Assembly (NCBI GenBank): GCA_964463965.1
Contig: CAYXED010000006.1
Location: forward strand, 49,920-113,919
Length of the DNA stretch: 64,000 bases
Direction of reading: 5' to 3'
From: an uncultured Nitrospiraceae bacterium
GTDB lineage: Bacteria; Nitrospirota; Nitrospiria; Nitrospirales; UBA2166
This document shows positions 1 to 64,000 of the stretch, in pieces; the stretch's first letter is position 1, and the number at the start of each line of letters is the position of its first letter. The notes under the pieces were generated by a model. That model did no database searches. It saw only the letters and a list, made by a program, of their open reading frames with translations, and was not told the DNA's origin. A program made the translations under genes and the position numbers.

Positions 1-744
1 TTTCTTGCTGGGCATATTCCAGGAGCGGTACAGACAGAGTGGCGTGCTTTTGCCGATCCTGATTCCAATATTAAAGGCCTTCTTCATCCAGATACAGGAT
101 TGTTGGAAAAACTGGTCGGTGAATTGGGAATTGGGAATAACGATGAGGTAATTGTTTATACTGATCCGTTTGATTCATGGGGCTCTGATGGGAGAATATA
201 TTGGATGCTTTCTTATCTCGGGCATGAGAGTGTGAAAGTTTTGGATGGTGGGTGGGTAAAGTGGAAGAGAGAAAATAAAAAAACTGAACTAGGGTTTTCT
301 CGCCCTGTTGTAAAAAAATTTAAAGTAGCCTTGAAGCCAGAGCTTGTTATTTTTAAACATGAGATGAAGATGTTAATTGATTCACGTATGAAAGATAAAT
401 CAATGACTTCTAGCGCGGTGATCGATGCACGAAGTTTGGAGGAGTATAATGGAGCGATGGGCCCTGGTATTCCGCGTGGTGGCCATGTTCCTTCAGCAAT
501 AAATATTCCATGGGATAGTTTTTTTAATGAAGATGCGTCGATCAAGTCTATGGAGGAAATCCAGCAGATCTTAGAAAAACATGACTTGAGAAAAGATCAG
601 GAAATTATTTGCTATTGCACTGGTGGTGTGCGATCAGCATGGTTGTTAGCTATTCTTCACTCTGTAGGCTATGGGCAGGTCAAAAACTATACCGGTTCGT
701 GGTGGGAGTGGAGTAAAGATGATACGTTACCCATTGAAATATAA
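1..744 (+). CDS. Rhodanese-domain sulfurtransferase (tandem rhodanese-like domains); 5' end lies outside the window
   Basis: Frame 1 is open from base 1 (FLAGHIPGAVQTEW...) into the listed 100..744 ORF. The C-terminal domain carries the catalytic loop CYCTGGVRS (CxxGxRS) of rhodanese/thiosulfate sulfurtransferases. Confidence 0.85.
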   Translation, partial: FLAGHIPGAVQTEWRAFADPDSNIKGLLHPDTGLLEKLVGELGIGNNDEVIVYTDPFDSWGSDGRIYWMLSYLGHESVKVLDGGWVKWKRENKKTELGFSRPVVKKFKVALKPELVIFKHEMKMLIDSRMKDKSMTSSAVIDARSLEEYNGAMGPGIPRGGHVPSAINIPWDSFFNEDASIKSMEEIQQILEKHDLRKDQEIICYCTGGVRSAWLLAILHSVGYGQVKNYTGSWWEWSKDDTLPIEI

Positions 745-773
745 CAACAACCTGTTTAGTGAGGAGTAGAGAG

Positions 774-986
774 ATGCAACAAGGCAGCGTTGGTAGGAAG
801 CTTGTGAAAGTTATGCGGGGCTCCATGATGTTGTGTGATAGTTGCTATGAAGCCGTTGAAGAGGAAAAACTTATGGATGCTAAAAAATACGTGACTGACT
901 ATCACTCGTTGTTTGATACAATTTGCCCAGGGTGTGATGATCTAAATCGCCCTTTGGTTGATGATATGCTAGGGAGCTCAGAGTAA
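774..986 (+). CDS. Small Cys4 (CxxC...CxxC) zinc-ribbon-like protein, function unknown
   Basis: ATG 774 is preceded by GAGGAG at 761-766 (7-nt spacer), 30 nt after the rhodanese stop. 70 aa with CDSC and CPGC pairs. No family recognised. Confidence 0.45.
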   Translation: MQQGSVGRKLVKVMRGSMMLCDSCYEAVEEEKLMDAKKYVTDYHSLFDTICPGCDDLNRPLVDDMLGSSE

Positions 987-1098
987 GCCACTACTGATAT
1001 TTTGTTTTGGTGTGGTTCTCTCTTGTTTTATCAAGGTGCCCTTGGTAAGTGATCGATGAGTATTATTAAATCTTTTGAGTTACTTTGTTAAAACAGTA

Positions 1099-2988
1099 TC
1101 ATGATAACAAATGCCGTTTAAGAAATGCTTCGACTGAAACGTAAAATTTTTTTACAGTTTCTTTCTTTTTCCACCCATGCCCTTCCCCACTATAGAGATA
1201 GTATTCGTATGGTACTGAGTGTTTTTCTAGCGCTGTTATCATGCATTCTGCCTGATTTTTAGGGACAACTTTATCTTCATCTCCTTGGAAAATGACCAAT
1301 GCGTCTCTAATTGTGTGAGCCTTGAAAATTGGGGAACGTTCATGATAAGTCCTGTTGTACTCTGGTAACGGACCTAGAAGGGATTTGAGATAGTGTGATT
1401 CGAATTTGTGTGTTTCAGCATTGAGGGTAAAGAGGTTGGATATGCCGTATAGGCAAACTCCTGCTTTGAAAAACCCCGGATGATTTGTTAGCGCCTGCAA
1501 AACAGTATAGCCCCCAGCGCTTCCCCCCATGATTGCTATCCGTTCTCTGTTAGCAAGCCCATTATCAAAAAGGTGCTGGGCACCGCTTATAGCGTCTTCT
1601 ACATCATAAATGCCCCATTTGCCATTTAAAGAGTTACGGTATGCCTTTCCGTACCCTGTACTGCCACGGTAATTTACTTCAAGAACTGCATACCCGCGTG
1701 TTGCAAAGAATTGACTTGATGGGTTGAAACTACAGTCTCGTTGGCTAGTTGGTCCACCATGAATTTGTATTATTGCTGGTGGATGACCCTTGCCTTTGTA
1801 GTGAGGGTTTGTTGGAGGATAGTAGATTCCGTGTAGTTTTTCCCCAGTAGGCGTTTTCCATTCAATGGGTTCAGGTTGTGAAAGTTGTTTAGTTTGTATG
1901 TTTTTATCTGTGGCTTGAGCATGTACGTGTACCCCTGTCTGGTTAACATATGTGATGATTTGTTGGGGGGTTGTTCCTGATGATGCTATAACGGCAATCG
2001 CTGGTTTAGTCGGCGATATTGCAATCTGCATCAACGATGTATATTTGGTAAGTGCCTCAAGGGTATTTGTTTTTCCAGTGCTTACTTCAAGTATTCCGGA
2101 ATACCAGCGGCCTCGTTCATTTCGAACAAAATAAATATGTTGACCATCATGACTAAACCCGTATGTACGGCGTCCCTGCGTCCAAGCAGGTACTCCAAAT
2201 TCAGAGGGAATTTCAAAAAGGCACCGGTGGACTTTTTTCTTTAGATCATAGACCCATAGATTGCTCCATCCATTTTGATCAGAAATGTAAGCTAGGAGTG
2301 ATCCATCTGGAGAAAATGTTGGTTGAAAAATTGCAACGTCAATCTGTCCGGTAATAACTTGTGTTGTAAGAGGTCGTGGGAGATTTTCCTCCTGAGCTTT
2401 TGAGAGTGTTGCAATCACCAAGTATGTTCCTTCCCATGGCATCTGAGGATGATTCCATTCGATCCAAGATAGTTTTTCTCCTGAAGGGTGCCAAGTTGGT
2501 TGCATGTAAAAATCTGCTCCTGCAGTAAATTTTTGTGGCTGCAAATGCCCTTTAGAATCAATAATCATAAGTAAGTCAGTGTTTTGATGAGAGTGAACGT
2601 AGATCAAGTATTTTCCATCTGGAGAAAGACATGGAGAAGCAGCGCAACCCAGAGGAGGCAGCAGAGGTTTAGGTTCTCCATTTATTAAAGACTGGCGAAA
2701 AAGCTGGCCGGATGCTTCAGCAAAGTATACGTGTCCATGGCCAACTGTAAACTCTCCCCCGCCATATCCTACTTTTGCCTTTATCGACAGGGTGTTTGTG
2801 AGTTTTCTAGGTATAGGATTGTTGATGTTCATACAGTGGAGTATTCCTTGAGAAGATTCCTCTTCAAGCCACACAAGGGTATGGCCATCAGAATCCCATC
2901 CAACTTCTGTAAGTCGCTTGCCTTGTGATAGGTACTGTGGAGTTATCGGGCTTGGCCAGCGACCATAAGGTAGGGTTGTATTTGACAT
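1099..2988 (-). CDS. S9 family serine peptidase (prolyl oligopeptidase / acylaminoacyl-peptidase type): beta-propeller N-domain plus alpha/beta hydrolase C-domain
   Basis: 629-aa ORF. TolB-like propeller repeats (SPDGKYL, SPDGSLLAY) are followed by a hydrolase domain with nucleophile elbow GGSAGGY and a C-terminal GEGHGW motif. Confidence 0.85.
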   Translation of the reverse strand: MSNTTLPYGRWPSPITPQYLSQGKRLTEVGWDSDGHTLVWLEEESSQGILHCMNINNPIPRKLTNTLSIKAKVGYGGGEFTVGHGHVYFAEASGQLFRQSLINGEPKPLLPPLGCAASPCLSPDGKYLIYVHSHQNTDLLMIIDSKGHLQPQKFTAGADFYMQPTWHPSGEKLSWIEWNHPQMPWEGTYLVIATLSKAQEENLPRPLTTQVITGQIDVAIFQPTFSPDGSLLAYISDQNGWSNLWVYDLKKKVHRCLFEIPSEFGVPAWTQGRRTYGFSHDGQHIYFVRNERGRWYSGILEVSTGKTNTLEALTKYTSLMQIAISPTKPAIAVIASSGTTPQQIITYVNQTGVHVHAQATDKNIQTKQLSQPEPIEWKTPTGEKLHGIYYPPTNPHYKGKGHPPAIIQIHGGPTSQRDCSFNPSSQFFATRGYAVLEVNYRGSTGYGKAYRNSLNGKWGIYDVEDAISGAQHLFDNGLANRERIAIMGGSAGGYTVLQALTNHPGFFKAGVCLYGISNLFTLNAETHKFESHYLKSLLGPLPEYNRTYHERSPIFKAHTIRDALVIFQGDEDKVVPKNQAECMITALEKHSVPYEYYLYSGEGHGWKKKETVKKFYVSVEAFLKRHLLS

Positions 2989-3009
2989 AAAGGGGTTATG
3001 GGTGGTGGG

Positions 3010-4683
3010 TTAAGTCTTTTTTGCAAGCTCTTCTTCTCGTAGAGCTCTCCGTAAAACTTTTCCGACAAGGTTTTTTGGCAATGTAGTACGGAATTCTACC
3101 CAACGTGGGATCTTGAACTTTGCGAGGTTCTCTCGGCAAAAGGCAATAATTTCTGCATTCGAAGCCTGCTGGCCGTCTTTGAGAACAATGTATGCTTTTA
3201 TGGCTTCATCTCGCAAACTATGTGGGAGTCCGACAACTACAACGTCTTTAACTTTTGGGTGACGGAATAGTACTTCTTCCACTTCACGAGGATAGACGTT
3301 CTCCCCCCCAGATTTGATCATGTCCTTTTTCCGATCAACGATGTAGAAGAAACCGGCTTCGTCGATTGACGCAGAATCTCCGGTATATAACCACCCATTT
3401 CTAAGAGTGTTGTTTGTTTCTTCTGGCTTATTCCAATATCCGAGCATCACTTGTGGCCCCGAGATAATTAGTTCTCCAATTTCTTTAGTATCAACTTCTC
3501 TGGTTCCAGTTTCGAGGTCGACAATGCGAGCAAGGGTATCTGGGAGTGGTATCCCGATAGAACCTTTCTTTCGAATTCCTCGGCATGGGTTGCAGTGAGT
3601 CACGGGAGCGCTTTCTGTTAGGCCATACCCTTCCACAAGCTTTGCACTTGTCAGATCCTCAAATTGACTTTGAACTTCTGCATGTAATGGGCCTGCTCCA
3701 CTCATGCAGACCTTTAAAGAGGACAAGTCAAAATTTAAAGCTTTAGGATGGTTATTTATGGCAATAAACATGGCTTGAATGCCACAGAATACTGTGGCGC
3801 GGTATTTTTCTATAGTTCTCAAAACCTCATCTGCTTGAAATTTTGGTAGCAGAATCTGTGTACCTCCTATCGCAATAGAGAGGTTTTGGGAAGTGCTCAT
3901 TCCATAAGCATGGAAGTAGGGAAGTACTCCCATAAACACTTCTTCGCCTGGTTTTAGATCTGTCATCCAATGGCGGCATTGTAATGTGTTGGCAACAATA
4001 TTTGCATGGGTAAGCATTACACCTTTTGACAGGCCAGTTGTACCTCCAGTGTATTGTAATAGTGCAAGATCATTTGGGTTGATATCAAAGTTTGGATGTT
4101 TTGGTGTTGAGGATTTAAGTAACTTAGCAAAGTCATATACTGGGGGTTTTATTTTAATTTTAACCCATTGTTTGTTTTTTTTAGCTTTTATGGGATAGAG
4201 AAGGCGGAGTATGGTGGGTAAATAGTCGCTAATTTTAGTAATGATAACAGATTGAAGTAATGTTTTTGGCTTGACGTTCCAAACTTTCTCATAAAATAGA
4301 TCAAGAGCAAGTATAGCAGTGCTTCCAGAGTCTATGAGTTGGTGCTCCAGCTCACGTTCAACGTATAGCGGGTTAACATGTACAATGCGTGCGCCAATTT
4401 TCAGAATTCCATAGTATGCAATAATGGTCTGAGGAATGTTTGGAAGCATGATTGCAACACGATCTTCCCGCTTAATACCAAGCTCCAGCAGAGCCTGTGC
4501 AAACCGATTGGATTCATTGTCGAGTGTCCGGTAGGTTATTTCTTTCCCGTAGAAGACAATTGCAGGTTTTTCAGGGTATTGTAAGGTAGATTCTTGTAGA
4601 AAGCTTAGTATTGTTGAGTTTGGATAGTTAATATTATGTGGTACGTTCGGTTCGTATTGTGAAAACCAGATGGGATTGCTCAT
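3010..4683 (-). CDS. fadD: Long-chain-fatty-acid--CoA ligase / AMP-dependent acyl-CoA synthetase
   Basis: 557 aa. AMP-binding signature YTGGTTGLSKGV, then GYGLTE and the YTGD...GFFYIVDRKKD motifs. AGGAG lies upstream of ATG 4683. Confidence 0.88.
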   Translation of the reverse strand: MSNPIWFSQYEPNVPHNINYPNSTILSFLQESTLQYPEKPAIVFYGKEITYRTLDNESNRFAQALLELGIKREDRVAIMLPNIPQTIIAYYGILKIGARIVHVNPLYVERELEHQLIDSGSTAILALDLFYEKVWNVKPKTLLQSVIITKISDYLPTILRLLYPIKAKKNKQWVKIKIKPPVYDFAKLLKSSTPKHPNFDINPNDLALLQYTGGTTGLSKGVMLTHANIVANTLQCRHWMTDLKPGEEVFMGVLPYFHAYGMSTSQNLSIAIGGTQILLPKFQADEVLRTIEKYRATVFCGIQAMFIAINNHPKALNFDLSSLKVCMSGAGPLHAEVQSQFEDLTSAKLVEGYGLTESAPVTHCNPCRGIRKKGSIGIPLPDTLARIVDLETGTREVDTKEIGELIISGPQVMLGYWNKPEETNNTLRNGWLYTGDSASIDEAGFFYIVDRKKDMIKSGGENVYPREVEEVLFRHPKVKDVVVVGLPHSLRDEAIKAYIVLKDGQQASNAEIIAFCRENLAKFKIPRWVEFRTTLPKNLVGKVLRRALREEELAKKT

Positions 4684-4871
4684 CGTTGTGCTCCTAGGCG
4701 AGAATTAGCTTCCAGATTGTACGCTACGTTTTTTTGTATTCGCAAGTGATCCAGGATAATTATGTGTTGAAGATTCCTCTTCTCCTTCTACGAATGGTAG
4801 TATTTTGACTGTTTCTAATACAATTTAAGAATTTAAAGAGTATTTTGGAAGGCTGCTATAATCTTTTCACC

Positions 4872-6110
4872 ATGAAAAAAAACTATGATGTCATTATTGT
4901 TGGAGGTGGGGGAGGAGGTGCGATTTTAGCACTCTTCCTTGCTAGACATGGGGTAAATGTATTGATTTTGGAACGCAATAAAGACCAGCATAACGATTTT
5001 CGGAGTGAAATTCTTCATCCTAATGGGCAAAAGATTCTTCATGAACTTGGAATCCTTGATTCCTTGTCAAGTAGTGTTATATATCCAACCTATCAATTTG
5101 ATTTTTTCAGAATTGGAGCAGGTCGTCTGTGCACATTTGATTATCGTGATTTGCCTGTGCCTCACAACGTTGCGCTCACCACATTTTCTTGCCCGCTTCA
5201 TCTATCTGTGTTGGATGCTATTGCTCAAGAAGAGACATTAACTATTTTATACGGGGCTTGTTTTAAAAAGCTTATTTATGATCATGATACAGTTGCTGGG
5301 GTAGTTGTAGAGTTGGATGATCAGATTTATGAAGTGCATGCTCAATTGGTTGTTGGGGCGGATGGAGTTGCCTCTGAAGTACGAAGAGCATTGCGGATTA
5401 ATGCGGAAGTATATCAATACCCTGAAGGGTATCTATTGGGTATTCTAGAGAGGCCACCTGGTTTTGAACATCGCTCAAGTTACTACATTGGGAAAGGCGA
5501 AATTTTTGGTCTTCTTCCTGTACCAAACGACCAACTATATTATTTTTACTTGTTACCCAATGCTGTGCGAGCAGATTTAGATGAGGAGGGATTTGAGCAA
5601 ATTAAAGACTCTATGATTAATATTGAACCAAGGCTTGCTGGATATACTAAGGGGTTAACACATCTTGGGCAGACACTTTTTCGACCATGTTTTCGTGTTC
5701 GTGCGAGATCGTGGGTTGCAAATGGGGCTGTTCTTATTGGGGATGCTGCACACGCTATGAATCCTCATGTTTCACAAGGTCGTATGCAAGCAATGCAAGA
5801 TGCTCAGGTTCTTGCGAAAGTCGTGCTAGATTGTTTGAATCGTGGGGACTGCTCAGCTTCTTTACTAAAGGTATTTGAGAGGGAGCGGCGACCACATGTT
5901 GAGATGCTTCAGAGGTTGGGAGATGAACAAACATTTTTTTGGAATTCAAGGTATTCTTCAATTCACTGGATTGTTGATCGTGTCTTGAAAAAGCTGGATC
6001 ATAACGAAAGGTTACGCTTTCAGGTTATGGAGACTACAGCGGGCCTACGAGATAAGCCTCCTTTTAATTTTACCGATCGACTACTTGCAGCTGGACTTTT
6101 GCCAGATTAA
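4872..6110 (+). CDS. FAD-dependent monooxygenase (UbiH/Coq6-like flavoprotein)
   Basis: Dinucleotide fold YDVIIVGGGGGGA at the N-terminus and the GDAAHAMNPHVSQG FAD-contact motif. ATG 4872 is preferred over the in-frame TTG 4845 because it places the Rossmann motif at residue 5. Confidence 0.8.
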   Translation: MKKNYDVIIVGGGGGGAILALFLARHGVNVLILERNKDQHNDFRSEILHPNGQKILHELGILDSLSSSVIYPTYQFDFFRIGAGRLCTFDYRDLPVPHNVALTTFSCPLHLSVLDAIAQEETLTILYGACFKKLIYDHDTVAGVVVELDDQIYEVHAQLVVGADGVASEVRRALRINAEVYQYPEGYLLGILERPPGFEHRSSYYIGKGEIFGLLPVPNDQLYYFYLLPNAVRADLDEEGFEQIKDSMINIEPRLAGYTKGLTHLGQTLFRPCFRVRARSWVANGAVLIGDAAHAMNPHVSQGRMQAMQDAQVLAKVVLDCLNRGDCSASLLKVFERERRPHVEMLQRLGDEQTFFWNSRYSSIHWIVDRVLKKLDHNERLRFQVMETTAGLRDKPPFNFTDRLLAAGLLPD

Positions 6111-6136
6111 GACTCAAAAGTGAGGGTGTATTAGGG

Positions 6137-6700
6137 ATGCCCAGCAATAGCAGAAAAGTTAATTCTACAATATTGAGAGGTATTGCTCTTGCCATATTGA
6201 TGCTCTTTGGATTGGGTGTGTGGGGTTATGATGACTTGCGTGTGATAAAAGGTTTAGACGTTCAACAAGAAAAGAGTTGGACAATTATTGAAGGACTATT
6301 TCAAGAACGGATAGACGGCATGCTTGAGATCCGTGAGATTATCAAGGAAGAAGCTCCGTATGAGACATCCATTATTAGTGAGCTTGCTTATGCAAAAGTG
6401 ATGTTCGATGGGGCAAAAAACCGTGCTGCTAAAATTGAATCATATAACGAGACTGAGCTGTCTCGGATGAGTTTGCCTGTATTTATGTATAATATTGAAC
6501 GTCTAAACGCACATCCTCTGTTGGGTGGAATGATTGAGCGTCTTGAGATTCTTGCAACGAGAATTGATTATGAACGGCTTAACTACAATCAGGTAGCTCA
6601 AACATACAATACAAGATTATTAGCTTTTCCAGTGAATATTGGAGTGAGGCTGTTGAAGATTGATCCGCTGCCTTTGTTTCGGTTACGAGGAGAGTACTGA
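6137..6700 (+). CDS. lemA: LemA family membrane protein
   Basis: 187 aa. N-terminal TM helix, then LemA-like helical repeats ending in YNQVAQTYNTRLLAFPVNI. Confidence 0.78.
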   Translation: MPSNSRKVNSTILRGIALAILMLFGLGVWGYDDLRVIKGLDVQQEKSWTIIEGLFQERIDGMLEIREIIKEEAPYETSIISELAYAKVMFDGAKNRAAKIESYNETELSRMSLPVFMYNIERLNAHPLLGGMIERLEILATRIDYERLNYNQVAQTYNTRLLAFPVNIGVRLLKIDPLPLFRLRGEY

Positions 6701-6747
6701 GTTCTACCGTGGTTGGTGATGGCAGTGTACAGGGATTTTGTTGAAGC

Positions 6748-7005
6748 TCACATTTTAATCTTTTTTACAAAACTCTTAAAAACCTGTCTGGTCCCATCGG
6801 TTTCTTCTTCTAGACCTAAAAACTCCTGCCCTGTCGTTTCGCACCATGCCGGCATGTCTTGCTTGATTCCTTCATCATCAGATAGTACCTCTAGTACTTT
6901 GCCCATCTCAAGCTGCTTAAATCGTTTCGAAGTCATAATGATTGGCATTGGGCAAAACATTCCTAATGTATCGAGCTGTTCATCTGATTGAAATGGCGCT
7001 TCCAC
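6748..7005 (-). CDS. tusA: TusA/SirA-type sulfur carrier protein
   Basis: 85 aa with the diagnostic LDTLGMFCPMPII (CPxP) active-site motif. GTG start is preceded by AGAGAGG. It lies 17 nt downstream of the DsrE-like gene on the same strand. Confidence 0.88.
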   Translation of the reverse strand: MEAPFQSDEQLDTLGMFCPMPIIMTSKRFKQLEMGKVLEVLSDDEGIKQDMPAWCETTGQEFLGLEEETDGTRQVFKSFVKKIKM

Positions 7006-7022
7006 TTAATGCCTCTCTAATA

Positions 7023-7565
7023 TTAGATAAATAGGTTTACACTTCCATTTTTTGCTTCTGCTAGGTAAGTAGCGACACCCGCATACTGATCGACATTCTC
7101 AATCAGGGTGTCTTTGGTTACTCCTAGTAGTCCCATTGTTGTTGTACAGGCGATATATCGGACACCCAATTCCTGAGCTGTATCCATCAATTCAGGTATT
7201 CCAGGCATTTTATTTTGTCGCATCACTTTTTTCATCATAGCCGTTCCTGCACCCAAAAAGTGAAACTTTGATAGTGGAAGAGTGTCCGCCCCACCACGAT
7301 TCAAAATCCCAAATAAACGCCTTAGCCAATCTTTGGCTTTTGATGCTCTGCCTCTTTGCCGCAGTATGTTGAGCCCCCAGAAGGTAAAGAACATCGTGAC
7401 TTTCATCCCCATTGATGCAGCACCCGTAGCAATGATAAAAGCTGCCATGGCTTTGTCCATATCCCCACTTAGGCAAACAATCGTTACGCTTTCAGGCTTT
7501 GTTTCTTGAAGACTTCTAAGCGTTGTTTCTGGCGAAGGTACAGGGGTTGTCATTGTTGTCATCAT
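7023..7565 (-). CDS. DsrE/DsrF-like sulfur-relay family protein (DsrE3-like, formerly annotated as 'peroxiredoxin family')
   Basis: 180 aa. Shows the VTIVCLSGDMDKAMAAFIIATGAASMG...FFTFWG pattern of the long DsrE-like family and a conserved Cys in YIACTTTMG. A perfect SD (AAGGAGGTGAT) lies directly upstream. Confidence 0.8.
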   Translation of the reverse strand: MMTTMTTPVPSPETTLRSLQETKPESVTIVCLSGDMDKAMAAFIIATGAASMGMKVTMFFTFWGLNILRQRGRASKAKDWLRRLFGILNRGGADTLPLSKFHFLGAGTAMMKKVMRQNKMPGIPELMDTAQELGVRYIACTTTMGLLGVTKDTLIENVDQYAGVATYLAEAKNGSVNLFI

Positions 7566-7870
7566 ATCACCTCCTTGGTGCTATTGTGCTGGTGCGATTT
7601 ATTAGTTGCCAGCAAGCCCAGGAAAGACATCTTGTACAGAGAATAGTAGCGTGGTTTTTCTATTGTCAAGTAAATACGTGTTTGATGCTCAATCTTGTCA
7701 AGTTATTCAGGTGTGGTCAGTTAAACCTTACTGTCAAAATTTGCCTTGCCGTTAGTGCTTACAGTTTTTGTGATATTGCTTAAATATGAGGAAATGGTTT
7801 ACGTTTTGGTAATCTTGATGTCCATCGTAATCCTTGTTAGGGTGCGAGGTAAAATTATTTAGAGGAACTG

Positions 7871-8650
7871 GTGAAACAATTAGATCGATATATCTCTGTG
7901 GGAGTTGAAGCTGCTCAAGAAGGAGGCCAAGTCCTTTTGGATTGGATGGAAAAAGGTTTTACCATTGAATACAAAGGTGTAATGGATTTGGTTACAGATG
8001 CAGATCGGGCTGCAGAACAAGTGATTATTGACCGTATTATTTCAGTATTTCCTGACCATCAAGTTCTTGCTGAAGAAGGGGGGGCATCTTCAAGTAAGGC
8101 GTCGCCTTACAAATGGGTCATTGACCCCTTAGATGGCACCACAAATTACGCACATAGGTTTCCAGCATTTTGTGTTTCAATTGGGTTAGAAATTGATGGA
8201 GTTGTTTCTGTTGGCGTCGTCTTTGACCCAATGCGTAAAGAGCTTTTTGTTGCAGCAAAGGGTAGAGGTGCGACATGTAATGGTGAATCCATCTCTGTCT
8301 CTCAAGCCCCTACTTTAAATGAAGCATTACTAGTTACTGGTTTTTCCTACGATGTACGTCAAGATAAGACCGACAATAATTTTAACTTTTTTCGTGGTTT
8401 TGTGAAGCAAGCTCAGGGAGTGCGCCGAACGGGTTCTGCTGCAATTGATCTGTGTTACGTTGCAATGGGTCGGTTTGATGGGTTTTGGGAAATGAAACTA
8501 TCGCCATGGGACGTTGCTGCTGGGAGCCTGATGGTTACTGAAGCGGGTGGGCTAATTAGTGATTTTTATGGAACCCCATTTTCAATTTATGGAGGTCAGT
8601 TGGTTGCTAGTAATGGGCGTATACACAAGGAGATGCTTGCGCTGTTTTAG
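7871..8650 (+). CDS. suhB: Inositol monophosphatase family protein
   Basis: Metal-binding motifs LAEEGG and WVIDPLDGTTNY, plus the C-terminal WDVAAG motif. GTG start with AGAGGA upstream. Confidence 0.88.
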   Translation: MKQLDRYISVGVEAAQEGGQVLLDWMEKGFTIEYKGVMDLVTDADRAAEQVIIDRIISVFPDHQVLAEEGGASSSKASPYKWVIDPLDGTTNYAHRFPAFCVSIGLEIDGVVSVGVVFDPMRKELFVAAKGRGATCNGESISVSQAPTLNEALLVTGFSYDVRQDKTDNNFNFFRGFVKQAQGVRRTGSAAIDLCYVAMGRFDGFWEMKLSPWDVAAGSLMVTEAGGLISDFYGTPFSIYGGQLVASNGRIHKEMLALF

Positions 8651-8665
8651 GAAGAGGCCAAGTGA

Positions 8666-9586
8666 CTAGATATTTTTAAATGGAGAGGGTACAAAGCAAA
8701 CTATGAAAATCAGGGCTGTCACCCATCCTATTATTTGACGTGTTAAGTCCAATGGAATGTATTCGTCTTGTACTGACGGGTGGCGAATTCCAATGAGTAA
8801 AGGCAGGAGGGCCCATAGAATCCATCCCTGCCAGCCGGGTGCTCCAGGCAATGATTCCATCCACGGATAGATTGTCGTAAGAATGTTTAATGCCCCAAGG
8901 TATAGAAGTAAGGGGAGAATGAGTATTGCAGCTATCAGGGCTTGGCGGTTTCCAAACATTGCATAGGCTATATGCCCTCCATCCAGTTGCCCAATAGGAA
9001 TTAGGTTTAATGCTGTAATAAATAATCCTACCCACCCGGCAAACGCAATGGGATGTAGAACGATGTCGTAATGATCTGGAATGTTTCCAATTACTATCTG
9101 ACTAATTATATCAAAAAGGATAGGCTCCCCAAGTTGTATTCCCACCACACCGTCTATAGCGACAATACTAGAAAACCGTAGCCCAACGCATATTGCAATT
9201 ACTGCGAATATGAATCCAACAATTGGGCCTGAAACGCCGATGTCAAATAATGCGCGTTTTCGAAGTATTGGGCCTTTTATCTTAATCATAGCGCCAAAAG
9301 TTCCAATGAAGAGTGGAATGCCTGGAATAAAATAAGGCAATGTTGCTGGGACTTTGTGCCATCTTGCGGCAAAGTAGTGACCCATCTCATGTGTGAGTAG
9401 AATAAGGAGCAGGGTTATAGAAAATGGCATGCCTTGAATGAGGGAAGAGGGTGTTTTAAATGGATTTGCTCCCGCTTGAACTGCTCCGGCAGAAAGTGTA
9501 GTCAGAACTGTAAGCAGAAAGAGTGTCGTGTGAACTTTCCCATGCGTGTAGAGATGATGGAGACAGTACGGTATTTTGTTCAGCAT
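8666..9586 (-). CDS. M50 family (site-2 protease-like) membrane metallopeptidase
   Basis: Polytopic 306-aa protein with HEMGHYFAA (HExxH) and the second motif NLIPIGQLDGGH. Confidence 0.82.
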   Translation of the reverse strand: MLNKIPYCLHHLYTHGKVHTTLFLLTVLTTLSAGAVQAGANPFKTPSSLIQGMPFSITLLLILLTHEMGHYFAARWHKVPATLPYFIPGIPLFIGTFGAMIKIKGPILRKRALFDIGVSGPIVGFIFAVIAICVGLRFSSIVAIDGVVGIQLGEPILFDIISQIVIGNIPDHYDIVLHPIAFAGWVGLFITALNLIPIGQLDGGHIAYAMFGNRQALIAAILILPLLLYLGALNILTTIYPWMESLPGAPGWQGWILWALLPLLIGIRHPSVQDEYIPLDLTRQIIGWVTALIFIVCFVPSPFKNI

Positions 9587-10443
9587 TGCTGTAGTACCTG
9601 ATTAGCTACAAAAGGGTTGTGTGCTTTTTCCTCTCCAACGGTAGTTGCTGGGCCGTGCCCTGGAAGTAAAATTGTAGAGTTATCTAGGTAAAAAATTTGA
9701 CTTTTGATTGATTGTAAGTGGGTGGAGTAGAGAGTTGAGGGACATGACCTCCCTATAGACCCTGCAAACAATGTGTCACCGACAAAACATACTGGTCCTG
9801 TGGAATAGCAGATGCCTCCTGGGGTGTGTCCTGGCGTTGCTATGAAATGTAATTTGATTGAACCAATATCTATGGTATGTCCATCCAGAGCTGGTTTAAT
9901 CGGTATGTGTAACTGATATTCTTTGACCATCGACATATCGCCTTGCCCAAGGTAGACCGTTGTTGGATGGGCTATGGTAATTTTGTCTATTCCGTGAGCA
10001 TGATCGTGATGTCCATGGGTTAAGCATATAGCTTTTAAGTTAAGATCAAGGGCACTAATGTGTTGTAGCATTTTCTCTGGGCTGTAAGCGGTATCGATCA
10101 TGATAGCATCTCTAGTGGTTGTATCATGAAGGAGGTAACCTTTCACTTCGTAGCCATTGATATTGCCTAGAATAGTTGAAACGTTTTTCCCTACCCAGGA
10201 GGGTATTTCTCGTGGTTGCCACTGGTTGCGGCCAATTTTTTCTAAGGGTACAGGATCAAGAGAAAGAAGAGGGGCAATTGTTTGAATCTCATACAATGTT
10301 GGTGTTTGCATGCATCCCTCAAGTTTCTGTAGTGAAGCCACGGGTATGGATGCTTTTTTTGCAATGTCGTCACAAGTCATTCCGTGGCCTTGACGGGCTT
10401 TTTTTATAATATCTCCAAATTCATCTTCAAGTAATGACATCAA
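9580..10443 (-). CDS. XRE-type HTH domain fused to an MBL-fold metallo-hydrolase (glyoxalase II-like)
   Basis: N-terminal HTH (GMTCDDIAKKASIPVASLQKLEG), followed by THGHHDHAHG and the downstream GHTPG / LLPGHG motifs of metallo-beta-lactamase-fold hydrolases. Its 3' end overlaps the M50 gene by 7 nt. Confidence 0.8.
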   Translation of the reverse strand: MMSLLEDEFGDIIKKARQGHGMTCDDIAKKASIPVASLQKLEGCMQTPTLYEIQTIAPLLSLDPVPLEKIGRNQWQPREIPSWVGKNVSTILGNINGYEVKGYLLHDTTTRDAIMIDTAYSPEKMLQHISALDLNLKAICLTHGHHDHAHGIDKITIAHPTTVYLGQGDMSMVKEYQLHIPIKPALDGHTIDIGSIKLHFIATPGHTPGGICYSTGPVCFVGDTLFAGSIGRSCPSTLYSTHLQSIKSQIFYLDNSTILLPGHGPATTVGEEKAHNPFVANQVLQQC

Positions 10444-10567
10444 AAACCTCTTTTTGGGAATATCAATTAACTATACCTTAATACTATTCTTTGCCAAGTA
10501 GTCTTCGGTATATATTGTGCTTCGGCAGGTAATCATGGGGTCTGCAGGAACGTTGCTTGTTTTGAAA

Positions 10568-12247
10568 TCAGATTGGGAGGGTAAAGGAAAAACTTGAACC
10601 TTGATTTGGAATGCTTTTAACCCAGATTTTACCACCATGAAGCTCTACGAGTGCCTTTGTAATAGCTAACCCTATTCCCCATCCACGGGATTCGTGTACT
10701 ATATTGGTCCCCTGAAACATACGATCAAAAATATTATCAATCTCTTCTGGCAAAATTCCATGCCCCTTATCAGTGACAGTGGTTGTAACAAAAGCATCAC
10801 TAGCTAATTCAAAATTTATAGAAATGGTTTTATTGCGAGGCGTAAATTTTAAAGCGTTTCCAATAATGTTTGTCAGTATTTCACTGATAGAATCTTCGTC
10901 CCCGGAGACTAAGGGAATGTTGTGAGTGTTAGAGACCTCAATAGAGATGGCTTGACGGCTTGTGATACTTTCAAAACTTTTGATAATTTCCGTTGTAATG
11001 TTTATGAGATTGCATGGGGTAAATTGAATTGCTTCAGGGGCTTCAAGGAGATTAATTTTTTCAATGTTTCGCGTGAGACGTTTGATAACTGCAAGGAGCA
11101 TTTCTAGGGTTTTCCGTTGCGCATCAGTGGGATCTCCGTATATTCCATCCAGCATATTTTGAGTAGAAAGCTCAATGGTGCCTAGTGGGTTTTTTATAGC
11201 GTGGGAGAGGTCGTTGACAAATAGTACTCGCTGCTTATCAAGTTTTTGAAGCAGCCGATTGCTTTCCTCTAAAGAACTCGTTCGATCCTTAACTCGATCT
11301 TCTAAGGTCTTCGTAAACTGCTCAAGCGATTTGTATGCCTCGCTAATTTTTTTATCACGTTCTTGAAGTGCGGTAGTCATTGTATTAAAGAGGAAGGTTA
11401 ATTCCCCTATTTCATCTTTGCTTGTAGGGGGAACATTCGTAGTGAAGTTTCCTTCTGTTACTAGTTGTTGAGCGGAGGCTAAGCGTTTGATGGGGAGAAT
11501 AATATGATTTGATAGTATGACTGTAACAGCAATTCCAGCCAGAATAATAATGATAGTGATCGCTATGACATCCCGTACGAGTGTACGCAATGATTGCTCT
11601 ATTTCGCTTTTATTAATACCTACTTGTATAATTCCAATAATCTTATTGGGATTAGTATTAATGTGCGTGGCCGGCATTTCTGAAAAGAGACCTAATGGGT
11701 TCTCCATTGCCTGAGATTTCTTTATGGGGAATGCAAAGTCATAGAGTTGTTCTGCCTCTGCTTGAAACGTGGAAGTAACTTTTCCAGCCTTCCCTCGATG
11801 GACTTCTATAGTCTGCTGTTTTCCAGTTTGTGTGTGAAACTTCGTAATGAGTTGGGAGGTAGAGTCTGACTCAAATGACTCTAAGGTGTGTATTGGGTGA
11901 GACGTTATTGTTTTTTTTGATTTGTGGATCAGATTAGTTCCGTCCGCGCCGGTAATAGTGACATACGCAACCTCCTTAATCTTCATGGAGGTATCGACAA
12001 GTTGCTCCAGAGTTAATACATCTTCTGTGATAACGGCGTAGCGACTATTTCTAGCAAGGTTGCTAGTGATAAGTGTTCCCAGATGTTCGAGCGAGTGTTC
12101 GAGTGTCTTGGCGTGTTGGGTAAACAGATACCAGCTTAAATTAGAACATGCAGCAATAATGACGATGCTAATAAATAGTGTCATTTTTCTCCGTAAAGTG
12201 AATTGACCTGTCTTTACGGGTGAAAGAGGGGGGGTTAAAGGGGACAC
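10568..12247 (-). CDS. Sensor histidine kinase (periplasmic domain, HAMP, HisKA, HATPase_c)
   Basis: HAMP segment PIKRLASAQQLV...DEIGELTFLFNTM, H-box LSHAIKNPL, G-boxes DKGHGI and GWGIGLAITKALVELHGG. GTG 12247 abuts the stop of the upstream gene; ATG 12184 is an alternative start. Confidence 0.85.
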   Translation of the reverse strand: MSPLTPPLSPVKTGQFTLRRKMTLFISIVIIAACSNLSWYLFTQHAKTLEHSLEHLGTLITSNLARNSRYAVITEDVLTLEQLVDTSMKIKEVAYVTITGADGTNLIHKSKKTITSHPIHTLESFESDSTSQLITKFHTQTGKQQTIEVHRGKAGKVTSTFQAEAEQLYDFAFPIKKSQAMENPLGLFSEMPATHINTNPNKIIGIIQVGINKSEIEQSLRTLVRDVIAITIIIILAGIAVTVILSNHIILPIKRLASAQQLVTEGNFTTNVPPTSKDEIGELTFLFNTMTTALQERDKKISEAYKSLEQFTKTLEDRVKDRTSSLEESNRLLQKLDKQRVLFVNDLSHAIKNPLGTIELSTQNMLDGIYGDPTDAQRKTLEMLLAVIKRLTRNIEKINLLEAPEAIQFTPCNLINITTEIIKSFESITSRQAISIEVSNTHNIPLVSGDEDSISEILTNIIGNALKFTPRNKTISINFELASDAFVTTTVTDKGHGILPEEIDNIFDRMFQGTNIVHESRGWGIGLAITKALVELHGGKIWVKSIPNQGSSFSFTLPI

Positions 12248-13222
12248 TTAGAATATCTCATCAGCTCTATTCACAATTTTTTCAGTGATGGGGATATTAA
12301 GATATTCTGCAGTGTGGATGTTGAGGCTAATTGTTTGTTGTTGGACAGAAATGGTTGATCCCCAAGGTAGGAAGGATTGATTAAAGGCTTTTTTTGCAAG
12401 CTCTGCAACCGTATGGCCAACATCTATTGGGCTATGAGCAATGCTGCAAAGAGCACCGCTTTGAGTCATGAGTGATGAGAAGCCAAACAGAGGTATTCTC
12501 TGTTCAAGTGTCTCTTTCAGTATAAAGGCAAAGGATTCTTGTGTCAGAAGTGTGGTACCTGAGATCAGCATGAGTCCATCAATGTCTGGGATGATGTCGC
12601 GCAAAATTTTAGGAATAGCCTTTTCATTGGAGATAGGTTTTTCAATGACAGTGAAGCCAAGCTCTGCTGCATTCTGAATGTCTTGTTTTGTGAGAGGGGA
12701 CATTTTATTAGGGTCGTGCATCACACCGAGCCGGCTTATGTCAGGAAAAACGACCTTAAGGCTATTTAATTGGGATAAAAACGCAATTTGGTGTGAAACG
12801 CCTATCATGTTTTTTCCATTCAGGTCGTACCCTTTCGGGTTTAGTACCATAGCGTAAATGATAGGGATGTCTGGGAGCTCAACTTTAGCAGCCATTGCAG
12901 CCTTCAAACCAATTGCAAGAACAATAGAAGCATCAGAGTCACTAATTTTTTGAGCCTGTTGTTTGCCGAGAGTGGTGGCACCGTCCAGGTTGTACTCTAC
13001 AAAGGTTATATCGGGTGCCATTTGTTTTTTGAAGCTCTGTATTGCAACTTTATACGAATAGGCATCCGAAGATTGAAGGATCGCAACCTTTTGAGCTAGC
13101 AGATTAGAGGGAAGGCTCAGCGTAGTAAAGAACGCAAGGGTTACACATGTTACGATGTAACCGAGTCTAGAAAAATTACCTGATTCGTTCTGGGCGGAAA
13201 TTAGCGTATATTGAGTATTCAT
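12248..13222 (-). CDS. ABC_sub_bind-type periplasmic binding protein (likely sensory partner of the adjacent kinase)
   Basis: 324 aa. Signal-like N-terminus, then the KVAILQSS...IGLKAA...IPIIY pattern of the uncharacterised ABC-type substrate-binding family often paired with kinases. AGGAGAAAAG lies upstream of ATG 13222. Confidence 0.72.
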   Translation of the reverse strand: MNTQYTLISAQNESGNFSRLGYIVTCVTLAFFTTLSLPSNLLAQKVAILQSSDAYSYKVAIQSFKKQMAPDITFVEYNLDGATTLGKQQAQKISDSDASIVLAIGLKAAMAAKVELPDIPIIYAMVLNPKGYDLNGKNMIGVSHQIAFLSQLNSLKVVFPDISRLGVMHDPNKMSPLTKQDIQNAAELGFTVIEKPISNEKAIPKILRDIIPDIDGLMLISGTTLLTQESFAFILKETLEQRIPLFGFSSLMTQSGALCSIAHSPIDVGHTVAELAKKAFNQSFLPWGSTISVQQQTISLNIHTAEYLNIPITEKIVNRADEIF

Positions 13223-13278
13223 TGGTTAATCTTTTCTCCTGACTGGGATTCGTAACTTACCCCGTAATTAATTGGTAT

Positions 13279-13385
13279 GAGAGGGTAGAGTAACTCTACC
13301 CTCTCGTGGAGCAGCATTTACCTATCAGAGAGGTGATGAGGTAAATGCTAAGTTTTAAAAGGCACTTAGGAGGTGCTTTTTAATC
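13279..13385. other. Three consecutive stem-loops in a 456-bp intergenic gap (possible small RNA or 5' leader structure)
   Basis: Stem-loop 1: 13279-13290 GAGAGGGTAGAG pairs perfectly with 13294-13305. Stem-loop 2: 13313-13323 AGCATTTACCT pairs with 13339-13349, with an inner ATCA/TGAT extension. Stem-loop 3: 13357-13381 AAAAGGCAC-loop-GTGCTTTTT, followed by T-rich sequence on the + strand. Confidence 0.3.
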
Positions 13386-13564
13386 TTTTCGTAAGGGGAA
13401 TTATTTTTAATGAGACAGAGTCCTCTGCAATCTGATAACTGCATACCCTAAGGTAAGCAATATTGATGCCGGAATCATGGAATAGATTAATTTCAGGTTA
13501 TTTCTGAATTAATGGGTAGAAAATGACTCAATGATGGGATTTAATTTTCTCTGACTGTGGTATC

Positions 13565-13609
13565 CAAAAGGATACAGTCTGTAGCGCTTACGATACAGAC
13601 TGTATTTTT
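13565..13609 (-). terminator. Hairpin terminator downstream of the CHRD gene (T-runs on both strands, possibly bidirectional)
   Basis: A 12-bp perfect stem (13572-13583 ATACAGTCTGTA with 13594-13605 TACAGACTGTAT) and a 10-nt loop. TTTTT follows on the + strand and CCTTTTGG on the - strand. It sits about 75 nt after the stop at 13679. Confidence 0.5.
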
Positions 13610-13678
13610 AAAATACTTCCCAAAAGTAGGGGTTTTATTTTTACGGTATTCGCCTTTTTTGTTCAATAATCTGTTATT

Positions 13679-15307
13679 TCAAAATCCACCAGCAAGGTTC
13701 TTGAGCAATGTGAGTTGGCCACGAACTTCTCCAGTTTCACTGGTTTCAGTATGCACATTGAAGTAAATGCTATCGGATGACATGAGATTGATTAATTCTT
13801 GGATTGTCATGCCAATCACGTCATTGTCAGACAAAATTCCAGTGCTTTTGTCTCCATTGTTTCTTCGGATAACGCCGTTGCTGGCTTCGACGCCTTCTCC
13901 GAGAGGAAAGATAAATGCCAGAATATCTCCTGTCTCTTGTGCCGTCCCTCGGTGGATATGTGCTTGCGTGATACCACCAAGGTTCCAGCATTTGAGCTTA
14001 TATCGTAATTTTGTGGCTCCTTTAGCACGAAAAATGGCCAAACAGCGTCCATCTGTCTTGACAGCATCAGGTCGTTGTTGGCCTCCGGACCCTACAGCCA
14101 AGAAAAACTCTTCTATAATATTTGCATCATCGATGGGGACAATTTGCCCCCGTACATGGCCTTCAGGATGTAGAGTGGTTGTCACTTCTAAGTACAGAAG
14201 ATCGTTGGCCATAAGCTCAATTATGGTATCGTTCGAAGATTCGGGGAATATGTTGGAAAGGAGCCCATAGCTTACGATTTCATTGCGTTGAATAAACCCG
14301 TTGACCTCACCTGTTGGTGAGCCTGTTGGAAATAGCGTTGCAACTATTGGACCGTTCTCCTGGGATGTTCCAAGACGGATCTGTGCATCAATTATGCCAT
14401 CGATATTAAAGCAGTTTAGTCCATACGAAAGCTCATCCACGGTGTCGTTCTCTAGAACGGGTCTAAAAGTAGCAATGCATGTTCCGGTAGTTGTCGACTC
14501 GTTAGAAAAATCATCATTTAGAACTTGGGTTTGTGTTGCAGTTGCCATAAATATTTTTCGTTTAATTGGTGCAGGAGGTGTGAGAGTTGGTTCTGAGGCT
14601 GAAATGATAATAGGATCTGTTATATCTTGATCGGTTCCAGAGGTAATTGTAATTGACCAATTGTCCACTCCTCCGACAAATGTGGTGCCTGCTTCATCAG
14701 CGAGCCCGCTGCTTGTAAAAATAAAACCAAATGTAATTTCTCCTCCAGATGAAGAGAAATTTGGTGTAAAAAACTCTAGGCTGCTAAAGTCTTTTGCCTT
14801 TAAGGACGAGAGGGTATGAGTTCTCCAGAACTCTTGTGTTTTAGATCCAGCTCCGAGGTAGATTCCTCCATCCTGCATTAGTGCTATGCCAACCGAAGGA
14901 GCATCGCCTTCAGAGAATTTAATGCTATCAATTGAAAAATCAAGGCTAGAGATTGGACCTTGAGTAGAAGGGTTGTAAGAGGTATTCGTATTACGATGAA
15001 ACCCAAGAATGGTCGCAAAATTTTCACTAATCGCGAGTTCTTGCTCAATACGTCGAAACGCTCCAGGATTCCCCCCTGAAGCTTCCTGTGATGCCTCAAT
15101 CGTTGCATCACCTCGCACATCAGTGTCGATAATGACTAGAGGAATGAGTTCCCAATTCTCCGTATTAAATGTGTCGTCTGTTAGGAATACGGATTGTGCA
15201 AATAAGGATGTTGGGTATATGCCAAAGCTTCCTAGGAGAAGCGTGCATAGAAGGATGATGGTTCTTGTGAAGGGTTTATGTTTGCCAATAGTGATGCAAA
15301 TTTTCAT
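13679..15307 (-). CDS. Secreted protein with two C-terminal CHRD domains and an unassigned N-terminal domain
   Basis: Signal peptide (LLCTLLLGSFGIYPTSLFA/QS). Two repeats match the CHRD pattern: ...LSYGLNCFNIDGIIDAQIRLGTSQENGPIVATLFP and ...LRYKLKCWNLGGITQAHIHRGTAQETGDILAFIFP. Confidence 0.75.
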   Translation of the reverse strand: MKICITIGKHKPFTRTIILLCTLLLGSFGIYPTSLFAQSVFLTDDTFNTENWELIPLVIIDTDVRGDATIEASQEASGGNPGAFRRIEQELAISENFATILGFHRNTNTSYNPSTQGPISSLDFSIDSIKFSEGDAPSVGIALMQDGGIYLGAGSKTQEFWRTHTLSSLKAKDFSSLEFFTPNFSSSGGEITFGFIFTSSGLADEAGTTFVGGVDNWSITITSGTDQDITDPIIISASEPTLTPPAPIKRKIFMATATQTQVLNDDFSNESTTTGTCIATFRPVLENDTVDELSYGLNCFNIDGIIDAQIRLGTSQENGPIVATLFPTGSPTGEVNGFIQRNEIVSYGLLSNIFPESSNDTIIELMANDLLYLEVTTTLHPEGHVRGQIVPIDDANIIEEFFLAVGSGGQQRPDAVKTDGRCLAIFRAKGATKLRYKLKCWNLGGITQAHIHRGTAQETGDILAFIFPLGEGVEASNGVIRRNNGDKSTGILSDNDVIGMTIQELINLMSSDSIYFNVHTETSETGEVRGQLTLLKNLAGGF

Positions 15308-15646
15308 AGGTCAATTGTTTATAGGACTCTGGTCAATGTAGAATTATAGCAATAACACTTGTTGTTAAGCCATTCTTACTAGCGCGCATTACATAATGCA
15401 TTGTATTTCTATGGAAAGCTAGACTTTTCAGCGTGTCTGATATTGATCACCGTGTTATTTCTCTGGCGATAATTTTTAAGATATTATTGTTTGAATCCAA
15501 TTATGTCATTTATAGTTTTGTGCAGATTTCTCTAACTATATGCATGAAGTTGTTTCCGTATTACGACGTCCTATTGGATGATAAGAAAAAATGGTTTACT
15601 CTAAGGACATAAATAATGAGAACACTTTCAGGAGGCATCTACTTCA

Positions 15647-16420
15647 ATGAGCTTTCGTAGTGCCTTTGTGCGAAGAGGTATTCTGTATTTTTTCATAATT
15701 AACTGCGCTTTTCTTTCGCTAGCCTTTGGACAAGAGGCCATTGCAGGTTTTATTGAGCGAGTTGAGCATGTTTTAGTAAATACCCCATCATTCCCTGATG
15801 CGCTTCAAAGCGCAATTATGCTTTATCAAAAAGAAACTGAGCAAAATCCAAATAATGCAGAGGCATTTGAGAAGCTCGCATGGGCGTGTTTGGAACTTGG
15901 AGAGATAGTTGTCAAGGGAAAGCTAGAATGGTATCAACGTAGCCATATAGCAGCAAAACGATCGTTGGCTCTGAATGAGGAAAGTGCTCAAGGCCACTTT
16001 TTATATGCAGCGACTAAAGGTTTGATAGTAGAGGATTTTCCTTTTTGGAAACTTTCTCCTAAAACCCCTTTTGAACTTGAACGGCATTTGTTGAGGGCAT
16101 TGGAGATAGAACCCAATCATGCACGTGCGTTGAACATGATGGGAATGTTGCTTAATAAAGTCCCTGGTCCACTTCGAATGCTCATGAAAGGAAAAAGGAA
16201 AGACGCTGAGGGATACCTTATTCGTGCGGTTCAAGCAGAACCTACCTCTACACGGCTTCGACTACTTTTGGCAGAATACTATTACGAGGAAAAGAAACTA
16301 CAGTTTGCAAAAGAACATGCGAAGAGAATTATGAATGAATCTTCTCCAAAAGAATTGTGGTTGTGGGAAAATAAGCATAAGCGAGATGCAGTAGAGCTTT
16401 TATCCCTACTCGGAGAATAG
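15647..16420 (+). CDS. TPR-repeat protein with signal peptide
   Basis: 257 aa. N-terminal hydrophobic signal, then helical repeats with TPR-like A/L/Y spacing (NAEAFEKLAWACLELGE, HARALNMMGMLL, RLRLLLAEYYYEE). AGGAGG lies upstream. Confidence 0.68.
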   Translation: MSFRSAFVRRGILYFFIINCAFLSLAFGQEAIAGFIERVEHVLVNTPSFPDALQSAIMLYQKETEQNPNNAEAFEKLAWACLELGEIVVKGKLEWYQRSHIAAKRSLALNEESAQGHFLYAATKGLIVEDFPFWKLSPKTPFELERHLLRALEIEPNHARALNMMGMLLNKVPGPLRMLMKGKRKDAEGYLIRAVQAEPTSTRLRLLLAEYYYEEKKLQFAKEHAKRIMNESSPKELWLWENKHKRDAVELLSLLGE

Positions 16421-16517
16421 GGGATTTAAATTTTTTAAATGGCTCTCCTAATGAAAGGTATTAAATAGTATTAATTTTGACATTAAAATATTTGTGGGGT
16501 TAGCATGTGAAAGGCGT

Positions 16518-16594
16518 TGGCGCCCCCGAGAGGAATCGAACCTCCGGCACGCGGTTTAGGAAACCGCTGCTCTATCCGACTGAGCTACGGGGGC
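16518..16594 (-). tRNA. tRNA-Arg (anticodon CCT)
   Basis: The reverse complement folds as a cloverleaf: GCCCCCG/CGGGGGC acceptor, GCTC/GAGC D-stem, GCGGT-TTCCTAA-ACCGC anticodon arm, GGAGG-TTCGATT-CCTCT T-arm, encoded CCA. Confidence 0.93.
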
Positions 16595-16678
16595 AAATGC
16601 TCAATTGACTAATACTTGCGCTGGTTTTCTAGGCGGTTATATCTTCTTCCTGAGTCAGGTGGTTTGTGGGCTGTAGTT

Positions 16679-17395
16679 TCATAGATGTTGATTTAGAAAT
16701 TCTAATGTTCGTTTCCACGCGTCTTTGGCCTGTTCGGGCTTGTAGACGTCAGGTCTCGTATCATTGAAAAATGCATGTGGTGTATTAGGATAGGTTTTTG
16801 CCTCTCCAGTTTTCCCGTACTTTTTAAGAGCATTACGGAGGCGATCTACGTGGTCGTGCGTAATCCAACCATCATCTTCTCCGTAGATATATAGGACAGG
16901 TGAGTTAAGTTTCTTGAGTGGTATGTCTGGGTCTGGCACTTGACCATAGAAGGGTACTGCTGCCTTGATATCTGTATTGACCGTAGGGAGCATTAGCGCA
17001 TAAGAGCCTCCCATGCAAAATCCTATCGTGCCAATTCGAGAGGAGTCGACTTCTGGAATGTTCTTCAAGTAGTTGACTGTTGAGTTTAGGTCTTTCAGAG
17101 CATCTTCCTGTTGTAATGTAGTCATGAGACGGCCTGCCTCGTCTGCGTCTGTTGTCGTCGGGTTTCCAAAGCGAGAATATAAGTCTGGAGCGATACAAAT
17201 ATATCCACACTTTGCTAGGCGTCTTGATACGTCTTTGATATGATCATTTAAACCCCACCATTCCTGAATCACGATAATTGCAGGAGCATTGTCTAGCTTT
17301 TGAGGTTTCACAAGATATGAAGTGAGAGTGACGTGTTCACCTTGATATTGAACAATAGAGCCATCTAGCTGTTGATCGGTGAATAATTCAGCCAT
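16679..17395 (-). CDS. Dienelactone hydrolase family protein
   Basis: 238 aa. Shows the IIVIQEWWGLNDHIKDV...APDLY pattern and the nucleophile context IGFCMGG typical of the DLH family. Confidence 0.85.
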   Translation of the reverse strand: MAELFTDQQLDGSIVQYQGEHVTLTSYLVKPQKLDNAPAIIVIQEWWGLNDHIKDVSRRLAKCGYICIAPDLYSRFGNPTTTDADEAGRLMTTLQQEDALKDLNSTVNYLKNIPEVDSSRIGTIGFCMGGSYALMLPTVNTDIKAAVPFYGQVPDPDIPLKKLNSPVLYIYGEDDGWITHDHVDRLRNALKKYGKTGEAKTYPNTPHAFFNDTRPDVYKPEQAKDAWKRTLEFLNQHL

Positions 17396-17453
17396 AATTT
17401 TCTCCTCTCCATTGCCTCATGTAGATGATTCGCAAAATGGCAGATAGTGCTCC

Positions 17454-18797
17454 CTATTCACCTGCAATCATCATTTCGCTAATTTTCATTGTTGGGCAAG
17501 CAACTGATCCTCTAAAAATTAGATCGTTGCCAAGCATTTCGATGTTGAGGAACATGTCATGTAGGTTTCCGGCAATGGTCACTTCGTCTACGGCATGAGT
17601 AAATTCACCATTTTCAACCCACAGCCCAACTGCTCCACGGGAGAAGTCTCCAGTAACCATGTTCACTCCAAATCCCATCATGTCTGTGACGTAAAAACCA
17701 CGCTTTACAGATTTGATTATTTGTTGCGGAGTGTGTTTTCCGGCACATGCATAAAAGTTTGTGGCACCAACGCTTGGGCCACTACCAATTCCTCGTGTGG
17801 CATTTCCAGTTGAGGTAAGTTTTAGTTTTTTTGCTGAGTAGGTATCAAGGAGATAACTGGTCAGAACCCCTTTGTCTACCACTGTGTTGCAGCGTGTTGG
17901 TAAGCCTTCGCCATCATAGGGACGGGAACCTAACCCTCCGTGTAGGCGCCCATCATCATATATAGTGACCCAGTCTGGCGCGATTTTTTCCCCAAGCTTG
18001 TCTTTGAGATAGGATGCGTCTCGGTAAAGTGAGGAACCTGATACTGCTCCGCTTAGTATGCCAAGTAGTGATGCGGCAGACTCTTGATCAAATATGATAG
18101 CAGCGGATTGTGTTTTGACTTTTTTTGCTCCAAGACGTTGTATTGTACGGCGTGCTGCTTCTGTTCCAACTATTTCTGGAGAGTCTAAACCGGAGAGGGT
18201 CCGGTGTACTGTGTACCATGAATCGCGTTGCATTTTCCCATTTTCACTTGCGATTGGAGATACTGAAAGGGAATAACTTGAGCTCTTATATTCACCAAAA
18301 AACCCACGACTGTTCGCATAGAGGCTACGACCATTTCCAGAATTAAATTCTGCTCCTTCTGAATTTGTAATTCGCTCATCAAAGGGAAAAATTACAGCTT
18401 CAGCTCGCTCAACTTGCTCAATATGATCATCCATAGTGCATTCTGAATCATCATGGATTCCTAGTTGTGGGGCGTCTTGTGAAAATTGTTCTGTATCGGG
18501 TAATCCAGAGTCAGGGTCTTCAACCACTGCGGTTGCTAGGGCGCAAGTATCCTGTATAAATTGATCTAGTGCATTCGGTGAAAGGTCAGAAGTTGAGCTT
18601 ACTGCAGAGCGTTTTCCCACAAATACACGTAGTCCCAAACGTTTTTCTCGAGCTTTAGATAATGTTTCAATGGCAGCTTGACGAACGCGAACTGAGGCTG
18701 TGTTGCCTTCAGCAAAGACCACATCACTATCTGTGGCACCATAATTTTTTGCTTTTTTTAAAATGTCTTCCGCGAGGTTTTGGTCAATTGTCTTCAT
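17454..18797 (-). CDS. pmbA: Metalloprotease PmbA (TldE)
   Basis: 447 aa, TldD/PmbA fold family. A 4-nt overlap with the upstream tldD gives the classic tldD-pmbA pair. Confidence 0.88.
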   Translation of the reverse strand: MKTIDQNLAEDILKKAKNYGATDSDVVFAEGNTASVRVRQAAIETLSKAREKRLGLRVFVGKRSAVSSTSDLSPNALDQFIQDTCALATAVVEDPDSGLPDTEQFSQDAPQLGIHDDSECTMDDHIEQVERAEAVIFPFDERITNSEGAEFNSGNGRSLYANSRGFFGEYKSSSYSLSVSPIASENGKMQRDSWYTVHRTLSGLDSPEIVGTEAARRTIQRLGAKKVKTQSAAIIFDQESAASLLGILSGAVSGSSLYRDASYLKDKLGEKIAPDWVTIYDDGRLHGGLGSRPYDGEGLPTRCNTVVDKGVLTSYLLDTYSAKKLKLTSTGNATRGIGSGPSVGATNFYACAGKHTPQQIIKSVKRGFYVTDMMGFGVNMVTGDFSRGAVGLWVENGEFTHAVDEVTIAGNLHDMFLNIEMLGNDLIFRGSVACPTMKISEMMIAGE

Positions 18798-20230
18798 GCC
18801 TGATCAGTTCCCCCCACTGTCATGCCGTCTACCTTTATTGTTGGCAACCCTACACCAACTGGTACGGATTGCCCATCTTTACCACATGTTCCAATGCCAT
18901 CGTCAAGGCGTAAGTCGTTTCCGACCATTGAAACTCGTGTGAGAACTTCGGGCCCGCTTCCTATCAGTGTCGCATCTTTTACGGGTTTGGTTACTTGTCC
19001 ATTCTCAATCAAGTAGGCTTCGCTTGCAGAAAAGACGAACATGCCATTAGTAATGTCAACTTGTCCTCCACCAAAGGAGACAGCATATAGGCCTTTTTTT
19101 ACGGAGCGAATAATGTCATCTGGGTTAGATTCTCCTGGAAGCATAAAGGTGTTAGTCATCCGTGGTAGAGGCATGCTCATAAAGCTTTCCCGTCGGCCAT
19201 TACCTGTTAGTGGAATGCCCATTAGGCGAGCATTCAGGCGGTCCGTGATGTAGCCACGGAGGATACCTTTTTCAATCAAAGTAGTTTTAGTTGTTGGCGT
19301 CCCTTCGTCATCTATATTGAGAGAACCACGACGCCAGGGAATTGTGCCATCATCAACAACAGTGCAGAGTGGAGATGCAACCCTTTCACCTATTCTATCA
19401 GTAAAGGCAGATGTTTTTTTCCGGTTGAAGTCAGCCTCTAGGCCGTGTCCTATGGCTTCGTGTAGCAGAATTCCTGGCCAACCTGGGCCTAAAACGACAT
19501 CCATCATTCCTGCTGGTGCAGGAACAGCATTAAGATTTACAATAGATTGGCGCGCTGCTTCCTTCGCGTAGTGTTCAAAGCGATTTTCATCAAAAAAGAA
19601 AGAAAACTCACTTCGCCCACCACCTCCAAAGGATCCCATTTTTTTTACGCCATTGTCTTCCGCAATACAGGTTACCTGAAGGCGTGAAAGTGGTTGAATA
19701 TCCCCAACCATCCACCCTTCTGCTGATGCTATCATTACTATTTTGTTTTCTGTTGCGAATGACGCCATCACATTTTTAATTCTCGAGTCATATTCACGAG
19801 CAATTGTATTTATTTTTTCCAATAGGGCAACCTTTTCTTTAGTCGCAATTTCAGTGGCTGGAATATTAACTGGATATAATGATTGAGGTGTGAGCGTGCG
19901 TTGAGAGGTTGCAATGGTAGTAGTATCACTAGGCGACCGTGCGATATATTTAGCTGTTTTTGCGGCAATTTTAAGTTGTTCTAGCGTTATCTCATCTGTA
20001 TAGGCATAGCCTGTTTTCTCACCAGCGGTTGCGCGTACACCAACACCCTGTGATACGTGACTAGATGCTTTTTTAACTATACCCTCTTCGAGTGAGACTG
20101 AATCGGCAATGCTATGTTCAAAGTACAGATCCGCATCATCAACCTCAGGTACTTTTATGAGACCAATCGCCTGATCAATTTCTCGTTCTGTGACACCAAA
20201 TTGCTGTAGTAGAGTATTATGATCTTCCAT
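18794..20230 (-). CDS. tldD: Metalloprotease TldD
   Basis: HEAIGHGLEADF zinc motif. ATG 20230 (MEDHNTLLQQ) gives a length close to known TldD proteins (about 480 aa, from memory); an in-frame GTG at 20272 is possible. Confidence 0.9.
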   Translation of the reverse strand: MEDHNTLLQQFGVTEREIDQAIGLIKVPEVDDADLYFEHSIADSVSLEEGIVKKASSHVSQGVGVRATAGEKTGYAYTDEITLEQLKIAAKTAKYIARSPSDTTTIATSQRTLTPQSLYPVNIPATEIATKEKVALLEKINTIAREYDSRIKNVMASFATENKIVMIASAEGWMVGDIQPLSRLQVTCIAEDNGVKKMGSFGGGGRSEFSFFFDENRFEHYAKEAARQSIVNLNAVPAPAGMMDVVLGPGWPGILLHEAIGHGLEADFNRKKTSAFTDRIGERVASPLCTVVDDGTIPWRRGSLNIDDEGTPTTKTTLIEKGILRGYITDRLNARLMGIPLTGNGRRESFMSMPLPRMTNTFMLPGESNPDDIIRSVKKGLYAVSFGGGQVDITNGMFVFSASEAYLIENGQVTKPVKDATLIGSGPEVLTRVSMVGNDLRLDDGIGTCGKDGQSVPVGVGLPTIKVDGMTVGGTDQA

Positions 20231-20473
20231 AGACCTTGTCCTTCGTGTGATTGTGAGCGTGCAGGGAAACACTTTAGCTATTAAAATTATAGTCTAAGGG
20301 AAAAGGTGCTCGCAACCGGGTGGGTATATAAATTGTACAGGAGAGTAATACAATTTCTCTTGAAAAATTAACAGTTACAGTTTGGGTTAGAATTCATGGT
20401 ATGTAGAGGTGGGTTTTCTGTATGTCAATTGTTTGGGAGTTACTGTAAACATTGGATATATTACTCGCTGGCC

Positions 20474-20502
20474 TTGACCAATTCTTGGCACGGCTTTATT
20501 CT
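20474..20502 (+). promoter_or_regulatory. Candidate sigma70-type promoter for tRNA-Pro
   Basis: TTGACC (20474-20479), a 17-nt spacer, then TATTCT (20497-20502), 13 nt before the mature tRNA 5' end. Confidence 0.35.
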
Positions 20503-20515
20503 TTAACCTCCCAGT

Positions 20516-20592
<77 letters not shown>

Positions 20593-20610
20593 TTAGCCTG
20601 AGGCTTGTTT

Positions 20611-20910
20611 GTGTTAGAAGCTGGTGAGATAGTAGCGATTCGTGTTGTAGTTGCTGGAAAGGTCCAAGGTGTAGGCTTTCGTTTTTTTGTGTCAGGTTTG
20701 GCGAGGGACCTTGGAATTACTGGATCTGTGAAAAACCTCAATGATGGTACGGTGGAGGTTAAGGCATATGCTTCAAAAGGGACGGTCGAGTTAATGGTTG
20801 AGCAATTGCGGCATGGACCACCTCGTTCGTTTGTTAGTGATGTCGATGTGGTATGGCTTCCAAAACAGACTGAGGTAGATAGGCCTGTTAACTTTACAAT
20901 TCTGAGGTAA
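20611..20910 (+). CDS. acyP: Acylphosphatase
   Basis: [14 protein letters not shown] signature near the N-terminus. GTG 20611 has GAGG 7 nt upstream; TTG 20605 is the ORF-track alternative. Confidence 0.82.
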
Positions 20911-20915
20911 TTGCT

Positions 20916-21440
20916 ATGGCTGTTGATTTGAAAAAAATGATTCGTGAGGTTCCCGATTTTCCAAAACCCGGCATACTGTTTTATGACATTACTACTTTAT
21001 TAAAGGATCCAGCAGGTTTCCGGACAGTTACTGATCAACTTATTGAGACTCTTAAGCCTTATGAATTTTCCAAGGTCATTGGAATTGAGTCTCGGGGGTT
21101 TATTTTTGGGGGACCATTAGCGGATCGGTTGAATCTTGGTTTAGTGCCTATTCGGAAGCCTGGAAAGTTGCCAGCGGAGACTATTGAAAAGTCTTATTCG
21201 CTAGAATATGGCACTAATACAATCGTGATACATAAGGATGCTGTGCAATCTGGGGAGAGAGTTCTTATTGTTGATGATCTATTGGCGACTGGAGGAACAT
21301 CAGAAGCAGCTGTCCAGCTTGTTGAACAGCTGGGAGGTGTGGTTGCCTGTATTGCCTTTGTTGTAGAGCTTAGATTCCTAAATGCTCGAGCTAAATTTAA
21401 GAATTATCCTGTGGTGTCGCTTCTTCAGTATGATTCGTAG
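20916..21440 (+). CDS. apt: Adenine phosphoribosyltransferase
   Basis: 174 aa. [12 protein letters not shown] and the PRPP-binding loop [13 protein letters not shown]. Confidence 0.92.
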
Positions 21441-21447
21441 CTCCCTG

Positions 21448-21464
21448 GGGCCTTGATGAGGCCC
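21448..21464. terminator. Weak GC hairpin between convergent apt and purC
   Basis: GGGCC (21448-52) pairs with GGCCC (21460-64), 7-nt loop, followed by a CTCTTTT tract. Short stem, so low confidence. Confidence 0.3.
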
Positions 21465-21470
21465 ACTCTT

Positions 21471-22382
21471 TTACCCTCCTATAAGTTGGTTCAAAATTTG
21501 GAGATACTTCTCGCTAGTCTGTTCGATGACTTCCATGGGTAGGTTTGGTGCTGGTGGTGAGTGATCCCATCCCGTCGTATCAAGGTAGTCGCGGACAAAC
21601 TGCTTATCAAAACTTGGTGGGGTTTTCCCTTGCATTACCTCAGATTTTGGCCAGAAACGCGATGAGTCTGGAGTGAGTACTTCATCAATGAGCATTAGTT
21701 CATTGGTTTTAGGGTCGATACCAAACTCAAATTTTGTGTCCGCAATTACAATTCCATGTTTAAGGGCTAGTTTTGCTGCAAGTGTATAAATTTTCAGACT
21801 TTCGTTTCTAACTTTCTCGGCAAGATCAACTCCAATGAGGCGTTCCATCTCTTCATATGGAATGTTTTCATCATGTCCTGTTGTTGCTTTTGTTGATGGG
21901 GTAAAAATTGGATCTTGAAATTGTTGGGATTCTTGAATTCCATCTTCAAGTTTTTGACCGCATACAGTGCCGTGTTTAAGGTATTCCTTCCAAGCTGATC
22001 CAGAGATATACCCTCTAACAATGCATTCGACAGGAAGAGGTGCCGTTTTTTTTACTAGCATGGTTCTTCCACGGAGTGAGTCGTGATGGGGTAGGCATTC
22101 TGCCGGGAATGATTTTACATCTGTGCTGATTAAGTGATGTGGAATCAGGTTTTCATGCTTCCATAAAGATGAAAACCAAAACTCTGTTAGTTGGGTGAGC
22201 ACATAACCTTTCCCAGGTATTCCATCAGGGATAATGACATCAAATGCAGAAATCCTATCTGTTGCAACAAGCAGCAAAGAGTCTTCCAAGTCATAGATGT
22301 CCCGAACTTTCCCTCGGCCAAGTAATTTTAAGTTCGTACAATTTGTTTCCAAGATGAGTGGGGGTATTTTGTTTGAGGTCAT
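21471..22382 (-). CDS. purC: Phosphoribosylaminoimidazole-succinocarboxamide (SAICAR) synthase
   Basis: GKVRDIY, ATDRISAFD and ADTKFEFG motifs. ATG 22382 is chosen because the longer ORF would run into the upstream tsaC coding region. Confidence 0.9.
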   Translation of the reverse strand: MTSNKIPPLILETNCTNLKLLGRGKVRDIYDLEDSLLLVATDRISAFDVIIPDGIPGKGYVLTQLTEFWFSSLWKHENLIPHHLISTDVKSFPAECLPHHDSLRGRTMLVKKTAPLPVECIVRGYISGSAWKEYLKHGTVCGQKLEDGIQESQQFQDPIFTPSTKATTGHDENIPYEEMERLIGVDLAEKVRNESLKIYTLAAKLALKHGIVIADTKFEFGIDPKTNELMLIDEVLTPDSSRFWPKSEVMQGKTPPSFDKQFVRDYLDTTGWDHSPPAPNLPMEVIEQTSEKYLQILNQLIGG

Positions 22383-22398
22383 TATCAGCGCCTTTTCT

Positions 22399-23385
22399 TT
22401 AATTGTTGATGTTTTTGCTTCCTGCTTGTGCCCTACGAATTTTATCCATAATTGCAACCCCAATGCCTTGTTCTTCTAGTGTTTCAACTAGTAAAACATC
22501 AATGTTTTGAATTTCCGCATCAAGAAAGGTTGCAAAAAGGTTTTTTCCATAATCTTCATCACTCCCTGTTATGTGACGATAAAATTTAACTAAGTGTTTG
22601 TCAATTTTTGCATGGCGACATAAAACGCCAATATTTTTTTTTGAGTTTTTCCACTGGTCTATTGTTTCTAACCATCTGTCTGGGGTAACTGGGACGATCA
22701 AAAAATTTGGCGCGTAGTGTCTGTAGTTTGTGCCAGGAGACTTGAAAGGAGTATTAGTATTTGGTGAATTAACTAATTGGACAGTGCCGATAACGCATTC
22801 AAGCATATGAGTGGTAATCGCCCCAGGTCTGAGAATGCATGGGATATCATTTGACATATCGATTACAGTTGATTCAAGGCCAATTTCGCAAGGGCCTCCA
22901 TCAATGGCCATATCAAGGTCGTTTCCAATTTCATTCAATACGTCTTCGATGCGTGTCGGGCTTGGGCGGCCAGATAGATTTGCACTGGGTGCAGCAATTG
23001 GAACTTCTGACAACTGTATGAGGCTTGATGCAATAGGGTGGGCAGGCATTCTGATAGCGATTGTTGGAAGACCTGCTGTTACTACTTGCGGTATGGAAGG
23101 GGAGCTAGTGAAAACAATTGTTAGGGGGCCAGGCCAAAAAGCCTCCATCAATTGTCTAGCTTTGTCTGAGACGCTAGTGACAAGTTTATTTGCTTCCGTA
23201 ATTGAGGCAACATGTACGATCAGTGGGTTATTACTTGGACGTCCTTTTATTTTGAAGATTCGATGAATCGCGCTCTGATCGTATATATTTGCGCCAATAC
23301 CGTAGACTGTTTCCGTGGGAAAACCGACAACACCTCCAGCTCGAAGTATGCTTGCTGCTGTCTTGATTAGTTTCTCATCACGCAT
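22399..23385 (-). CDS. tsaC: L-threonylcarbamoyladenylate synthase (Sua5/YwlC long form)
   Basis: GGVVGFPTETVYGIGA and SANLSGRPSPT motifs, plus a C-terminal Sua5 domain. 328 aa. Confidence 0.88.
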   Translation of the reverse strand: MRDEKLIKTAASILRAGGVVGFPTETVYGIGANIYDQSAIHRIFKIKGRPSNNPLIVHVASITEANKLVTSVSDKARQLMEAFWPGPLTIVFTSSPSIPQVVTAGLPTIAIRMPAHPIASSLIQLSEVPIAAPSANLSGRPSPTRIEDVLNEIGNDLDMAIDGGPCEIGLESTVIDMSNDIPCILRPGAITTHMLECVIGTVQLVNSPNTNTPFKSPGTNYRHYAPNFLIVPVTPDRWLETIDQWKNSKKNIGVLCRHAKIDKHLVKFYRHITGSDEDYGKNLFATFLDAEIQNIDVLLVETLEEQGIGVAIMDKIRRAQAGSKNINN

Positions 23386-23409
23386 ATAAAAAACTGTGAT
23401 GTGTTATTA

Positions 23410-24969
23410 CTAATTTGGGTTTGCCCATATTGGTAATTGTTGTGGTGAAATCTCGAGAAATGGAATACTCCACAGGAGTGTCACAATAGTAATTATTACA
23501 ATACCAAAACAATTAATAACAAACCCGTACAGCAACATTTTTCGAATTGGAATTCGCCCAGTTGAAAAGACGATTGCATTTGGTAGGGTGGCAACAGGAA
23601 GCATAAATGCACAGGAGGCTGCGAGTGTTGCAGGGAGCATTAGAAGAATGGGATGAATTTCAAGTCCCAGAGCGGTATTTGCCATGATTGGCATTAGAAT
23701 GGCCGTTGTTGCAGTGTTCGATGTAATTTCGGTAAGGAAAGTCATGCTGGTAACTAGTCCCATTACAAGAAGTGGTATTGATACATCTGTTGCGTGTTGC
23801 ATTTGCTGCCCGATCCATATTGAGAGGCCAGAAACATCAAATCCCTTTGCGATCGCCAGTCCTCCGCCAAATAATAGCAACATGCCCCATGGAATTCGAT
23901 TCGCGTGTTCCCAATCAAGTAGTGGTTTTAGCTCGCCGTTATGTTTTACACGAATTGCAAAGCAGAGTAGGACCATAAAAAGTACGACGGTTGCATCTGT
24001 TAAGTATTTTTCGACGGGGAGATCTTGAAACACGTCAAAGTAGTAAAATATTTGTGACCAGCCTGGAATTTGCCACTCTCCTATTGGAATAGGTTTTCGA
24101 AATATCCACAGGAGTGCAGTTGTAAGCACAATGCGACCAATCCAGCGTTCTCCTGTGCTCATAGTCCCAAGATTGGATAGCTCAGTTTTAATCACATTGG
24201 TGTTGGATGATCCTGGAGCTGTTGAAGGAAGTGGAGTTAGAATCCACATGAATACTGCCCATGTCAAAGGAACAAAAATAATTACTATTGGCACGGTAAT
24301 TATGGACCATGTGGCAAAAGTCATTGGAGGTGCCGAGGGGAACTGCTCGCTAAATTGACTAGCAAAAATTAAATTCGGTGGTGTGCCTATGAGCGTCCCC
24401 ATTCCACCGATATTTGCAGCATACGCAATCCCAAGTAATAAGCTAATTGATAAGTTTTCAGGCCATTGATTTTTTTGTGTCTCCAAGGTTTTCCATGAAT
24501 TTTGCAGTTGACTGAGAAGTGCAAGTGCAATAGGAAGCATCATTAGGGTAGTTGCCGTATTACTAATCCACATAGAAAGGAATGAAGCAGAAATCATACA
24601 ACCTAAAACAATTTGTTTTGGGTTGGTTCCAATCCAGGACATGATATATAGTGCTATGCGTTTGTGTAGGTTCCATTTCTCTATGCCTTGGGCCAAAAAA
24701 AGCCCACCCATTAAAAGAAAAATCAATTCATGAGCGTAGCTTTTAATCGCATCTTGACTAGTCATAATACCGAGAATTGGGAGTAGTATTGCTGGTACTA
24801 GAGAGGTCATTGGTATGGGTAGCGCTTCCGTGATCCACCAGATGCCTACAAGCACTGTGATGGCTAAAACACTTTGTGCTCCAGTAGGTAGCGCAGAGTC
24901 AATTGGCCAGAAAAGAATTGCAAAAAATAGTCCTCCTCCTGTCCAAAATCCTGTTCTTGCCAAGGTCAT
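23410..24969 (-). CDS. DASS/SLC13 family anion:sodium symporter (sulfate or di/tricarboxylate type)
   Basis: 519-aa polytopic protein with the two hairpin SNT motifs (WISNTATTLMMLP and EITSNTATTAILMP) characteristic of the DASS family. Confidence 0.8.
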   Translation of the reverse strand: MTLARTGFWTGGGLFFAILFWPIDSALPTGAQSVLAITVLVGIWWITEALPIPMTSLVPAILLPILGIMTSQDAIKSYAHELIFLLMGGLFLAQGIEKWNLHKRIALYIMSWIGTNPKQIVLGCMISASFLSMWISNTATTLMMLPIALALLSQLQNSWKTLETQKNQWPENLSISLLLGIAYAANIGGMGTLIGTPPNLIFASQFSEQFPSAPPMTFATWSIITVPIVIIFVPLTWAVFMWILTPLPSTAPGSSNTNVIKTELSNLGTMSTGERWIGRIVLTTALLWIFRKPIPIGEWQIPGWSQIFYYFDVFQDLPVEKYLTDATVVLFMVLLCFAIRVKHNGELKPLLDWEHANRIPWGMLLLFGGGLAIAKGFDVSGLSIWIGQQMQHATDVSIPLLVMGLVTSMTFLTEITSNTATTAILMPIMANTALGLEIHPILLMLPATLAASCAFMLPVATLPNAIVFSTGRIPIRKMLLYGFVINCFGIVIITIVTLLWSIPFLEISPQQLPIWANPN

Positions 24970-24977
24970 TGAGGAAA

Positions 24978-26129
24978 TTACCGTTTTAAGTTGATGTAAA
25001 ATGATCGAATACTTTCAACAATATAATGTTGTTGCTTCTCCGTGAGTTCAGGGTATATGGGAAGAGCAAGTGTTTCACGTGCTGCCTTTTCACTTTCTGG
25101 GAAATCTCCTTCACGATACATCAAATTTTCAAAACATTCTTGAAGGTGTAGAGGAATGGGATAGTAAACCTCTGAGGCGATCCCGTGCTCTTGAAGGTAT
25201 GCTCTGAGCTTGTCTCTTTCTTGGGCACGAATGACAAATTGGTTATAGGTATGATGATTGCTCACTCCCGTGTTAGCGTACATTGTTGCCGGCAGTATTA
25301 CGTCGGATGTTTCGAGTAGGTCAGTGTGTTTGAAAAGAGTTTCATAGCGAGATGCATTGTGCGTGCGTTGTTTTGTCCAACCATCAAGATATTTTAATTT
25401 GACATTTAAAATGGCTGCTTGGATGGTATCAAGACGGAAGTTCCCCCCCATGAGCCTATGGTAGTACTTGTGCTCTGCACCGTGGACGCGAAGGGTACGT
25501 AATTGACTAGAAAGGTTTGAGCTATTGGTCACAATCATACCCGCATCTCCCATTGCGCCAAGGTTTTTACTTGGAAAGAATGAAAAACAACCAACTGTTC
25601 CCATGCTTCCAGCTCGACGGCCATCTGCATAGGTTGCACCAAGTGCTTGAGCTCCGTCTTCAATTACAGACAGCTTGTAGCGCTTTGCAATCTCAAGAAT
25701 TGGTTGCATATTCGCACATTGGCCATACAAATGGACAGGAATAATGGCTTTTGTTCTTGGTGTGATAGCACGTTCAATTTTTTCTGGGTCAATAGTGTAT
25801 GAGATTGGGTCAATGTCAACGAATACCGGTTTTCCTCCAACGCGCACAATTACTTCAGCTGTTGCAAAGAAAGAATAGGGTGTTGTTATTATTTCGTTCT
25901 GGCTAGCCTGAATATCAAGCCCCATAAGAGCAAGGAGTAGCGCATCTGTGCCTGATGAGACACCAATTCCGTAGTCTGCTTGGCAATAAGATGAAATATG
26001 GTTTTCAAGTATGCTTACTTCTTCCCCTAAAATAAATTTCTGACTTTGAACTACATGGGAGATTGCAGCCAAAATTTCTTTTTGGATTGGTGCGTGATGA
26101 GCTTCTAAATCAAGTAGTGGAATATGCAC
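24978..26129 (-). CDS. DegT/DnrJ/EryC1/StrS family PLP-dependent sugar aminotransferase
   Basis: 383 aa. N-terminal IPLLDL...FILGEEV, the GTDALLLAL motif, and the PLP-lysine context FSFFPSKNLGA. Confidence 0.86.
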   Translation of the reverse strand: MHIPLLDLEAHHAPIQKEILAAISHVVQSQKFILGEEVSILENHISSYCQADYGIGVSSGTDALLLALMGLDIQASQNEIITTPYSFFATAEVIVRVGGKPVFVDIDPISYTIDPEKIERAITPRTKAIIPVHLYGQCANMQPILEIAKRYKLSVIEDGAQALGATYADGRRAGSMGTVGCFSFFPSKNLGAMGDAGMIVTNSSNLSSQLRTLRVHGAEHKYYHRLMGGNFRLDTIQAAILNVKLKYLDGWTKQRTHNASRYETLFKHTDLLETSDVILPATMYANTGVSNHHTYNQFVIRAQERDKLRAYLQEHGIASEVYYPIPLHLQECFENLMYREGDFPESEKAARETLALPIYPELTEKQQHYIVESIRSFYINLKR

Positions 26130-26232
26130 GATCGACCTCTGAAGTTTGCGTGGTGTATAATTGCAACTTCTTGACGCTCCCTAGAAATTTCGCAATAATG
26201 AAAATCTTAACAGTTTATCTAGCAGTGATTCC

Positions 26233-27339
26233 ATGTTTGTGATCAAAACTACTTACACCATCTTCATTTCTTTCATCGCTTTTATTTTAAGCAGTGCCCC
26301 TGCCTTTTCAGCCTATATTGATGATCCTCCTCCCGGACTCTCCCTCTATATGGATATTCCCACAGCGTATATGTTAACTGAGGGACAATTTGAAGCTACT
26401 GTTTCCTATCGTACGGTAAATGATACCGTCGATGTTTTTGGTTTTAAAGAGGATATAGCTGGTGGAAGCAATATTGGGACTCGTGGAGACTATCATGGAA
26501 CGCAGGGGGTATTCCACTTTGGTCTCTGGGAAGGACTGCAGGTTTCATATAAAGGGGAGCTTCGCAACCTTGATGCGGGGTTGTCAACTGGGGATGTAGA
26601 GTATGCGAGTCACGATGTAATGCTGAAACAAAATCTCTTTCGCGAAGAGTCTTGGTACCCTACAGTGGCATTGGGTGTGTTTTACCGAGGTAATAGAGCC
26701 GAGAATATTTCACGAACTTTTAATTCAGTTAGTGGGAGTTTTTTAGGGGTCTCTGTTCCCAGCACGCCATTAGAGGACCCAGCGACTATTACGTTTGGTG
26801 GTATAGAAGATGACTCATTTGGGGCAGCTTTGTTTACCAGTAAGTCCTTTACTCCTCAATTGAGTGTCCATACATCTCTTGAATATTCGAGAACTATTGT
26901 TGGCTCTGAACTTCACTTAGAAACTGGTGGCTTGGATGTTAATATTCTAAACGACTTTTCTCGCCTTTTGGAAACTTCTGACTATATGTCGCATAACTTT
27001 TCGTTTGGATTTGGGGCTGTTTATCAGGTTACGAAGGATATTATGTTCAGTGCAGACTATAAGCGGATACAGGTGAGTCGCTCCGGTCAATCTGAAATTG
27101 CAGAAAAAGACTTTAATTCCAATAATGTTATTTCTTGGCAAGTCAGTTACTCTCCTGTCTCGTGGTTTGCAATGTCTGCGACTGGAACCTATTTTTCTAA
27201 CCAATTTCTTGGTGTCATTCCATCGCTTTACAATTCCAGAACTGCAAGCAAGTTTGGTAAAGATTATGGCTATCTAGGGGTTGGTATAACGTTCTTCCAT
27301 GATTTTGGAGCGTCCATCTTCAAGGATGAACGCTTCTAA
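26233..27339 (+). CDS. Putative outer-membrane beta-barrel protein
   Basis: Signal peptide ending APAFSA/Y, alternating-hydrophobicity strands throughout, and a C-terminal aromatic residue (..KDERF). No specific family recognised. Confidence 0.55.
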   Translation: MFVIKTTYTIFISFIAFILSSAPAFSAYIDDPPPGLSLYMDIPTAYMLTEGQFEATVSYRTVNDTVDVFGFKEDIAGGSNIGTRGDYHGTQGVFHFGLWEGLQVSYKGELRNLDAGLSTGDVEYASHDVMLKQNLFREESWYPTVALGVFYRGNRAENISRTFNSVSGSFLGVSVPSTPLEDPATITFGGIEDDSFGAALFTSKSFTPQLSVHTSLEYSRTIVGSELHLETGGLDVNILNDFSRLLETSDYMSHNFSFGFGAVYQVTKDIMFSADYKRIQVSRSGQSEIAEKDFNSNNVISWQVSYSPVSWFAMSATGTYFSNQFLGVIPSLYNSRTASKFGKDYGYLGVGITFFHDFGASIFKDERF

Positions 27340-27379
27340 GAAGTGCTTTAAAAAAGGCAAAAGTCTGTTGTAGCAATAT

Positions 27380-27448
27380 GAGGTGTCTGGGCACGCTGGG
27401 CGCCGAGTTGTTTGACACCTCCAGAAAGCCTCTTCTATAGTGACACCT
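27380..27448 (+). promoter_or_regulatory. ribBA leader with mutually exclusive pairings (candidate translational control element)
   Basis: GAGGTGTC (27380-87) is perfectly complementary to GACACCTC (27414-21). It also matches 7/8 to TGACACCT (27441-48), which abuts the ATG at 27449. No SD is visible before the start. Confidence 0.3.
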
Positions 27449-28657
27449 ATGAGTGCTCGTTTTCCTCCAATTGAAGATGTTTTGGGCCAATTTCGGGATG
27501 GGAGAATGGTGATTCTTGTCGATGATGAGGATAGGGAAAATGAGGGAGACCTTGTTCTTGCAGCGGAAAAAACGACGCCTGATGCCATTAATTTCATGGC
27601 AAAACATGGACGTGGGTTGATTTGCCTTACTCTAACTCCAGAACGCACAGAACTACTTGATTTGCATCCTATGGCTGAGAAAAATACCGCGACATTTGGG
27701 ACTGCATTTACTGTTTCGATTGATGCTCGTGATGGAATAACAACTGGGATATCGGCACATGATCGGGCTGTGACAATTCTTAAGGCAATCCACCATGAAA
27801 CCCATCCTTCTGATCTTGCCAGGCCTGGACATGTGTTTCCGTTAAAGGCTGATAATGGGGGCGTATTGAAGCGGGCTGGTCAGACTGAAGGGTCAGTTGA
27901 TTTAGCTCGTTTAGCCGGGTTAAACCCGGCAGGCGTTATTTGTGAAATTATGAATGATGATGGGACAATGGCCCGTCTTCCCGAATTAATAACTTTTGCT
28001 GAACGACATGACTTATCAGTTGTTACGATTAGGGACTTGATCAAATATCGTATGCAGAGGGAACGATTTGTTAGGCAAATAGCTGAAGCAAGGTTGCCAA
28101 CCTTATTTGGAGAATTTCGAGCGGTGGTGTTTGAAAATGATCTTGATGGTACTTCGCACCTTGCTTTGGTGAAGGGAAAGCCAGAGTCTCGAGACTCAGT
28201 TCTTGTTCGAGTTCATTCTGGTTGTATAACGTCAGATGTTTTAACTTCTCTTCGGTGCGATTGTCGTGAACAGCTTCATGCAGCGATGAAGTCAATTGAA
28301 GAAGAGGGGGTAGGTGTACTAGTTTACCTGAATCAAGAAGGCCGAGGGATTGGTTTGCCAAATAAAATCAAAGCCTATGCGCTTCAGGATGATGGGAGTG
28401 ATACGGTAGATGCAAATCTCAAGCTTGGTCTTAAGGCGGACTTAAGAGATTATGGGGTTGGGGCTCAAATTCTTGCCCATTTTGGACTGCAAAATATACG
28501 CTTATTGACTAATAACCCTCGAAAGATTGTGGGAGTTGAGGGTTATGGCTTAAAGGTTGTTGAGCGTGTACCGATTGAGATTGCACCCCATGATACTAAT
28601 GTCCATTACCTCAGAACGAAAAAAAACAAACTCGGGCATCTGCTTCGTCGAGTATAA
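27449..28657 (+). CDS. ribBA: Bifunctional 3,4-dihydroxy-2-butanone-4-phosphate synthase / GTP cyclohydrolase II
   Basis: [11 protein letters not shown] (RibB) plus the RibA zinc motif LRCDCREQL and [12 protein letters not shown] 27449 gives the typical N-terminus; GTG 27440 is the ORF-track start. Confidence 0.92.
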
Positions 28658-28689
28658 TATTTGGTTTACGAGTTTCCCTTCCTTAAGCA

Positions 28690-29163
28690 ATGGGTGGCAT
28701 CATTCAAGGAGAAAGTTTTCACTTTGGGATTGTGCTGAGCACATTTAATTCGCGGGTGACTTCTCGTCTTCTGACTGGGGCTATAGATGCGCTAACACAG
28801 GAGGGAGTTCAGAGAGAGAAGATTAATGTCTTTGAAGTTCCTGGTGCTTTCGAGATTCCCGTTGTTGCACAACGTTTAGCTCAATCTGGGCAGTATCATG
28901 TGGTTATTTGTCTTGGTGCGGTAATTCGTGGTGAAACGCCGCATTTTGAATATATCAGCACTGAGGTAGCACGTGGGGTTGCACGAGTAGCACTAGAATC
29001 AAGTCTCCCGGTAATTTTTGGTGTTTTGACAACAGATACTCTTGACCAAGCAAATAGGAGGTCTGTAGTTGGTGGGCGCAACAAGGGTAGCGAAGCTGGT
29101 ATTGCTGCTATGGAAATGGCGAGATTATGGGAAAATTTTTCGAAAAAAAAACGCGATGATTGA
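28690..29163 (+). CDS. ribH: 6,7-dimethyl-8-ribityllumazine synthase
   Basis: 157 aa. [17 protein letters not shown] and VPGAFEIP motifs. Confidence 0.92.
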
Positions 29164-29231
29164 ATATACTATTTTTACAACAGCCTTTGTGTCTGGTGGC
29201 ACATTGTGGCGCTCTTTTTGGTGATGGATCT

Positions 29232-29651
29232 ATGGGCAGTCGGCGTACGTCTCGAACGCTAGCACTTCAAACTTTATACCAGTGGAATTTGCAACGCGAC
29301 GCCCTTGTTTATCCCTGGGAACATGGATATGAGGGGGAGGAAGATTCTGGAGTCATAGACTTTGCTAAGATCTTAATCAATGGGGTGATTCAGCATCATG
29401 ATGCGATTGACGATACAATTGAAAAATATGTTCAGCATTGGGCAATAGATCGTCTGGCTCTCATTGATCTGAGTATATTGAGAATTGCCATTTTTGAAAT
29501 TTTGTATCAAGAAGATATTCCACCTGTCGTCACGATTAACGAAGCAATAGAACTTGCGAAGCAGTTTGGTGATGATGAGTCAGGAAAATTTGTTAATGGG
29601 GTACTTGATAGCCTTCTAGGAGACGATAGGGTGGCAAGGGCATCTGGATGA
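29232..29651 (+). CDS. nusB: Transcription antitermination factor NusB
   Basis: [16 protein letters not shown]-terminus and the [12 protein letters not shown]...FVNGVLD C-terminus. ATG 29232 is preferred over the upstream TTG extension. Confidence 0.88.
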
Positions 29652-29917
29652 ATGAGAAATTAGTCACTGCACGGGTATACATCACCTTGAAGAGTGGTGT
29701 TGTTGACCCTCAAGGACTTGCAGTTGAAAATGCTCTGAAGTCACTTGAATTCAATGCAGTTGTTGGTGTTCGTGTTGGAAGGGTTGTCGAACTTGATATT
29801 GTTGGTCAGACTGAAGATCTGGTTCGTAAAGATGTTTCTGCAATGTGTGAACGTCTTTTAGCAAATCCAGTCATTGAAAATTATCATGTTGAAATCCTTT
29901 CTAAGAAAGGCACTTGA
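29648..29917 (+). CDS. purS: Phosphoribosylformylglycinamidine synthase subunit PurS
   Basis: 89 aa with the [14 protein letters not shown] pattern. ATGA overlap with the nusB stop. Confidence 0.88.
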
Positions 29918-29918
29918 A

Positions 29919-30617
29919 ATGCAGTTTGGTATTGTCGTCTTTCCTGGATCAAATTGTGATCACGACTGTTATTATGTTCTTGATAGTGTTCTTGGGCAGC
30001 GTGTTAAGTTTGTATGGCACAAATCTGCATCTCTAGATGGGATAGATGCAGTCATTCTTCCAGGAGGATTTTCGTACGGGGACTATTTGCGTACTGGGGC
30101 GATTGCGAGATGTTCTCCTATAATGAGGGAGGTTTTAGAGTTTTCAGCACGTGGAGGCCTTGTTTTAGGAATTTGTAATGGTTTTCAGATTCTTCTTGAG
30201 ATGGGACTTCTCCCTGGGGCAATGCTTAGAAACAATTCACTTCACTTCGTTTGCCGTGATACATGTATTCGTGCCGACAATGTTGATACGCCGTTTACAA
30301 GCCGCTATTCTTCTGGGCAAGTCCTCACTATGCCGATTGCACATGGGGAAGGTAATTATTTTGCTGATGATGCAACTCTCGCAGATCTTCACAAGTTTCG
30401 ACAGGTAGTATTTCAGTACTCTTCACCAGATGGAAGATTGGAGACCGAATACAATCCTAATGGTTCCTGTGATCATATCGCGGGAATTTGCAATCGTGAG
30501 CGGAATGTTCTTGGCATGATGCCCCATCCAGAACGTTGTGCAGACTCTATGCTTGGGAATGAGGATGGACAGTCCCTCTTCATCTCGATGATTGATGCAC
30601 TCACCTCAGTAGCATAG
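29919..30617 (+). CDS. purQ: Phosphoribosylformylglycinamidine synthase glutaminase subunit PurQ
   Basis: [24 protein letters not shown], catalytic GICNGFQ and MMPHPER. ATG lies 1 nt after the purS stop. Confidence 0.9.
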
Positions 30618-30786
30618 TTTATTTACGACTATCCTAGGGTGTGTAATAAATGAGCTCTAGGAATCTTTCTAGTCAAATATGAAAGATAAAACTCCTTGCT
30701 TGGTGATGTGGGTAATAAGAGTCAAAACAATATGACTAGTTCTAATTGGTGCTGTCTCTAAGCTCAACAGTATGGGATAATCTTGT

Positions 30787-32970
30787 ATGCCAGAGAGTAC
30801 TTTGACAGAACGAGAATCTGACCGAGTATGTGAGTTGCTTGGGCGAGAACCTAACGAGCTTGAAATAGGTATGTTCTCAGTTATGTGGAGCGAACACTGC
30901 AGTTATAAAAGCTCAAAGCGTTATCTTAAGCGATTGCCTACTCAAGGCCCACAGGTCATTCAGGAACCAGGGGAAAATGCTGGAGCAGTCGATATTGGGG
31001 ACGGGCTTGCGGCTGTATTTAAAATGGAGAGTCATAATCATCCTTCTTTTATTGAGCCTTTTCAAGGAGCTGCAACGGGTGTCGGGGGGATTCTTCGTGA
31101 TATTTTTACTATGGGCGCACGCCCAATCGCATTACTTGACTCATTGCGATTTGGGTCTCCGGAGCACAAAAAAAATCAGAGGGTTATTTCAGGAGTTATA
31201 GAGGGCATCAGTGCCTATGGCAATTGCATAGGGGTGCCTACAGTTGGTGGAGACACAGTATTTAATGATATTTATGAACGCAATCCTCTTGTGAACGTTT
31301 TCTGCCTTGGGATTGCTAAGCATAGCGCTCTTATGCGTAGTCAGGCGGCTGGTGTAGGGAATTTTGTCATATATATTGGTGCGAAAACGGGGCGTGACGG
31401 GATCCATGGCGCCACGATGGCCTCGGATAGCTTTGATGATACATCTATTGGTCAACGGCCTACTGTACAAGTTGGAGATCCATTTACAGAGAAGCTTTTG
31501 ATGGAAGCAACGCTTGAACTTGTTGATCAAGGTTTGTTGGTTGGAGTACAAGATATGGGTGCTGCGGGCTTGACTGGTGCATCAAGTGAAATGGCAGGTG
31601 GAGCGGGCACAGGTATCGAACTAAATGTAGAGATGATTCCCAAGCGTGAGCAAGGCATGACTCCTTACGATGTAATGTTGTCAGAATCTCAAGAGCGCAT
31701 GTTATTGGTGGCGGAACCAAAACATGTCGATGATGTGTTAGCAATATGTGCTAAATGGGATGTTGATGCAGCTGTGATTGGTAAGGTTACCGATGACGGA
31801 ATGCTTAGAATTCTTGATTCAGATAGCGTTGTAGCAGAAATTTCTGCACAGGCGCTTACTGATGAGGCTATCTCTGTTGAACGTCAATCTTCACCTCCCC
31901 ATTTTCAGGAAACGTTACAGGGACTCAATTATGATTTAATGTCACTTCCAAGAGATTTTACAAGTGTATTGCTTGAACTTTTAAGCTCCCCAAACTTATC
32001 TAGTAAAGCGTGGATATATGAACAATATGATTTTATGGTTCGTACTAATACAATTATTGGTCCTGGAGCAGATGCTGCTTTACTGCGTATTAAGGGAACA
32101 TCAAAAGCTCTTGCAATTACCGTAGATGGCAACTCGTTGTATTGCCTTCTCAATCCATATGTTGGTGGGACAATTGCTGTTGCAGAAGCAGCTAGAAACC
32201 TTGCTTGCGTTGGAGCAAGTCCTCTTGGTTTAACTGATGCGTTGAATTTTGGAAATCCAGAGCGCTCTGAAACTCTGTGGCAATTGGAGCTCGTTATTGA
32301 GGGCCTTGCTGATGCGTGTCGGGCACTTGATATTCCAGTCGTAAGTGGGAACGTTAGTCTATATAATGAAACCAATGGAGTTTCTGTTTATCCTAGCCCA
32401 ATGATTGGTATGGTGGGTCTTGTCGAGTCTCTTGAACATACCATAAATCAGTATTTTGAGACTGATGGAGATATAATTCTTTTGCTTGGGGAAACTTATG
32501 ATGAACTTGGTGGTAGTGAGTATGTACGAGTGATTCACCATCGTGAGCAAGGTATTCCACCACGCCTTTCGCTTGAAAGAGAGAAGTCTCTTCATATATG
32601 CCTCCGGAAGGCGATCAAAAGTAAAATGCTTTGCTCCGCTCATGATTGTGCAGAGGGAGGACTTGTTGTAGCGATTGCTGAATCATGTATTTCGAGGCCT
32701 TTGGGGCCTATAGGAGCGTCAATTACACCTGCTGCTCCCGATATGCGTATTGATGCATTTTTGTTTGGAGAGACACAGTCACGGGCTATTGTGACTGTGC
32801 AACATTCTAATCTTGAGAAGGTAAAAGATATTGCACGGGGGGAAGGCGTTCCTGTAAGAGAAATTGGAGTTGTCGGAGGGAAAACATTGCAAGTGGGTGC
32901 ACCTGATTCGGAAAAATTGTGGATTGATGTAGACGTGGACCTTATGTATAAAGCATGGACTCAGAGATAA
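30787..32970 (+). CDS. purL: Phosphoribosylformylglycinamidine synthase subunit PurL
   Basis: 727 aa. [21 protein letters not shown] and the duplicated AIR-synthase-like domains. Confidence 0.93.
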
Positions 32971-34478
32971 TGGAAAAACTATTTTCAGAAAATGATGGGC
33001 CGGATCGCTTTCGTGATCAATGCGGAGTGGTAGGGGTGTTCGGGCATAAAGAAGCTGCCAATATAACTTATTTGGGTCTGTATGCATTGCAACATCGTGG
33101 GCAAGAAAGTTCAGGAATTGTATCAACCGATGGGAGAAAGTTTCACCAGCAGAAAGGGATGGGGCTTGTCGCCGACGTTTTCACAAAGGATCAATTAAAA
33201 AAACTTCCTGGAGATGCTGCAATTGGGCACAATCGTTATTCTACGAGCGGTGCTAGTGAGATAAGTAATGCTCAACCAGTTGCGGTAAACTTTGCATTTG
33301 GAAACCTTGCTTTGGCGCATAACGGAAATTTGCTCAATTCAGAGATGATTCGGAGTGAGCTTGAAGCATATGGCGCAATCTTTCAGTCTGGTATTGATAG
33401 CGAAGTTATCATTCATTTGATTGCGCATTCTCGTGGAAGCACCATGCTTGACAGGGTTGTGGATGCTCTTCAACAAGTTCGTGGAGCATTTTCTTTGGTT
33501 ATTCTCACTGATGATGGTTTATTTGTTGCGCGAGATCAGTATGGTATTCGTCCCTTGTCACTAGGAAAATTGAAGAATGCGTGGATTGCCGCTTCAGAGA
33601 CTTGTTCATTTGATCTGATTGGGGCTGAATTTGTGCGCGATGTTGAACCTGGAGAACTTGTTTGGATTCACGGAGGTGGCGTCAATTCTTACTATCCATT
33701 TCCTAAAACAGACCCAGCAATGTGTGTTTTTGAATATGTCTATTTTTCTCGACCTGATAGTGTAGTGGATGGCCATAGTGTCTATTCGATTCGGAAAGAG
33801 CTTGGTAGGCGGTTAGCTAAGGAATCATTAATTGACGCTGATATAGTTATTGCAGTTCCAGATTCTGGAGTTCCTGCAGCGATTGGGTATGCAGAAGCTT
33901 CTGGCCTCCCATTTGAAACAGGGCTTATACGAAATCATTATGTTGGCAGAACATTCATAGAGCCTGAACAGGAAATTAGACATTTTGGTGTTAAAGTGAA
34001 ATTGAACGCGATACATGATGTGTTGGATGGGAAGCGCGTTATTGTTGTTGATGACTCGCTTGTACGAGGTACAACAAGTCGTAAAATTGTGAAAATGATT
34101 AGGCAAGCTGGTGCGAAGGAAGTTCATTTAAGAATTTCATCCCCCCCTACACTATCTCCGTGTTTTTATGGGATTGATACACCTACAAAGGCTGAATTGA
34201 TTGCCTCAACTCACACAGAGAAAGAAATCAGACGTTATATCACTGCTGATAGTCTTTCCTATTTAAGTCTCGAAGGTATGCTGGACGCCACTCCTGGAAA
34301 ACCATCTGGCTATTGTGCCGCATGTTTTAGTGAGCGCTATCCAATTGTATTTGATGGTTTTGATGAGAAGCAACTTGCACTTTTTGAATCAGTAGAAGTG
34401 GCATCTGATAATGCGCATTCTGCTGTTGAGCCTACTGATACCTCTTCTGCTACAAACGTGCCATCGCAAAAAAGATAA
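32955..34478 (+). CDS. purF: Amidophosphoribosyltransferase
   Basis: Ntn nucleophile CGVVGVFG after a short propeptide, PRPP loop [13 protein letters not shown], and C-terminal Cys ligands (CFYGID...YCAACFS) for an Fe-S cluster. The in-frame ATG 32970 (TAATG overlap with purL) is an alternative start. Confidence 0.92.
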
Positions 34479-34493
34479 ACTAACGGCATACAA

Positions 34494-36950
34494 ATGACAT
34501 TTGGTCTGAAGGGCAAGATCATTTCTGCAATGCTTGCTATTGGAGCGCTCCCTCTCTCCCTTGGGATGTATTTTGCGTATCAACAGGGAACTGATCAGCT
34601 TGAATCTGTTATCGGTACAAGCTTTGAAGCACTTTCAACTGAGACCGCAGACAAAATTGATATGGTTGTCAATGAGGAAATTGCTAGACACGCTCAATTT
34701 GTGTCCAACTCTCTTTTGATTTCTCTGGTTAGAGATCAGCTTTTTACACAAAACGCTCGTTATCATGTTCTTGACGATCAAGGAGTTGAAAATTTGTTAG
34801 CAACAACTCAAGACCAATGGAAAGTGGGCGCTGGAAATGTCGTACATAGTATTACAGGTGGACAAGTAGCAGATCTTCTTCGACGTTTTATTTCAAGTGC
34901 TCGCCGTGGCGGAGCTGTTGGTGGAGGTGGAAGCACTCACGCGTTATTTATCACGGATTCGCGTGGGGCATTACTTGCGAGTATTAACCGCTATCCAGAA
35001 TATTCAAATGCTCACACCCAATGGTGGCAACATGCCTATGATGCTGGACGTGGCCGAGTTCACCTAGGCGATGTGAAGCTTGATCCCAAACTTGATGAAT
35101 ATGTCATTCTCCTATCAACTCCAATTATGGATTTAACTGAGACAAGCGTTTTGGGCATTGTGCACCGTGTGTACGATGTTAGTGATTACTTTCAACCTCA
35201 TACTTACCCTACGAGGTTTGGAAAGTCTGGACATGTCATGCTTGTCGATTCTGAAGGGATTGTAATTAGTTGTCCGATTCTTCCCACTGGAGCATCGGTC
35301 GATGATCGAGAGCTTGTACGTGCTTCAACGGTTGCCCATGCAGGTTGGGTTAAGGCATCGAGTGATGGTCATGGCGGTGCTGAAATATCAATTCTCGGAC
35401 ATTCCCCATTAGAAGGGGTTAATCGTATGGCGAGTCAGCTTGGGACTCGTCAGTGGCATACTATGGCATGGCAGGCCTCTGAAGAGTTATTCGCACCAAT
35501 GAATAGATTGTTTCTTTGGACTGCCTCAATTGGGATCTTGGCTATGGGGTTGCTGGGGGGGTTGGGGTACTATGCAGCTTCTCGGATTGTTACCCCAATA
35601 CGAAGGTTACAAGTAAGTGCGCTACGAATTGCAAAGGGAGAATTGCATGAGCCTATTGTTATCAAGACAGGTGATGAGATAGAGCAGCTGGCAGACGACT
35701 TTAATAGTATGAATAATCAATTACAAAAGGCTTTTTCTGGCCTTGAACTTAAAGTTGAAGAAAAAACTCGGGAGGTTATGCATCTTAAGGAATACAATGA
35801 AAAAATTCTGATGAGTGTTCCAGATCTTATTCTGATTATGACTGACGATGGAACAATAGAGTATGTGAACCTTGCATTTGAGGCTATAGTTGCTCAAAAA
35901 AATACTGAAATAGTTGGGAAAAACTTTTTTGATGTACTGGCAGATGACAAGGAAGGTATTGAGTACGTTCGTGGTGAAATTGAGAGACTTTCAAAAGGTG
36001 AAGATTCTCGGCGATTTACTGAAGAAGCTGTGAGGAGAAGACCCGGCCCTCTTGCTGGGCCTTTAATGGCAGATCCTCTAGATCCTTCGAAGGAAGAACC
36101 TCAGCCTGATAGACACTATCGTGAAGTTGCCATTGCACATCGGTTTTTTCAGTGCGAATGTTTTCGAGTCATTATGCCTGGGGAAGGGACAGAACGAATT
36201 GGTTTGGCAATGAGGGATATTACTGAGGAGAGAAATCTCCAGGAAGATTTAATACGTGCAGAAAAGTTAGCAGGGTTGGGAACTCTCACAGCGGGTATTG
36301 CGCATGAATTGAATAATCCACTGTTTGGAATTATGGGGCTTGCAGAAATTATTCGAGATGATGATGATCCAGAAAACTATAAGAAAAATGCGGATGATAT
36401 TGTGTCGCATTCACGGCATATGAGTTCGGTTATCAAGACATTTTCCGGTTATGTGCGTAAGGGGGAAACTGACGAACTCGTGTTAGTTGATATTAATAAA
36501 AAATTAGACGATTCATTTAAAATGGCAGAGATGGGTATGGTCGCAAACGATATTCAGCTTGAGCGTCATTATGGGTCTATTCCCTTTGTAATGGCTAAAC
36601 CTGATGAAATTCAGCAGGTGTTTGTTAATATTATTAAGAATGCAATTCAAGCGATGGATGGTAAAGGACATCTTCGATTATCATCATCGGAAAAAAATGG
36701 CAGTGTAATGGTTGCTATTCATGATTCTGGACCAGGAATCCCAAAAGAATATGTGTCGCGACTATTTGATCCTTTTTTTACAACCAAAACACAAGGTGAA
36801 GGAACGGGACTGGGGTTAACAATTGTGTACAAAATTGTTAAAAAGTATAACGGTGATATTCAACTCGATACTGAAGAGATACACGGTACAAAGTTTGTAC
36901 TTACCTTTCCGGCTGGGGAAGTAAACAAGTTCAGCAACAAAGGGAGATGA
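34494..36950 (+). CDS. Sensor histidine kinase (Cache-like periplasmic domain, HAMP, PAS, HisKA, HATPase_c)
   Basis: 818 aa with two TM segments flanking a ~300-aa extracytoplasmic domain. HAMP PIRRLQVSALRIAKGEL...DEIEQLADDFNSM, H-box GIAHELNNPL, G-box GTGLGLTIVYKIV. Confidence 0.86.
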   Translation: MTFGLKGKIISAMLAIGALPLSLGMYFAYQQGTDQLESVIGTSFEALSTETADKIDMVVNEEIARHAQFVSNSLLISLVRDQLFTQNARYHVLDDQGVENLLATTQDQWKVGAGNVVHSITGGQVADLLRRFISSARRGGAVGGGGSTHALFITDSRGALLASINRYPEYSNAHTQWWQHAYDAGRGRVHLGDVKLDPKLDEYVILLSTPIMDLTETSVLGIVHRVYDVSDYFQPHTYPTRFGKSGHVMLVDSEGIVISCPILPTGASVDDRELVRASTVAHAGWVKASSDGHGGAEISILGHSPLEGVNRMASQLGTRQWHTMAWQASEELFAPMNRLFLWTASIGILAMGLLGGLGYYAASRIVTPIRRLQVSALRIAKGELHEPIVIKTGDEIEQLADDFNSMNNQLQKAFSGLELKVEEKTREVMHLKEYNEKILMSVPDLILIMTDDGTIEYVNLAFEAIVAQKNTEIVGKNFFDVLADDKEGIEYVRGEIERLSKGEDSRRFTEEAVRRRPGPLAGPLMADPLDPSKEEPQPDRHYREVAIAHRFFQCECFRVIMPGEGTERIGLAMRDITEERNLQEDLIRAEKLAGLGTLTAGIAHELNNPLFGIMGLAEIIRDDDDPENYKKNADDIVSHSRHMSSVIKTFSGYVRKGETDELVLVDINKKLDDSFKMAEMGMVANDIQLERHYGSIPFVMAKPDEIQQVFVNIIKNAIQAMDGKGHLRLSSSEKNGSVMVAIHDSGPGIPKEYVSRLFDPFFTTKTQGEGTGLGLTIVYKIVKKYNGDIQLDTEEIHGTKFVLTFPAGEVNKFSNKGR

Positions 36951-37372
36951 AAATGGCCTTAGGAATGCATGTCAAGGAAACAAAGGGGCGAGTGTTAGTA
37001 ATTGATGATGAGTCAGAGGTCAGACGGATTATTCGGTTTGCCCTCGAAAAACAAGGCTATGATGTTGTTGAGGCGCCGGATGGAGAAAAAGCGATCGAAG
37101 TGATACGTGCTGGAGATAACCCTCTTTTGACAGATGTGATTATATGCGATGTTCGAATGCCGAAAATTAATGGTGTCGAGGCTATTGCCTTTTTCAGAGA
37201 GCAATTCCCCTCTGTGCCTATTATTGTTTTGACTGGTTATCCTGATATGCAGTTAGCAACTTCCTTTATTAAACAAGGCGTTGTAGAGTATTTGGTTAAA
37301 CCCGTCGAGAAAGAAAAACTTGTTGAAGTAGTTGATAAGGCAATGTCAAATCGTAACCTAACAGGAGGGTAG
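36947..37372 (+). CDS. Single-domain response regulator (CheY-like receiver)
   Basis: VLVIDDE...DVIICDVRMPKING...LTGY...K receiver motifs. ATGA overlap with the kinase gene. Confidence 0.86.
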   Translation: MKMALGMHVKETKGRVLVIDDESEVRRIIRFALEKQGYDVVEAPDGEKAIEVIRAGDNPLLTDVIICDVRMPKINGVEAIAFFREQFPSVPIIVLTGYPDMQLATSFIKQGVVEYLVKPVEKEKLVEVVDKAMSNRNLTGG

Positions 37373-37428
37373 TCAGTTTCGTGTGCTATAGTAACTTAAT
37401 GGAGATGGTCTAGAAGGCCAAGCACCTC

Positions 37429-37845
37429 TTGCGTAATATCCCGGTATGTTGGAAAAGCATACTTTCGTGGTCCGTCGTCTTGTTATATGCCGCCGCAATT
37501 TTTTTTATATCATCTCAGCCGAGCGTTCTAATTGAAGAAGTTTTTATAATTTCTGGTATTGACAAGGTTTTTCACGTACTTGTATATGCGACTTTTAGCC
37601 TTTTAGTTTATTGGGCAATTGGATGTTCTTTTCCAAACGTATTACTGAGAACAAGATGCAGCTTCTCTATTATCGTCTCAGTTCTCTATGGTATCTCAGA
37701 TGAGGTTCATCAGGTATTTGTCCCAATGCGTCATGGTGACCCATTTGATGTTCTTGCAGATGCTGTTGGGGCTATTTCTGCTATCATCGTGTTACGAGCT
37801 ATCGTGACATCTTCACACGTTAGTGCGGCGGGAGTTGAAAAATGA
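37429..37845 (+). CDS. VanZ family membrane protein
   Basis: 138 aa with four predicted TM helices and the DKVFH...SDEVHQVFVPMR pattern of VanZ-like proteins. TTG start is uncertain. Confidence 0.68.
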   Translation: MRNIPVCWKSILSWSVVLLYAAAIFFISSQPSVLIEEVFIISGIDKVFHVLVYATFSLLVYWAIGCSFPNVLLRTRCSFSIIVSVLYGISDEVHQVFVPMRHGDPFDVLADAVGAISAIIVLRAIVTSSHVSAAGVEK

Positions 37846-37880
37846 CAATTAACCCAATTGTTATATAAATGGAGAGAGCT

Positions 37881-38576
37881 ATGAAAAAAGAAGCCACGTC
37901 ATCGGTAGCAGTTTTTGTTTTTGCATTGTTATGTCTTTTTGTTGTTGTGGGATGTGGTGATGGTGAGAGTGATAGTATGCTTTCCGAACCTATATCAGCA
38001 ACTGCTCCTGCCCAATCAAATGCTTCCAATGATCCTCCACCAGGATTAGATCCTGACTTGCCCGTTAATGGACCTGTAACCATGGAAGAGAAACCGATTC
38101 CGTTTACGCTAACCAGTACAGCGTTTTCGAATGGAGAGGTGATTCCATCAGAGCATGTATGTAATGACCGTGGAGGCGCAAATGTGTCTCCACCATTAGC
38201 GTGGGATTATGCCCCCGAAGGTGCGATGTCGTTTGCGTTGATTATGGATGATGAAGTGCCTCCATGCGGGGCTGGATCTGCCGCCTGTAAGCATTGGCAG
38301 GTCTACAATATTCCGCTGGATGTTACGTCGTTGGATAAGGGGCAAAATGTTGAGGAAATTACTGGAGTTACTCAAGGGGTCAATTGGAATGGGACGAGTA
38401 ACTATACCGGACCATGTCCACCCAACCCTCATACCTATAACATTACATTATTTGCATTAGACGCTTCTATGGATCCTGTTGAAGAAGGTACCCCATTAAC
38501 TCGTAGCCAATTTAAGAATAATTTTGAAGATAGTATTCTCGATTCCGTGACTTTGACCGGTACATTTGCTCCGTAG
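37881..38576 (+). CDS. YbhB/YbcL (PEBP/Raf-kinase-inhibitor-like) family lipoprotein
   Basis: Lipobox FVVVGC, then FTLTSTAF...SPPLAW...DPD-like core and the GPCPP..HTY motif of bacterial PEBP proteins. ATG 37881 follows GGAGAGAG; ATG 37869 is an alternative. Confidence 0.8.
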   Translation: MKKEATSSVAVFVFALLCLFVVVGCGDGESDSMLSEPISATAPAQSNASNDPPPGLDPDLPVNGPVTMEEKPIPFTLTSTAFSNGEVIPSEHVCNDRGGANVSPPLAWDYAPEGAMSFALIMDDEVPPCGAGSAACKHWQVYNIPLDVTSLDKGQNVEEITGVTQGVNWNGTSNYTGPCPPNPHTYNITLFALDASMDPVEEGTPLTRSQFKNNFEDSILDSVTLTGTFAP

Positions 38577-38613
38577 GGTTCTACTATATGCCTTGAAAAA
38601 GTATAGGGATTAA

Positions 38614-39981
38614 TTAATCTTTTGTGTTTTGTTTTGGATATAGTGCCTTGTTCATTGCATTTCGACCAAGAAGGGTGAGGCCGAGGGAAAATATAAGAGC
38701 AACGGGAACAAATAGGCCTGTAGCAAGTGCGGCATCTCTTATCCAACCAATATTTTGAAATGCAGAAAAGATATAGTTAGCTAAGCTAGTCACATAGTAT
38801 GAGATTATAATAAACGATAGACTTTCAACTGTACGTTGCAAAATAGCTTGTCGTTTTGTCGTTTGATCCATGCTTACAAGTAATGTAATGTTTTGTCGTG
38901 CAAGAAGTAACTCGATGCGAGCACGGATAATAGAAATGGTTCCTTCAATTGCGGAATTCATTGCATCGATTCGGCGCATGAGTTGTTTGTATCCATCTGC
39001 AATTCCGGTAATTCGTCCCACTACATACTCTGAGATTGGTCGATAGGGTGGCATTGGCTGTTCCTGAATAGACTGAATAGTTACTTTTAGAATGCTCTCA
39101 TATGGTACCGCCGCAGAAAGCTGGTATCGCATGGCTTCTGCCAGGCGGCTTACCTCAACATAATCAGCTGTCAGTTCTGTCATCCATTCGTCAAGTGCGG
39201 TAGCCGTTGAGGTAGGGAGTTGTTCAGATATTCTTCCTTTTTTAATCAAGTGATGGCGTTCAAATTCGTGAATCTCATCGATAGCTTCTGAAAAGCTGCG
39301 AAGAGGCCGAAGGATTAGATGCGTGTAGTTTTCAAGTGTGGTAATTCCATCAATTAGTTGATTAAGGTTTTGGGTAAGTGGTGGGGCTGATTGTGAATAT
39401 ATTAAATAGCGCTCGCGTTGGTTTGCATCTTCGACAAAACTTGTAATCACAGAAATATTCTCATTACAGATATGGCCACCATATAAAAATTGTCCTGGAA
39501 TCAGTTTCTGTATCTCATCAGCACTATATTCAGGATGTATTGTGACGACGATATCAAGGGAAGTAATTTGCTCTCCAAGAGGACACAGTGGAAAATGGTA
39601 ATCTGAAAATGTAATCTCGCCGAATGTAGGTTGTATTTCCTTATTGTTAATGATGTGCCAAATCTGGTATGTGTAGTATTCAGTATGAGCTTCCCATACC
39701 ACGATAAGCCTGTCTCCAGCGTCAGAGAATTTTTCCCCGTAACCAAATTTCTCTTCGATGACCACATCATTGTCTGAAATGTCTAGGCATTGCAGAACAT
39801 AACGAAACTCATCCTGGCTCTGTCGGCGTTCAATTGGGGGATTGCTCATATGGTGTGCTATATGATGAATATGCGCTGGCATATCCATCAATTCAGTCAA
39901 AAGTTTTTTAGGTTGATGGTGCACGAGGCTAAAAAAGTCGTTTTCGTGTGCTATGTCATTCATGTCAAAGGGCGTTGTCAT
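38614..39981 (-). CDS. DUF3422-like membrane-anchored protein (two C-terminal TM helices)
   Basis: 455 aa. VVWEAHTEYYTYQIW resembles the WExHTEFxTY core I associate with DUF3422. Soluble N-domain plus a C-terminal TM pair. Strong SD (AGGAGG, 8-nt spacer). Confidence 0.55.
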   Translation of the reverse strand: MTTPFDMNDIAHENDFFSLVHHQPKKLLTELMDMPAHIHHIAHHMSNPPIERRQSQDEFRYVLQCLDISDNDVVIEEKFGYGEKFSDAGDRLIVVWEAHTEYYTYQIWHIINNKEIQPTFGEITFSDYHFPLCPLGEQITSLDIVVTIHPEYSADEIQKLIPGQFLYGGHICNENISVITSFVEDANQRERYLIYSQSAPPLTQNLNQLIDGITTLENYTHLILRPLRSFSEAIDEIHEFERHHLIKKGRISEQLPTSTATALDEWMTELTADYVEVSRLAEAMRYQLSAAVPYESILKVTIQSIQEQPMPPYRPISEYVVGRITGIADGYKQLMRRIDAMNSAIEGTISIIRARIELLLARQNITLLVSMDQTTKRQAILQRTVESLSFIIISYYVTSLANYIFSAFQNIGWIRDAALATGLFVPVALIFSLGLTLLGRNAMNKALYPKQNTKD

Positions 39982-39993
39982 AAAAACCGCCTC

Positions 39994-40443
39994 CTATGGA
40001 ATGAGTTTTAGAAGGTCCGTAATCGCAATATTTTTTAGATAGGTTCGTGTTGGGCGTTTACACAGGATACGAACCTGTTCCGACTGAAGTTGACCAACTT
40101 GACATTCCCATCTGTTTTTTCCTAAGGCATTTAAACGCTTCTCTAACAGGGAGTCTTGTGGATTCTTTAAGGTTACTACTTGATATTCCCATGTACCAAT
40201 GCGCTGAATTTCGTCTCGTGCCCTTTCGAGTATATCGTCTGGGATTTTGATTTTTTCTCCAGCATCGATTGCATGTTTATATAACTGGAGTAATTCTTCA
40301 TATGTTGTTGGAGAGTGTTGAGGGAGGGGAGGATGGCTCTCGTCAGCGTAAGCGGACGAACCGGACATTATAACAATTATGAAAATAAATCCTCTAAGTA
40401 TCATTTGTTTCACATGATGATTAGTTAATAATAGCATGCTCAA
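39994..40443 (-). CDS. Secreted DUF4177-like small protein
   Basis: Signal peptide (..GSSAYA/DE). C-terminal WEYQVVTL...LNALGKNRWECQV matches the DUF4177 pattern. Its stop lies inside the SD region of the downstream DUF3422 gene. Confidence 0.5.
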   Translation of the reverse strand: MSMLLLTNHHVKQMILRGFIFIIVIMSGSSAYADESHPPLPQHSPTTYEELLQLYKHAIDAGEKIKIPDDILERARDEIQRIGTWEYQVVTLKNPQDSLLEKRLNALGKNRWECQVGQLQSEQVRILCKRPTRTYLKNIAITDLLKLIP

Positions 40444-40518
40444 AAAAACTTTGTAGAAATAATACGGTTATTTGACCCTCATGTACGCACAAGATACTAT
40501 GACAGAGGATAATTTGTT

Positions 40519-41190
40519 ATGGCAATCGATTCAACTGAAGCTGTAGAACTGAATCCTTCTGGGGATATCACCTCTAGTGTTATCTGGTTACATGGGTTGG
40601 GTGCAGATGGACATGATTTTGAATCTATTGTTCCTGAGTTAGGGGTTCTTGAAACGCATGGGGTTCGATTTGTGTTTCCGCATGCTCCACATATACCTGT
40701 TACCCTCAATGGTGGGATGGTGATGCGTGCTTGGTATGATATTCGTGATGGGGATTTAGTAAACCGTGAGGATTCTGTGGGGATTAGACAGTCATCCCAA
40801 AAGGTGCATGCGTTGATCAAGAGGGAAATTGAAGATGGCAGAGATCCACAACGTATTGTACTAGCTGGGTTTTCCCAAGGTGGTGCGGTGGCTCTTCATG
40901 CTGGCTTGCGGTATGAAGAGAGGCTTGCTGGAATTCTTGCACTTTCAACATATTTGCCTCTGTTGGAAGACTTGGAATTTGAAGCTCACCCCCAAAATGA
41001 AGGTGTGCCCGTTTTTATGGCTCATGGAAGCGAGGATCCTATCATACCGTTGATGCGTGCAGAACGGTCTAAGGCAGCATTGGAGGCTCGTGGGTACCCT
41101 GTTGAATGGCATAATTATACTATGCAACATTCTGTTTGTATGCAAGAAGTGCAACATATTGCAGCATGGCTTAGATGTGTTCTTGCATGA
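40519..41190 (+). CDS. Phospholipase/carboxylesterase family alpha/beta hydrolase
   Basis: 223 aa. WLHGLGADG, nucleophile elbow GFSQGGA, and a C-terminal HGSEDPIIP...H triad context. Confidence 0.85.
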   Translation: MAIDSTEAVELNPSGDITSSVIWLHGLGADGHDFESIVPELGVLETHGVRFVFPHAPHIPVTLNGGMVMRAWYDIRDGDLVNREDSVGIRQSSQKVHALIKREIEDGRDPQRIVLAGFSQGGAVALHAGLRYEERLAGILALSTYLPLLEDLEFEAHPQNEGVPVFMAHGSEDPIIPLMRAERSKAALEARGYPVEWHNYTMQHSVCMQEVQHIAAWLRCVLA

Positions 41191-41230
41191 GAAAGTCTGT
41201 GCAGCCATTTATACGCTTATTTCAAGCCTG

Positions 41231-42022
41231 CTAGTCTTTTGGCGTAATTTTTCTTGCAATTGTAATAAATCCAGTATGTGCCACCATGCGGTGGTCTGGT
41301 CTCACACTTCTTCCTGCGACGTTCCAGGTTCGTACTAAAACTTCAACGGTCTCAACCATTGTGAAGATAGCTTCCTGATTGAGCGCGTCTACTGTGGTAA
41401 CTATTTGGGGAACAGTTGGTACAAAACTCAGGAAAATTCCTCCTGAGCGAAGGATTTTCGCTGCATGAGGAATAACTTTCCATGGTTCAGGAAGGTCTAG
41501 TACAACGCGATCAACGTTGACTTCATTTATGCCTTCATACACATTGTTGTGGATTAACGAAAGGTTAGGAGTAGGTCCAAGGTAGCGCGCGATGTTTTTC
41601 GTTGCAATTTTAAGAAAGTCTTCCCTAATTTCATGAGAAATGACCTGGCCTGTCTCACCCACAGCTCGAAGTAAGGCCATTGTTAAAGCGCCAGAGCCGC
41701 ATCCAGATTCAAAGACAGTAGCCCCTGGATAAATGTCAGCCCACATGACAATTGTAGCGAGATCTTTTGGATAAAGAATTTGAGCTCCACGGGGCATTTT
41801 TACTATGTAGTCTGAAAATGTTGCGTGGATTGCGAGCATCTTTGTGCCACGAGATAGTGAGACCATAGTTCCGTCTGCTTTTCCAATCAATTCATCATGA
41901 GGAATAGTTTCTCCGCTGTGTTGGAATGTATCGCCTGGTTTTAACGTCAGAGCGTAATGACGGTTTTTACGATCTACCATGTGAATTTGTTGACCGTTTT
42001 CCATTATTCTCATAGGGCTCAC
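41231..42022 (-). CDS. trmI: tRNA (adenine-N1)-methyltransferase TrmI/Gcd14 family
   Basis: N-terminal beta domain (..LKPGDTFQHSGETIPHDELIGK) and the SAM motif VFESGCGSGALTMAL...DLPEPW. Confidence 0.85.
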   Translation of the reverse strand: MSPMRIMENGQQIHMVDRKNRHYALTLKPGDTFQHSGETIPHDELIGKADGTMVSLSRGTKMLAIHATFSDYIVKMPRGAQILYPKDLATIVMWADIYPGATVFESGCGSGALTMALLRAVGETGQVISHEIREDFLKIATKNIARYLGPTPNLSLIHNNVYEGINEVNVDRVVLDLPEPWKVIPHAAKILRSGGIFLSFVPTVPQIVTTVDALNQEAIFTMVETVEVLVRTWNVAGRSVRPDHRMVAHTGFITIARKITPKD

Positions 42023-42030
42023 TCAATCTA

Positions 42031-43080
42031 TTAGGACGATTTAAATACGATATTTGATTGGTGACGATAATACTTTGTAAGGACTGTATTTGAAGTTACT
42101 GCAATGCTGGAAAACATTATTGCCTCATATACTTCTCTTTTAGTGATCTTAGGGGTGATGTTAGGGTCGTATTCATCAATTGAGTTTGCAGTATGTCTGA
42201 GAGTTTTGATAGCAAGCAGAATTGGCCATAGGCAGCCAAGACGTAGTCGTATGCAGTTTCGTGGAATTTTTAGCGTGTATTCCCATCCCGCCTCAAGGTG
42301 GTCTATGGCAAGATTGATAAGGTCATTAAGAATGGGACGAGAAGCACGAAAGCCATCTCTTGTAAGTAAATCTTTGGGAGATAATTTATGCTGCTGAAGC
42401 AGAGAGTTGGGAATGTAACAGCGTCCTTTTCTTAGGTCGTTAGAAATATCCTTCAATATATTTGTCAATTGAAGGCCTTTCCCAAATCGAATGCCTCTCG
42501 CGGACATTTTTTCTATGTCCCACTGATGTAATGAAGGGATATGGGCTGTACTGAGATTTGTCCAAAACTCTCCAACGCAACCGGCTACATGGTAGGTGTA
42601 TAAGTCAAGCGCTTCCAATGTGGGTAACGCGGTAATCTGGGATGATGATGGGGGAGGAAAGATAGTAATATCCATGTTCATTCCGTTGATTAATGTAAGC
42701 ATGAGAGTATTGATCTTATTTTGGTCGTCTTTTGATAAAGTCTGAAATAATGCAAAACATTCATGAAGTCTTGTGAGTAAAATAATGTCTGCTTTAATTG
42801 TTTTATCAAAATTGAGGGCGTTGTGTATCGAAATTAAATCCTGTGGCGATCGCCCTGGAGTTTCAAATTGGGCCTTAAGAATATCTAGGCAGTGTTGTCT
42901 TTTCGATATATCAATTTGATCTGTATCAGCAATTGTATCTGCTGCACGTGCGAAAAGGTATGCGAGTCCCACTTGAGTGCGTATAGAACTAGGTATTATG
43001 GAAAGCGTTAGATAGAAAGAACGGGATACGCTCTTAAGAAGATTACCTAACAGAGATTTTTCTAGATGACCGTTAATGAT
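42031..43080 (-). CDS. Squalene/phytoene synthase family protein (squalene-synthase-like); start codon unresolved
   Basis: LKSVSRSFYLTLSIIP...AYLFARAADTIAD (first Asp-rich region), YHVAGCVGEFW and the NILKDISNDLRKGRCYIP region. The first canonical start (GTG 42972) lies downstream of the conserved SRSFY motif. The frame is open only back to 43086, after the TAG at 43089-43087, so I extend to ATC 43080 provisionally. Confidence 0.78.
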   Translation of the reverse strand: MINGHLEKSLLGNLLKSVSRSFYLTLSIIPSSIRTQVGLAYLFARAADTIADTDQIDISKRQHCLDILKAQFETPGRSPQDLISIHNALNFDKTIKADIILLTRLHECFALFQTLSKDDQNKINTLMLTLINGMNMDITIFPPPSSSQITALPTLEALDLYTYHVAGCVGEFWTNLSTAHIPSLHQWDIEKMSARGIRFGKGLQLTNILKDISNDLRKGRCYIPNSLLQQHKLSPKDLLTRDGFRASRPILNDLINLAIDHLEAGWEYTLKIPRNCIRLRLGCLWPILLAIKTLRHTANSIDEYDPNITPKITKREVYEAIMFSSIAVTSNTVLTKYYRHQSNIVFKSS

Positions 43081-43234
43081 TGCACCCTATGATAGAATGA
43101 GGAAGCCGGGCAGTATTTGTGGGAGTATTTACTGCGATTGCACCTACGATTGGGACTTGGATACAATGATGGTAGTGATATTGTTTACGATGGTCTGGGG
43201 TATATAAGTGTAGACGGAAGAATATTAGGTTGTT

Positions 43235-43444
43235 ATGGATACGAAACGGATGGTCTGTTGCAGATGTCAAGGTTATATGATGGTTGAGCGACACTATACG
43301 CGTATTAACCGACGTATATATGCGCGGTGTTTGAATTGTGGTTTTTGGTTGGATCTTGCTGACATTCTGAGGTTTTTTCATAAAGTTATTGATAGTGGTA
43401 TGAAACGTTTGCATGAGCCCGCTGATGCAATTGATAGATTGTAG
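43235..43444 (+). CDS. Small Cys4 zinc-ribbon protein, function unknown
   Basis: 69-aa ORF with CCRC...(16 aa)...CLNC spacing typical of a zinc ribbon. Lies in an AT-rich 460-bp gap. SD is weak, so coding status is uncertain. Confidence 0.4.
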   Translation: MDTKRMVCCRCQGYMMVERHYTRINRRIYARCLNCGFWLDLADILRFFHKVIDSGMKRLHEPADAIDRL

Positions 43445-43533
43445 ATTTATCAAAATATAAAAAACCAGCATACAATGGCATGTTTCAAGTTTGATGTAAA
43501 TAAATCGATATCGTTAATGATGCTAACTGTACT

Positions 43534-44379
43534 ATGAAAACTCTAGATCTGCCTTTGTCAATCGTGTTTTTTTGTTGTGTTGGTTTAGTTGGAGTGGGCG
43601 GGTGCCAAACGGTTGACTCAACTATTTATACTGTAAATCAACCTCATCAAGTTAGCCAATATGTTGCTCTTGGCGATAGCATTTCAACAGATGATTATCC
43701 TGGACCTGATCGTGGTGCTGTGTCGCTTTTTTATTTGAATGATGATGAGCGTTTTCCTGAGTTTCAGGATAAAGACCTTATGGCTCTAAATGCTGGCATT
43801 CAATTTACACTTGCTGCGAGTAATGGGGCAACGACTGAAACCGTTCTGCACGCACAGCTGTCAAGTTTGCCTCCAAGTTCTCCTGGAATTACACTAGTCA
43901 CTCTCACGATTGGAGGGAATGATTTGCTGCGGGCAATTCATGGGACTCCACAGCAGATGAGCACTTACACTACAAAAATAGTAAAAAATATTGATCGAAT
44001 TATAACTATTGTACAAACAATGTACCCAAGTTCTCTTGTTTTGTTGGGGACGATCTATGATCCCACTGATGGGGTAGGTGATCTTTTTGAGCCAGGGCAA
44101 CGATTACCCGATGCGCTTGAAATGCTTGATACTATCAATGTGCATATTCGATCGTTTGCTAGGCTGCCTCGTATTTATCTTGTCGATATCCACAAGCATT
44201 TTCTTGGGCATGGTTCGCATCATGCAGATATTGACAACCCATATTTTAGTAAGGATGATTCAACGTATTGGTTCACTTCAACAATTGAACCAAATGAACG
44301 CGGCGCTTCTGAAGTTCGCCGTTTATTTTGGGAGGCTTTGCAGCGTGGTTTAGTAGATTTGAAAGATGTTAAAGAGTAA
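43534..44379 (+). CDS. SGNH/GDSL hydrolase family lipoprotein
   Basis: Lipobox VGVGGC. Block I VALGDSIS, block III TIGGNDL, and a C-terminal block with conserved His. Confidence 0.8.
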   Translation: MKTLDLPLSIVFFCCVGLVGVGGCQTVDSTIYTVNQPHQVSQYVALGDSISTDDYPGPDRGAVSLFYLNDDERFPEFQDKDLMALNAGIQFTLAASNGATTETVLHAQLSSLPPSSPGITLVTLTIGGNDLLRAIHGTPQQMSTYTTKIVKNIDRIITIVQTMYPSSLVLLGTIYDPTDGVGDLFEPGQRLPDALEMLDTINVHIRSFARLPRIYLVDIHKHFLGHGSHHADIDNPYFSKDDSTYWFTSTIEPNERGASEVRRLFWEALQRGLVDLKDVKE

Positions 44380-44453
44380 CAACCACTGTAATATCAAATT
44401 GCTAATGGGTACCTATTTTAGGACCAACTTTTGACTGCTATATGGTTTAAGTT

Positions 44454-45623
44454 ATGACTAGAAATCTTGTGTTTGGTTTAACAAAGGTAACTCTTGTGGG
44501 GACTGCGCATGTTTCTAAAGCGAGTGCAGATCTTATCGCCGAAATGATTTCTACTGGCGAGTATGACTGTATTGCTGTAGAGCTCTGCAGTGACCGATAT
44601 AGAAACTTATTTGACGATACCGCTTGGAAAAACTTGGATATATTCCAAGTGCTTCGGAGGCGTCAAGCTGGTATGCTACTACTAAGTTTAGCTATTTCTT
44701 CATATCAGAGTCGATTAGCACATAGATTTGGCATTGAGGCAGGACAAGAGTTTAGAATTGCCATTGCTGAAGCGCAGCAGCGAGGGTTGAGGTTAGAACT
44801 CATTGATAGAGATGTTCGAACTACTCTTAGTCGTGTAGCGGTAAGAGTAAGGTGGTGGCAGAAAATAACCATTCTCTCAGGGTTACTAGGATCAGCCTTC
44901 AGTCGTCAGGAGATTGAAGAAGAACAAATTGAAGAGTTAAAACAAGGTGACATGCTCAAAGCAGTAATGGAAGAATTTGGAACAGCATTTCCTGGAATTC
45001 GTGAGGCACTTATTGACGAACGAGACACGTATATGACTGGTAAACTTGAAGCTCTTGCAGTTGGTACATCACCTCCTCAGCATATTCTTGCGGTTGTTGG
45101 TGCCGGGCATGTTTCTGGTATGGAATTGTGTGCTGCTGCTCCGCCTAATGCGGAGAGGATGGAGGCATTGTGTGAAGTGCCTCCAAAAAGTCAGGTTGGT
45201 TTATACATTGGTTGGGGTATTGTGGCAGTTATTTTGTCGGCATTTATAGTAGGGTATTCACGCTCTCCAGAACTTGGTTTATCTATGATGCTGACTTGGG
45301 TTTTAGTTAATGGGACACTTTGTGCTCTTGGGGTTCTGATCGCACGAGGACATCCATTGACAGTTTTATCAGGGTTTTTTGCAGCACCGTTGACGTCATT
45401 AAATCCAACTATTGGTGCTGGAATGGTGACTGGGGCGGTCGAGGCGTGGATTCGGAAACCCAAAGTGGCCGAATTTGAATCTCTTCGTGCTGATTTAACT
45501 CAGATTAAAAAATGGTGGACAAATGGCGTTTCTCGTGTTTTGCTCGTTTTTTTCTTTGGAACACTTGGATCTGCACTAGGCACGTATATTGCGGGAGCAA
45601 AAATTGTTAGTGATCTATTTTAA
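44454..45623 (+). CDS. TraB/GumN family protein
   Basis: VTLVGTAHVSKASADLI N-terminus, the AVVGAGHVSG motif, and C-terminal TM helices, as in TraB (pheromone shutdown-related) family proteins. Confidence 0.8.
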   Translation: MTRNLVFGLTKVTLVGTAHVSKASADLIAEMISTGEYDCIAVELCSDRYRNLFDDTAWKNLDIFQVLRRRQAGMLLLSLAISSYQSRLAHRFGIEAGQEFRIAIAEAQQRGLRLELIDRDVRTTLSRVAVRVRWWQKITILSGLLGSAFSRQEIEEEQIEELKQGDMLKAVMEEFGTAFPGIREALIDERDTYMTGKLEALAVGTSPPQHILAVVGAGHVSGMELCAAAPPNAERMEALCEVPPKSQVGLYIGWGIVAVILSAFIVGYSRSPELGLSMMLTWVLVNGTLCALGVLIARGHPLTVLSGFFAAPLTSLNPTIGAGMVTGAVEAWIRKPKVAEFESLRADLTQIKKWWTNGVSRVLLVFFFGTLGSALGTYIAGAKIVSDLF

Positions 45624-45685
45624 CTAGGTTTTTCTGGACTTATTGTAATGTTTAGAAGGCTTCTTGTGAGGTATGACGTTACCGA

Positions 45686-46303
45686 GTGAGCCAAAAGCTG
45701 ATCATTGGCGTACTAGTTTCTGGACGGGGTACGAATTTACACAAAATTCTTGATGATGCTCAGTCAGGGGAGCTGAATGTGAAGGTTGCTGTTGTGATTA
45801 GCAATCGGGAAAAGTCTGAGGGTCTTTTGAGGGCTCGTTCTCGTGGTGTGCCTGCAGTTTTCCTTGACCCAAAAAAATATCAAACAACACAAGAATATGA
45901 TGCAGCCATTCTTGAAACCCTGAGGAAGTATGAGGTTCAGCTTGTAGTGCTGGCGGGTTATATGAAGATTGTGTCGTTTGTATTGATTGCCGCATATCGC
46001 AATCGTATGATGAATATTCATCCGTCACTGCTTCCCTCATTTCCTGGGCTACATGCCCAGCGACAAGCCTTAGAGTATGGAGTTAAAAAGGCAGGATGCA
46101 CGGTGCATTTTGTTGAGGAAGATGTTGATGCAGGTCCTATTATTCTTCAATCAACCGTTTCAGTTGAATATGACGATACCGAAGAGACTTTATCCACACG
46201 AATCCTTGAGCAAGAACATATAATTTTACCTAGAGCTCTGCAGCTTTATAGCGAAGGCCGGATAAAGGTAGTTGGACGTTGTGTGGAAATTAGTCAAATA
46301 TGA
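45686..46303 (+). CDS. purN: Phosphoribosylglycinamide formyltransferase
   Basis: GVLVSGRGTNL, NIHPSLLPSFPG and HFVEEDVDAGPII motifs. GTG start. Confidence 0.9.
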   Translation: MSQKLIIGVLVSGRGTNLHKILDDAQSGELNVKVAVVISNREKSEGLLRARSRGVPAVFLDPKKYQTTQEYDAAILETLRKYEVQLVVLAGYMKIVSFVLIAAYRNRMMNIHPSLLPSFPGLHAQRQALEYGVKKAGCTVHFVEEDVDAGPIILQSTVSVEYDDTEETLSTRILEQEHIILPRALQLYSEGRIKVVGRCVEISQI

Positions 46304-46406
46304 CCGATTTTCTTATGGGCTGATTTTTGTTATTTGTTCCATGGTATAAAACAGCAAATAATGATAAGGGGCTTAGGTTGTAAATAGTAACTCGCTTTAA
46401 AAATGT

Positions 46407-46482
46407 GGGGGGTTAGCTCAGTTGGGAGAGCGCCAGAATCGCACTCTGGAGGTCGTGGGTTCGACTCCCATACCCTCCACCA
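46407..46482 (+). tRNA. tRNA-Ala (anticodon CGC)
   Basis: GGGGGGT/ACCCTCC acceptor with the G3:U70 alanine identity pair, CCAGA-ATCGCAC-TCTGG anticodon arm, GTGGG-TTCGACT-CCCAT T-arm, encoded CCA. Confidence 0.93.
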
Positions 46483-46629
46483 TTTAAATGTAGATGCACA
46501 TATGACCTCTTGACCCTCTTTTTTTATTTTTGTTAGTATCCTACCCGTTGTTTTTTTCACTATCTTCAAAAAGGGGTTCTTTATTTTGTGATAAGCGCTT
46601 TTGCGCCGTGAAGAAAATATAAGGCAGTA

Positions 46630-47619
46630 GTGATGATGTCAAAATCAATGGTAGAGGCACGTGACTTGTATAAGAATTTTGGAGAGACGTGTGCAGTTTC
46701 TGGGGTATCATTTTCTGTGCCAATTGGACAGATCGTGGGGTTTCTTGGGCCAAATGGAGCGGGGAAGACAAGTACCCTTCGAATGCTTGCAGGGTATTTA
46801 GAGCCGAGCAAAGGACAGGCTATTATTGATGGAGTAGCAGTTGGTGATGATCCCTTAGCTGCAAGGAAGAAAATTGGTTATCTTCCAGAAAACTGCCCAC
46901 TATACGATGACATGATGGTGTTAGATTTTCTCCATTTTGTTGCTGAGCTTCGCATGATTCCTCCATCTCGGCAAAATGAAAGGCTGCGCCCAATTTGTGA
47001 TCGGTGTGGGATCTCTCCAGTTTTGGGAAAAGACATTGGGCAATTGTCAAAAGGTTATAGACAGCGCGTGGGACTTGCACAGGCAATCATTGGAGATCCT
47101 GCCCTTCTCCTTCTTGATGAACCCACATCTGGCTTAGACCCAAATCAGATTCTTGAAATACGAGCGTTAATCAGGGAGCTTGGGAAAGAAAAGACAGTGA
47201 TTTTGTCAACACATATCTTGCCTGAAGTGCAGGCATCCTGTGATCGCGTTATCATTATTTCGGATGGGAAATTAGTTGCTGACGATACCCCAGATGCTTT
47301 GATGACCAGGGGTACAGCTTCCCGTGTCACTCTCCTGTTTGGTCCGTCAGTTGATGTCTCAAGAGACTCTCTAAAGATTCAAGAAACTTTAGCCAATATT
47401 TCTGTGGTACGTAGTGTGTCTTCACGAGTTAATGAAAGTGAGAGTACGGTTGGGTTTTCTGTTGACGTAGATGGTGAGGCCGATCCTCGCTCGGTGTTGT
47501 TTAAGGCGATAGTAGCACACGGTTTCCCTCTTTTAGAAATGCATCGCGAACAGGTTAGTTTGGAAGAGACTTTTCGTCAGTTGACCAGAGGTGTGGATGA
47601 AAATGAGGCTAGCGCATGA
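46630..47619 (+). CDS. ABC transporter ATP-binding protein (GldA-like, ABC-2 type)
   Basis: Walker A GPNGAGKTS, signature LSKGYRQR, Walker B LLLLDEP. Start is ambiguous among GTG 46630, ATG 46633 and ATG 46636. Confidence 0.88.
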   Translation: MMMSKSMVEARDLYKNFGETCAVSGVSFSVPIGQIVGFLGPNGAGKTSTLRMLAGYLEPSKGQAIIDGVAVGDDPLAARKKIGYLPENCPLYDDMMVLDFLHFVAELRMIPPSRQNERLRPICDRCGISPVLGKDIGQLSKGYRQRVGLAQAIIGDPALLLLDEPTSGLDPNQILEIRALIRELGKEKTVILSTHILPEVQASCDRVIIISDGKLVADDTPDALMTRGTASRVTLLFGPSVDVSRDSLKIQETLANISVVRSVSSRVNESESTVGFSVDVDGEADPRSVLFKAIVAHGFPLLEMHREQVSLEETFRQLTRGVDENEASA

Positions 47620-48332
47620 TATTTTTTTACCGTACCTTTAGTATTGCCAAGCGTGAATTTCAAAGTTATTTCAATTCTCCTATTGCCTATATAGTGATCA
47701 GTGTTTTTTTGCTTTTAGCTGGATGGTTTTTCTTTACTCCACTCTTTCTTATTGGACGCTCGAGCCTTCGTGGGTTCTTTTCATTTGCCCCAGCACTGTT
47801 CATTGTGTTTATTCCCGCCATCACTATGCGGCTAATTGCGGAGGAGCTTAAAACTGGAACCTTGGAGTGGTTGAGCTCTATGCCACTACGAGACTTTGAA
47901 ATGGTTTTGGGAAAATTTCTTGCCTCTCTTGCTTTAATTGGAGTTGCCTTGGTTTTTACTATTCCATATCCAATTTCTGTGGAAATGATTGGGACACTCG
48001 ATTGGGGTCCAGTAATTGGAGGGTATTTGGGGCTTCTTTTGCTTGCGGGAGCACTTCTTTCTGTGGGGATGTTTGCTTCAAGTTTAACTGAAAACCAAAT
48101 TGTTGCATTCATCATTGGTGTGACGTTTTGTTTCATTTTCTACATACTAGACAAAGTAACTTTTTTCTTGCCAGAGTACCTTGGAGCAATATTTCAATAT
48201 CTCTCAGTCGATTATCATTTTCGGAATATTGCCAGAGGGGTCATTGATACGCGGGATATTCTTTTTTACTTTGGGATGATCATAATTGGTCTTTTCCTCA
48301 CTGTGGAGTCTGTAAGACGACGTCATGCCTAG
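47616..48332 (+). CDS. ABC-2 type transporter permease (GldF-like)
   Basis: 238 aa, six predicted TM helices. 4-nt overlap with the ATPase gene. Confidence 0.8.
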   Translation: MIFFYRTFSIAKREFQSYFNSPIAYIVISVFLLLAGWFFFTPLFLIGRSSLRGFFSFAPALFIVFIPAITMRLIAEELKTGTLEWLSSMPLRDFEMVLGKFLASLALIGVALVFTIPYPISVEMIGTLDWGPVIGGYLGLLLLAGALLSVGMFASSLTENQIVAFIIGVTFCFIFYILDKVTFFLPEYLGAIFQYLSVDYHFRNIARGVIDTRDILFYFGMIIIGLFLTVESVRRRHA

Positions 48333-50001
48333 ATCGCCGTTGGCATTAGGTAGTACAAAAGGTATTGGTGATCGCACTAGTTATGCGTTTGCTGTTATTG
48401 GTATTGTCGTTCTTGTCAATATTTTGGGAGTGGGCTGGTTTATGCGGGCTGATTTGACAAAAGATGGGCTTTATTCTCTTTCTGAGGCATCGAGACAAAC
48501 GGTTGAGTCTCTTCAGGATCCTATATCAATTCGAGCATATTTTACTTCAGATCTTCCGGCTCCATACTCTTCAAATTCACGGTATGTAAAGGATTTGCTT
48601 GACGAGTATGCTACGTATTCCAATGGCATGTTGCAGTATGAGTTTATTGACCCTCTTAAGGCAGAGACGGAAGAAGATAAACTGAAGCGTAAAGAGGTTA
48701 AACAGGATATTTTTGGCCGCTCTGTTCGCGAGCGAACGACAAAAGAATTTGAGCTCTTGAGTTTGGGTATTCCTTCAGTACAGATTCGTGTTAACGAAGG
48801 TGATAAACTTGAGGTAAAACAGGCTTACATGGGGATTGTATTACGGTATGGGGATAAACATGAGGTTATTCCTCTGGTACAAAATACTTCTAACCTTGAG
48901 TATGATTTAACCTCTCTGATCAGGAAACTGGTGAGATTGGATACGCCAGTGGTTGGCTTTATTACTGGGCATGGTGGGCCAGATTTACGACAGGACCTTG
49001 GAAGGACCTATGGTCTCATTGAGGAACTTTATGATGTTGAAGAGATTAATCTTGCTGAAGAACCAAATATTCCTGATAGCGTTGATGGGATTATTGTTGC
49101 AGGTGCGGTAACACCATTTAACGATGCAGAGCAACGTGCTATTGATCAGTTTATTATGACTGGAAAAGGTGCAGCATTTCTTCTTGATCGAGTAATAGTT
49201 GATGTGGGAACACTTGACATTCAAAACGCTGACCACGAACTTGATACCTTACTTCAAAGCTATGGGGTAAAAATTGGAGATGGTTTGGTGTTGGATGTTG
49301 AGTCTTCAATGGTTAATGTGTCTCGCCAGCAGGGTTTTATGCAGATTACTCAACCTGTTCCATACCCATACATTCCTGTGTCAAAACAACTGGACCCTGA
49401 GCATCCATTAACACGAGGCCTAATTACTGTTGCTTTTCCATTTATGAGCCCATTAGAAAGTGTCCAATCGGAACTCTCTAAGGCTACTATTGATATGCTT
49501 GTAACCTCATCTGAAAAAAGTTGGATTAGGGAAAAACCTTTTAATATCTCACCCATGCAGCAATGGGGAGTTGAGGATGATGATTTCAAAGGTAAACAGA
49601 ATCTTGTTGCAATTATCTCTGGGCAGCTTAAAGCTGCGTTTGATCAAGACAAAGATTCAAATGTTCTCAATAACTCTGATGATCCAGTAATATCATTTCG
49701 TGCAGAAACTAATGACGCAAGAGTTGTAGTGATTGGAGGCTCTGCATTGCTCCGAGATCAGTATACATCGGAATCTAATCAAGTTTTTATTCTAAATTTG
49801 CTTGATTGGATGCTCTTGGATGATGCATTGTTATCAATTCGTACTCGAGGGTTAACGGTTGCGCCTCTTGATGAAGTGTCTGACACGACGCGTAATGTCT
49901 TGAAGTATGGAAATATGTTTGGATTGCCTGCACTCCTTGTTATGTTTGGCCTTGTCCGGTGGCGTATTAGAGAGACACGGCGGCATGGGCTAGTTTTGTA
50001 A
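48325..50001 (+). CDS. GldG-like auxiliary component of the ABC-2 system
   Basis: 558 aa with N- and C-terminal TM anchors flanking a large extracytoplasmic domain. Gene order ATPase-permease-GldG; 8-nt overlap with the permease gene. Confidence 0.78.
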   Translation: MPRSPLALGSTKGIGDRTSYAFAVIGIVVLVNILGVGWFMRADLTKDGLYSLSEASRQTVESLQDPISIRAYFTSDLPAPYSSNSRYVKDLLDEYATYSNGMLQYEFIDPLKAETEEDKLKRKEVKQDIFGRSVRERTTKEFELLSLGIPSVQIRVNEGDKLEVKQAYMGIVLRYGDKHEVIPLVQNTSNLEYDLTSLIRKLVRLDTPVVGFITGHGGPDLRQDLGRTYGLIEELYDVEEINLAEEPNIPDSVDGIIVAGAVTPFNDAEQRAIDQFIMTGKGAAFLLDRVIVDVGTLDIQNADHELDTLLQSYGVKIGDGLVLDVESSMVNVSRQQGFMQITQPVPYPYIPVSKQLDPEHPLTRGLITVAFPFMSPLESVQSELSKATIDMLVTSSEKSWIREKPFNISPMQQWGVEDDDFKGKQNLVAIISGQLKAAFDQDKDSNVLNNSDDPVISFRAETNDARVVVIGGSALLRDQYTSESNQVFILNLLDWMLLDDALLSIRTRGLTVAPLDEVSDTTRNVLKYGNMFGLPALLVMFGLVRWRIRETRRHGLVL

Positions 50002-50019
50002 CCTTTCTAGGTACTGTTT

Positions 50020-51399
50020 ATGAGTAAGCAAACTATTATTGCCTTTATTGTTTTCTTGGGTTTACTCGCTTTAGTTATGACGACTGTACTAAAGCCGAAA
50101 GAGCGAAACTTGAGCAGGCTTGCTGTACCAATAGTTTCGACCAATGAGGTAGAGAAAATTATTTTTTCCACCAACAATGAACAGTTTGAAATTACCAAGG
50201 AAGGAGAGGTCTGGCTCCTTGATGATGGACGTCTGGCAGATGAAAGTCGAGTTCAAGGGGCATTAGAGAGTTTAAGTACTCTTCATTCAAATGACTTGGT
50301 ATCCAGCAACCCCAGGCGACATGCAGAGTATGACGCGAATGAAGAAAAAGGCATGCGAGTAACAATATTTTCTAATGAGAAATCTATACTGGATTTTTTC
50401 ATTGGGATGGCCGCAAAGACCATGGGTGGAACATACATTCGTCTTGCAGATTCTGATGATATATTTCTTCTCAAGAGATCAACTGTGGCTACACATTTTG
50501 TTACCGAGAGGGAGCAATGGAAGGACTTAGCAGTCTTTGATATTGAGCTTTCTGATGTTGCAGCGTTGAAAGTTGAAACTAGTGCTGGGAGAAATGTTGA
50601 TATTGTTGCTGGAGAAAATAAGCAATGGGTTCTGGGTGATCCATCTGTGTTGCCGGAAGAGTTTCGGCTTGATAGCTCTAGGATAGAAGAGTATGTTTCG
50701 GCATTTTTGACCCTACGTGCAGCTGACGTCTTGGCTATGTCTCCGGATCCTTCAACCTCTGGGTTGGGATTTGACAATGCTCGTGATACATACACTCTTA
50801 CGTTAAAGAACTCAGAGACCTATACTCTTCGGTTAGGAAATCTTTATAGCGATGGAAAGAGTTATTATGCAGAAGTTAATGGGGAAAAATTTATTTTAAT
50901 TACCACTATTGCCTCAAATGCATTTCAGGTACCGTTAACGCATTTTCGATCGTTGACTCTTATGGACTTTGATCCTGAGGAAGTAACTCAGTTTTCAATT
51001 ACATCAAAGTTAGATCAATGGACGTTCAAAAACGATGATGGTAAGTGGGTTCAGGTTGAAGACAAAGCTTCTTCAATGAAAGGTCTTCAAGTCTCGAGTC
51101 ATGCTGTTGAGGAGATGCTTCAAGCTCTATCGACTATGACTGGTAGTACATATGTGGAAAATGTGGAATCTAGTGTTGAGTTAGGGTTTAATCGTCCAAC
51201 ACTTGAAATTAGAGTAACTTTTGAATCTAATAAAACTGCAACTCTTCTAGTTGGAGGAAAAAACGATAAAGATTTATTCTATGTTCGCGGTAATGCAGAT
51301 GCTGGCACGTATTTGGTGCAGGAAAGGAAAGTAAAGGCCTTTACTAAAAGAGTCTCAGCTCCTGTTGATCCGTCTGTTGAGAAGGACAGTACTCTCTAA
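50020..51399 (+). CDS. DUF4340-like anchored periplasmic protein
   Basis: 459 aa with a single N-terminal TM helix and repeated beta-rich modules. Its position immediately after the GldG-like gene is where I expect DUF4340 proteins, from memory of other genomes. Confidence 0.65.
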   Translation: MSKQTIIAFIVFLGLLALVMTTVLKPKERNLSRLAVPIVSTNEVEKIIFSTNNEQFEITKEGEVWLLDDGRLADESRVQGALESLSTLHSNDLVSSNPRRHAEYDANEEKGMRVTIFSNEKSILDFFIGMAAKTMGGTYIRLADSDDIFLLKRSTVATHFVTEREQWKDLAVFDIELSDVAALKVETSAGRNVDIVAGENKQWVLGDPSVLPEEFRLDSSRIEEYVSAFLTLRAADVLAMSPDPSTSGLGFDNARDTYTLTLKNSETYTLRLGNLYSDGKSYYAEVNGEKFILITTIASNAFQVPLTHFRSLTLMDFDPEEVTQFSITSKLDQWTFKNDDGKWVQVEDKASSMKGLQVSSHAVEEMLQALSTMTGSTYVENVESSVELGFNRPTLEIRVTFESNKTATLLVGGKNDKDLFYVRGNADAGTYLVQERKVKAFTKRVSAPVDPSVEKDSTL

Positions 51400-51454
51400 T
51401 ACAATAAGCCCATTCAGTATATAGTTGACTAGATAGTGTGCCTCGTTATATGAG

Positions 51455-52378
51455 CTACCGTCTTTTCCCTGCATAAATTTTCATAATTGTATCAAGAAAT
51501 TTTAATGCAGTGCGTTTAGGGCGCTGGAAAGCATTTCTTCCTATAATCGATCCAAACCCTCCACCGTCCCTGATAGCACGCACCTCGTCAAATATCTTAG
51601 TGTCTTCTCCTTTTGCACCCCCGGAGAAAATTAGAATTCTTTGACCATTGAATGTACTTTGTACCACGTGTTGGATACGCTGAGTTGTGGTTTTGATTGG
51701 CACTTTGCATGCAGCATATGCTTTTTTTGCCTCTGGTTGTTCTATATGCGAAGAAGGTATTTTAACCTTAACAATATGTGCCCCAAGCTGTGCAGCTATT
51801 TGCGCGGCGTAGGCAACAACGTCAATGGCTGTTTCCCCTTCTTTACTAAGGCCTGATCCGCGTGGATAAGACCATACAACTATGGCTAAACCATAGGATT
51901 TAGCTTCTTCAGAAATTTCTCGAAGATTTTCATACATATCTTTAGCGTAAGCTGATCCTGGGTAGATTGTGTAGCCAACTGCAGAGCATCCAAGACGCAA
52001 TGCATCCTTTACACTACCAGTTACTGAGGAGCAAGGGTCTTTGGTTGCATAAAGGCTGTCGTTGTTATTGAGCTTGAGAATTAGAGGGATATCCCCCGCA
52101 AACTCCGCAGCCCCTGATTCTAGAAATCCTAATGGTGCGGCATAGGCGTTACAGCCTGCTGTGATTGCAAAGTCAAAATGGTATTGAGGTGTATATGCAG
52201 GAGTATTTGGTGCGAAGCTTCGTGCTGGACCATGTTCAAATCCTTGATCAACTGGGAGAATCACCAGCTTACCAGTTCCAGCAAGTGTTCCATGGTTAAG
52301 GATTCGTGCTAGGTTGGTAAGTACTCCTGGATTAGTTCCCTGATAGTAGCCGATAATTTCACGAATACGCGCATTCAC
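51455..52378 (-). CDS. Class I fructose-bisphosphate aldolase (DhnA/FbaB archaeal-type family)
   Basis: GTGKLVILPVDQGFEHGP N-terminal motif and the Schiff-base lysine region AHIVKVKIP. 307 aa; 12 nt downstream of fbp. Confidence 0.8.
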   Translation of the reverse strand: MNARIREIIGYYQGTNPGVLTNLARILNHGTLAGTGKLVILPVDQGFEHGPARSFAPNTPAYTPQYHFDFAITAGCNAYAAPLGFLESGAAEFAGDIPLILKLNNNDSLYATKDPCSSVTGSVKDALRLGCSAVGYTIYPGSAYAKDMYENLREISEEAKSYGLAIVVWSYPRGSGLSKEGETAIDVVAYAAQIAAQLGAHIVKVKIPSSHIEQPEAKKAYAACKVPIKTTTQRIQHVVQSTFNGQRILIFSGGAKGEDTKIFDEVRAIRDGGGFGSIIGRNAFQRPKRTALKFLDTIMKIYAGKRR

Positions 52379-52390
52379 TGCCGTTCCTCC

Positions 52391-53425
52391 TTATTCGTTC
52401 CGCATAAATTCTTCCGCCAGTGCCACGTCATTATAGCTTCCAATCAAAATAGGAGTGCGCTGATGGATTGCGGTGGGTTGGATATTTAGAATTCGTTCCA
52501 TTCCAGTACTACCTTTTCCTCCTGCTTGTTCGACAATATAGCTCATTGGAGCTGATTCATAGAGAAGGCGAATTTTCCCCTCTGGCTTTTCAACCTCTCC
52601 TGGGTAAAGATATATTCCCCCGTTTAAGAGCGTTCGATGGACATCAGCGATAAGTGCTCCTATATAGCGACTTGAATATGGACGTCCATCATCAGGAGCA
52701 TGTTCGAGTAGATGGTCAATATATCGTTTCGTTGGTGAAAACCACTTTTGGTAGTTTCCTTGGTTTACGCTGTAGGTTTTCCCACGCTTAGGAATTTTTA
52801 TATTTTCGTCAGACAATAGAAACTCTTCCCTATCTGGGTCAAGTGTAAAGCCATGAACCCCTTTCCCAGAGGAATAGACCAGCATAGTACTTGAACTGTA
52901 TAGAATATAGCCTGCAGAAATTTGATCTACCCCTTTTCTTAAAAGGGAGGCGTTAATTTCGTCTTCGTTTTTTTGTTTTCCCGTGGAGAGTGAGTTTGTT
53001 GCGGGAGTTTCAAGTTTGTGAATAGAAAAAATTGATCCGACCGGCCCATTGACGTCAATATTTGATGATCCATCCAAGGGGTCTAGGTAAACAATATATT
53101 GCCCTGATGAGAGGTTTTCTGAAAATATGACTGGTTTTTCATCTTCTTCTGTAATCATGGCAACAACTTGGCTAGCACCTTCAAATGATTTTTTAAAAGC
53201 ATTATTTGCATATATGTCCATTTTTTTGACGGCTTCACCATGTATGTTTATATTGCCTGTACCTCCCAGTGTACTTCCCAGACCTGCTTGTCTCATTGTG
53301 TGCGAAATAATTTTCCCAGCCTGTGCTATTTGAGAGAGAATCGCAGTTAATCCAGCTCCAGCCTCAAGAGGTGTTTGTTGTTTTTCCTCGAGAAATGTGT
53401 GGAGGCGCGTGCCGGTGTTACCCAT
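52391..53425 (-). CDS. fbp: Class 1 fructose-1,6-bisphosphatase
   Basis: EEDEKPV, DPLDGSSNID and the GKIRLLYE..PMSYIVEQAGG motifs. Confidence 0.9.
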   Translation of the reverse strand: MGNTGTRLHTFLEEKQQTPLEAGAGLTAILSQIAQAGKIISHTMRQAGLGSTLGGTGNINIHGEAVKKMDIYANNAFKKSFEGASQVVAMITEEDEKPVIFSENLSSGQYIVYLDPLDGSSNIDVNGPVGSIFSIHKLETPATNSLSTGKQKNEDEINASLLRKGVDQISAGYILYSSSTMLVYSSGKGVHGFTLDPDREEFLLSDENIKIPKRGKTYSVNQGNYQKWFSPTKRYIDHLLEHAPDDGRPYSSRYIGALIADVHRTLLNGGIYLYPGEVEKPEGKIRLLYESAPMSYIVEQAGGKGSTGMERILNIQPTAIHQRTPILIGSYNDVALAEEFMRNE

Positions 53426-53551
53426 ATGCGACTTCTCGCTTTTGGATAGTGTTGAGCATAGATCGAAGATGTTTTTTCCCTATTACATGTGAACGTAGGA
53501 TTTTTGATGGAATACTAATATGGTGTTCTCTATAGCTGTCGCTGGTATCAA

Positions 53552-54292
53552 TCATTTGGTTAACAGTGCTGCGGCAGACTGCTCAATTAACCAAAGCTGG
53601 AAACCGCGCTTTTGACGTATTAATTGTGCGGGGTATTCTTCCGGATTGCTTTTTCCATTAATGACTTGATTAAGCGCCTCTGCTTTCTCTTTTCCAGAGA
53701 CAAGAAATAGAAGATTCTTTGCGGCATTAATGACTGGAAAAGTCATTGTAATCCGCCACTCCTCTGTTTTCGGAATGTTGTTTGCGGTAGTCATGCGTGT
53801 TGTAATCTGAAGAGCGTCACTGTGTGGAAATAATGATGCTGTATGACCATCAGCCCCTATCCCAAGGAACATTAAGTCAAAAATTGGAAGCTCTCCAGGA
53901 GCTAAATGGAATGCTTTCATAAGTGTCAATTCATAGTTCGCTGCGATTGCTGGGGGGTCGGGTTTTTCCGTCATAATGCGATAGATGTTATTGTGAGGAA
54001 TAGGAACCTTTGATAGTAAAGTTTCAGAGGCAAGTTTGTAGTTGCTCCTTTCATGGTCTGGTGGAACATGACGTTCATCTCCAAAAAACCAATAAGTAAG
54101 ATCCCAAGGAATACGAGATGAGAATTCTTCAGTGGCGAGCCGCTCATACAGTTTTTTTGGGGTATTCCCGCCTGACAGGGCAATCATGCATTTTTTGTTG
54201 TCCTTGATAGAGCGTTCAATAAGTTCAGTAACGTGTTTTGCACCATGGATACTCATTTCTTCAAGGTCAGCTACTATAACTCGATTGTTCAT
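53552..54292 (-). CDS. pgl: 6-phosphogluconolactonase
   Basis: ALSGGNTPKKLY and LGIGADGHTASLFP motifs. 246 aa. Confidence 0.88.
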   Translation of the reverse strand: MNNRVIVADLEEMSIHGAKHVTELIERSIKDNKKCMIALSGGNTPKKLYERLATEEFSSRIPWDLTYWFFGDERHVPPDHERSNYKLASETLLSKVPIPHNNIYRIMTEKPDPPAIAANYELTLMKAFHLAPGELPIFDLMFLGIGADGHTASLFPHSDALQITTRMTTANNIPKTEEWRITMTFPVINAAKNLLFLVSGKEKAEALNQVINGKSNPEEYPAQLIRQKRGFQLWLIEQSAAALLTK

Positions 54293-54319
54293 GTCGGCTC
54301 CTTATTGCCTGTATTTTGT

Positions 54320-55453
54320 CTAACATGAGACCGGGAGAAGCTTTGTCGGACGAAGCTCAGCTTTAGTGTTTTGGTAGAGTAACTCAGTCTTTTCAATCAT
54401 ATGTGTGAGACTATAGTTTTTTTCTATCAGGTCTTTTCCATTTTTTCCCATTGTCGCTTTTGCTATTGAATTAGAAAGTATTTTTTCAACATTTTTTGCT
54501 AATGCAAGTGCATTCGCTGGTGGAACAAGTAGCCCAGTGTGCTCATGTATAATGACTTCTTTAGTCCCACCCGTATCTGTTGCAACCACAGGTTTTCCCA
54601 AGGCCAATGCTTGAAGTAGAACCTGTGATATGCCTTCAGTCCCCGTTGATGGTAGAACAAGGACGTCAAGAGCTGCCAGAATCTTAGGAACATCTTCTCT
54701 GTATCCGAGTAAATATACTCGATCTTCAAGATTGAGTTCCTTGATGCGTATTCTAACCTTTTCTCTAATTGGACCATCGCCTGCGATACAAAACCAACAA
54801 TTTTTATTCGACTTAAGGATGTGTTTTGCGGATTCAAGAAAATATAAAGGGCCTTTTTCAAAACGAAGAAAACTAACCATACCAATAAGTGTGGCATTGG
54901 ATGGGAGTGAAAGTTCTTCTTTCAAGAGAGAGCTTTGGCTGCGATGCCTAAGTCCGTCAAGGTCTACTCCTGTTGGGATGGATAGCATGCGAGCTTGGTC
55001 AAATCCATTTCGAAGGTGCATGGCCTGTCGAATAGTTTCTCCTGTGGTAACGATACGATCAGCGAGTTTTTCGTAAAGAAAACGACTTAGATGTCCCGTG
55101 GATATCGGTGTGGCTTTATGGCGGGTTCGAATTAGAATTGGTTGTCGAGGTGATAGGCGGGCTGCAATGCCGGCTACCCATGTGTCGGTTGATCCATGTG
55201 TATGAACGATATCTGGCGAAAACTCGTTGATAATGCTATAGAGTTTTTTGATCCCATATGGCAGCATCCATCGATTCATGTTTACAGGTTGTACTGCAAT
55301 ACCGACCTTTCGTGCTAACGGCTCCATGAGACTGCCAGTTTGAGTTACAAGTAGGATGTCATGGCTCCTTTTGGCCATAAACTCAGATTCCAAGAGGGTC
55401 CTAAATTCTTGCCCTCCCAAACCCGTGGAGCTTTCCGTATGCAAAATTCTCAT
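54320..55453 (-). CDS. Glycosyltransferase family 4 (GT-B fold)
   Basis: 377 aa. N-terminal GGQE motif and a C-terminal E-x7-E-like region (PSTGTEGISQVLLQALALGKPVVATDTGGTKEVI). Confidence 0.85.
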   Translation of the reverse strand: MRILHTESSTGLGGQEFRTLLESEFMAKRSHDILLVTQTGSLMEPLARKVGIAVQPVNMNRWMLPYGIKKLYSIINEFSPDIVHTHGSTDTWVAGIAARLSPRQPILIRTRHKATPISTGHLSRFLYEKLADRIVTTGETIRQAMHLRNGFDQARMLSIPTGVDLDGLRHRSQSSLLKEELSLPSNATLIGMVSFLRFEKGPLYFLESAKHILKSNKNCWFCIAGDGPIREKVRIRIKELNLEDRVYLLGYREDVPKILAALDVLVLPSTGTEGISQVLLQALALGKPVVATDTGGTKEVIIHEHTGLLVPPANALALAKNVEKILSNSIAKATMGKNGKDLIEKNYSLTHMIEKTELLYQNTKAELRPTKLLPVSC

Positions 55454-55660
55454 TATATGAATTGGTGCTATTGATTTGTATAGTAAAGGGGGTGAATTCT
55501 ATCAAATCTTGCTAAATACTGTAACTGCTTGAGGTGAGTAAGGTGTTGTATTCAAAAATTTTGAAACTATATTAAGTAGATATTTTTACAGCACAATGCT
55601 TGCATAGCGCGAAAAAATATTTGGGTTAGATTTTGTAGAGTATGATAGGAAGGTGTTGTG

Positions 55661-56587
55661 TTATAGCTCCTTCAAGCTTCCAACAGCCTCTGAGACAGAG
55701 TGAACCCCTTTTTTTTCTCCTATCGTAACAAGTTCTTGTTCCAGACGACTGAAGACCTTTGGCCCCTCCTCTACTAGAGTTGTTCCAATTTGTACCGCGG
55801 ATGCTCCTGCGAGTAAGTGTTGATAAATGTCCATTCCGGTTCTGATTCCCCCAACTCCTATTACTGGAATTTTTCGACCTAGCCTGAGGGAAAATGCGCG
55901 CACATTGGCCAGTGCGACCGATTTGATAATGGCTCCACCAAGTCCACCAAATCCATTTTTAGGTTTTATCACCGCAGTGTCTGTTTGAGAGTCTATAACC
56001 AAGCCGTTTCCTACCGAATTGATGGCAGACACAAAATCTATGTTACACCGCATAAGGATTTTTGCCATTTGATCATGATGAACAGGGTCAAAGTATGGGG
56101 GGAGTTTTGTGCCAATTGGACAAGTGGTAATTTTTCGCAAGCGAGTGAGTAATTGCTCGGCTGTGGCAAAGTCATATGCAATCTGCGGATGTCCTTCAAT
56201 GTTGGGGCAAGAGAGGTTGATTTCAATCAAATCAGGCTTTGCAGCATCAATTGCCATGGTTATTTCAATGAATTCATCCGGACTAAATCCTGCAATGCTG
56301 GCGATAATTGGTTTTTTAAATTTTTTTAGGGTTGGGATTAGGGCTATATACGCTTGATATCCAAGGTTGGGGAGCCCCATTGAGTTGATTGAGCTTCCAG
56401 AAAAAGCAATATACCGTGGAGATGGGTTGCCTTCTCTCGCATGGAGTGTCATTGACTTTGTGACGATTGCTCCTGCGTAAGAATGTCCAATCGATTTGAG
56501 TTCTTCAGCTGTTACGCAGTGAGCACCAGCTGCATTCATTATGCAAGTTTGGAAGGAAACTCCTGCTATGTTAGTGGATAGGTTCAT
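55661..56587 (-). CDS. pyrD: Dihydroorotate dehydrogenase, class 1 (catalytic Cys type)
   Basis: IMNAAGA, the NLSCPN active-site Cys loop, and the GVGGI..G FMN-phosphate motif. No pyrK is adjacent. Confidence 0.88.
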   Translation of the reverse strand: MNLSTNIAGVSFQTCIMNAAGAHCVTAEELKSIGHSYAGAIVTKSMTLHAREGNPSPRYIAFSGSSINSMGLPNLGYQAYIALIPTLKKFKKPIIASIAGFSPDEFIEITMAIDAAKPDLIEINLSCPNIEGHPQIAYDFATAEQLLTRLRKITTCPIGTKLPPYFDPVHHDQMAKILMRCNIDFVSAINSVGNGLVIDSQTDTAVIKPKNGFGGLGGAIIKSVALANVRAFSLRLGRKIPVIGVGGIRTGMDIYQHLLAGASAVQIGTTLVEEGPKVFSRLEQELVTIGEKKGVHSVSEAVGSLKEL

Positions 56588-57249
56588 GTGGTCAGTTGTC
56601 CATCAGTCATTATCATGGTTTTGTCAGCCATTGCCGCTGCCTCATTGTTATGAGTAACCATCATAACTGTTTGAGCAGATGTTTTTGTAAGAGTACGCAT
56701 TAGCTCAATAATTTCTCGACCATGTGTTGTGTCAAGGTTTCCAGTTGGTTCATCAGCAAGAAGAATTTTTGGTTCGTGTATTAAACCACGAGCTATTGCT
56801 GCGCGTTGCTGCTCTCCTCCTGATAATTCATAAGGGTAGTGGTCATCCCTTCCATGTAGGTCGACTTTATCGAGCCATACTTTTGTTCGCCTGATTACCT
56901 CTGGGCCTGTTATGCCCTGTAGTCGGAGTGGAAGGCTAACATTTTCAATTACTGAGAGTGTGGGTAGAAGGTTAAAAAATTGAAATACAATTCCAATTTT
57001 TGTATTGCGTAAGACTGTCCACGCATCATCATGAAACTTATTTGTTGTTTTACCATCAATAACAATCTCTCCTGCAGTCGGCGAATCAAGCCCTGCAACC
57101 AAATTTATAAGAGTGCTCTTTCCGCTACCACTTGGGCCCATGATTGCAAGAAAAACACCTCTCGCAACATGTAGAGTAATGTCCTGTAGTATGGAAAGGG
57201 TTTGTCTCCCCCTTGAGAAGTTTTTCGTAACGCCATAGAGTTGAATCAT
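56584..57249 (-). CDS. ABC transporter ATP-binding protein (LolD/MacB/FtsE-like), no permease gene adjacent
   Basis: Walker [10 protein letters not shown], signature LSGGEQQR, Walker [13 protein letters not shown]. 4-nt overlap with pyrD. Confidence 0.88.
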
Positions 57250-57272
57250 TGTCGATGCAATAGTTGCGCTCC

Positions 57273-58472
57273 TTATAGGCGGGGGTGAATAAGGTCAAGT
57301 ATCCTCATTGCGACATCGCGTTTTGACATGAGAGGAATATCTTCAACTATTCCATGTGCATCTAAGACCATTGCAGCATTGGTATCAGAATCAAATCCTG
57401 CTCCAGCTTGGGTAATATCATTGGCTACGATCAAGTCTAATGCTTTCACCTTGAGCTTTTCAGAAGCTTTATTCATTAGGTCATCTGTTTCTGCAGCAAA
57501 ACCCACTACAAACTGGCCAGACTTTTTTTTCATTAATCCGCTTAGAATATCTGGCGTAGAATGCATTTGTAGTGAAATGTGTTCTCTCCCTATTTTTTTG
57601 AGTTTTGCCGATGATGGGCTTGTGGGGGTGTAGTCTGCAACTGCTGCAGCCATGATAACAACTTCTGAGCTTGCAAAGTGTTGTTCGACCGCACTTTGCA
57701 TTTCCTGTGCCGTTAAAACTGGAATTGTGCATACACCATGTGGATGCATAAGTGATGTAGGGCCTGTGATTAGAGTGACACGTGCGCCACGCTTTTGTGC
57801 GGCTTGGGCAAGTGCATATCCCATTTTTCCTGATGATCGATTCGTGATAAATCTTACGGGATCAATCATTTCGTGTGTGGGGCCCGCCGTAATGAGAACG
57901 GCTTTTTCAGAATAGTCGTTTGTTACACTGAGGAGGGCAATGATAGATAGCATGATCGTTTCTTCAGATGGAAAACGTCCCCACCCAATCTGTCCAGAAG
58001 CTAGGGCACCAAACTCTGGGTCTAGAATGTTGACTCCATTTTCGCGAAGTATTTTTACATTATGCTGTACAAGTGGGTGTTGCCACATACCTCCATCCAT
58101 TGCAGGAACAACTAGTAGTGGAGCGTGAGAGGCTAGAATTACTGTTGATAGGAGGTCGTCAGCTAGTCCCTGTGCGAAGCGCCCAATCAAGTTTGCGGTC
58201 GCAGGACTAACAAGAATAAGATCAGCACTTTCTGCTAGACGAAGATGGGCCATAGTGTCATTTGGATCAAATACATTGGTATAGACTTGGTGACCCGACA
58301 AGGTTTGGAAAGTAAGAGGTGTGACAAATTCACGTGCTGATGCGGTCATTATGACTTCAACATCAGCGCCAAGAGTGGTTAACTGGCGAAGTAAAAGTAT
58401 TGCCTTGTAACATGCAATGCTGCCACCAACTCCAAGCACTACGCGTTTTCCTGCGAGCTGTTTTTTATTCAC
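57273..58472 (-). CDS. coaBC: Bifunctional phosphopantothenoylcysteine decarboxylase / phosphopantothenate--cysteine ligase
   Basis: N-terminal flavoprotein GVGGSIACYKA and PAMDGGMW. C-terminal CoaB ITAGPTHEMIDPVRFITNRSSGKMG and AAAVADY. Confidence 0.92.
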   Translation of the reverse strand: MNKKQLAGKRVVLGVGGSIACYKAILLLRQLTTLGADVEVIMTASAREFVTPLTFQTLSGHQVYTNVFDPNDTMAHLRLAESADLILVSPATANLIGRFAQGLADDLLSTVILASHAPLLVVPAMDGGMWQHPLVQHNVKILRENGVNILDPEFGALASGQIGWGRFPSEETIMLSIIALLSVTNDYSEKAVLITAGPTHEMIDPVRFITNRSSGKMGYALAQAAQKRGARVTLITGPTSLMHPHGVCTIPVLTAQEMQSAVEQHFASSEVVIMAAAVADYTPTSPSSAKLKKIGREHISLQMHSTPDILSGLMKKKSGQFVVGFAAETDDLMNKASEKLKVKALDLIVANDITQAGAGFDSDTNAAMVLDAHGIVEDIPLMSKRDVAMRILDLIHPRL

Positions 58473-58716
58473 GGTCGAGAGCTCAAAATAGCCTGAAAGT
58501 AGTATAAGTGAAGAGAATTTTAATAGACGACACTATAGCAAATGTAGATGCCTGGTCAAAATGAAAGAGGCAGTTTCCCTAATATTTACAGAAAATCTGT
58601 TGCCATTTTTTGATTCAAAGGCAATCATAATGCGGGTTGACGGCCGCTTTCTCGCTCTGCTTTAATGATAATAATAATCAGAAGCGTTTTCGTTAGAATT
58701 GCGACAGGAGAAAAAA

Positions 58717-59760
58717 GTGAATGCAAATGTGGTTTTTTCCAAAAGGGCCTTAGGTATAGCAAGCTATTTATCACTTCCTTGCAGTTTAGTGTTATTGCTT
58801 GTGATGGTTTTTTGGCTAGTTGTCCCAGCCTTGGCATCTGACCTGGTTTTGTACTCTGGCCGTAAAGAAAAGGCCATTAGGCCTGTTGTTGATGCTTTTT
58901 CTGCACAAACGGGCATTTCTGTTGCTTTAAAAACAGGCAAAACATCTGGTTTGGCTAATACCCTTATTCTTGAAAGTACGAGACCTCGCGCAGATGTGTT
59001 CATTGCAACTGTGGGTGGAGTTATGAAAATTTTGACTGATAAAGGGGTTTTGGATTCTTACAAATCGCCATTTTCTGATGGCTTGCCGAATGAATTCAAG
59101 GATTCATCTGGCTACTGGACAGGTATTTCTGGGAGAGCGCGGGTATTGATTTACAATAGCGATCTCCTTAAGACGAATGATGCACCCAAATCAGTCTTTG
59201 AACTGACTGATGAAAAATGGAGAGATAGAATTGCTATTGCTGGAACAAGAGAACGGACCACTTTGAGCTGGGCTTCATGGTTAGTTTCTGAAAAAGGGCA
59301 AGACCAAATCCAGCATTACTTTGAACGATTAGGTGCAAACGGGTTGACGATTCTTTCTGATAACTCCGAAGTGTGGCGTGGGGTTGGTCGTGGAGAGTTT
59401 GTGATTGGTTTAACAAATTCTCCAAATTACCACTTAGCTAAAAAAGCTGGGTTGCCTGTTGGCGTTCTATACCCAGATCAAGAAACAATTGGGACGCTGC
59501 TCAACTTAAACGCAATTGCCTTGGTTAAAGGGGGAGCGAGAGAAGCACAGGCGAAAAAATTTATTGACTTTGTATTATCACCCACAGGGCAAGGCTTATT
59601 AGTTCAAAATGCGTACGAAATTCCATTGATGCCTGACGTTTCTACTGGATCAGTAAAGCCACTATCTGCAATCAAAATACCATCGATAACTGTCCCGAGG
59701 CTTGCTGCAGAAGCAGATTCCACGATGCAGATGCTTCGGGCGATTGACGTACGGTGGTAA
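58717..59760 (+). CDS. Periplasmic solute-binding protein, Fe(III)/AfuA-FbpA-like family; no cognate permease or ATPase adjacent
   Basis: Signal peptide ..VVPALA/SD, then LVLYSGRKEK...ADVFIA...YWTGISGRARVLIYN, typical of ferric-type SBPs. GTG 58717 has AGGAG about 5 nt upstream; TTG 58699 is the ORF-track start. Confidence 0.78.
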   Translation: MNANVVFSKRALGIASYLSLPCSLVLLLVMVFWLVVPALASDLVLYSGRKEKAIRPVVDAFSAQTGISVALKTGKTSGLANTLILESTRPRADVFIATVGGVMKILTDKGVLDSYKSPFSDGLPNEFKDSSGYWTGISGRARVLIYNSDLLKTNDAPKSVFELTDEKWRDRIAIAGTRERTTLSWASWLVSEKGQDQIQHYFERLGANGLTILSDNSEVWRGVGRGEFVIGLTNSPNYHLAKKAGLPVGVLYPDQETIGTLLNLNAIALVKGGAREAQAKKFIDFVLSPTGQGLLVQNAYEIPLMPDVSTGSVKPLSAIKIPSITVPRLAAEADSTMQMLRAIDVRW

Positions 59761-59900
59761 ATTCTGAGGTCTTTTACCCAAGATAAAATTGGTATTGGTG
59801 AAGATTCCTACTAGATCAGAGACCGAGAACATCGTATAATGATTCTCGATTATTTGTTGACAAGGCAATTTTTTTGAAAAATGAAGTATGAGGGGGTGTT

Positions 59901-61079
59901 GTGCCTAAATTAGCGTGGCCATTAATCATCGGAACTCTTTCTGCGGGTGCGATTTGGATAGTTGCTGGGATGCTTCACTTTCCGCGTGTATTTCAGTGGA
60001 TGTTCGTCTTCTATGTCGCACTAGGGACTGGAGTTTTTCTTCTGCTCGCGGCACCAAGTATGCCTCTTTTACGTGGAGGCAAGGCAATTATAGGTGTTCT
60101 TGTTTTTTACTTGCTCACCTCTGGCGTTTTTTTAGCCGGTGGAGCGATTTTACCGCAGTATGACCCAACGGTTGAGGAAGAGAAAATTCAGAAAATTTTA
60201 AAACATCGGCGTGCGCAATTTGAGCGTCCTAAGAATACTGAGGAGCTCATGAAAAGAGCAGAAGTATTATCAGAAAGAGCAAATGCATTGATGGGGCGTG
60301 TCGCGAAGCTTCAAGGAACAACGGCCCCAGTTGTTGCTATGGTAGGAGCGACCCTAACTCCACTTGAAAGAGGTAAGGAAGTTTACCAGTTATACGAGTG
60401 TTACAATTGTCATAAGATTGGAGGTGAAGGGGGAACAAAAAAACGAGGCCCTGAACTTGGAAATCTTGGCAATGTTTTGACTGCACAACAAACTACTAAA
60501 AAGATTCTTAGTACAAAGGCAGATCCTTATTTTTATGCAGAGGGTTTTGAAAAGGAGCATAAAAAGGGTGTGATGCCAGGAAAATATCGTGAGCTTATGA
60601 CCGATGAAGAACTTACAACACTCACTACGTATTTGATGTCTCTCAAAAACCCTTCCTTTATAACGCCAAAGCCTATTTTCCTTAAGGATCAAGTGCAACA
60701 CGGGTTTACAGTATACGGTTATGTGCGTGATGAGCATGGGCAACCTGTTGAAAATGTAAAGGTTGCGGCTAGGCCAACTCAAGATGGTAGTCATGGAGCA
60801 TCTGCCACAACTAATGAGCAAGGATACTATGAAGCTTTTATCCACCTCCATAATGCTGATGTTGGAGCGACTATAGCTGTGGCAGTTGGGAATAAAACAC
60901 AGGAAATTGTAGCTAACTTTGACCCATTGGATACGAAGACTAAACGGCAAGCATCTATCGATTTCTCAGTCAATGCTAATGTTGCTCGAGCCTTGCCTGT
61001 ATCAACTTCTTCTACGCATTCTGGTCATGCTGAAGACGCTGCACATGCGCATGATGGTGGAGGCGATCATGCGCATTAA
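59901..61079 (+). CDS. Membrane-anchored mono-haem c-type cytochrome with a carboxypeptidase-regulatory-like domain and a His-rich tail
   Basis: About three N-terminal TM helices, a coiled linker, the haem site CYNCHKIGG with a distal GVMPG Met, a beta-sandwich-like FTVYGYVRDEHGQPVENVKVAA segment, and the C-terminus HSGHAEDAAHAHDGGGDHAH. GTG start follows GAGGGGG. Confidence 0.75.
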   Translation: MPKLAWPLIIGTLSAGAIWIVAGMLHFPRVFQWMFVFYVALGTGVFLLLAAPSMPLLRGGKAIIGVLVFYLLTSGVFLAGGAILPQYDPTVEEEKIQKILKHRRAQFERPKNTEELMKRAEVLSERANALMGRVAKLQGTTAPVVAMVGATLTPLERGKEVYQLYECYNCHKIGGEGGTKKRGPELGNLGNVLTAQQTTKKILSTKADPYFYAEGFEKEHKKGVMPGKYRELMTDEELTTLTTYLMSLKNPSFITPKPIFLKDQVQHGFTVYGYVRDEHGQPVENVKVAARPTQDGSHGASATTNEQGYYEAFIHLHNADVGATIAVAVGNKTQEIVANFDPLDTKTKRQASIDFSVNANVARALPVSTSSTHSGHAEDAAHAHDGGGDHAH

Positions 61080-61191
61080 CCCATTTTTTTGGTTTACATA
61101 TTACAGTTGGTTGTTGAGAGTGCCTGCAACGGTAGTTGCCACCCGTAGTTTTTAATCGCATTGGCTCCCCATACTGAGACCCGTTTATAGC

Positions 61192-63705
61192 TTGAATATG
61201 CTCAAGGATACTACCATTTTATATCGTCCAACGTGCACCACTTTTGATCATGATGGCTTGTATTTTTTTGTTGATGGCGATCGGCCTAATTGGATCGCAA
61301 CAGATTGGCGTGGTGCAACATTGCTGCGTCTGGTTAATGGACATCGAACACTGCAGGACATTGTGTGTGCATATGGTGATGAGGTTGGGATTGAACGTTC
61401 ACAGGCATGGCTGCATGTTCGCTCATATGTTCAGGCAGGACTTCGATGTGAGATCCTTTCCGATGAACCAGTTGTGTCAGACGTTTATGCTGGACGCTCA
61501 TCATACCTTCAGCCTTCTGCTTTGAATGAGTTTTGGGTACATACCAATAACTCATGTAACCTTACTTGTGCACATTGCCTCGTTTCTTCGCATCCCGGTG
61601 CGGATCCTGGTCCAGAGACTGACCATCTCCTTCGAGTTATGACAGAAGCAAAGGAGCTTGGGGTTTCACGGTTTTATTTTACCGGAGGTGAACCATTTCT
61701 TCGTAAAGATGCTTTTGAACTGATCAAGCATGTTACTGTTGACCTTAATGCTGAGCTTATTGTGCTTACAAATGCGACGTTGTTTCGTGGGACCGTACTT
61801 AAACAGCTTCGAGAGATTGATAGAACACGTCTAAAGTTCCAGATTAGCCTTGATGGTGCGACACCGGAGGTAAATGACCCTATTCGTGGAGAAAAAACTT
61901 TTGAAAATATTACACGAGGGATCAAGACTGTTGCTGATTTGGGAATTGATATATCACTGACTGCCGTACTAACTAGAACAAATTTAACTGATCTTCCAAA
62001 GCTGCCGTTTTTGGCAAAATCTCTTGGAGTTTCATCTATTCATGTTATGTGGATGCATCGTCGTGGCAGGGTCTTAGAGCATAATGATCTAGAGTTTCCG
62101 AGTAACGATGAGATGTTAACGTCGATGCGAGCGATAAAAAATAATGCAAGTCAGTGTGGTGTAACATTGGACAATATGGAGTCGTTTCATGGAAGAGTAA
62201 ATGGGCGTCCAGGTGTTAAATTTGATCTTAGTAATGCCTGCTGGGACAGCCTGTGTTTGAGTTATGATGGGCATGTTTATCCCTCTGCATCATTTGCCGG
62301 GCATCCTGCACTTGATCTCGGAGATACCAGGACAGAGTCGTTACAGTCGTTATGGCTGGAAAGTGGGGTCTCAAAGAATATTCGAAGTGCAACAGTGGCC
62401 AATAAGGTTGGGGTATCGACAGATCCATTTCGTTTTATGCTTGGGGGTGGTGATATTGAGCACAGCTATTTCTTTTCAGAACAGCATCCTGGAGAAAGCC
62501 ATGTGCTAGATGTGGATCCTTATTACAGCTTGTATGTAGAATTATGTAAAGACACCATGATAGACCTTGCAAGATCAAAGCGTACGACCTTCAATATAAA
62601 ATCTGGATTTGTAGGCCCTGTCCTGTTTCATGTGATGGGAGAAGGAATGGCAACTTGTGGGAGCCATTTTTGGGATACGCCGGTGACCACACTTCATTCA
62701 AATTGTGTTCTTGCTTTCGATGTTGAAACTCCACATGGGATTATTCAAGATTTTTACGGAAAAGCTGCGGAGACTCCTCAAGCAGAACTGTGTTGTACCA
62801 TTGATGGATATTCAGAAGAGGAGCTCTCTCATATACCCAAAGAAGTTCGTGAACGATTTTATGGATGCGGGTCTCCTATGAGAAGTGCACGAGTTATTGA
62901 AGGGGAGACTGTTGTTGATCTTGGTTCTGGGGGAGGTATCGATTGTTTTATTGCTGCTCGGAAGACAGGCTCCTCTGGTAGGATTATCGGTATTGATATG
63001 ACGGATAACATGCTTCAGGTTGCCGAACGTAATCGCCAACCAGTTGCTGTATCACTTGGTTATGATGTTGTCGAATTTCGTAAAGGCTTTTTAGAAGAGA
63101 TTCCTGTGGAGAGTAAGCTTGTAGACCTTGTAACTTCCAATTGTGTAATCAATCTTTCTCCAGATAAAAAGGCCGTTTTTTCTGAAATTTGGCGGATTCT
63201 CAAAGATGGTGGGCGTATTGTGATATCTGATATTGTTTCTGAAGGGCCCATTCCACCTGAAATTAAAGTTAATAACCAATTATGGGGTGAATGTATTGCG
63301 GGGGCATTGACGGAGGAAGAGTTTGTTGCGTCTCTTGAAGAAGCCGGTTTTTATGGGATTGAGCTTCTTCAGAAAGTTGTATATCGTGATGTCGAGGGGT
63401 ATAAATTCAATTCTGTGACTGTTAGGGGCTATAAGTATGAAGTTTGTTCTAAGTCGTCAAACAATGGTTATGTAGCTATTTATAAGGGGCCAATGAAAAC
63501 CGTGCTTGATGAAAATGGTACTGTCTATCATCGTGGTGAGGCGACGATGGTGTCAGTTGAGACTGCAGAAAGGTTAAAATCAGGCCCTTATGCTTCTGTT
63601 TTTGCGGTGATTGCTTCTGAGGCAACCTCTTACGATATCCCCCCTATGATTCTTCCACTAGATTCTCCACCTCGAGATGTAGATGAATCGACTTGCTGTA
63701 CTTAA
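61192..63705 (+). CDS. Fusion protein: PqqD-like domain + radical SAM core + degenerate SPASM/twitch region + ArsM-type SAM-dependent methyltransferase
   Basis: 837 aa. CNLTCAHC at nt 61555-61578, followed by GGEPFL and SLDGATPEVNDPIRG. The C-terminal half carries ELCC, FYGCGSP, VVDLGSGGGIDCF, TSNCVINLSPDK and LWGECIAGAL, as in arsenite methyltransferases. Start is TTG 61192 or ATG 61198, with no clear SD. Confidence 0.85.
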   Translation: MNMLKDTTILYRPTCTTFDHDGLYFFVDGDRPNWIATDWRGATLLRLVNGHRTLQDIVCAYGDEVGIERSQAWLHVRSYVQAGLRCEILSDEPVVSDVYAGRSSYLQPSALNEFWVHTNNSCNLTCAHCLVSSHPGADPGPETDHLLRVMTEAKELGVSRFYFTGGEPFLRKDAFELIKHVTVDLNAELIVLTNATLFRGTVLKQLREIDRTRLKFQISLDGATPEVNDPIRGEKTFENITRGIKTVADLGIDISLTAVLTRTNLTDLPKLPFLAKSLGVSSIHVMWMHRRGRVLEHNDLEFPSNDEMLTSMRAIKNNASQCGVTLDNMESFHGRVNGRPGVKFDLSNACWDSLCLSYDGHVYPSASFAGHPALDLGDTRTESLQSLWLESGVSKNIRSATVANKVGVSTDPFRFMLGGGDIEHSYFFSEQHPGESHVLDVDPYYSLYVELCKDTMIDLARSKRTTFNIKSGFVGPVLFHVMGEGMATCGSHFWDTPVTTLHSNCVLAFDVETPHGIIQDFYGKAAETPQAELCCTIDGYSEEELSHIPKEVRERFYGCGSPMRSARVIEGETVVDLGSGGGIDCFIAARKTGSSGRIIGIDMTDNMLQVAERNRQPVAVSLGYDVVEFRKGFLEEIPVESKLVDLVTSNCVINLSPDKKAVFSEIWRILKDGGRIVISDIVSEGPIPPEIKVNNQLWGECIAGALTEEEFVASLEEAGFYGIELLQKVVYRDVEGYKFNSVTVRGYKYEVCSKSSNNGYVAIYKGPMKTVLDENGTVYHRGEATMVSVETAERLKSGPYASVFAVIASEATSYDIPPMILPLDSPPRDVDESTCCT

Positions 63706-63743
63706 GTGGATTTTCTAACATTTTCCTACTGTAGTTATATTCT

Positions 63744-64000
63744 GTGATTAGTATTAGCCGAAAAAGTTTTTTTTGGGGGTTAGCAATTCTTACGATCCTT
63801 ATCGTAATTGGAGTGGCAAGTTTAAAAGGTTTTTTCAGTGACATCAATCTTCCCACTGAAGAAGAAATTTCATCATTTATCGAAGGCTATGGAAATGCTG
63901 GGCCATTACTTTATTTGCTTTTTTATGCTATTGCACCAACATTATTGATCCCAAGCTTTCCAATTACCATGGCCGCTGGATTGCTCTTTGGGACGGGTTG
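63744..64000 (+). CDS. TVP38/TMEM64 (DedA superfamily, SNARE-associated) membrane protein; 3' end outside the window
   Basis: Not in the ORF track because the frame is still open at the window edge. GTG 63744 gives VISISRKSFFWGLAILTILIVIGVA...GNAGPLLYLLFYAIAPTLLIPSFPITMAAGLLFGTG, which fits the family N-terminal pattern. Confidence 0.65.
   Translation, partial: MISISRKSFFWGLAILTILIVIGVASLKGFFSDINLPTEEEISSFIEGYGNAGPLLYLLFYAIAPTLLIPSFPITMAAGLLFGTG

Follow-up and report, generated by a model that had tools for sequence, protein, structure and literature searches.

A radical SAM-ArsM fusion protein and its DedA-superfamily neighbour as the probable functional unit of a mosaic gene row in Nitrospirales

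Here we report the comparative analysis of a row of same-strand genes at the end of a 64,000-nucleotide stretch of DNA from an uncultured Nitrospiraceae bacterium (the whole stretch is hereafter called the window). The row is probably a mosaic, in which the functional unit consists of a fusion of a radical SAM domain with an ArsM-type methyltransferase, together with the adjacent VTT/DedA membrane protein, as a reduced organoarsenical cluster of the arsenosugar type. The two are encountered together across bacteria and seem to represent a variant, as yet unnamed, of the pair of arsenosugar enzymes.

Locus organisation

Four plus-strand genes separated by 140, 112 and 38 nt had been described in a sequence-only reading of the window, and ORF analysis located them at the same positions. 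A run of same-strand genes is nothing unusual in itself. The genes, and the promoter region of the first of them, are as follows.

58637..58680, plus strand: predicted promoter region of the binding-protein gene, with a TTGAC -35-like element (58637-58641) and a Fur-box-like operator (58666-58680) overlapping the -10 region
58717 (GTG)..59760, plus strand: FbpA-type periplasmic Fe(III)-binding protein (SBP), 347 aa, assigned by Pfam and solved relatives; apparently a neighbour and not a module member
59901..61079, plus strand: membrane-anchored monohaem cytochrome c, 392 aa, assigned by Pfam and topology; apparently also a neighbour and not a module member
61198..63705, plus strand: radical SAM + ArsM fusion, 835 aa from ATG 61198 (the database start) or 837 aa from TTG 61192
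63744 (GTG)..64000, plus strand: 5' part of the gene for a VTT/DedA-superfamily multi-pass protein, the full 233 aa of which end at the equivalent of window position 64445

On its left the row faces coaBC (minus strand, start 58472) across a divergent spacer. The sequence-only reading had placed a 226-bp divergent promoter region here; the spacer itself stands, but it measures 244 bp with the SBP start at GTG 58717, which is favoured by an AGGAG 7 nt upstream, and 226 bp only with the alternative TTG at 58699. Sequence past position 64000 was obtained from contigs 100% identical to window positions 51198-64000, which prolong the row beyond the window end. In the 9.7 kb gained in this way the DedA gene is completed (L001, positions 12547-13248) and is followed by one GAF/kinase-like gene and then by a convergent gene. 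Within the row of five genes no intergenic spacer had a predicted intrinsic terminator, so that read-through may join the whole row in one transcript. Compared across about 60 loci, the row resolves into three layers.

The radical SAM-ArsM fusion protein

The domain composition given in the sequence-only reading was confirmed: Pfam detected a Radical_SAM domain (PF04055, 76.6 bits against a cut-off of 29.5) and, in the methyltransferase half, Methyltransf_31. The AF2 model of the protein has a pLDDT of 86.7 and a pTM of 0.85, and the following parts were distinguished.

61198..61446, plus strand: N-terminal domain (residues 1-83), RRE/PqqD-like by the secondary structure of the model, PF05402 matches of homologues and Foldseek
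61510..62712, plus strand: radical SAM core and degenerate SPASM/twitch-like region, with C120-x3-C124-x2-C127 and a GGE motif at 162-165
62743..63615, plus strand: ArsM-type As(III) SAM methyltransferase domain (residues 516-806), with the SAM motif DLGSGGG and CC532/533, C557, C649 and C699
63616..63702, plus strand: low-confidence C-terminal tail (pLDDT < 50 for residues 809-835), with the vicinal C833 and C834 at its end

The N-terminal domain is predicted to contain three strands and three helices in the order E14-18, E21-26, E31-35, H37-45, H52-63 and H67-83. PF05402 is recorded in several homologues of the fusion and had no match in the window protein at E <= 0.01; Foldseek produced long alignments with the RRE-bearing maturases SuiB and SkfB. 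A resemblance to RRE/PqqD is therefore suggested by the model at the level of the fold only.

In the radical SAM half, C120, C124, C127 and T162-G-G-E165 are invariant in 76 family sequences. Among the cysteines after the core, C353 and C503 are invariant in the same set, while C487 is kept in 93% and C348 in 58%, and the protein does not conform to the seven-cysteine SPASM motif for two auxiliary 4Fe-4S clusters. The best family matches are Rv1681-type proteins, StsB, MftC, PqqE and anSME, the PDB relatives are BlsE, PqqE, SkfB and anSME, and ArsL is absent among the best 25 of 69 family matches. With 48.3 bits against a cut-off of 300, and coverage of profile positions 3-149 of 303 by the ArsS model (TIGR04167), this half is by profile comparison not an ArsS orthologue.

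Alignment of the methyltransferase half with CmArsM and CrArsM recovered C532/533, C557, C649, C699 and DLGSGGG, the cysteines aligning with C44, C72, C174 and C224 of CmArsM. Throughout the family these four arsenic-binding residues are invariant, as is the CxxxCxxC motif of the radical SAM core. The NCBIfam arsenite methyltransferase model PRK11873 gave 247.4 bits, just under its cut-off of 263, while the AsSugarArsM model reached 154.5 bits (cut-off 400) and the arsinothricin ArsM model 226.4 bits (cut-off 500). Foldseek matched 6cx6, 4fr0, 5evj and 8xt7 at E 6e-24 and target TM-scores of 0.64-0.67, over about 300 columns with 31-33% identity. The C-terminal Cys-Cys pair is kept in 93-99% of the 76 family members. 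Since the fusion has no hydrophobic segment, it was taken as cytoplasmic.

The family numbers over 600 homologues, about 835 aa in length and about 50% identical across phyla, which carry generic database names only, and a literature search did not turn up a description of it. Several cysteines that are kept by most of the family are lost in the window clade, and the versions from Desulfobulbales carry an extra redox-type DUF5714 domain; other ArsM fusions with redox domains are listed in NCBIfam. The assignment of the fusion as an arsenic-type alkylating enzyme is supported by domain matches and residue conservation.

The DedA-superfamily membrane protein

The 85-aa fragment of the last gene that lies in the window gave no Pfam match on its own. 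Its earlier assignment to the DedA superfamily was upheld by the full 233-aa protein from the identical contig, which matched VTT_dom (PF09335) with 87.4 bits (cut-off 33.9) and has several hydrophobic segments. This protein is 34-40% identical to VTT proteins in clusters of both the fusion type and the ArsS type, and shares 34% identity with the VTT part of a protein in locus L082 in which VTT is fused to an oxidoreductase.

Gene neighbourhoods of the fusion

Outside the marine Nitrospirales clade of the window, 49 fusion loci were examined (41 from genomes and 8 from metagenomes), with 38 stand-alone ArsM loci as the control. A VTT gene lies near the fusion at 13 of the 41 genome loci, all of other phyla, versus three of the 38 control loci (Fisher p = 0.011), and all three of these control loci carry ArsS. 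Its arrangement at the fusion loci varies: the VTT gene precedes or follows the fusion, is itself fused to DUF3047, or stands behind PHO4. PHO4 itself occurs at 12/41 loci, mostly immediately downstream of the fusion; the "arsenosugar glycosyltransferases" TIGR04283 (276.6 bits, cut-off 182) and TIGR04282 (205.4 bits, cut-off 134) occur at eight loci each, a pyridine nucleotide-disulfide oxidoreductase at eight, DUF547 at seven and ArsC at two. Seven further metagenome loci have a TIGR04282-like gene directly downstream of the fusion. At 17 of the 41 loci none of these partners is present, and many of those contigs are short.

True ArsS is encoded at seven loci of unfused ArsM and at none of the 41 fusion loci. 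Because ArsS stands only beside unfused ArsM and never beside the fusion, the latter appears to replace ArsS and ArsM together. The classical clusters L082 and L050 contain the same accessory genes, with a true ArsS (444 and 433 bits, respectively) and an unfused ArsM. In the window and its 9.7-kb extension no PHO4, ArsC, TIGR04282/TIGR04283, pyridine nucleotide-disulfide oxidoreductase or DUF547 gene was found, and the arsenosugar-type reading consequently draws on relatives of no more than 59% identity.

Within the clade, the block cytochrome c, fusion, VTT and GAF/kinase is kept at loci L085, L086, L087, L095 and L096, and the order SBP, cytochrome c, fusion and VTT at L085, L086, L095 and L096. 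Upstream synteny in the sister genome L087 ends directly before the cytochrome gene, the SBP gene being missing, and downstream synteny in L086 stops just behind the GAF gene. Insertions of unrelated ORFs separate SBP from cytochrome c in L085, and cytochrome c from fusion in L086 and L107. Outside the clade the SBP, cytochrome and GAF genes accompany the fusion at 0/41 genome loci and 0/8 metagenome loci. Conserved gene order around orthologues of the fusion had been named in the sequence-only reading as one way to check its proposal of a single module, which a lack of these neighbours in other genomes would refute. Of the three neighbours the VTT gene does recur in this manner, but SBP and cytochrome are both missing at all 49 loci, the outcome that the reading itself had counted against the module.

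The binding protein and its promoter

The first gene had been read as a Fe(III)-type binding protein lacking a permease or ATPase partner, and on both counts the comparison agrees. The protein matches the Pfam families SBP_bac_8/6/1/11 and has one N-terminal hydrophobic segment (residues 22-40) as export signal. Among proteins of solved structure it comes closest to ferric-binding proteins, namely 7w3w (E 5e-37), HitA and FbpA, and 30 or more FbpA/HitA/FutA entries match it. In the sequence alignment, which is not structure-based, the tyrosine ligand region NNYY of 7w3w is set against TNS and PNYH of the SBP across a three-column gap; the canonical di-tyrosine iron ligands do not line up cleanly. 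An FbpB-type permease was not detectable in the 64 kb of the window or in its 9.7-kb extension, and over about 58 kb on the upstream side and 14 kb on the downstream side there is no permease or ATPase partner. The gene is likewise an orphan in L093. In Methylomirabilis (L094) an orthologue of 55% identity stands in the order Fur-AOX-SBP-BPD_transp_1-ABC_tran, which is a Fur-FbpABC operon.

The Fur-box-like operator upstream of the gene, TGATAATAATAATCA (58666-58680), departs from the 7-1-7 Fur consensus at 1 position and is unique in 64 kb, where about 0.03 such sites are expected. In L085 and L086 the SBP orthologue is preceded by the same promoter layout, within spacers that have otherwise diverged. 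The Fur box probably marks the SBP gene as separately regulated, under iron control, and the gene looks like one for iron uptake that stands outside the arsenic module.

The cytochrome c and the GAF/kinase-like gene

The cytochrome is of class I: it matches Cytochrom_C (PF00034) with 43.3 bits against a cut-off of 21.3 and bears the haem motif CYNCH, which is invariant in four orthologues. It further has three N-terminal TM helices, a CarboxypepD_reg/Big_1-like beta-sandwich domain and a His-rich tail. Of the His-tailed membrane cytochrome that had been described, the helices and the tail are present, but the tail (about 60972-61076, about 35 aa) is a lineage-specific extension: three orthologues that are 73-78% identical do not have it. 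Family members of about 50% identity occur widely in Nitrospirales. The orthologues of Ca. Nitrospira bockiana and of a second Nitrospirae genome (L091, L092), 50-54% identical, adjoin a GAF/kinase homologue in collinear arrangement (E 7e-71 and 1e-62), and no fusion or VTT gene lies between; only a holin-like gene intervenes and, in L092, also a methylase gene. The GAF protein has no hydrophobic segments.

A c-type haem domain is periplasmic. From there the haem has no access to a radical SAM cluster in the cytoplasm, and its potential is also much too high for the reduction of such a cluster. With the fusion taken as cytoplasmic, the cytochrome is thus badly placed to serve that cluster. It would seem to be a conserved Nitrospirales gene that stands beside the fusion by chance. 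In all clade genomes sampled the cytochrome gene nevertheless stands directly or almost directly beside the fusion, and synteny among these fairly close relatives may reflect a clade-specific recruitment of the cytochrome to the fusion.

Proposed function and alternative explanations

In the organoarsenical pair that we favour, the fusion would bind As(III) on the conserved ArsM cysteines and methylate it with SAM. The attached radical SAM domain, which belongs to a subfamily other than that of ArsS, with its SPASM/twitch-like region and N-terminal RRE-like domain, would then cleave a second SAM and form a further C-As bond, most likely through 5'-deoxyadenosylation of dimethylarsenite as in ArsS, the reaction of which is the adenosylation of DMAs(III) to DDMAA (PMC13598754). 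The C-terminal Cys-Cys tail may pass arsenic between the two sites, and the DedA-type protein could act at the membrane on the product or on a lipid-linked intermediate. In the clade, the pair would occupy a variable slot between the cytochrome c and the GAF/kinase-like gene, both neighbours in their own right, with the putatively Fur-controlled FbpA-type iron-binding protein upstream and its permease presumably encoded elsewhere. A more specific version is offered tentatively, as a possibility short of an even chance: the ~835-aa fusion might act alone as a synthase, turning As(III) on one polypeptide into a dimethylarsenical that bears a 5'-deoxyadenosyl (or other) group, with a radical SAM module of RRE and SPASM/twitch type derived from peptide maturases and not from ArsS, a C-terminal Cys-Cys arm shuttling arsenic from one active site to the other, and a TVP38-type DedA partner as organoarsenical transporter or flippase.

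It is rather unlikely, though worth keeping in view, that the fusion makes an organoarsenical other than that of ArsS, by 3-amino-3-carboxypropyl transfer as in ArsL or by other radical chemistry on a methylarsenical, or that its radical SAM half is regulatory or redox-supporting beside a plain detoxifying As(III) methyltransferase. Such products or roles would suit a radical SAM half that is not ArsS-like, the 226-bit match of the arsinothricin-type ArsM model to the methyltransferase half, the local absence of glycosyltransferases in the window clade, and the DUF5714 and other redox domains found with ArsM. They sit less well with accessory genes that, in other phyla, are the same around the fusion as around ArsS and ArsM, with the mutual exclusion of fusion and ArsS, and with the absence of ArsL from the best 25 of 69 radical SAM family matches.

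The sequence-only reading had combined the four genes in one coherent metal(loid) module, to which the GAF/kinase gene could be added as a fifth member: the SBP would capture an oxyanion, the cytochrome supply electrons for its reduction, the fusion alkylate and the DedA protein transport. The shared strand, the short gaps, the lack of predicted terminators and the gene order kept at four clade loci are in keeping with this, and the PHO4 and ArsC uptake-reduction pair in the same positions of relatives makes a non-orthologous replacement conceivable. What survives of the proposal is the link between fusion and VTT and the existence, in relatives, of clusters combining PHO4, ArsC and alkylation; the SBP and the cytochrome are not members. 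Their absence from the 49 outside loci, the loss of the SBP in L087, the FbpA type, conserved Fur box and Fur-FbpABC orthologue of the SBP, the cytochrome that adjoins GAF/kinase without the fusion in Nitrospira, the distance and potential of its periplasmic haem, the foreign ORFs between the genes in sister genomes and the unconserved His tail together make the single module improbable.

Least probable of all is that the fusion is a RiPP maturase with no connection to arsenic, in which the RRE recruits a precursor peptide, radical SAM/SPASM cross-links it and the methyltransferase methylates it, since the RRE-like N-domain, the PqqD matches of some homologues and the nearest family and fold matches (the maturases StsB, MftC, PqqE, SuiB, SkfB and anSME) have to be set against short, unconserved spacers without a conserved small ORF beside the fusion, the largely lost SPASM cysteines, the four invariant arsenic-binding cysteines, the recurrent PHO4, ArsC and arsenosugar-type transferase neighbours and the exclusion of ArsS.

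Comparison with known systems

The pair that we propose is best compared with the ArsS and ArsM pathway. Both have one predicted radical SAM and one predicted ArsM activity per cluster, and the fusion loci of relatives share the accessory VTT/DedA, pyridine nucleotide-disulfide oxidoreductase, PHO4, TIGR04283, TIGR04282 and DUF547 genes. In contrast to that pathway, the fusion is predicted to combine both activities on one polypeptide, begins with an RRE-like domain, carries a degenerate SPASM region and is without the Cys-rich C-domain of ArsS, and the window locus retains the enzyme and the DedA gene only.

With ArsM/AS3MT enzymes (CmArsM 4fr0/4fs8/6cx6, CrArsM 5evj, human AS3MT 8xt7) the fusion shares the three-domain fold over about 300 residues, the class I SAM motif and the four cysteines, but its domain follows a 515-residue radical SAM module, ends in a Cys-Cys tail and scores below the NCBIfam cut-off. 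SuiB, SkfB, PqqE, anSME, MftC, StsB and the Rv1681 family provide the best matches for residues 1-500, and the SPASM/twitch RRE enzymes have the same order of RRE-like domain, radical SAM core and C-terminal extension; unlike them, the fusion is mostly without auxiliary-cluster cysteines, has no peptide substrate gene nearby and stands in a context of arsenic metabolism.

In the arsinothricin pathway (10.1101/2024.02.01.577332), the radical SAM enzyme ArsL is described as making a C-As bond and is paired with an ArsM. To that extent the pairing of radical SAM with ArsM is alike, and the arsinothricin-type ArsM model reaches 226 bits on the fusion; however, this lies under the cut-off of 500, ArsL is not among the matches listed, and the neighbours are of the arsenosugar type.

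The SBP is related to the FbpA/HitA/FutA ferric-binding proteins by its similarity to 7w3w (E 5e-37), an orthologue in a Fur-FbpA-FbpB-FbpC operon and the Fur box, and differs from these importers in having no adjacent permease or ATPase and no cleanly aligned di-tyrosine motif.

Finally, DedA proteins of the COG0398 (TVP38/YdjX-type) subfamily are often fused to pyridine nucleotide-disulfide oxidoreductases (PMC10127716). The window VTT protein resembles the VTT half of such a fusion in L082, and the same oxidoreductase recurs beside the fusion family; no oxidoreductase lies near the window gene, however, and its placement in the subfamily is by similarity and context. If the DedA partner of the radical SAM-ArsM fusion does handle an organoarsenical, this would provide a first functional context for the enigmatic COG0398 proteins and their disulfide-reductase fusions.

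Extent and composition of the same-strand row

Comparison of gene neighbourhoods indicates that the + strand row at 58717-64000 is a mosaic of three units. The first would be a gene for an FbpA-type binding protein (SBP) under putative Fur-box control, moving with the coaBC side; the second a cytochrome c and GAF/kinase pair conserved in Nitrospirales; and the third a two-gene cassette, encoding a radical SAM-ArsM fusion and a VTT/DedA membrane protein, set between the members of the second. The sequence-only reading had tentatively joined the SBP, cytochrome, fusion and DedA protein in one module for metal(loid) uptake, reduction and alkylation.

Genes of the row and the convergent gene that follows it (L001 is a public contig identical to the window end; window = L001 coordinate + 51197)
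58717-59760, + strand: SBP (binding protein) ORF, GTG start, AGGAG 7 nt before the start
59901-61079, + strand: cytochrome c ORF
61192 (TTG) or 61198 (ATG) to 63705, + strand: radical SAM/methyltransferase fusion ORF; the database protein begins at ATG 61198
From 63744, running off the window end, + strand: VTT/DedA ORF
L001 13309-14895 (~64506-66092 window equivalent), + strand: GAF and histidine-kinase-like protein, 528 aa
L001 14903-17494, - strand, convergent to the row: FtsX-type (FtsX/MacB_PCD) permease, 863 aa

All four ORFs claimed for the window were recovered by ORF calling, with Pfam and NCBIfam in agreement with the domain calls, and the gaps between them were likewise 140, 112 and 38 nt. 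The divergent spacer was put at 226 bp because of an alternative SBP start, TTG 58699, and holds for that start, but from the GTG at 58717 the distance to coaBC is 244 bp. The same fusion protein occurs on four public contigs, two of which are 100% identical to window 51198-64000 and add 9.7 kb. This supplies the sequence past 64000 that had been called for: one + strand GAF/kinase-like gene and then the convergent FtsX-type gene, so that the row comprises five same-strand genes. The full 233-aa protein from the identical contigs bears out the assignment of the last window gene to the DedA superfamily (PF09335, 87.4 bits); the 85-aa fragment inside the window gave no Pfam or NCBIfam match, and no solved structure matches the VTT protein. 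No intrinsic terminator was predicted between the genes of the row, and a consensus scan found fewer promoter-like sites than in shuffles, which is weak evidence on operon structure.

A LolD/MacB-type ABC ATPase (window 56584-57249, - strand) and the 863-aa permease flank the row about 8.8 kb apart; they are likewise set apart in L085, a genome of the same marine Nitrospirales clade, and neither lies at the corresponding positions of its relative L086. The two may belong together as a divided pair for efflux or lipoprotein release. About 9 kb past the window end, two adjoining - strand genes (L001 21932-22321 and 22326-22508) match PF16785, the family of small metal-binding proteins (SMBP), weakly to moderately and adjoin a Sel1-repeat protein gene.

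The binding protein and its promoter

The SBP is FbpA/HitA/FutA-like (E 5e-37 to 7w3w, with the di-tyrosine iron-ligand region aligned with a gap). As the earlier reading had it, the protein has no transporter partner: no FbpB-type permease was found in the 64-kb window or the 9.7-kb extension. Nitrospirota and NC10 commonly encode homologues at 53-60% identity. The orthologue in Methylomirabilis lanthanidiphila (55% identical) is preceded by Fur and AOX genes and followed by permease and ATPase genes, and that in another Nitrospirota genome is an orphan in unrelated context.

Promoter region of the SBP gene
Window 58637-58680: TTGAC, spacer, Fur-box-like TGATAATAATAATCA at 58666-58680, then AGCGTTTTC

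The element TGATAATAATAATCA departs from the 7-1-7 Fur consensus at one position and is the sole such site in 64 kb, against ~0.03 expected; the 19-bp E. coli Fur consensus gave no match at three or fewer mismatches. This layout is kept before the SBP orthologues of L085 (4467-4520) and L086 (4236-4290), in spacers otherwise diverged. The simplest reading is that the SBP would be an iron-regulated binding protein with membrane partners encoded elsewhere.

The cytochrome c and GAF/kinase pair

In five marine Nitrospirales relatives (L085, L086, L087, L095 and L096; fusions 72-78% identical) the order cytochrome, fusion, VTT, GAF is kept. Synteny breaks at its borders: in L087 it stops upstream right before the cytochrome, with SBP and coaBC gone, in L086 it stops downstream right past the GAF gene, and in L085 two additional ORFs separate SBP from cytochrome. 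Within the block, ~1.4 kb lies between cytochrome and fusion in L086 and L107, with two additional ORFs there in L086, and alignment of the cytochrome-fusion spacers of four genomes revealed no conserved motif.

The cytochrome family is spread throughout Nitrospirales at ~50% identity. In two Nitrospira-type genomes, that of Ca. Nitrospira bockiana (L091) and a second from Nitrospirae (L092), the cytochrome is followed by a small holin-like gene and a collinear homologue of the GAF/kinase protein (E 7e-71 and 1e-62), with an additional opposite-strand methylase gene between them in L092 only. Neither fusion nor VTT gene is present at these loci, and cytochrome and GAF gene are therefore neighbours independently of the fusion, whose pairing with VTT occupies a variable slot between them. 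A link specific to the clade would also explain why the cytochrome is kept beside the fusion; the clade genomes are fairly close relatives, and we regard such a link as improbable.

The idea that the cytochrome reduces the radical SAM cluster was rejected on topology and thermodynamics. Domains with c-type haem are assembled and located in the periplasm and the fusion is without any hydrophobic segment, which makes direct donation implausible. The His-rich C-terminus remarked on in the sequence-only reading is present (window ~60972-61076, an extension of ~35 aa) but is absent in all three orthologues compared, which end at ...DFTL, and is lineage-specific; its role as a functional metal site was rejected for the same reason. 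The ancestral stop codon may have been lost, giving rise to the tail.

At the canonical H-box position (TSEVRRPL; in N. bockiana, ATEVREPL) the GAF/kinase-like protein lacks a histidine, and it matches HATPase_c weakly; it may be something other than a conventional histidine kinase. The pairing of this protein with the membrane cytochrome c is conserved across Nitrospirales. In the Nitrospira-type genomes a polyprenyl synthase, an NAD-dependent epimerase-like gene and a Caroten_synth gene precede the cytochrome (L091 4013-6862, L092 225-3052), a context that the marine clade does not retain.

The radical SAM-ArsM fusion protein

The fusion belongs to a family of >600 proteins of ~835 aa, with identity near 50% over many phyla: Nitrospirota, Nitrospinota, Elusimicrobia, Acidobacteriota, Gemmatimonadota, Planctomycetota, Zixibacteria, Wallbacteria and Thermodesulfobacteriota (including Desulfobulbales), among others. 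In databases its members are called "methyltransferase domain-containing protein" or carry only generic names in COG style, and no NCBIfam model reached its cut-off. The AlphaFold model, built on a 76-sequence input, has a pLDDT of 86.7 and a pTM of 0.85.

Regions of the fusion protein
Residues 1-83: three strands and three helices in the AlphaFold model, RiPP recognition element-like; several homologues have PqqD Pfam hits on record
Up to ~residue 505: radical SAM core with invariant C120-x3-C124-x2-C127 and GGE, then a SPASM/twitch-like extension
Residues 516-806: ArsM-type methyltransferase
C-terminus: disordered tail with a conserved Cys-Cys pair at its end

The C-terminal half aligns to CmArsM, CrArsM and human AS3MT, with SAM motif and the four arsenic-binding cysteines preserved, all invariant in 76 family members; it has the residues and fold of an ArsM, with a score slightly below the curated HMM cut-off. 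The N-terminal half is nearest to Rv1681-type, StsB, MftC, PqqE, anSME, SuiB and SkfB enzymes. It falls outside ArsS, the radical SAM enzyme of the arsenosugar pathway, in model score (48 bits against a cut-off of 300). Most of its SPASM cysteines are gone (across 76 sequences the only invariant ones are C353 and C503, with C487 in 93%), so that it also falls short of the SPASM cysteine motif. A RiPP maturase role was rejected, given that no conserved small ORF lies alongside, the SPASM cysteines are mostly lost, the ArsM cysteines are invariant and the neighbours are of arsenic type.

In the window clade the C-terminal domain and tail carry C753S, C786S and CC822/823 changed to DS (window ~63454-63666), at positions where cysteine is kept in 76-87% of the family (49% at 822); none of the catalytic cysteines is lost, nor is the terminal CC pair. 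Four longer fusions of 1067-1125 aa from Thermodesulfobacteriota/Desulfobulbales (L032, L034, L039, L040) add a C-terminal DUF5714 domain (195-211 bits), which in L032 alone gives a further, weak match to the putative redox-active C_GCAxxG_C_C family.

Fusion neighbourhoods outside the clade

We compiled 38 fusion loci from other species (36 full-length, 2 cut by the contig end), a further 6 by exact protein look-up and 26 metagenome loci. Neighbours were sought by targeted tblastn with a small set of queries (the window's neighbours and those seen in relatives), in place of de novo ORF clustering, which spurious ORFs in high-GC loci had blurred. Since many comparison contigs are short, the partner counts are lower bounds.

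Genes found beside the fusion outside the clade (lower bounds)
VTT/DedA protein: 13/41 genome loci, in several arrangements
PHO4-type transporter: 12/41 genome loci, mostly next to the fusion on its downstream side
TIGR04283 "arsenosugar biosynthesis glycosyltransferase": 8/41 genome loci (276.6 in L088, another Nitrospirota fusion cluster, against an NCBIfam cut-off of 182)
TIGR04282 "arsenosugar biosynthesis glycosyltransferase": 8/41 genome loci and 7 further metagenome loci (205.4 in L088, cut-off 134)
Pyridine nucleotide-disulfide oxidoreductase: 8/41 genome loci
DUF547: 7/41 genome loci
Thioredoxin-type ArsC: 2/41 genome loci

The proposed gene order did not recur: SBP, cytochrome and GAF gene were found in 0/41 genome and 0/8 metagenome loci outside the clade. 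With SBP and cytochrome at no fusion locus there, the four-gene module as proposed is unsupported. Its theme of uptake, reduction and alkylation fits the fusion family, in which PHO4 (arsenate uptake) and ArsC (reduction) occur elsewhere, but not the genes to which it was assigned here. The VTT gene is a recurrent partner: around stand-alone ArsM it was present in 3/38 control loci, against 13/41 for the fusion (Fisher p = 0.011), and all three also hold true ArsS. The fusion-VTT cassette appears to be the minimal form of a cluster that carries PHO4, ArsC and arsenosugar-type transferases in other phyla; no accessory arsenic genes were found in the window or extension. For annotation, the lesson is that a neat same-strand row may join three unrelated units, here apparently an iron-regulated SBP, a cytochrome/kinase pair conserved within the lineage and an arsenic cassette inserted between its members.

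The VTT proteins of two further Nitrospirota fusion clusters are larger, at 443-466 aa: the one in L088 (7276-8676) is fused to DUF3047, and the one in L089 (10105-11436) has a second VTT-like repeat.

Comparison with ArsS and ArsM clusters

Arsenic speciation in marine organisms is dominated by organoarsenicals such as arsenosugars and arsenolipids. To our knowledge, the only bacterial route to organoarsenicals worked out is ArsM plus ArsS. From sequence, predicted structure and gene neighbourhood, on which the functional readings are based, we infer that the fusion would carry out methylation and the formation of a second C-As bond, both on one polypeptide. If true, this would be a second, widespread route, extending the known sources of marine and soil organoarsenicals, and a peptide-maturase-type radical SAM scaffold would be acting on a metalloid. 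Within the open-access literature, neither the radical SAM-ArsM fusion nor a part for DedA in arsenosugar clusters was found described, which is weak evidence of novelty.

Two side features of the classical clusters are an EgtB/SenA-like sulfoxide synthase immediately past the transferases in L082 (10379-11647) and a 5'-methylthioadenosine phosphorylase within the cluster of L050 (7181-7972), for which an adenine-removing step acting on DDMAA is plausible.

These two classical controls, L082 and L050, hold VTT and oxidoreductase, true ArsS (444 and 433 bits), ArsM, TIGR04283 and TIGR04282; in L082 VTT and oxidoreductase form one 712-aa fused protein, and PHO4 is also found. The window's DedA partner resembles the TVP38/COG0398 subfamily, which is often fused to the same oxidoreductase class and has no known function (PMC10127716), and its recurrence beside the fusion is a testable lead on that subfamily. 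True ArsS adjoins unfused ArsM in seven loci and occurs in none of the fusion loci, where nothing but the radical SAM core of the fusion itself gives an ArsS-like signal. Because the accessory genes are the same and ArsS is absent, the fusion appears to take the place of the ArsS and ArsM pair. ArsS is reported to adenosylate dimethylarsenite to DDMAA (PMC13598754); the radical SAM half of the fusion should be described as working in place of ArsS, and not as an ArsS.

Follow-up and report, generated by a model that had tools for sequence, protein, structure and literature searches.

The fusion gene and its protein

Near the end of the window, by which we mean the whole stretch of 64,000 nucleotides that was analysed, we observed a single open reading frame on the forward strand (61192 to 63705) that gives 837 residues when read from a TTG. 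In public annotations the gene begins with the ATG at 61198 and encodes 835 residues that are 100% identical to our query (P0001), and this ATG is probably the true start; the residue numbers used here are therefore lower by two than those of an earlier, sequence-only reading of the same DNA. The features of the locus are collected in Table 1.

Table 1. Features of the fusion gene and the adjoining gene in the window
Feature	Position	Strand	Basis or remark
Whole coding sequence of the fusion protein	61198..63705	+	835 aa plus stop; 2 aa longer if read from the TTG at 61192; identical protein on Logan, JGI and ENA contigs
PqqD/RRE-fold N-domain (aa 1-95; family motif PNWIATDxRGA)	61198..61482	+	Model topology, SuiB/SkfB fold matches, PF05402 in relatives
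Radical SAM core (aa ~105-300)	61510..62097	+	PF04055 E=3e-21; CNLTCAHC 61555-61578; GGE 61684-61692
SPASM relic (aa 340-430)	62215..62487	+	Hairpin C348, C353, G358 and GGGDxEH kept; cluster Cys lost; Pfam SPASM E=0.063
Bridging segment (aa 431-510)	62488..62727	+	Near-invariant C487; HSNCVL motif at 62695-62712, predicted end of the radical SAM module
Predicted complete ArsM-type methyltransferase (aa 511-808)	62728..63621	+	Motifs, ArsM structures, profiles, Cys conservation
ArsM motifs	ELCC Cys codons 62791-62796; YGCGS 62860-62874; VVDLGSGGGID; SNCV 63136-63147; GEC 63286-63294	+	Plus ArsM C-terminal beta domain
Disordered 27-aa tail ending ..DESTCCT	63622..63702	+	pLDDT below 50 for aa 809-835
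DedA/VTT-domain membrane protein gene, 5' part (233 aa, continues past the window end)	63744..64000	+	DedA in 23/67 fusion loci

The identical protein was found in three independent assemblies (Logan, JGI and ENA), and 630 homologues were scored, with fusion homologues in about ten phyla and 67 non-redundant genome loci. The best 120 of the 630, which were aligned and to which all conservation counts below refer, were 815-885 residues long and 49-78% identical to the fusion protein. Their alignment was unbroken, with conserved residues between the domains, and the AlphaFold model was compact (pLDDT 89, pTM 0.89). All carriers found were uncultured and represented by MAGs or enrichment-derived genomes. 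The sequence-only reading had allowed that two separate genes might have been merged by an error of assembly; such an artefact, whether of assembly or of gene calling, is ruled out by the three assemblies and by hundreds of full-length orthologues, and we give it practically no chance. All four parts proposed earlier for the frame (PqqD-like, radical SAM, SPASM-like and ArsM) were found on it, and the fusion protein is a real, widespread and uncharacterised single polypeptide. No NCBIfam model scored above its cutoff for the family, its only name in the source databases is 'methyltransferase domain-containing protein', and a full-text search of openly accessible papers returned no description, in agreement with the earlier statement that no homologue of this architecture has been characterised.

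The N-terminal domain appeared PqqD-like at the level of the fold. Residues 14-83 formed three strands followed by three helices in the model, and the top Foldseek matches of the N-terminal half were the RRE-bearing maturases SuiB and SkfB. Pfam PF05402 gave only E=0.4 on the fusion protein, and in relatives it exceeded its cutoff (23.4) at the equivalent position, with 33.3 bits in P0150 and 27.6 bits in P0164. The predicted RRE fold was kept and strongly conserved across the family. The radical SAM core, recognised by Pfam Radical_SAM as well as by its CNLTCAHC motif, matched anSME, PqqE, SuiB and BlsE in fold, and its three CxxxCxxC cysteines were present in 120/120 of the best relatives. 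Together with GGE and many other core residues this motif was invariant across phyla, which suggests that SAM cleavage is under selection.

SPASM and twitch cysteines ligate one or two auxiliary [4Fe-4S] clusters. Pfam SPASM (PF13186) matched residues 350-398 of the fusion protein below its cutoff, and the full pattern CX9-15GX4C ... CX2CX5CX3C ... C was absent: CX2CX5CX3C was replaced by V..D.....L...D, with its cysteines kept in 4-5 of the best 120 of 630 homologues, and GX4C by GX4S in 117 of them. Only C353 was invariant among the cysteines of this region, and the auxiliary-cluster cysteines were lost in about 96% of these 120 members. Because relatives carry intact SPASM domains that score above the cutoff, we consider the region homologous to SPASM, and what had been described as a Cys-poor SPASM-like region can be understood as a degenerate relic. 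By sequence, fold and conservation the N-terminal half looks like a working radical SAM enzyme whose ancestors were peptide maturases with RRE and SPASM domains, and from which the cysteines of the auxiliary clusters have been lost. Within the bridging segment, C503 was kept in 120/120 and C487 in 113/120 of the best relatives. The HSNCVL motif that holds C503 appears to mark the end of the radical SAM module, since three unfused relatives (P0153, P0157, P0187) and a fusion of reversed order (P0186) end in an equivalent HCxC(V/A)L, and two further relatives (P0160, P0178) end just beyond CVL.

PDB ArsM chains matched the fusion protein with E of about 1e-38, and Foldseek aligned about 300 columns to 6cx6, 4fr0, 5evj and human AS3MT (E about 1e-23). 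Methyltransf_31 (E=3e-30) and the SAM motif VVDLGSGGGID point to a class I SAM-methyltransferase fold with GxGxG. The ELCC, YGCGS, SNCVINLS and GEC motifs aligned to CrArsM and CmArsM, and CC532/533, C557, C649 and C699 fell on ArsM Cys positions, all of them invariant (120/120 of the best 120 of 630), so that the quartet, whose failure to align would have spoken against an ArsM, aligned throughout. The four As(III)-binding cysteines of CmArsM, which undergo disulfide cycling, are C44, C72, C174 and C224. Against NF008823 (cutoff 263 bits) the isolated domain scored 250.1 bits and the whole protein 247.4 bits, a near miss, and a stand-alone ArsM of the same clade (L077) also fell below this cutoff with 234 bits. 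Motifs, fold and conservation together mark the C-terminal half as a full As(III) S-adenosylmethionine methyltransferase of the ArsM type, equipped with the predicted As(III)-binding thiol quartet. The tail beyond it is shorter than the 85 residues originally assigned, as residues ~745-808 belong to the folded ArsM C-terminal domain and only residues 809-835 are disordered; its ending in CC did stand, with C833 and C834 each kept in 115 of the best 120 of 630 homologues.

The DedA gene begins 38 nt downstream of the fusion stop codon, and as nothing resembling a terminator lies in this gap, the two genes are probably co-transcribed. DedA was the only partner at the window locus and in its 78%-identical relative, with no transferase, PiT or ars genes nearby, and in this marine Nitrospirales-like lineage the enzyme may act without transferases. 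A solute-binding protein and a His-tailed cytochrome c protein upstream and a GAF protein downstream were conserved in the close clade of the window only, and were excluded as parts of the system for that reason.

Relatives and their gene neighbourhoods

Neighbours were counted with tblastn within 10 kb of the fusion at the 67 non-redundant loci. A PiT phosphate/arsenate-type transporter was observed at 26 loci (within 2 kb at 21), DedA, often fused to DUF3047, at 23, a MerA-like FAD disulfide reductase at 17 and DUF547 at 13. TIGR04283-like genes were found at 18 loci and TIGR04282-like genes at 20, scoring above their curated cutoffs (227-277 bits against 182 and 195-205 bits against 134, respectively). 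Either one was present at 25 of the 67 loci, which with the ArsM domain in cis gives these relatives the context of ArsS (TIGR04282/TIGR04283 plus ArsM) that is absent from the window locus and its 78%-identical relative. The 'arsenosugar' names of both families presumably come from co-occurrence with ArsS and not from experiment. ArsR was observed at 3 loci and an ArsC-like gene at 2, while neither ArsS nor the AhpD-like partner TIGR04169 was found within 10 kb at any of the 67, and 15 loci had no accessory gene in this range. A 59%-identical relative showed a compact operon of fusion, PiT, DedA-DUF3047, TIGR04283 and TIGR04282, with an ArsC-like LMW phosphatase divergently upstream.

Several other partners (nucleoside phosphorylase, GDPD, patatin, LPG-synthase TM, fatty-acid hydroxylase, PhyH, MFS, O-methyltransferase) were each limited to 1-2 lineages and were left outside the conserved set. 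Where a locus, in Vicinamibacterales or elsewhere, had a second 'cluster 0' gene, this encoded MoaA or an unrelated SPASM enzyme that single-linkage clustering had drawn in. ORF clustering revealed no conserved precursor-like frame of 18-110 residues within 1.5 kb at the 67 loci; the apparent short-ORF clusters were antisense shadows of PiT or other neighbours, or the tail of the fusion protein itself. Protease or ABC-exporter genes of the RiPP type did not recur around the fusion at these loci.

The radical SAM family was coupled to ArsM-like domains in four forms: rSAM-ArsM, reversed ArsM-rSAM, short rSAM-ArsM and rSAM-ArsM-DUF5714. This coupling appears to have arisen repeatedly and independently, and in both orders. 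In its unfused form the radical SAM enzyme was encoded directly between TIGR04283 and TIGR04282, in a cassette with a UbiE/MenG methyltransferase, not ArsM, nearby, and some fused relatives had a methyltransferase without the Cys quartet; together these argue against an intrinsic arsenic specificity of the radical SAM family. Cassettes of the form ArsR-ArsM-TIGR04169-ArsS-TIGR04282 (ArsS 415 bits) contained stand-alone ArsMs with 50-55% identity to the fused domain, and these ArsMs nested inside the fused ArsM clade.

Proposed function and its alternatives

On balance, we think that the gene encodes a bifunctional enzyme of organoarsenical biosynthesis, in which an ArsM is joined to a radical enzyme that would form C-As bonds in a manner analogous to ArsS. 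Since relatives adjoin the accessory genes that normally accompany ArsS, the fusion probably provides, within a single protein, a route to complex organic arsenic compounds. The sequence-only reading had offered two interpretations. Its one-protein organo-metalloid enzyme, forming C bonds and methylating, gained comparative support from the invariant Cys quartet (in the best 120 of 630) and the fusions in both orders, and contextual support from TIGR04282 and TIGR04283 above cutoff, PiT, the occasional ArsR or ArsC-like gene, the lack of ArsS within 10 kb at the 67 loci and the shared ArsM clade. Its peptide-directed modification enzyme was not supported, given the lack of a conserved flanking short ORF at the 67 loci and the loss of the SPASM cluster cysteines.

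Going by the gene context of relatives, the radical SAM module would substitute for the ArsS of arsenosugar cassettes. Arsenate would enter through the adjacent PiT transporter and be reduced, the ArsM domain would convert As(III) to MAs(III) and DMAs(III), and the radical SAM module would then form a third C-As bond by radical chemistry. Most likely the 5'-deoxyadenosyl radical would add to DMAs(III), following ArsS, for which a redox-neutral adenosylation of DMAs(III) is described (PMC13598754); an addition of this type would fit the loss of the auxiliary clusters, and the sequence is compatible with adenosyl transfer and with H-abstraction chemistry alike. Where present, the TIGR04283 and TIGR04282 transferases would process the product and DedA would handle it at the membrane, while the MerA-like reductase may re-reduce the catalytic Cys pairs. 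More speculatively, the non-cluster cysteines C353, C487 and C503 and the flexible CC-tipped tail might retain the arsenical or carry it from one active site to the other; the analogy here is with ArsL, which binds As(III) through a C-terminal Cys tail, RCCLKC (bioRxiv 10.1101/2024.02.01.577332).

The element may be another than arsenic: the ArsM-like half would methylate Se, Te, Sb or a thiol-bound substrate, and a seleno- or telluro-organic or a phosphate-related compound would be the product of the cassette. NCBIfam models of the ArsM family include several selenoprotein variants and ArsS is itself often a selenoprotein, the ArsM half lies slightly under the arsenite methyltransferase cutoff (250 against 263 bits), the TIGR04282/3 names derive from context, and few loci have explicit ars genes close to the fusion while PiT is a frequent neighbour. 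However, PiT-type carriers are also a classical entry route for arsenate, the four As(III)-ligand cysteines are invariant in the best 120 of 630 and align to ArsMs crystallised with bound As(III), and the nearest stand-alone ArsM relatives sit with ArsR and ArsS, so we regard another element as unlikely.

We consider it quite improbable that the protein is a detoxifying ArsM whose radical SAM half forms no C-As bond and supplies electrons, regenerates dithiols or is vestigial. The SPASM cluster loss does mark a drift of the N-terminal half away from its ancestral function, and only DedA accompanies the gene in the window, but the invariance of CxxxCxxC, GGE and other core residues across phyla argues that SAM cleavage is selected, and the repeated fusions in both orders and the unfused enzyme embedded between biosynthetic transferases speak against an accessory role. 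In fold as in HMM score the N-terminal half lies closest to SuiB, SkfB, PqqE and sactipeptide-type maturases, and this closeness and its conserved RRE fold would suit a RiPP or protein maturase in which the RRE recruits a Cys-rich peptide or protein that is modified by the radical SAM domain and methylated by the methyltransferase. With no conserved short ORF, protease or ABC exporter around the fusion at the 67 loci, auxiliary-cluster cysteines lost in most of the best 120 homologues, and a methyltransferase that keeps the metalloid-binding quartet and not a peptide-methylase signature, this reading is very unlikely.

The bifunctional organoarsenical enzyme, if real, would give a fusion family that is a third C-As-forming radical SAM lineage, unrelated to the others and covalently joined to its methyltransferase. 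We raise as a tentative and rather doubtful extension that this lineage arose independently from RRE/SPASM maturases and makes complex organoarsenicals (arsenosugar-type, membrane-associated or of a new class) in non-phototrophic bacteria. Members of the family occur widely among uncultured bacteria of soil, groundwater and the sea, with carriers including marine nitrite oxidisers (Nitrospirota, Nitrospinota), anammox Planctomycetota, Acidobacteriota and Gemmatimonadota. Producers of complex organoarsenicals would then extend beyond cyanobacteria and algae to nitrifiers and anammox organisms, bacteria so far overlooked as a source of arsenosugars or arsenolipids in the environment, for which the fusion gene would serve as a marker in surveys of arsenic biogeochemistry. 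The protein would also be a self-contained single-enzyme system for As-C chemistry, a compact two-active-site enzyme in which to study the handover of a toxic metalloid between nucleophilic and radical SAM reactions, and a clear case of an RRE-plus-SPASM maturase scaffold re-used for small-molecule chemistry after loss of its auxiliary clusters.

Comparison with known systems

To our knowledge, ArsS and ArsL are the only radical SAM enzymes known to form C-As bonds, each with a separate ArsM. The fusion resembles the ArsS system in its pairing of a radical SAM enzyme with ArsM, in the accessory TIGR04282 and TIGR04283 of some of its relatives, in the clade shared with ArsS-cassette ArsMs and in the proposed adenosylation of DMAs(III). 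However, orthology of the radical SAM half to ArsS was ruled out, as TIGR04167 (ArsS) scored 48.4 bits, over the generic core at residues 105-251 only, against a cutoff of 300 and 415 bits for the genuine ArsS of locus L072. Both modules lie on one polypeptide with an RRE fold and a SPASM relic, whereas ArsS has a Cys/Sec-rich C-terminal domain; TIGR04169 is absent (0/67 loci), and PiT, DedA, DUF547 and the MerA-like reductase recur around the fusion, unlike in ArsS cassettes.

The arsinothricin system likewise combines a C-As-forming radical SAM enzyme, ArsL, with a methylating ArsM, and the As(III)-binding C-terminal Cys motif of ArsL may find a parallel in the HSNC motif and CC-tipped tail of the fusion. 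ArsL differs in being a subfamily with an RCCLKC tail, absent from the fusion protein, that transfers a 3-amino-3-carboxypropyl group and is separate from ArsM. No ArsL model was among the best 25 NCBIfam matches (down to 48 bits), and the arsQML context was absent around the fusion. Among curated models, that of the Rv1681 (MoeX) family, NF049973, scored highest on the radical SAM core, with 130 bits over residues 111-279 only, far below its cutoff of 380.

With SuiB, SkfB, AlbA, PqqE with PqqD, and MftC the fusion shares a predicted RRE fold, a partial TIM barrel and a SPASM-like C-terminal extension, but it has lost the seven-Cys SPASM motif, has no precursor gene within the range searched at the 67 loci and carries a fused, predicted metalloid methyltransferase. 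The ArsM half has the three-domain fold of CmArsM (4fr0), CrArsM (5evj) and human AS3MT (8xt7), with 32-33% identity over the aligned columns and the four catalytic cysteines; unlike these canonical enzymes, it forms the C-terminal half of an 835-residue protein and belongs to a distinct clade, and it scores just below the NF008823 cutoff.

Domain composition of the fusion protein

The fusion gene was listed as a single unbroken ORF, in agreement with the sequence-only reading, while public gene calls place its start two codons past the TTG, giving 835 aa; residues are numbered here on the 835-aa form (that reading's number minus 2). The 835-aa protein (P0001) was observed to be identical in three independent assemblies (Logan SRR8062340, JGI 3300008629 and an ENA 193-kb scaffold). 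A word-indexed search with the fusion protein scored 630 homologues at E<=1e-5, and the best 120 of these 630 were 815-885 aa long (median 834), with 49-78% identity across 94-100% of the query. This agreement between assemblies and the full length of the homologues exclude a chimera, the merging of two genes by assembly error against which the earlier reading had cautioned.

Sequence, fold and conservation together identify the C-terminal half as an ArsM whose As(III)-binding quartet is intact. Pfam matched Methyltransf_31 at aa 571-719 (E=3e-30), and the top NCBIfam match of this half was the arsenite methyltransferase NF008823, which the isolated C-terminal domain scored at 250 bits, below the cutoff of 263. 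A PDB sequence search returned Chlamydomonas ArsM, Cyanidioschyzon ArsM and human AS3MT at E ~1e-37 to 1e-38, with YGCGS, SNCVxNLS and GEC aligning residue for residue with the PDB ArsM sequences and the first Cys of ELCC aligning on a CrArsM Cys. ArsM and AS3MT structures also ranked first by Foldseek against PDB (E ~1e-23, ~300 aligned columns, 32-33% identity). All sequences of the homologue alignment keep the two Cys of ELCC and the single Cys of YGCGS, of SNCV and of GEC (120/120 each). Because these structures align over ~300 columns, most of what had been described as an 85-aa tail is the ArsM C-terminal domain, and a disordered 27-aa tip is the real tail.

In the N-terminal half, Pfam matched Radical_SAM at aa 120-260 (E=3e-21), with SPASM (E=0.063) and PqqD (E=0.4) both sub-threshold on the window protein. 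An AlphaFold2 model built with 120 homologues (pLDDT 89.2, pTM 0.89) confined disorder to aa 487-490 and 809-835 and placed three strands followed by three helices at aa 14-83, the PqqD/RRE topology. The top Foldseek matches of this half in PDB were the RRE-bearing maturases SuiB (~470 columns) and SkfB, followed by anSME, BlsE, PqqE and ChlB. Two homologues (P0150, P0164) exceed the Pfam PqqD cutoff at the position of the window protein's N-terminus, and several relatives have SPASM domains over cutoff. Each of the three cluster Cys of the radical SAM core was found in 120/120 sequences. Within the SPASM-like stretch the sole invariant Cys is C353; at C348 59/120 sequences have Cys, the GX4C position holds Ser in 117/120, and the CX2CX5CX3C positions (V..D.....L...D in the window protein) are Cys in only 4-5 of 120 sequences. 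With these Cys positions replaced, the fusion family has lost the auxiliary clusters that the ancestral SPASM domain carried. Three further sites conserved as Cys lie within the N-terminal half or the tail: C487 (113/120), C503 (120/120) and the CC at the C-terminus (115/120 for either Cys). Taken together, sequence, fold and conservation show that purifying selection acts on a radical SAM enzyme in the same polypeptide as ArsM. The PqqD-like N-terminal domain (at the level of fold), the radical SAM core with CxxxCxxC, the Cys-poor SPASM-like region and the ArsM match with its As(III)-binding Cys, all proposed in the sequence-only reading, were thus borne out.

Radical SAM lineage and its architectures

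The radical SAM module is a separate family of its own. It reached no curated NCBIfam cutoff, the best being the Rv1681 family (130 of 380 bits), and its assignment to ArsS (TIGR04167, the arsenosugar radical SAM enzyme) was rejected at 48 bits. Searched exhaustively by phmmer (E<=1e-30), aa 1-505 matched 139 cluster representatives with several architectures: the window type, rSAM-ArsM (~830 aa); rSAM-ArsM-like with an additional C-terminal DUF5714 (980-1080 aa); intact PqqD and SPASM fused to an ArsM-like methyltransferase or one without Cys motifs (700-765 aa); the reversed order, ArsM-like-rSAM; and unfused radical SAM (475-522 aa). Besides these, there is a shorter rSAM-ArsM with no RRE (~610-620 aa). 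Unfused P0153, P0157 and P0187 and reversed-order P0186 carry a C-terminal HCxC(V/A)L motif, and P0160 and P0178 terminate just beyond CVL; the window's invariant HSNCVL (aa 500-505) is its counterpart, and the end of the radical SAM module. That fusions occur repeatedly and in both orders is evidence, of a classical kind, that this lineage and ArsM-type methyltransferases are functionally coupled.

In the 980-1080-aa relatives (P0147, P0170, P0188 and others), DUF5714 lies C-terminal to the ArsM-like domain, the linker often contains several CC pairs, and the N-terminal ELCC pair is missing. The shorter fusion, observed in Thermodesulfobacteriota, Brocadiaceae and Planctomycetota, ends in a compact, twitch-like stretch rich in Cys (CPILIDD...CYTC), and its ArsM half is a sister clade to the window-type ArsM.

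Genomic neighbourhoods

Neighbours were clustered in 80 fetched species-representative genome loci and then recounted by tblastn. All 80 were uncultured (MAGs or enrichment-derived genomes), with carriers in Nitrospirota, Nitrospinota, Elusimicrobiota, Acidobacteriota, Gemmatimonadota, Planctomycetota (including Scalindua and Brocadiaceae), Chloroflexota and others. Within 10 kb of 67 non-redundant full-length fusion loci, we observed a PiT/PHO4 transporter in 26 (21 of them within 2 kb), a DedA/VTT protein in 23, a TIGR04282-like CofC/DUF2064 protein in 20, a TIGR04283-like GT2 in 18 (either transferase in 25), a MerA/Lpd-like FAD disulfide reductase in 17, DUF547 in 13 and ArsR in 3, with none of these in 15. 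Neither ArsS nor TIGR04169 was found by tblastn within 10 kb (0/67 each). The neighbouring transferases are true members of their families: TIGR04283 proteins scored 227-277 bits against a cutoff of 182, and TIGR04282 proteins 195-205 bits against one of 134.

In a 59%-identical relative the genes form a compact operon, ordered fusion, PiT, DedA-DUF3047, TIGR04283, TIGR04282; upstream, in divergent orientation, are genes for an MFS transporter and for an ArsC-like LMW phosphatase. The unfused radical SAM P0160 is flanked directly by TIGR04283 and TIGR04282, with DedA upstream and a UbiE/MenG methyltransferase nearby but no ArsM. ArsMs that are separate proteins, with 50-55% identity to the domain in the fusion, were observed in ArsR-ArsM-TIGR04169-ArsS (415 bits)-TIGR04282 cassettes, and in an NJ tree without support values they nest inside the fused clade, distant from crystallised ArsMs.

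The secreted domain DUF3047 is found repeatedly in the cassettes, alone, DedA/VTT-fused or TIGR04282-fused, which suggests an extracytoplasmic pathway step. Lipid genes beside unfused radical SAM genes, each in one locus only, hint at a membrane-lipid-linked product. Four Vicinamibacterales loci (L040, L047, L049, L050) conserve a ~714-aa radical SAM protein (cluster 22) ~2-4 kb downstream of the fusion gene, sometimes with DUF547.

The window's own locus reads solute-binding protein, cytochrome c protein, fusion, DedA, GAF protein, a reduced neighbour set shared with a 78%-identical relative. DedA starts 38 nt past the fusion stop codon with no terminator-like site in the gap, and it is the only accessory gene found in the 64-kb window. 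Outside the window's close clade (L088), the solute-binding protein and cytochrome c pair is not conserved beside the fusion. For the GAF protein, too, conservation does not reach beyond the close clade (L001-L003, L088); this protein might serve the locus as a lineage-specific sensor or regulator.

Coordinates of features in the window and in fetched genome loci (L001, the source contig reaching past the window's 3' end)
Sequence	Positions	Feature
Window	61192..63705 (+)	Fusion ORF, 837 aa from TTG; called ATG start at 61198
Window	58699-59760	Fe(III)-type ABC solute-binding protein, preceding the cytochrome c gene
Window	59901-61079 (+)	392-aa membrane-anchored cytochrome c protein directly upstream of fusion; Ig-like/CarboxypepD_reg domain, His-rich C-terminal tail (..HSGHAEDAAHAHDGGGDHAH)
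L001	13309-14895	528-aa GAF-domain protein just past window 3' end, after DedA, same strand
L001	21932-22508	Two adjoining genes with SMBP (small metal-binding protein) Pfam matches, ~9 kb downstream of fusion
L076	595-2466	Shorter rSAM-ArsM fusion (~607-623 aa)
L081	1575-3401	Shorter rSAM-ArsM fusion
L083	1747-3570	Shorter rSAM-ArsM fusion
L085	5972-7843	Shorter rSAM-ArsM fusion
L089	7276-8676	DUF3047 fused to DedA/VTT
L005	11275-12714	DUF3047 fused to TIGR04282 CofC-like protein
L090	3104-8230	Unfused radical SAM with LPG_synthase_TM and DedA
L091	169-4062	Unfused radical SAM with glycerophosphodiester phosphodiesterase and patatin

Proposed chemistry and relation to known systems

The function of the fusion is drawn wholly from comparison. 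Its context suggests that the radical SAM module takes the place of ArsS in an arsenosugar-type pathway; the "arsenosugar" names of TIGR04282 and TIGR04283 are themselves context-derived. The 15/67 loci without the accessory set, and the window likewise apart from DedA, are a caveat to the pathway reading. The most economical chemistry would be the ArsS reaction, in which a 5'-deoxyadenosyl radical adds to DMAs(III). Being redox-neutral (PMC13598754), it would need no auxiliary clusters, in agreement with their loss in the fusion. Speculatively, the arsenical could be held or shuttled by the conserved Cys outside the cluster and by the flexible tail with its CC tip, much as the RCCLKC tail of ArsL binds As(III) (bioRxiv 10.1101/2024.02.01.577332).

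The conserved RRE fold is given no role by this mechanism. A role as a RiPP maturase is unlikely, as no short ORF within 1.5 kb is conserved across the 67 loci, protease or exporter genes do not recur in the neighbourhoods, and the SPASM clusters are lost. With a UbiE/MenG methyltransferase near the unfused cassette and the Cys quartet missing from some fused relatives, specificity for arsenic is not intrinsic to the radical SAM lineage; that the substrate is another metalloid or chalcogen is improbable in our estimation. We consider it still less probable that the radical SAM half is purely accessory or vestigial, a view that its invariant catalytic motifs speak against.

The ArsS-type reading of the fusion can be tested directly, and the family has many members and a wide ecological spread. 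In NCBIfam (release June 2026) no model reached its cutoff for the fusion protein, source annotations give 'methyltransferase domain-containing protein' or generic COG-style names, and the full-text literature searched held no description of an rSAM-ArsM fusion, all agreeing with the earlier statement that no characterised homologue of this architecture is known. The general theme, in which ArsM and a radical SAM enzyme work as partners in making organoarsenicals, is known from ArsS and ArsL. The new part would be a third radical SAM lineage, apparently of maturase ancestry, fused in cis to ArsM and separated from ArsS by a score of 48 bits against a cutoff of 300.
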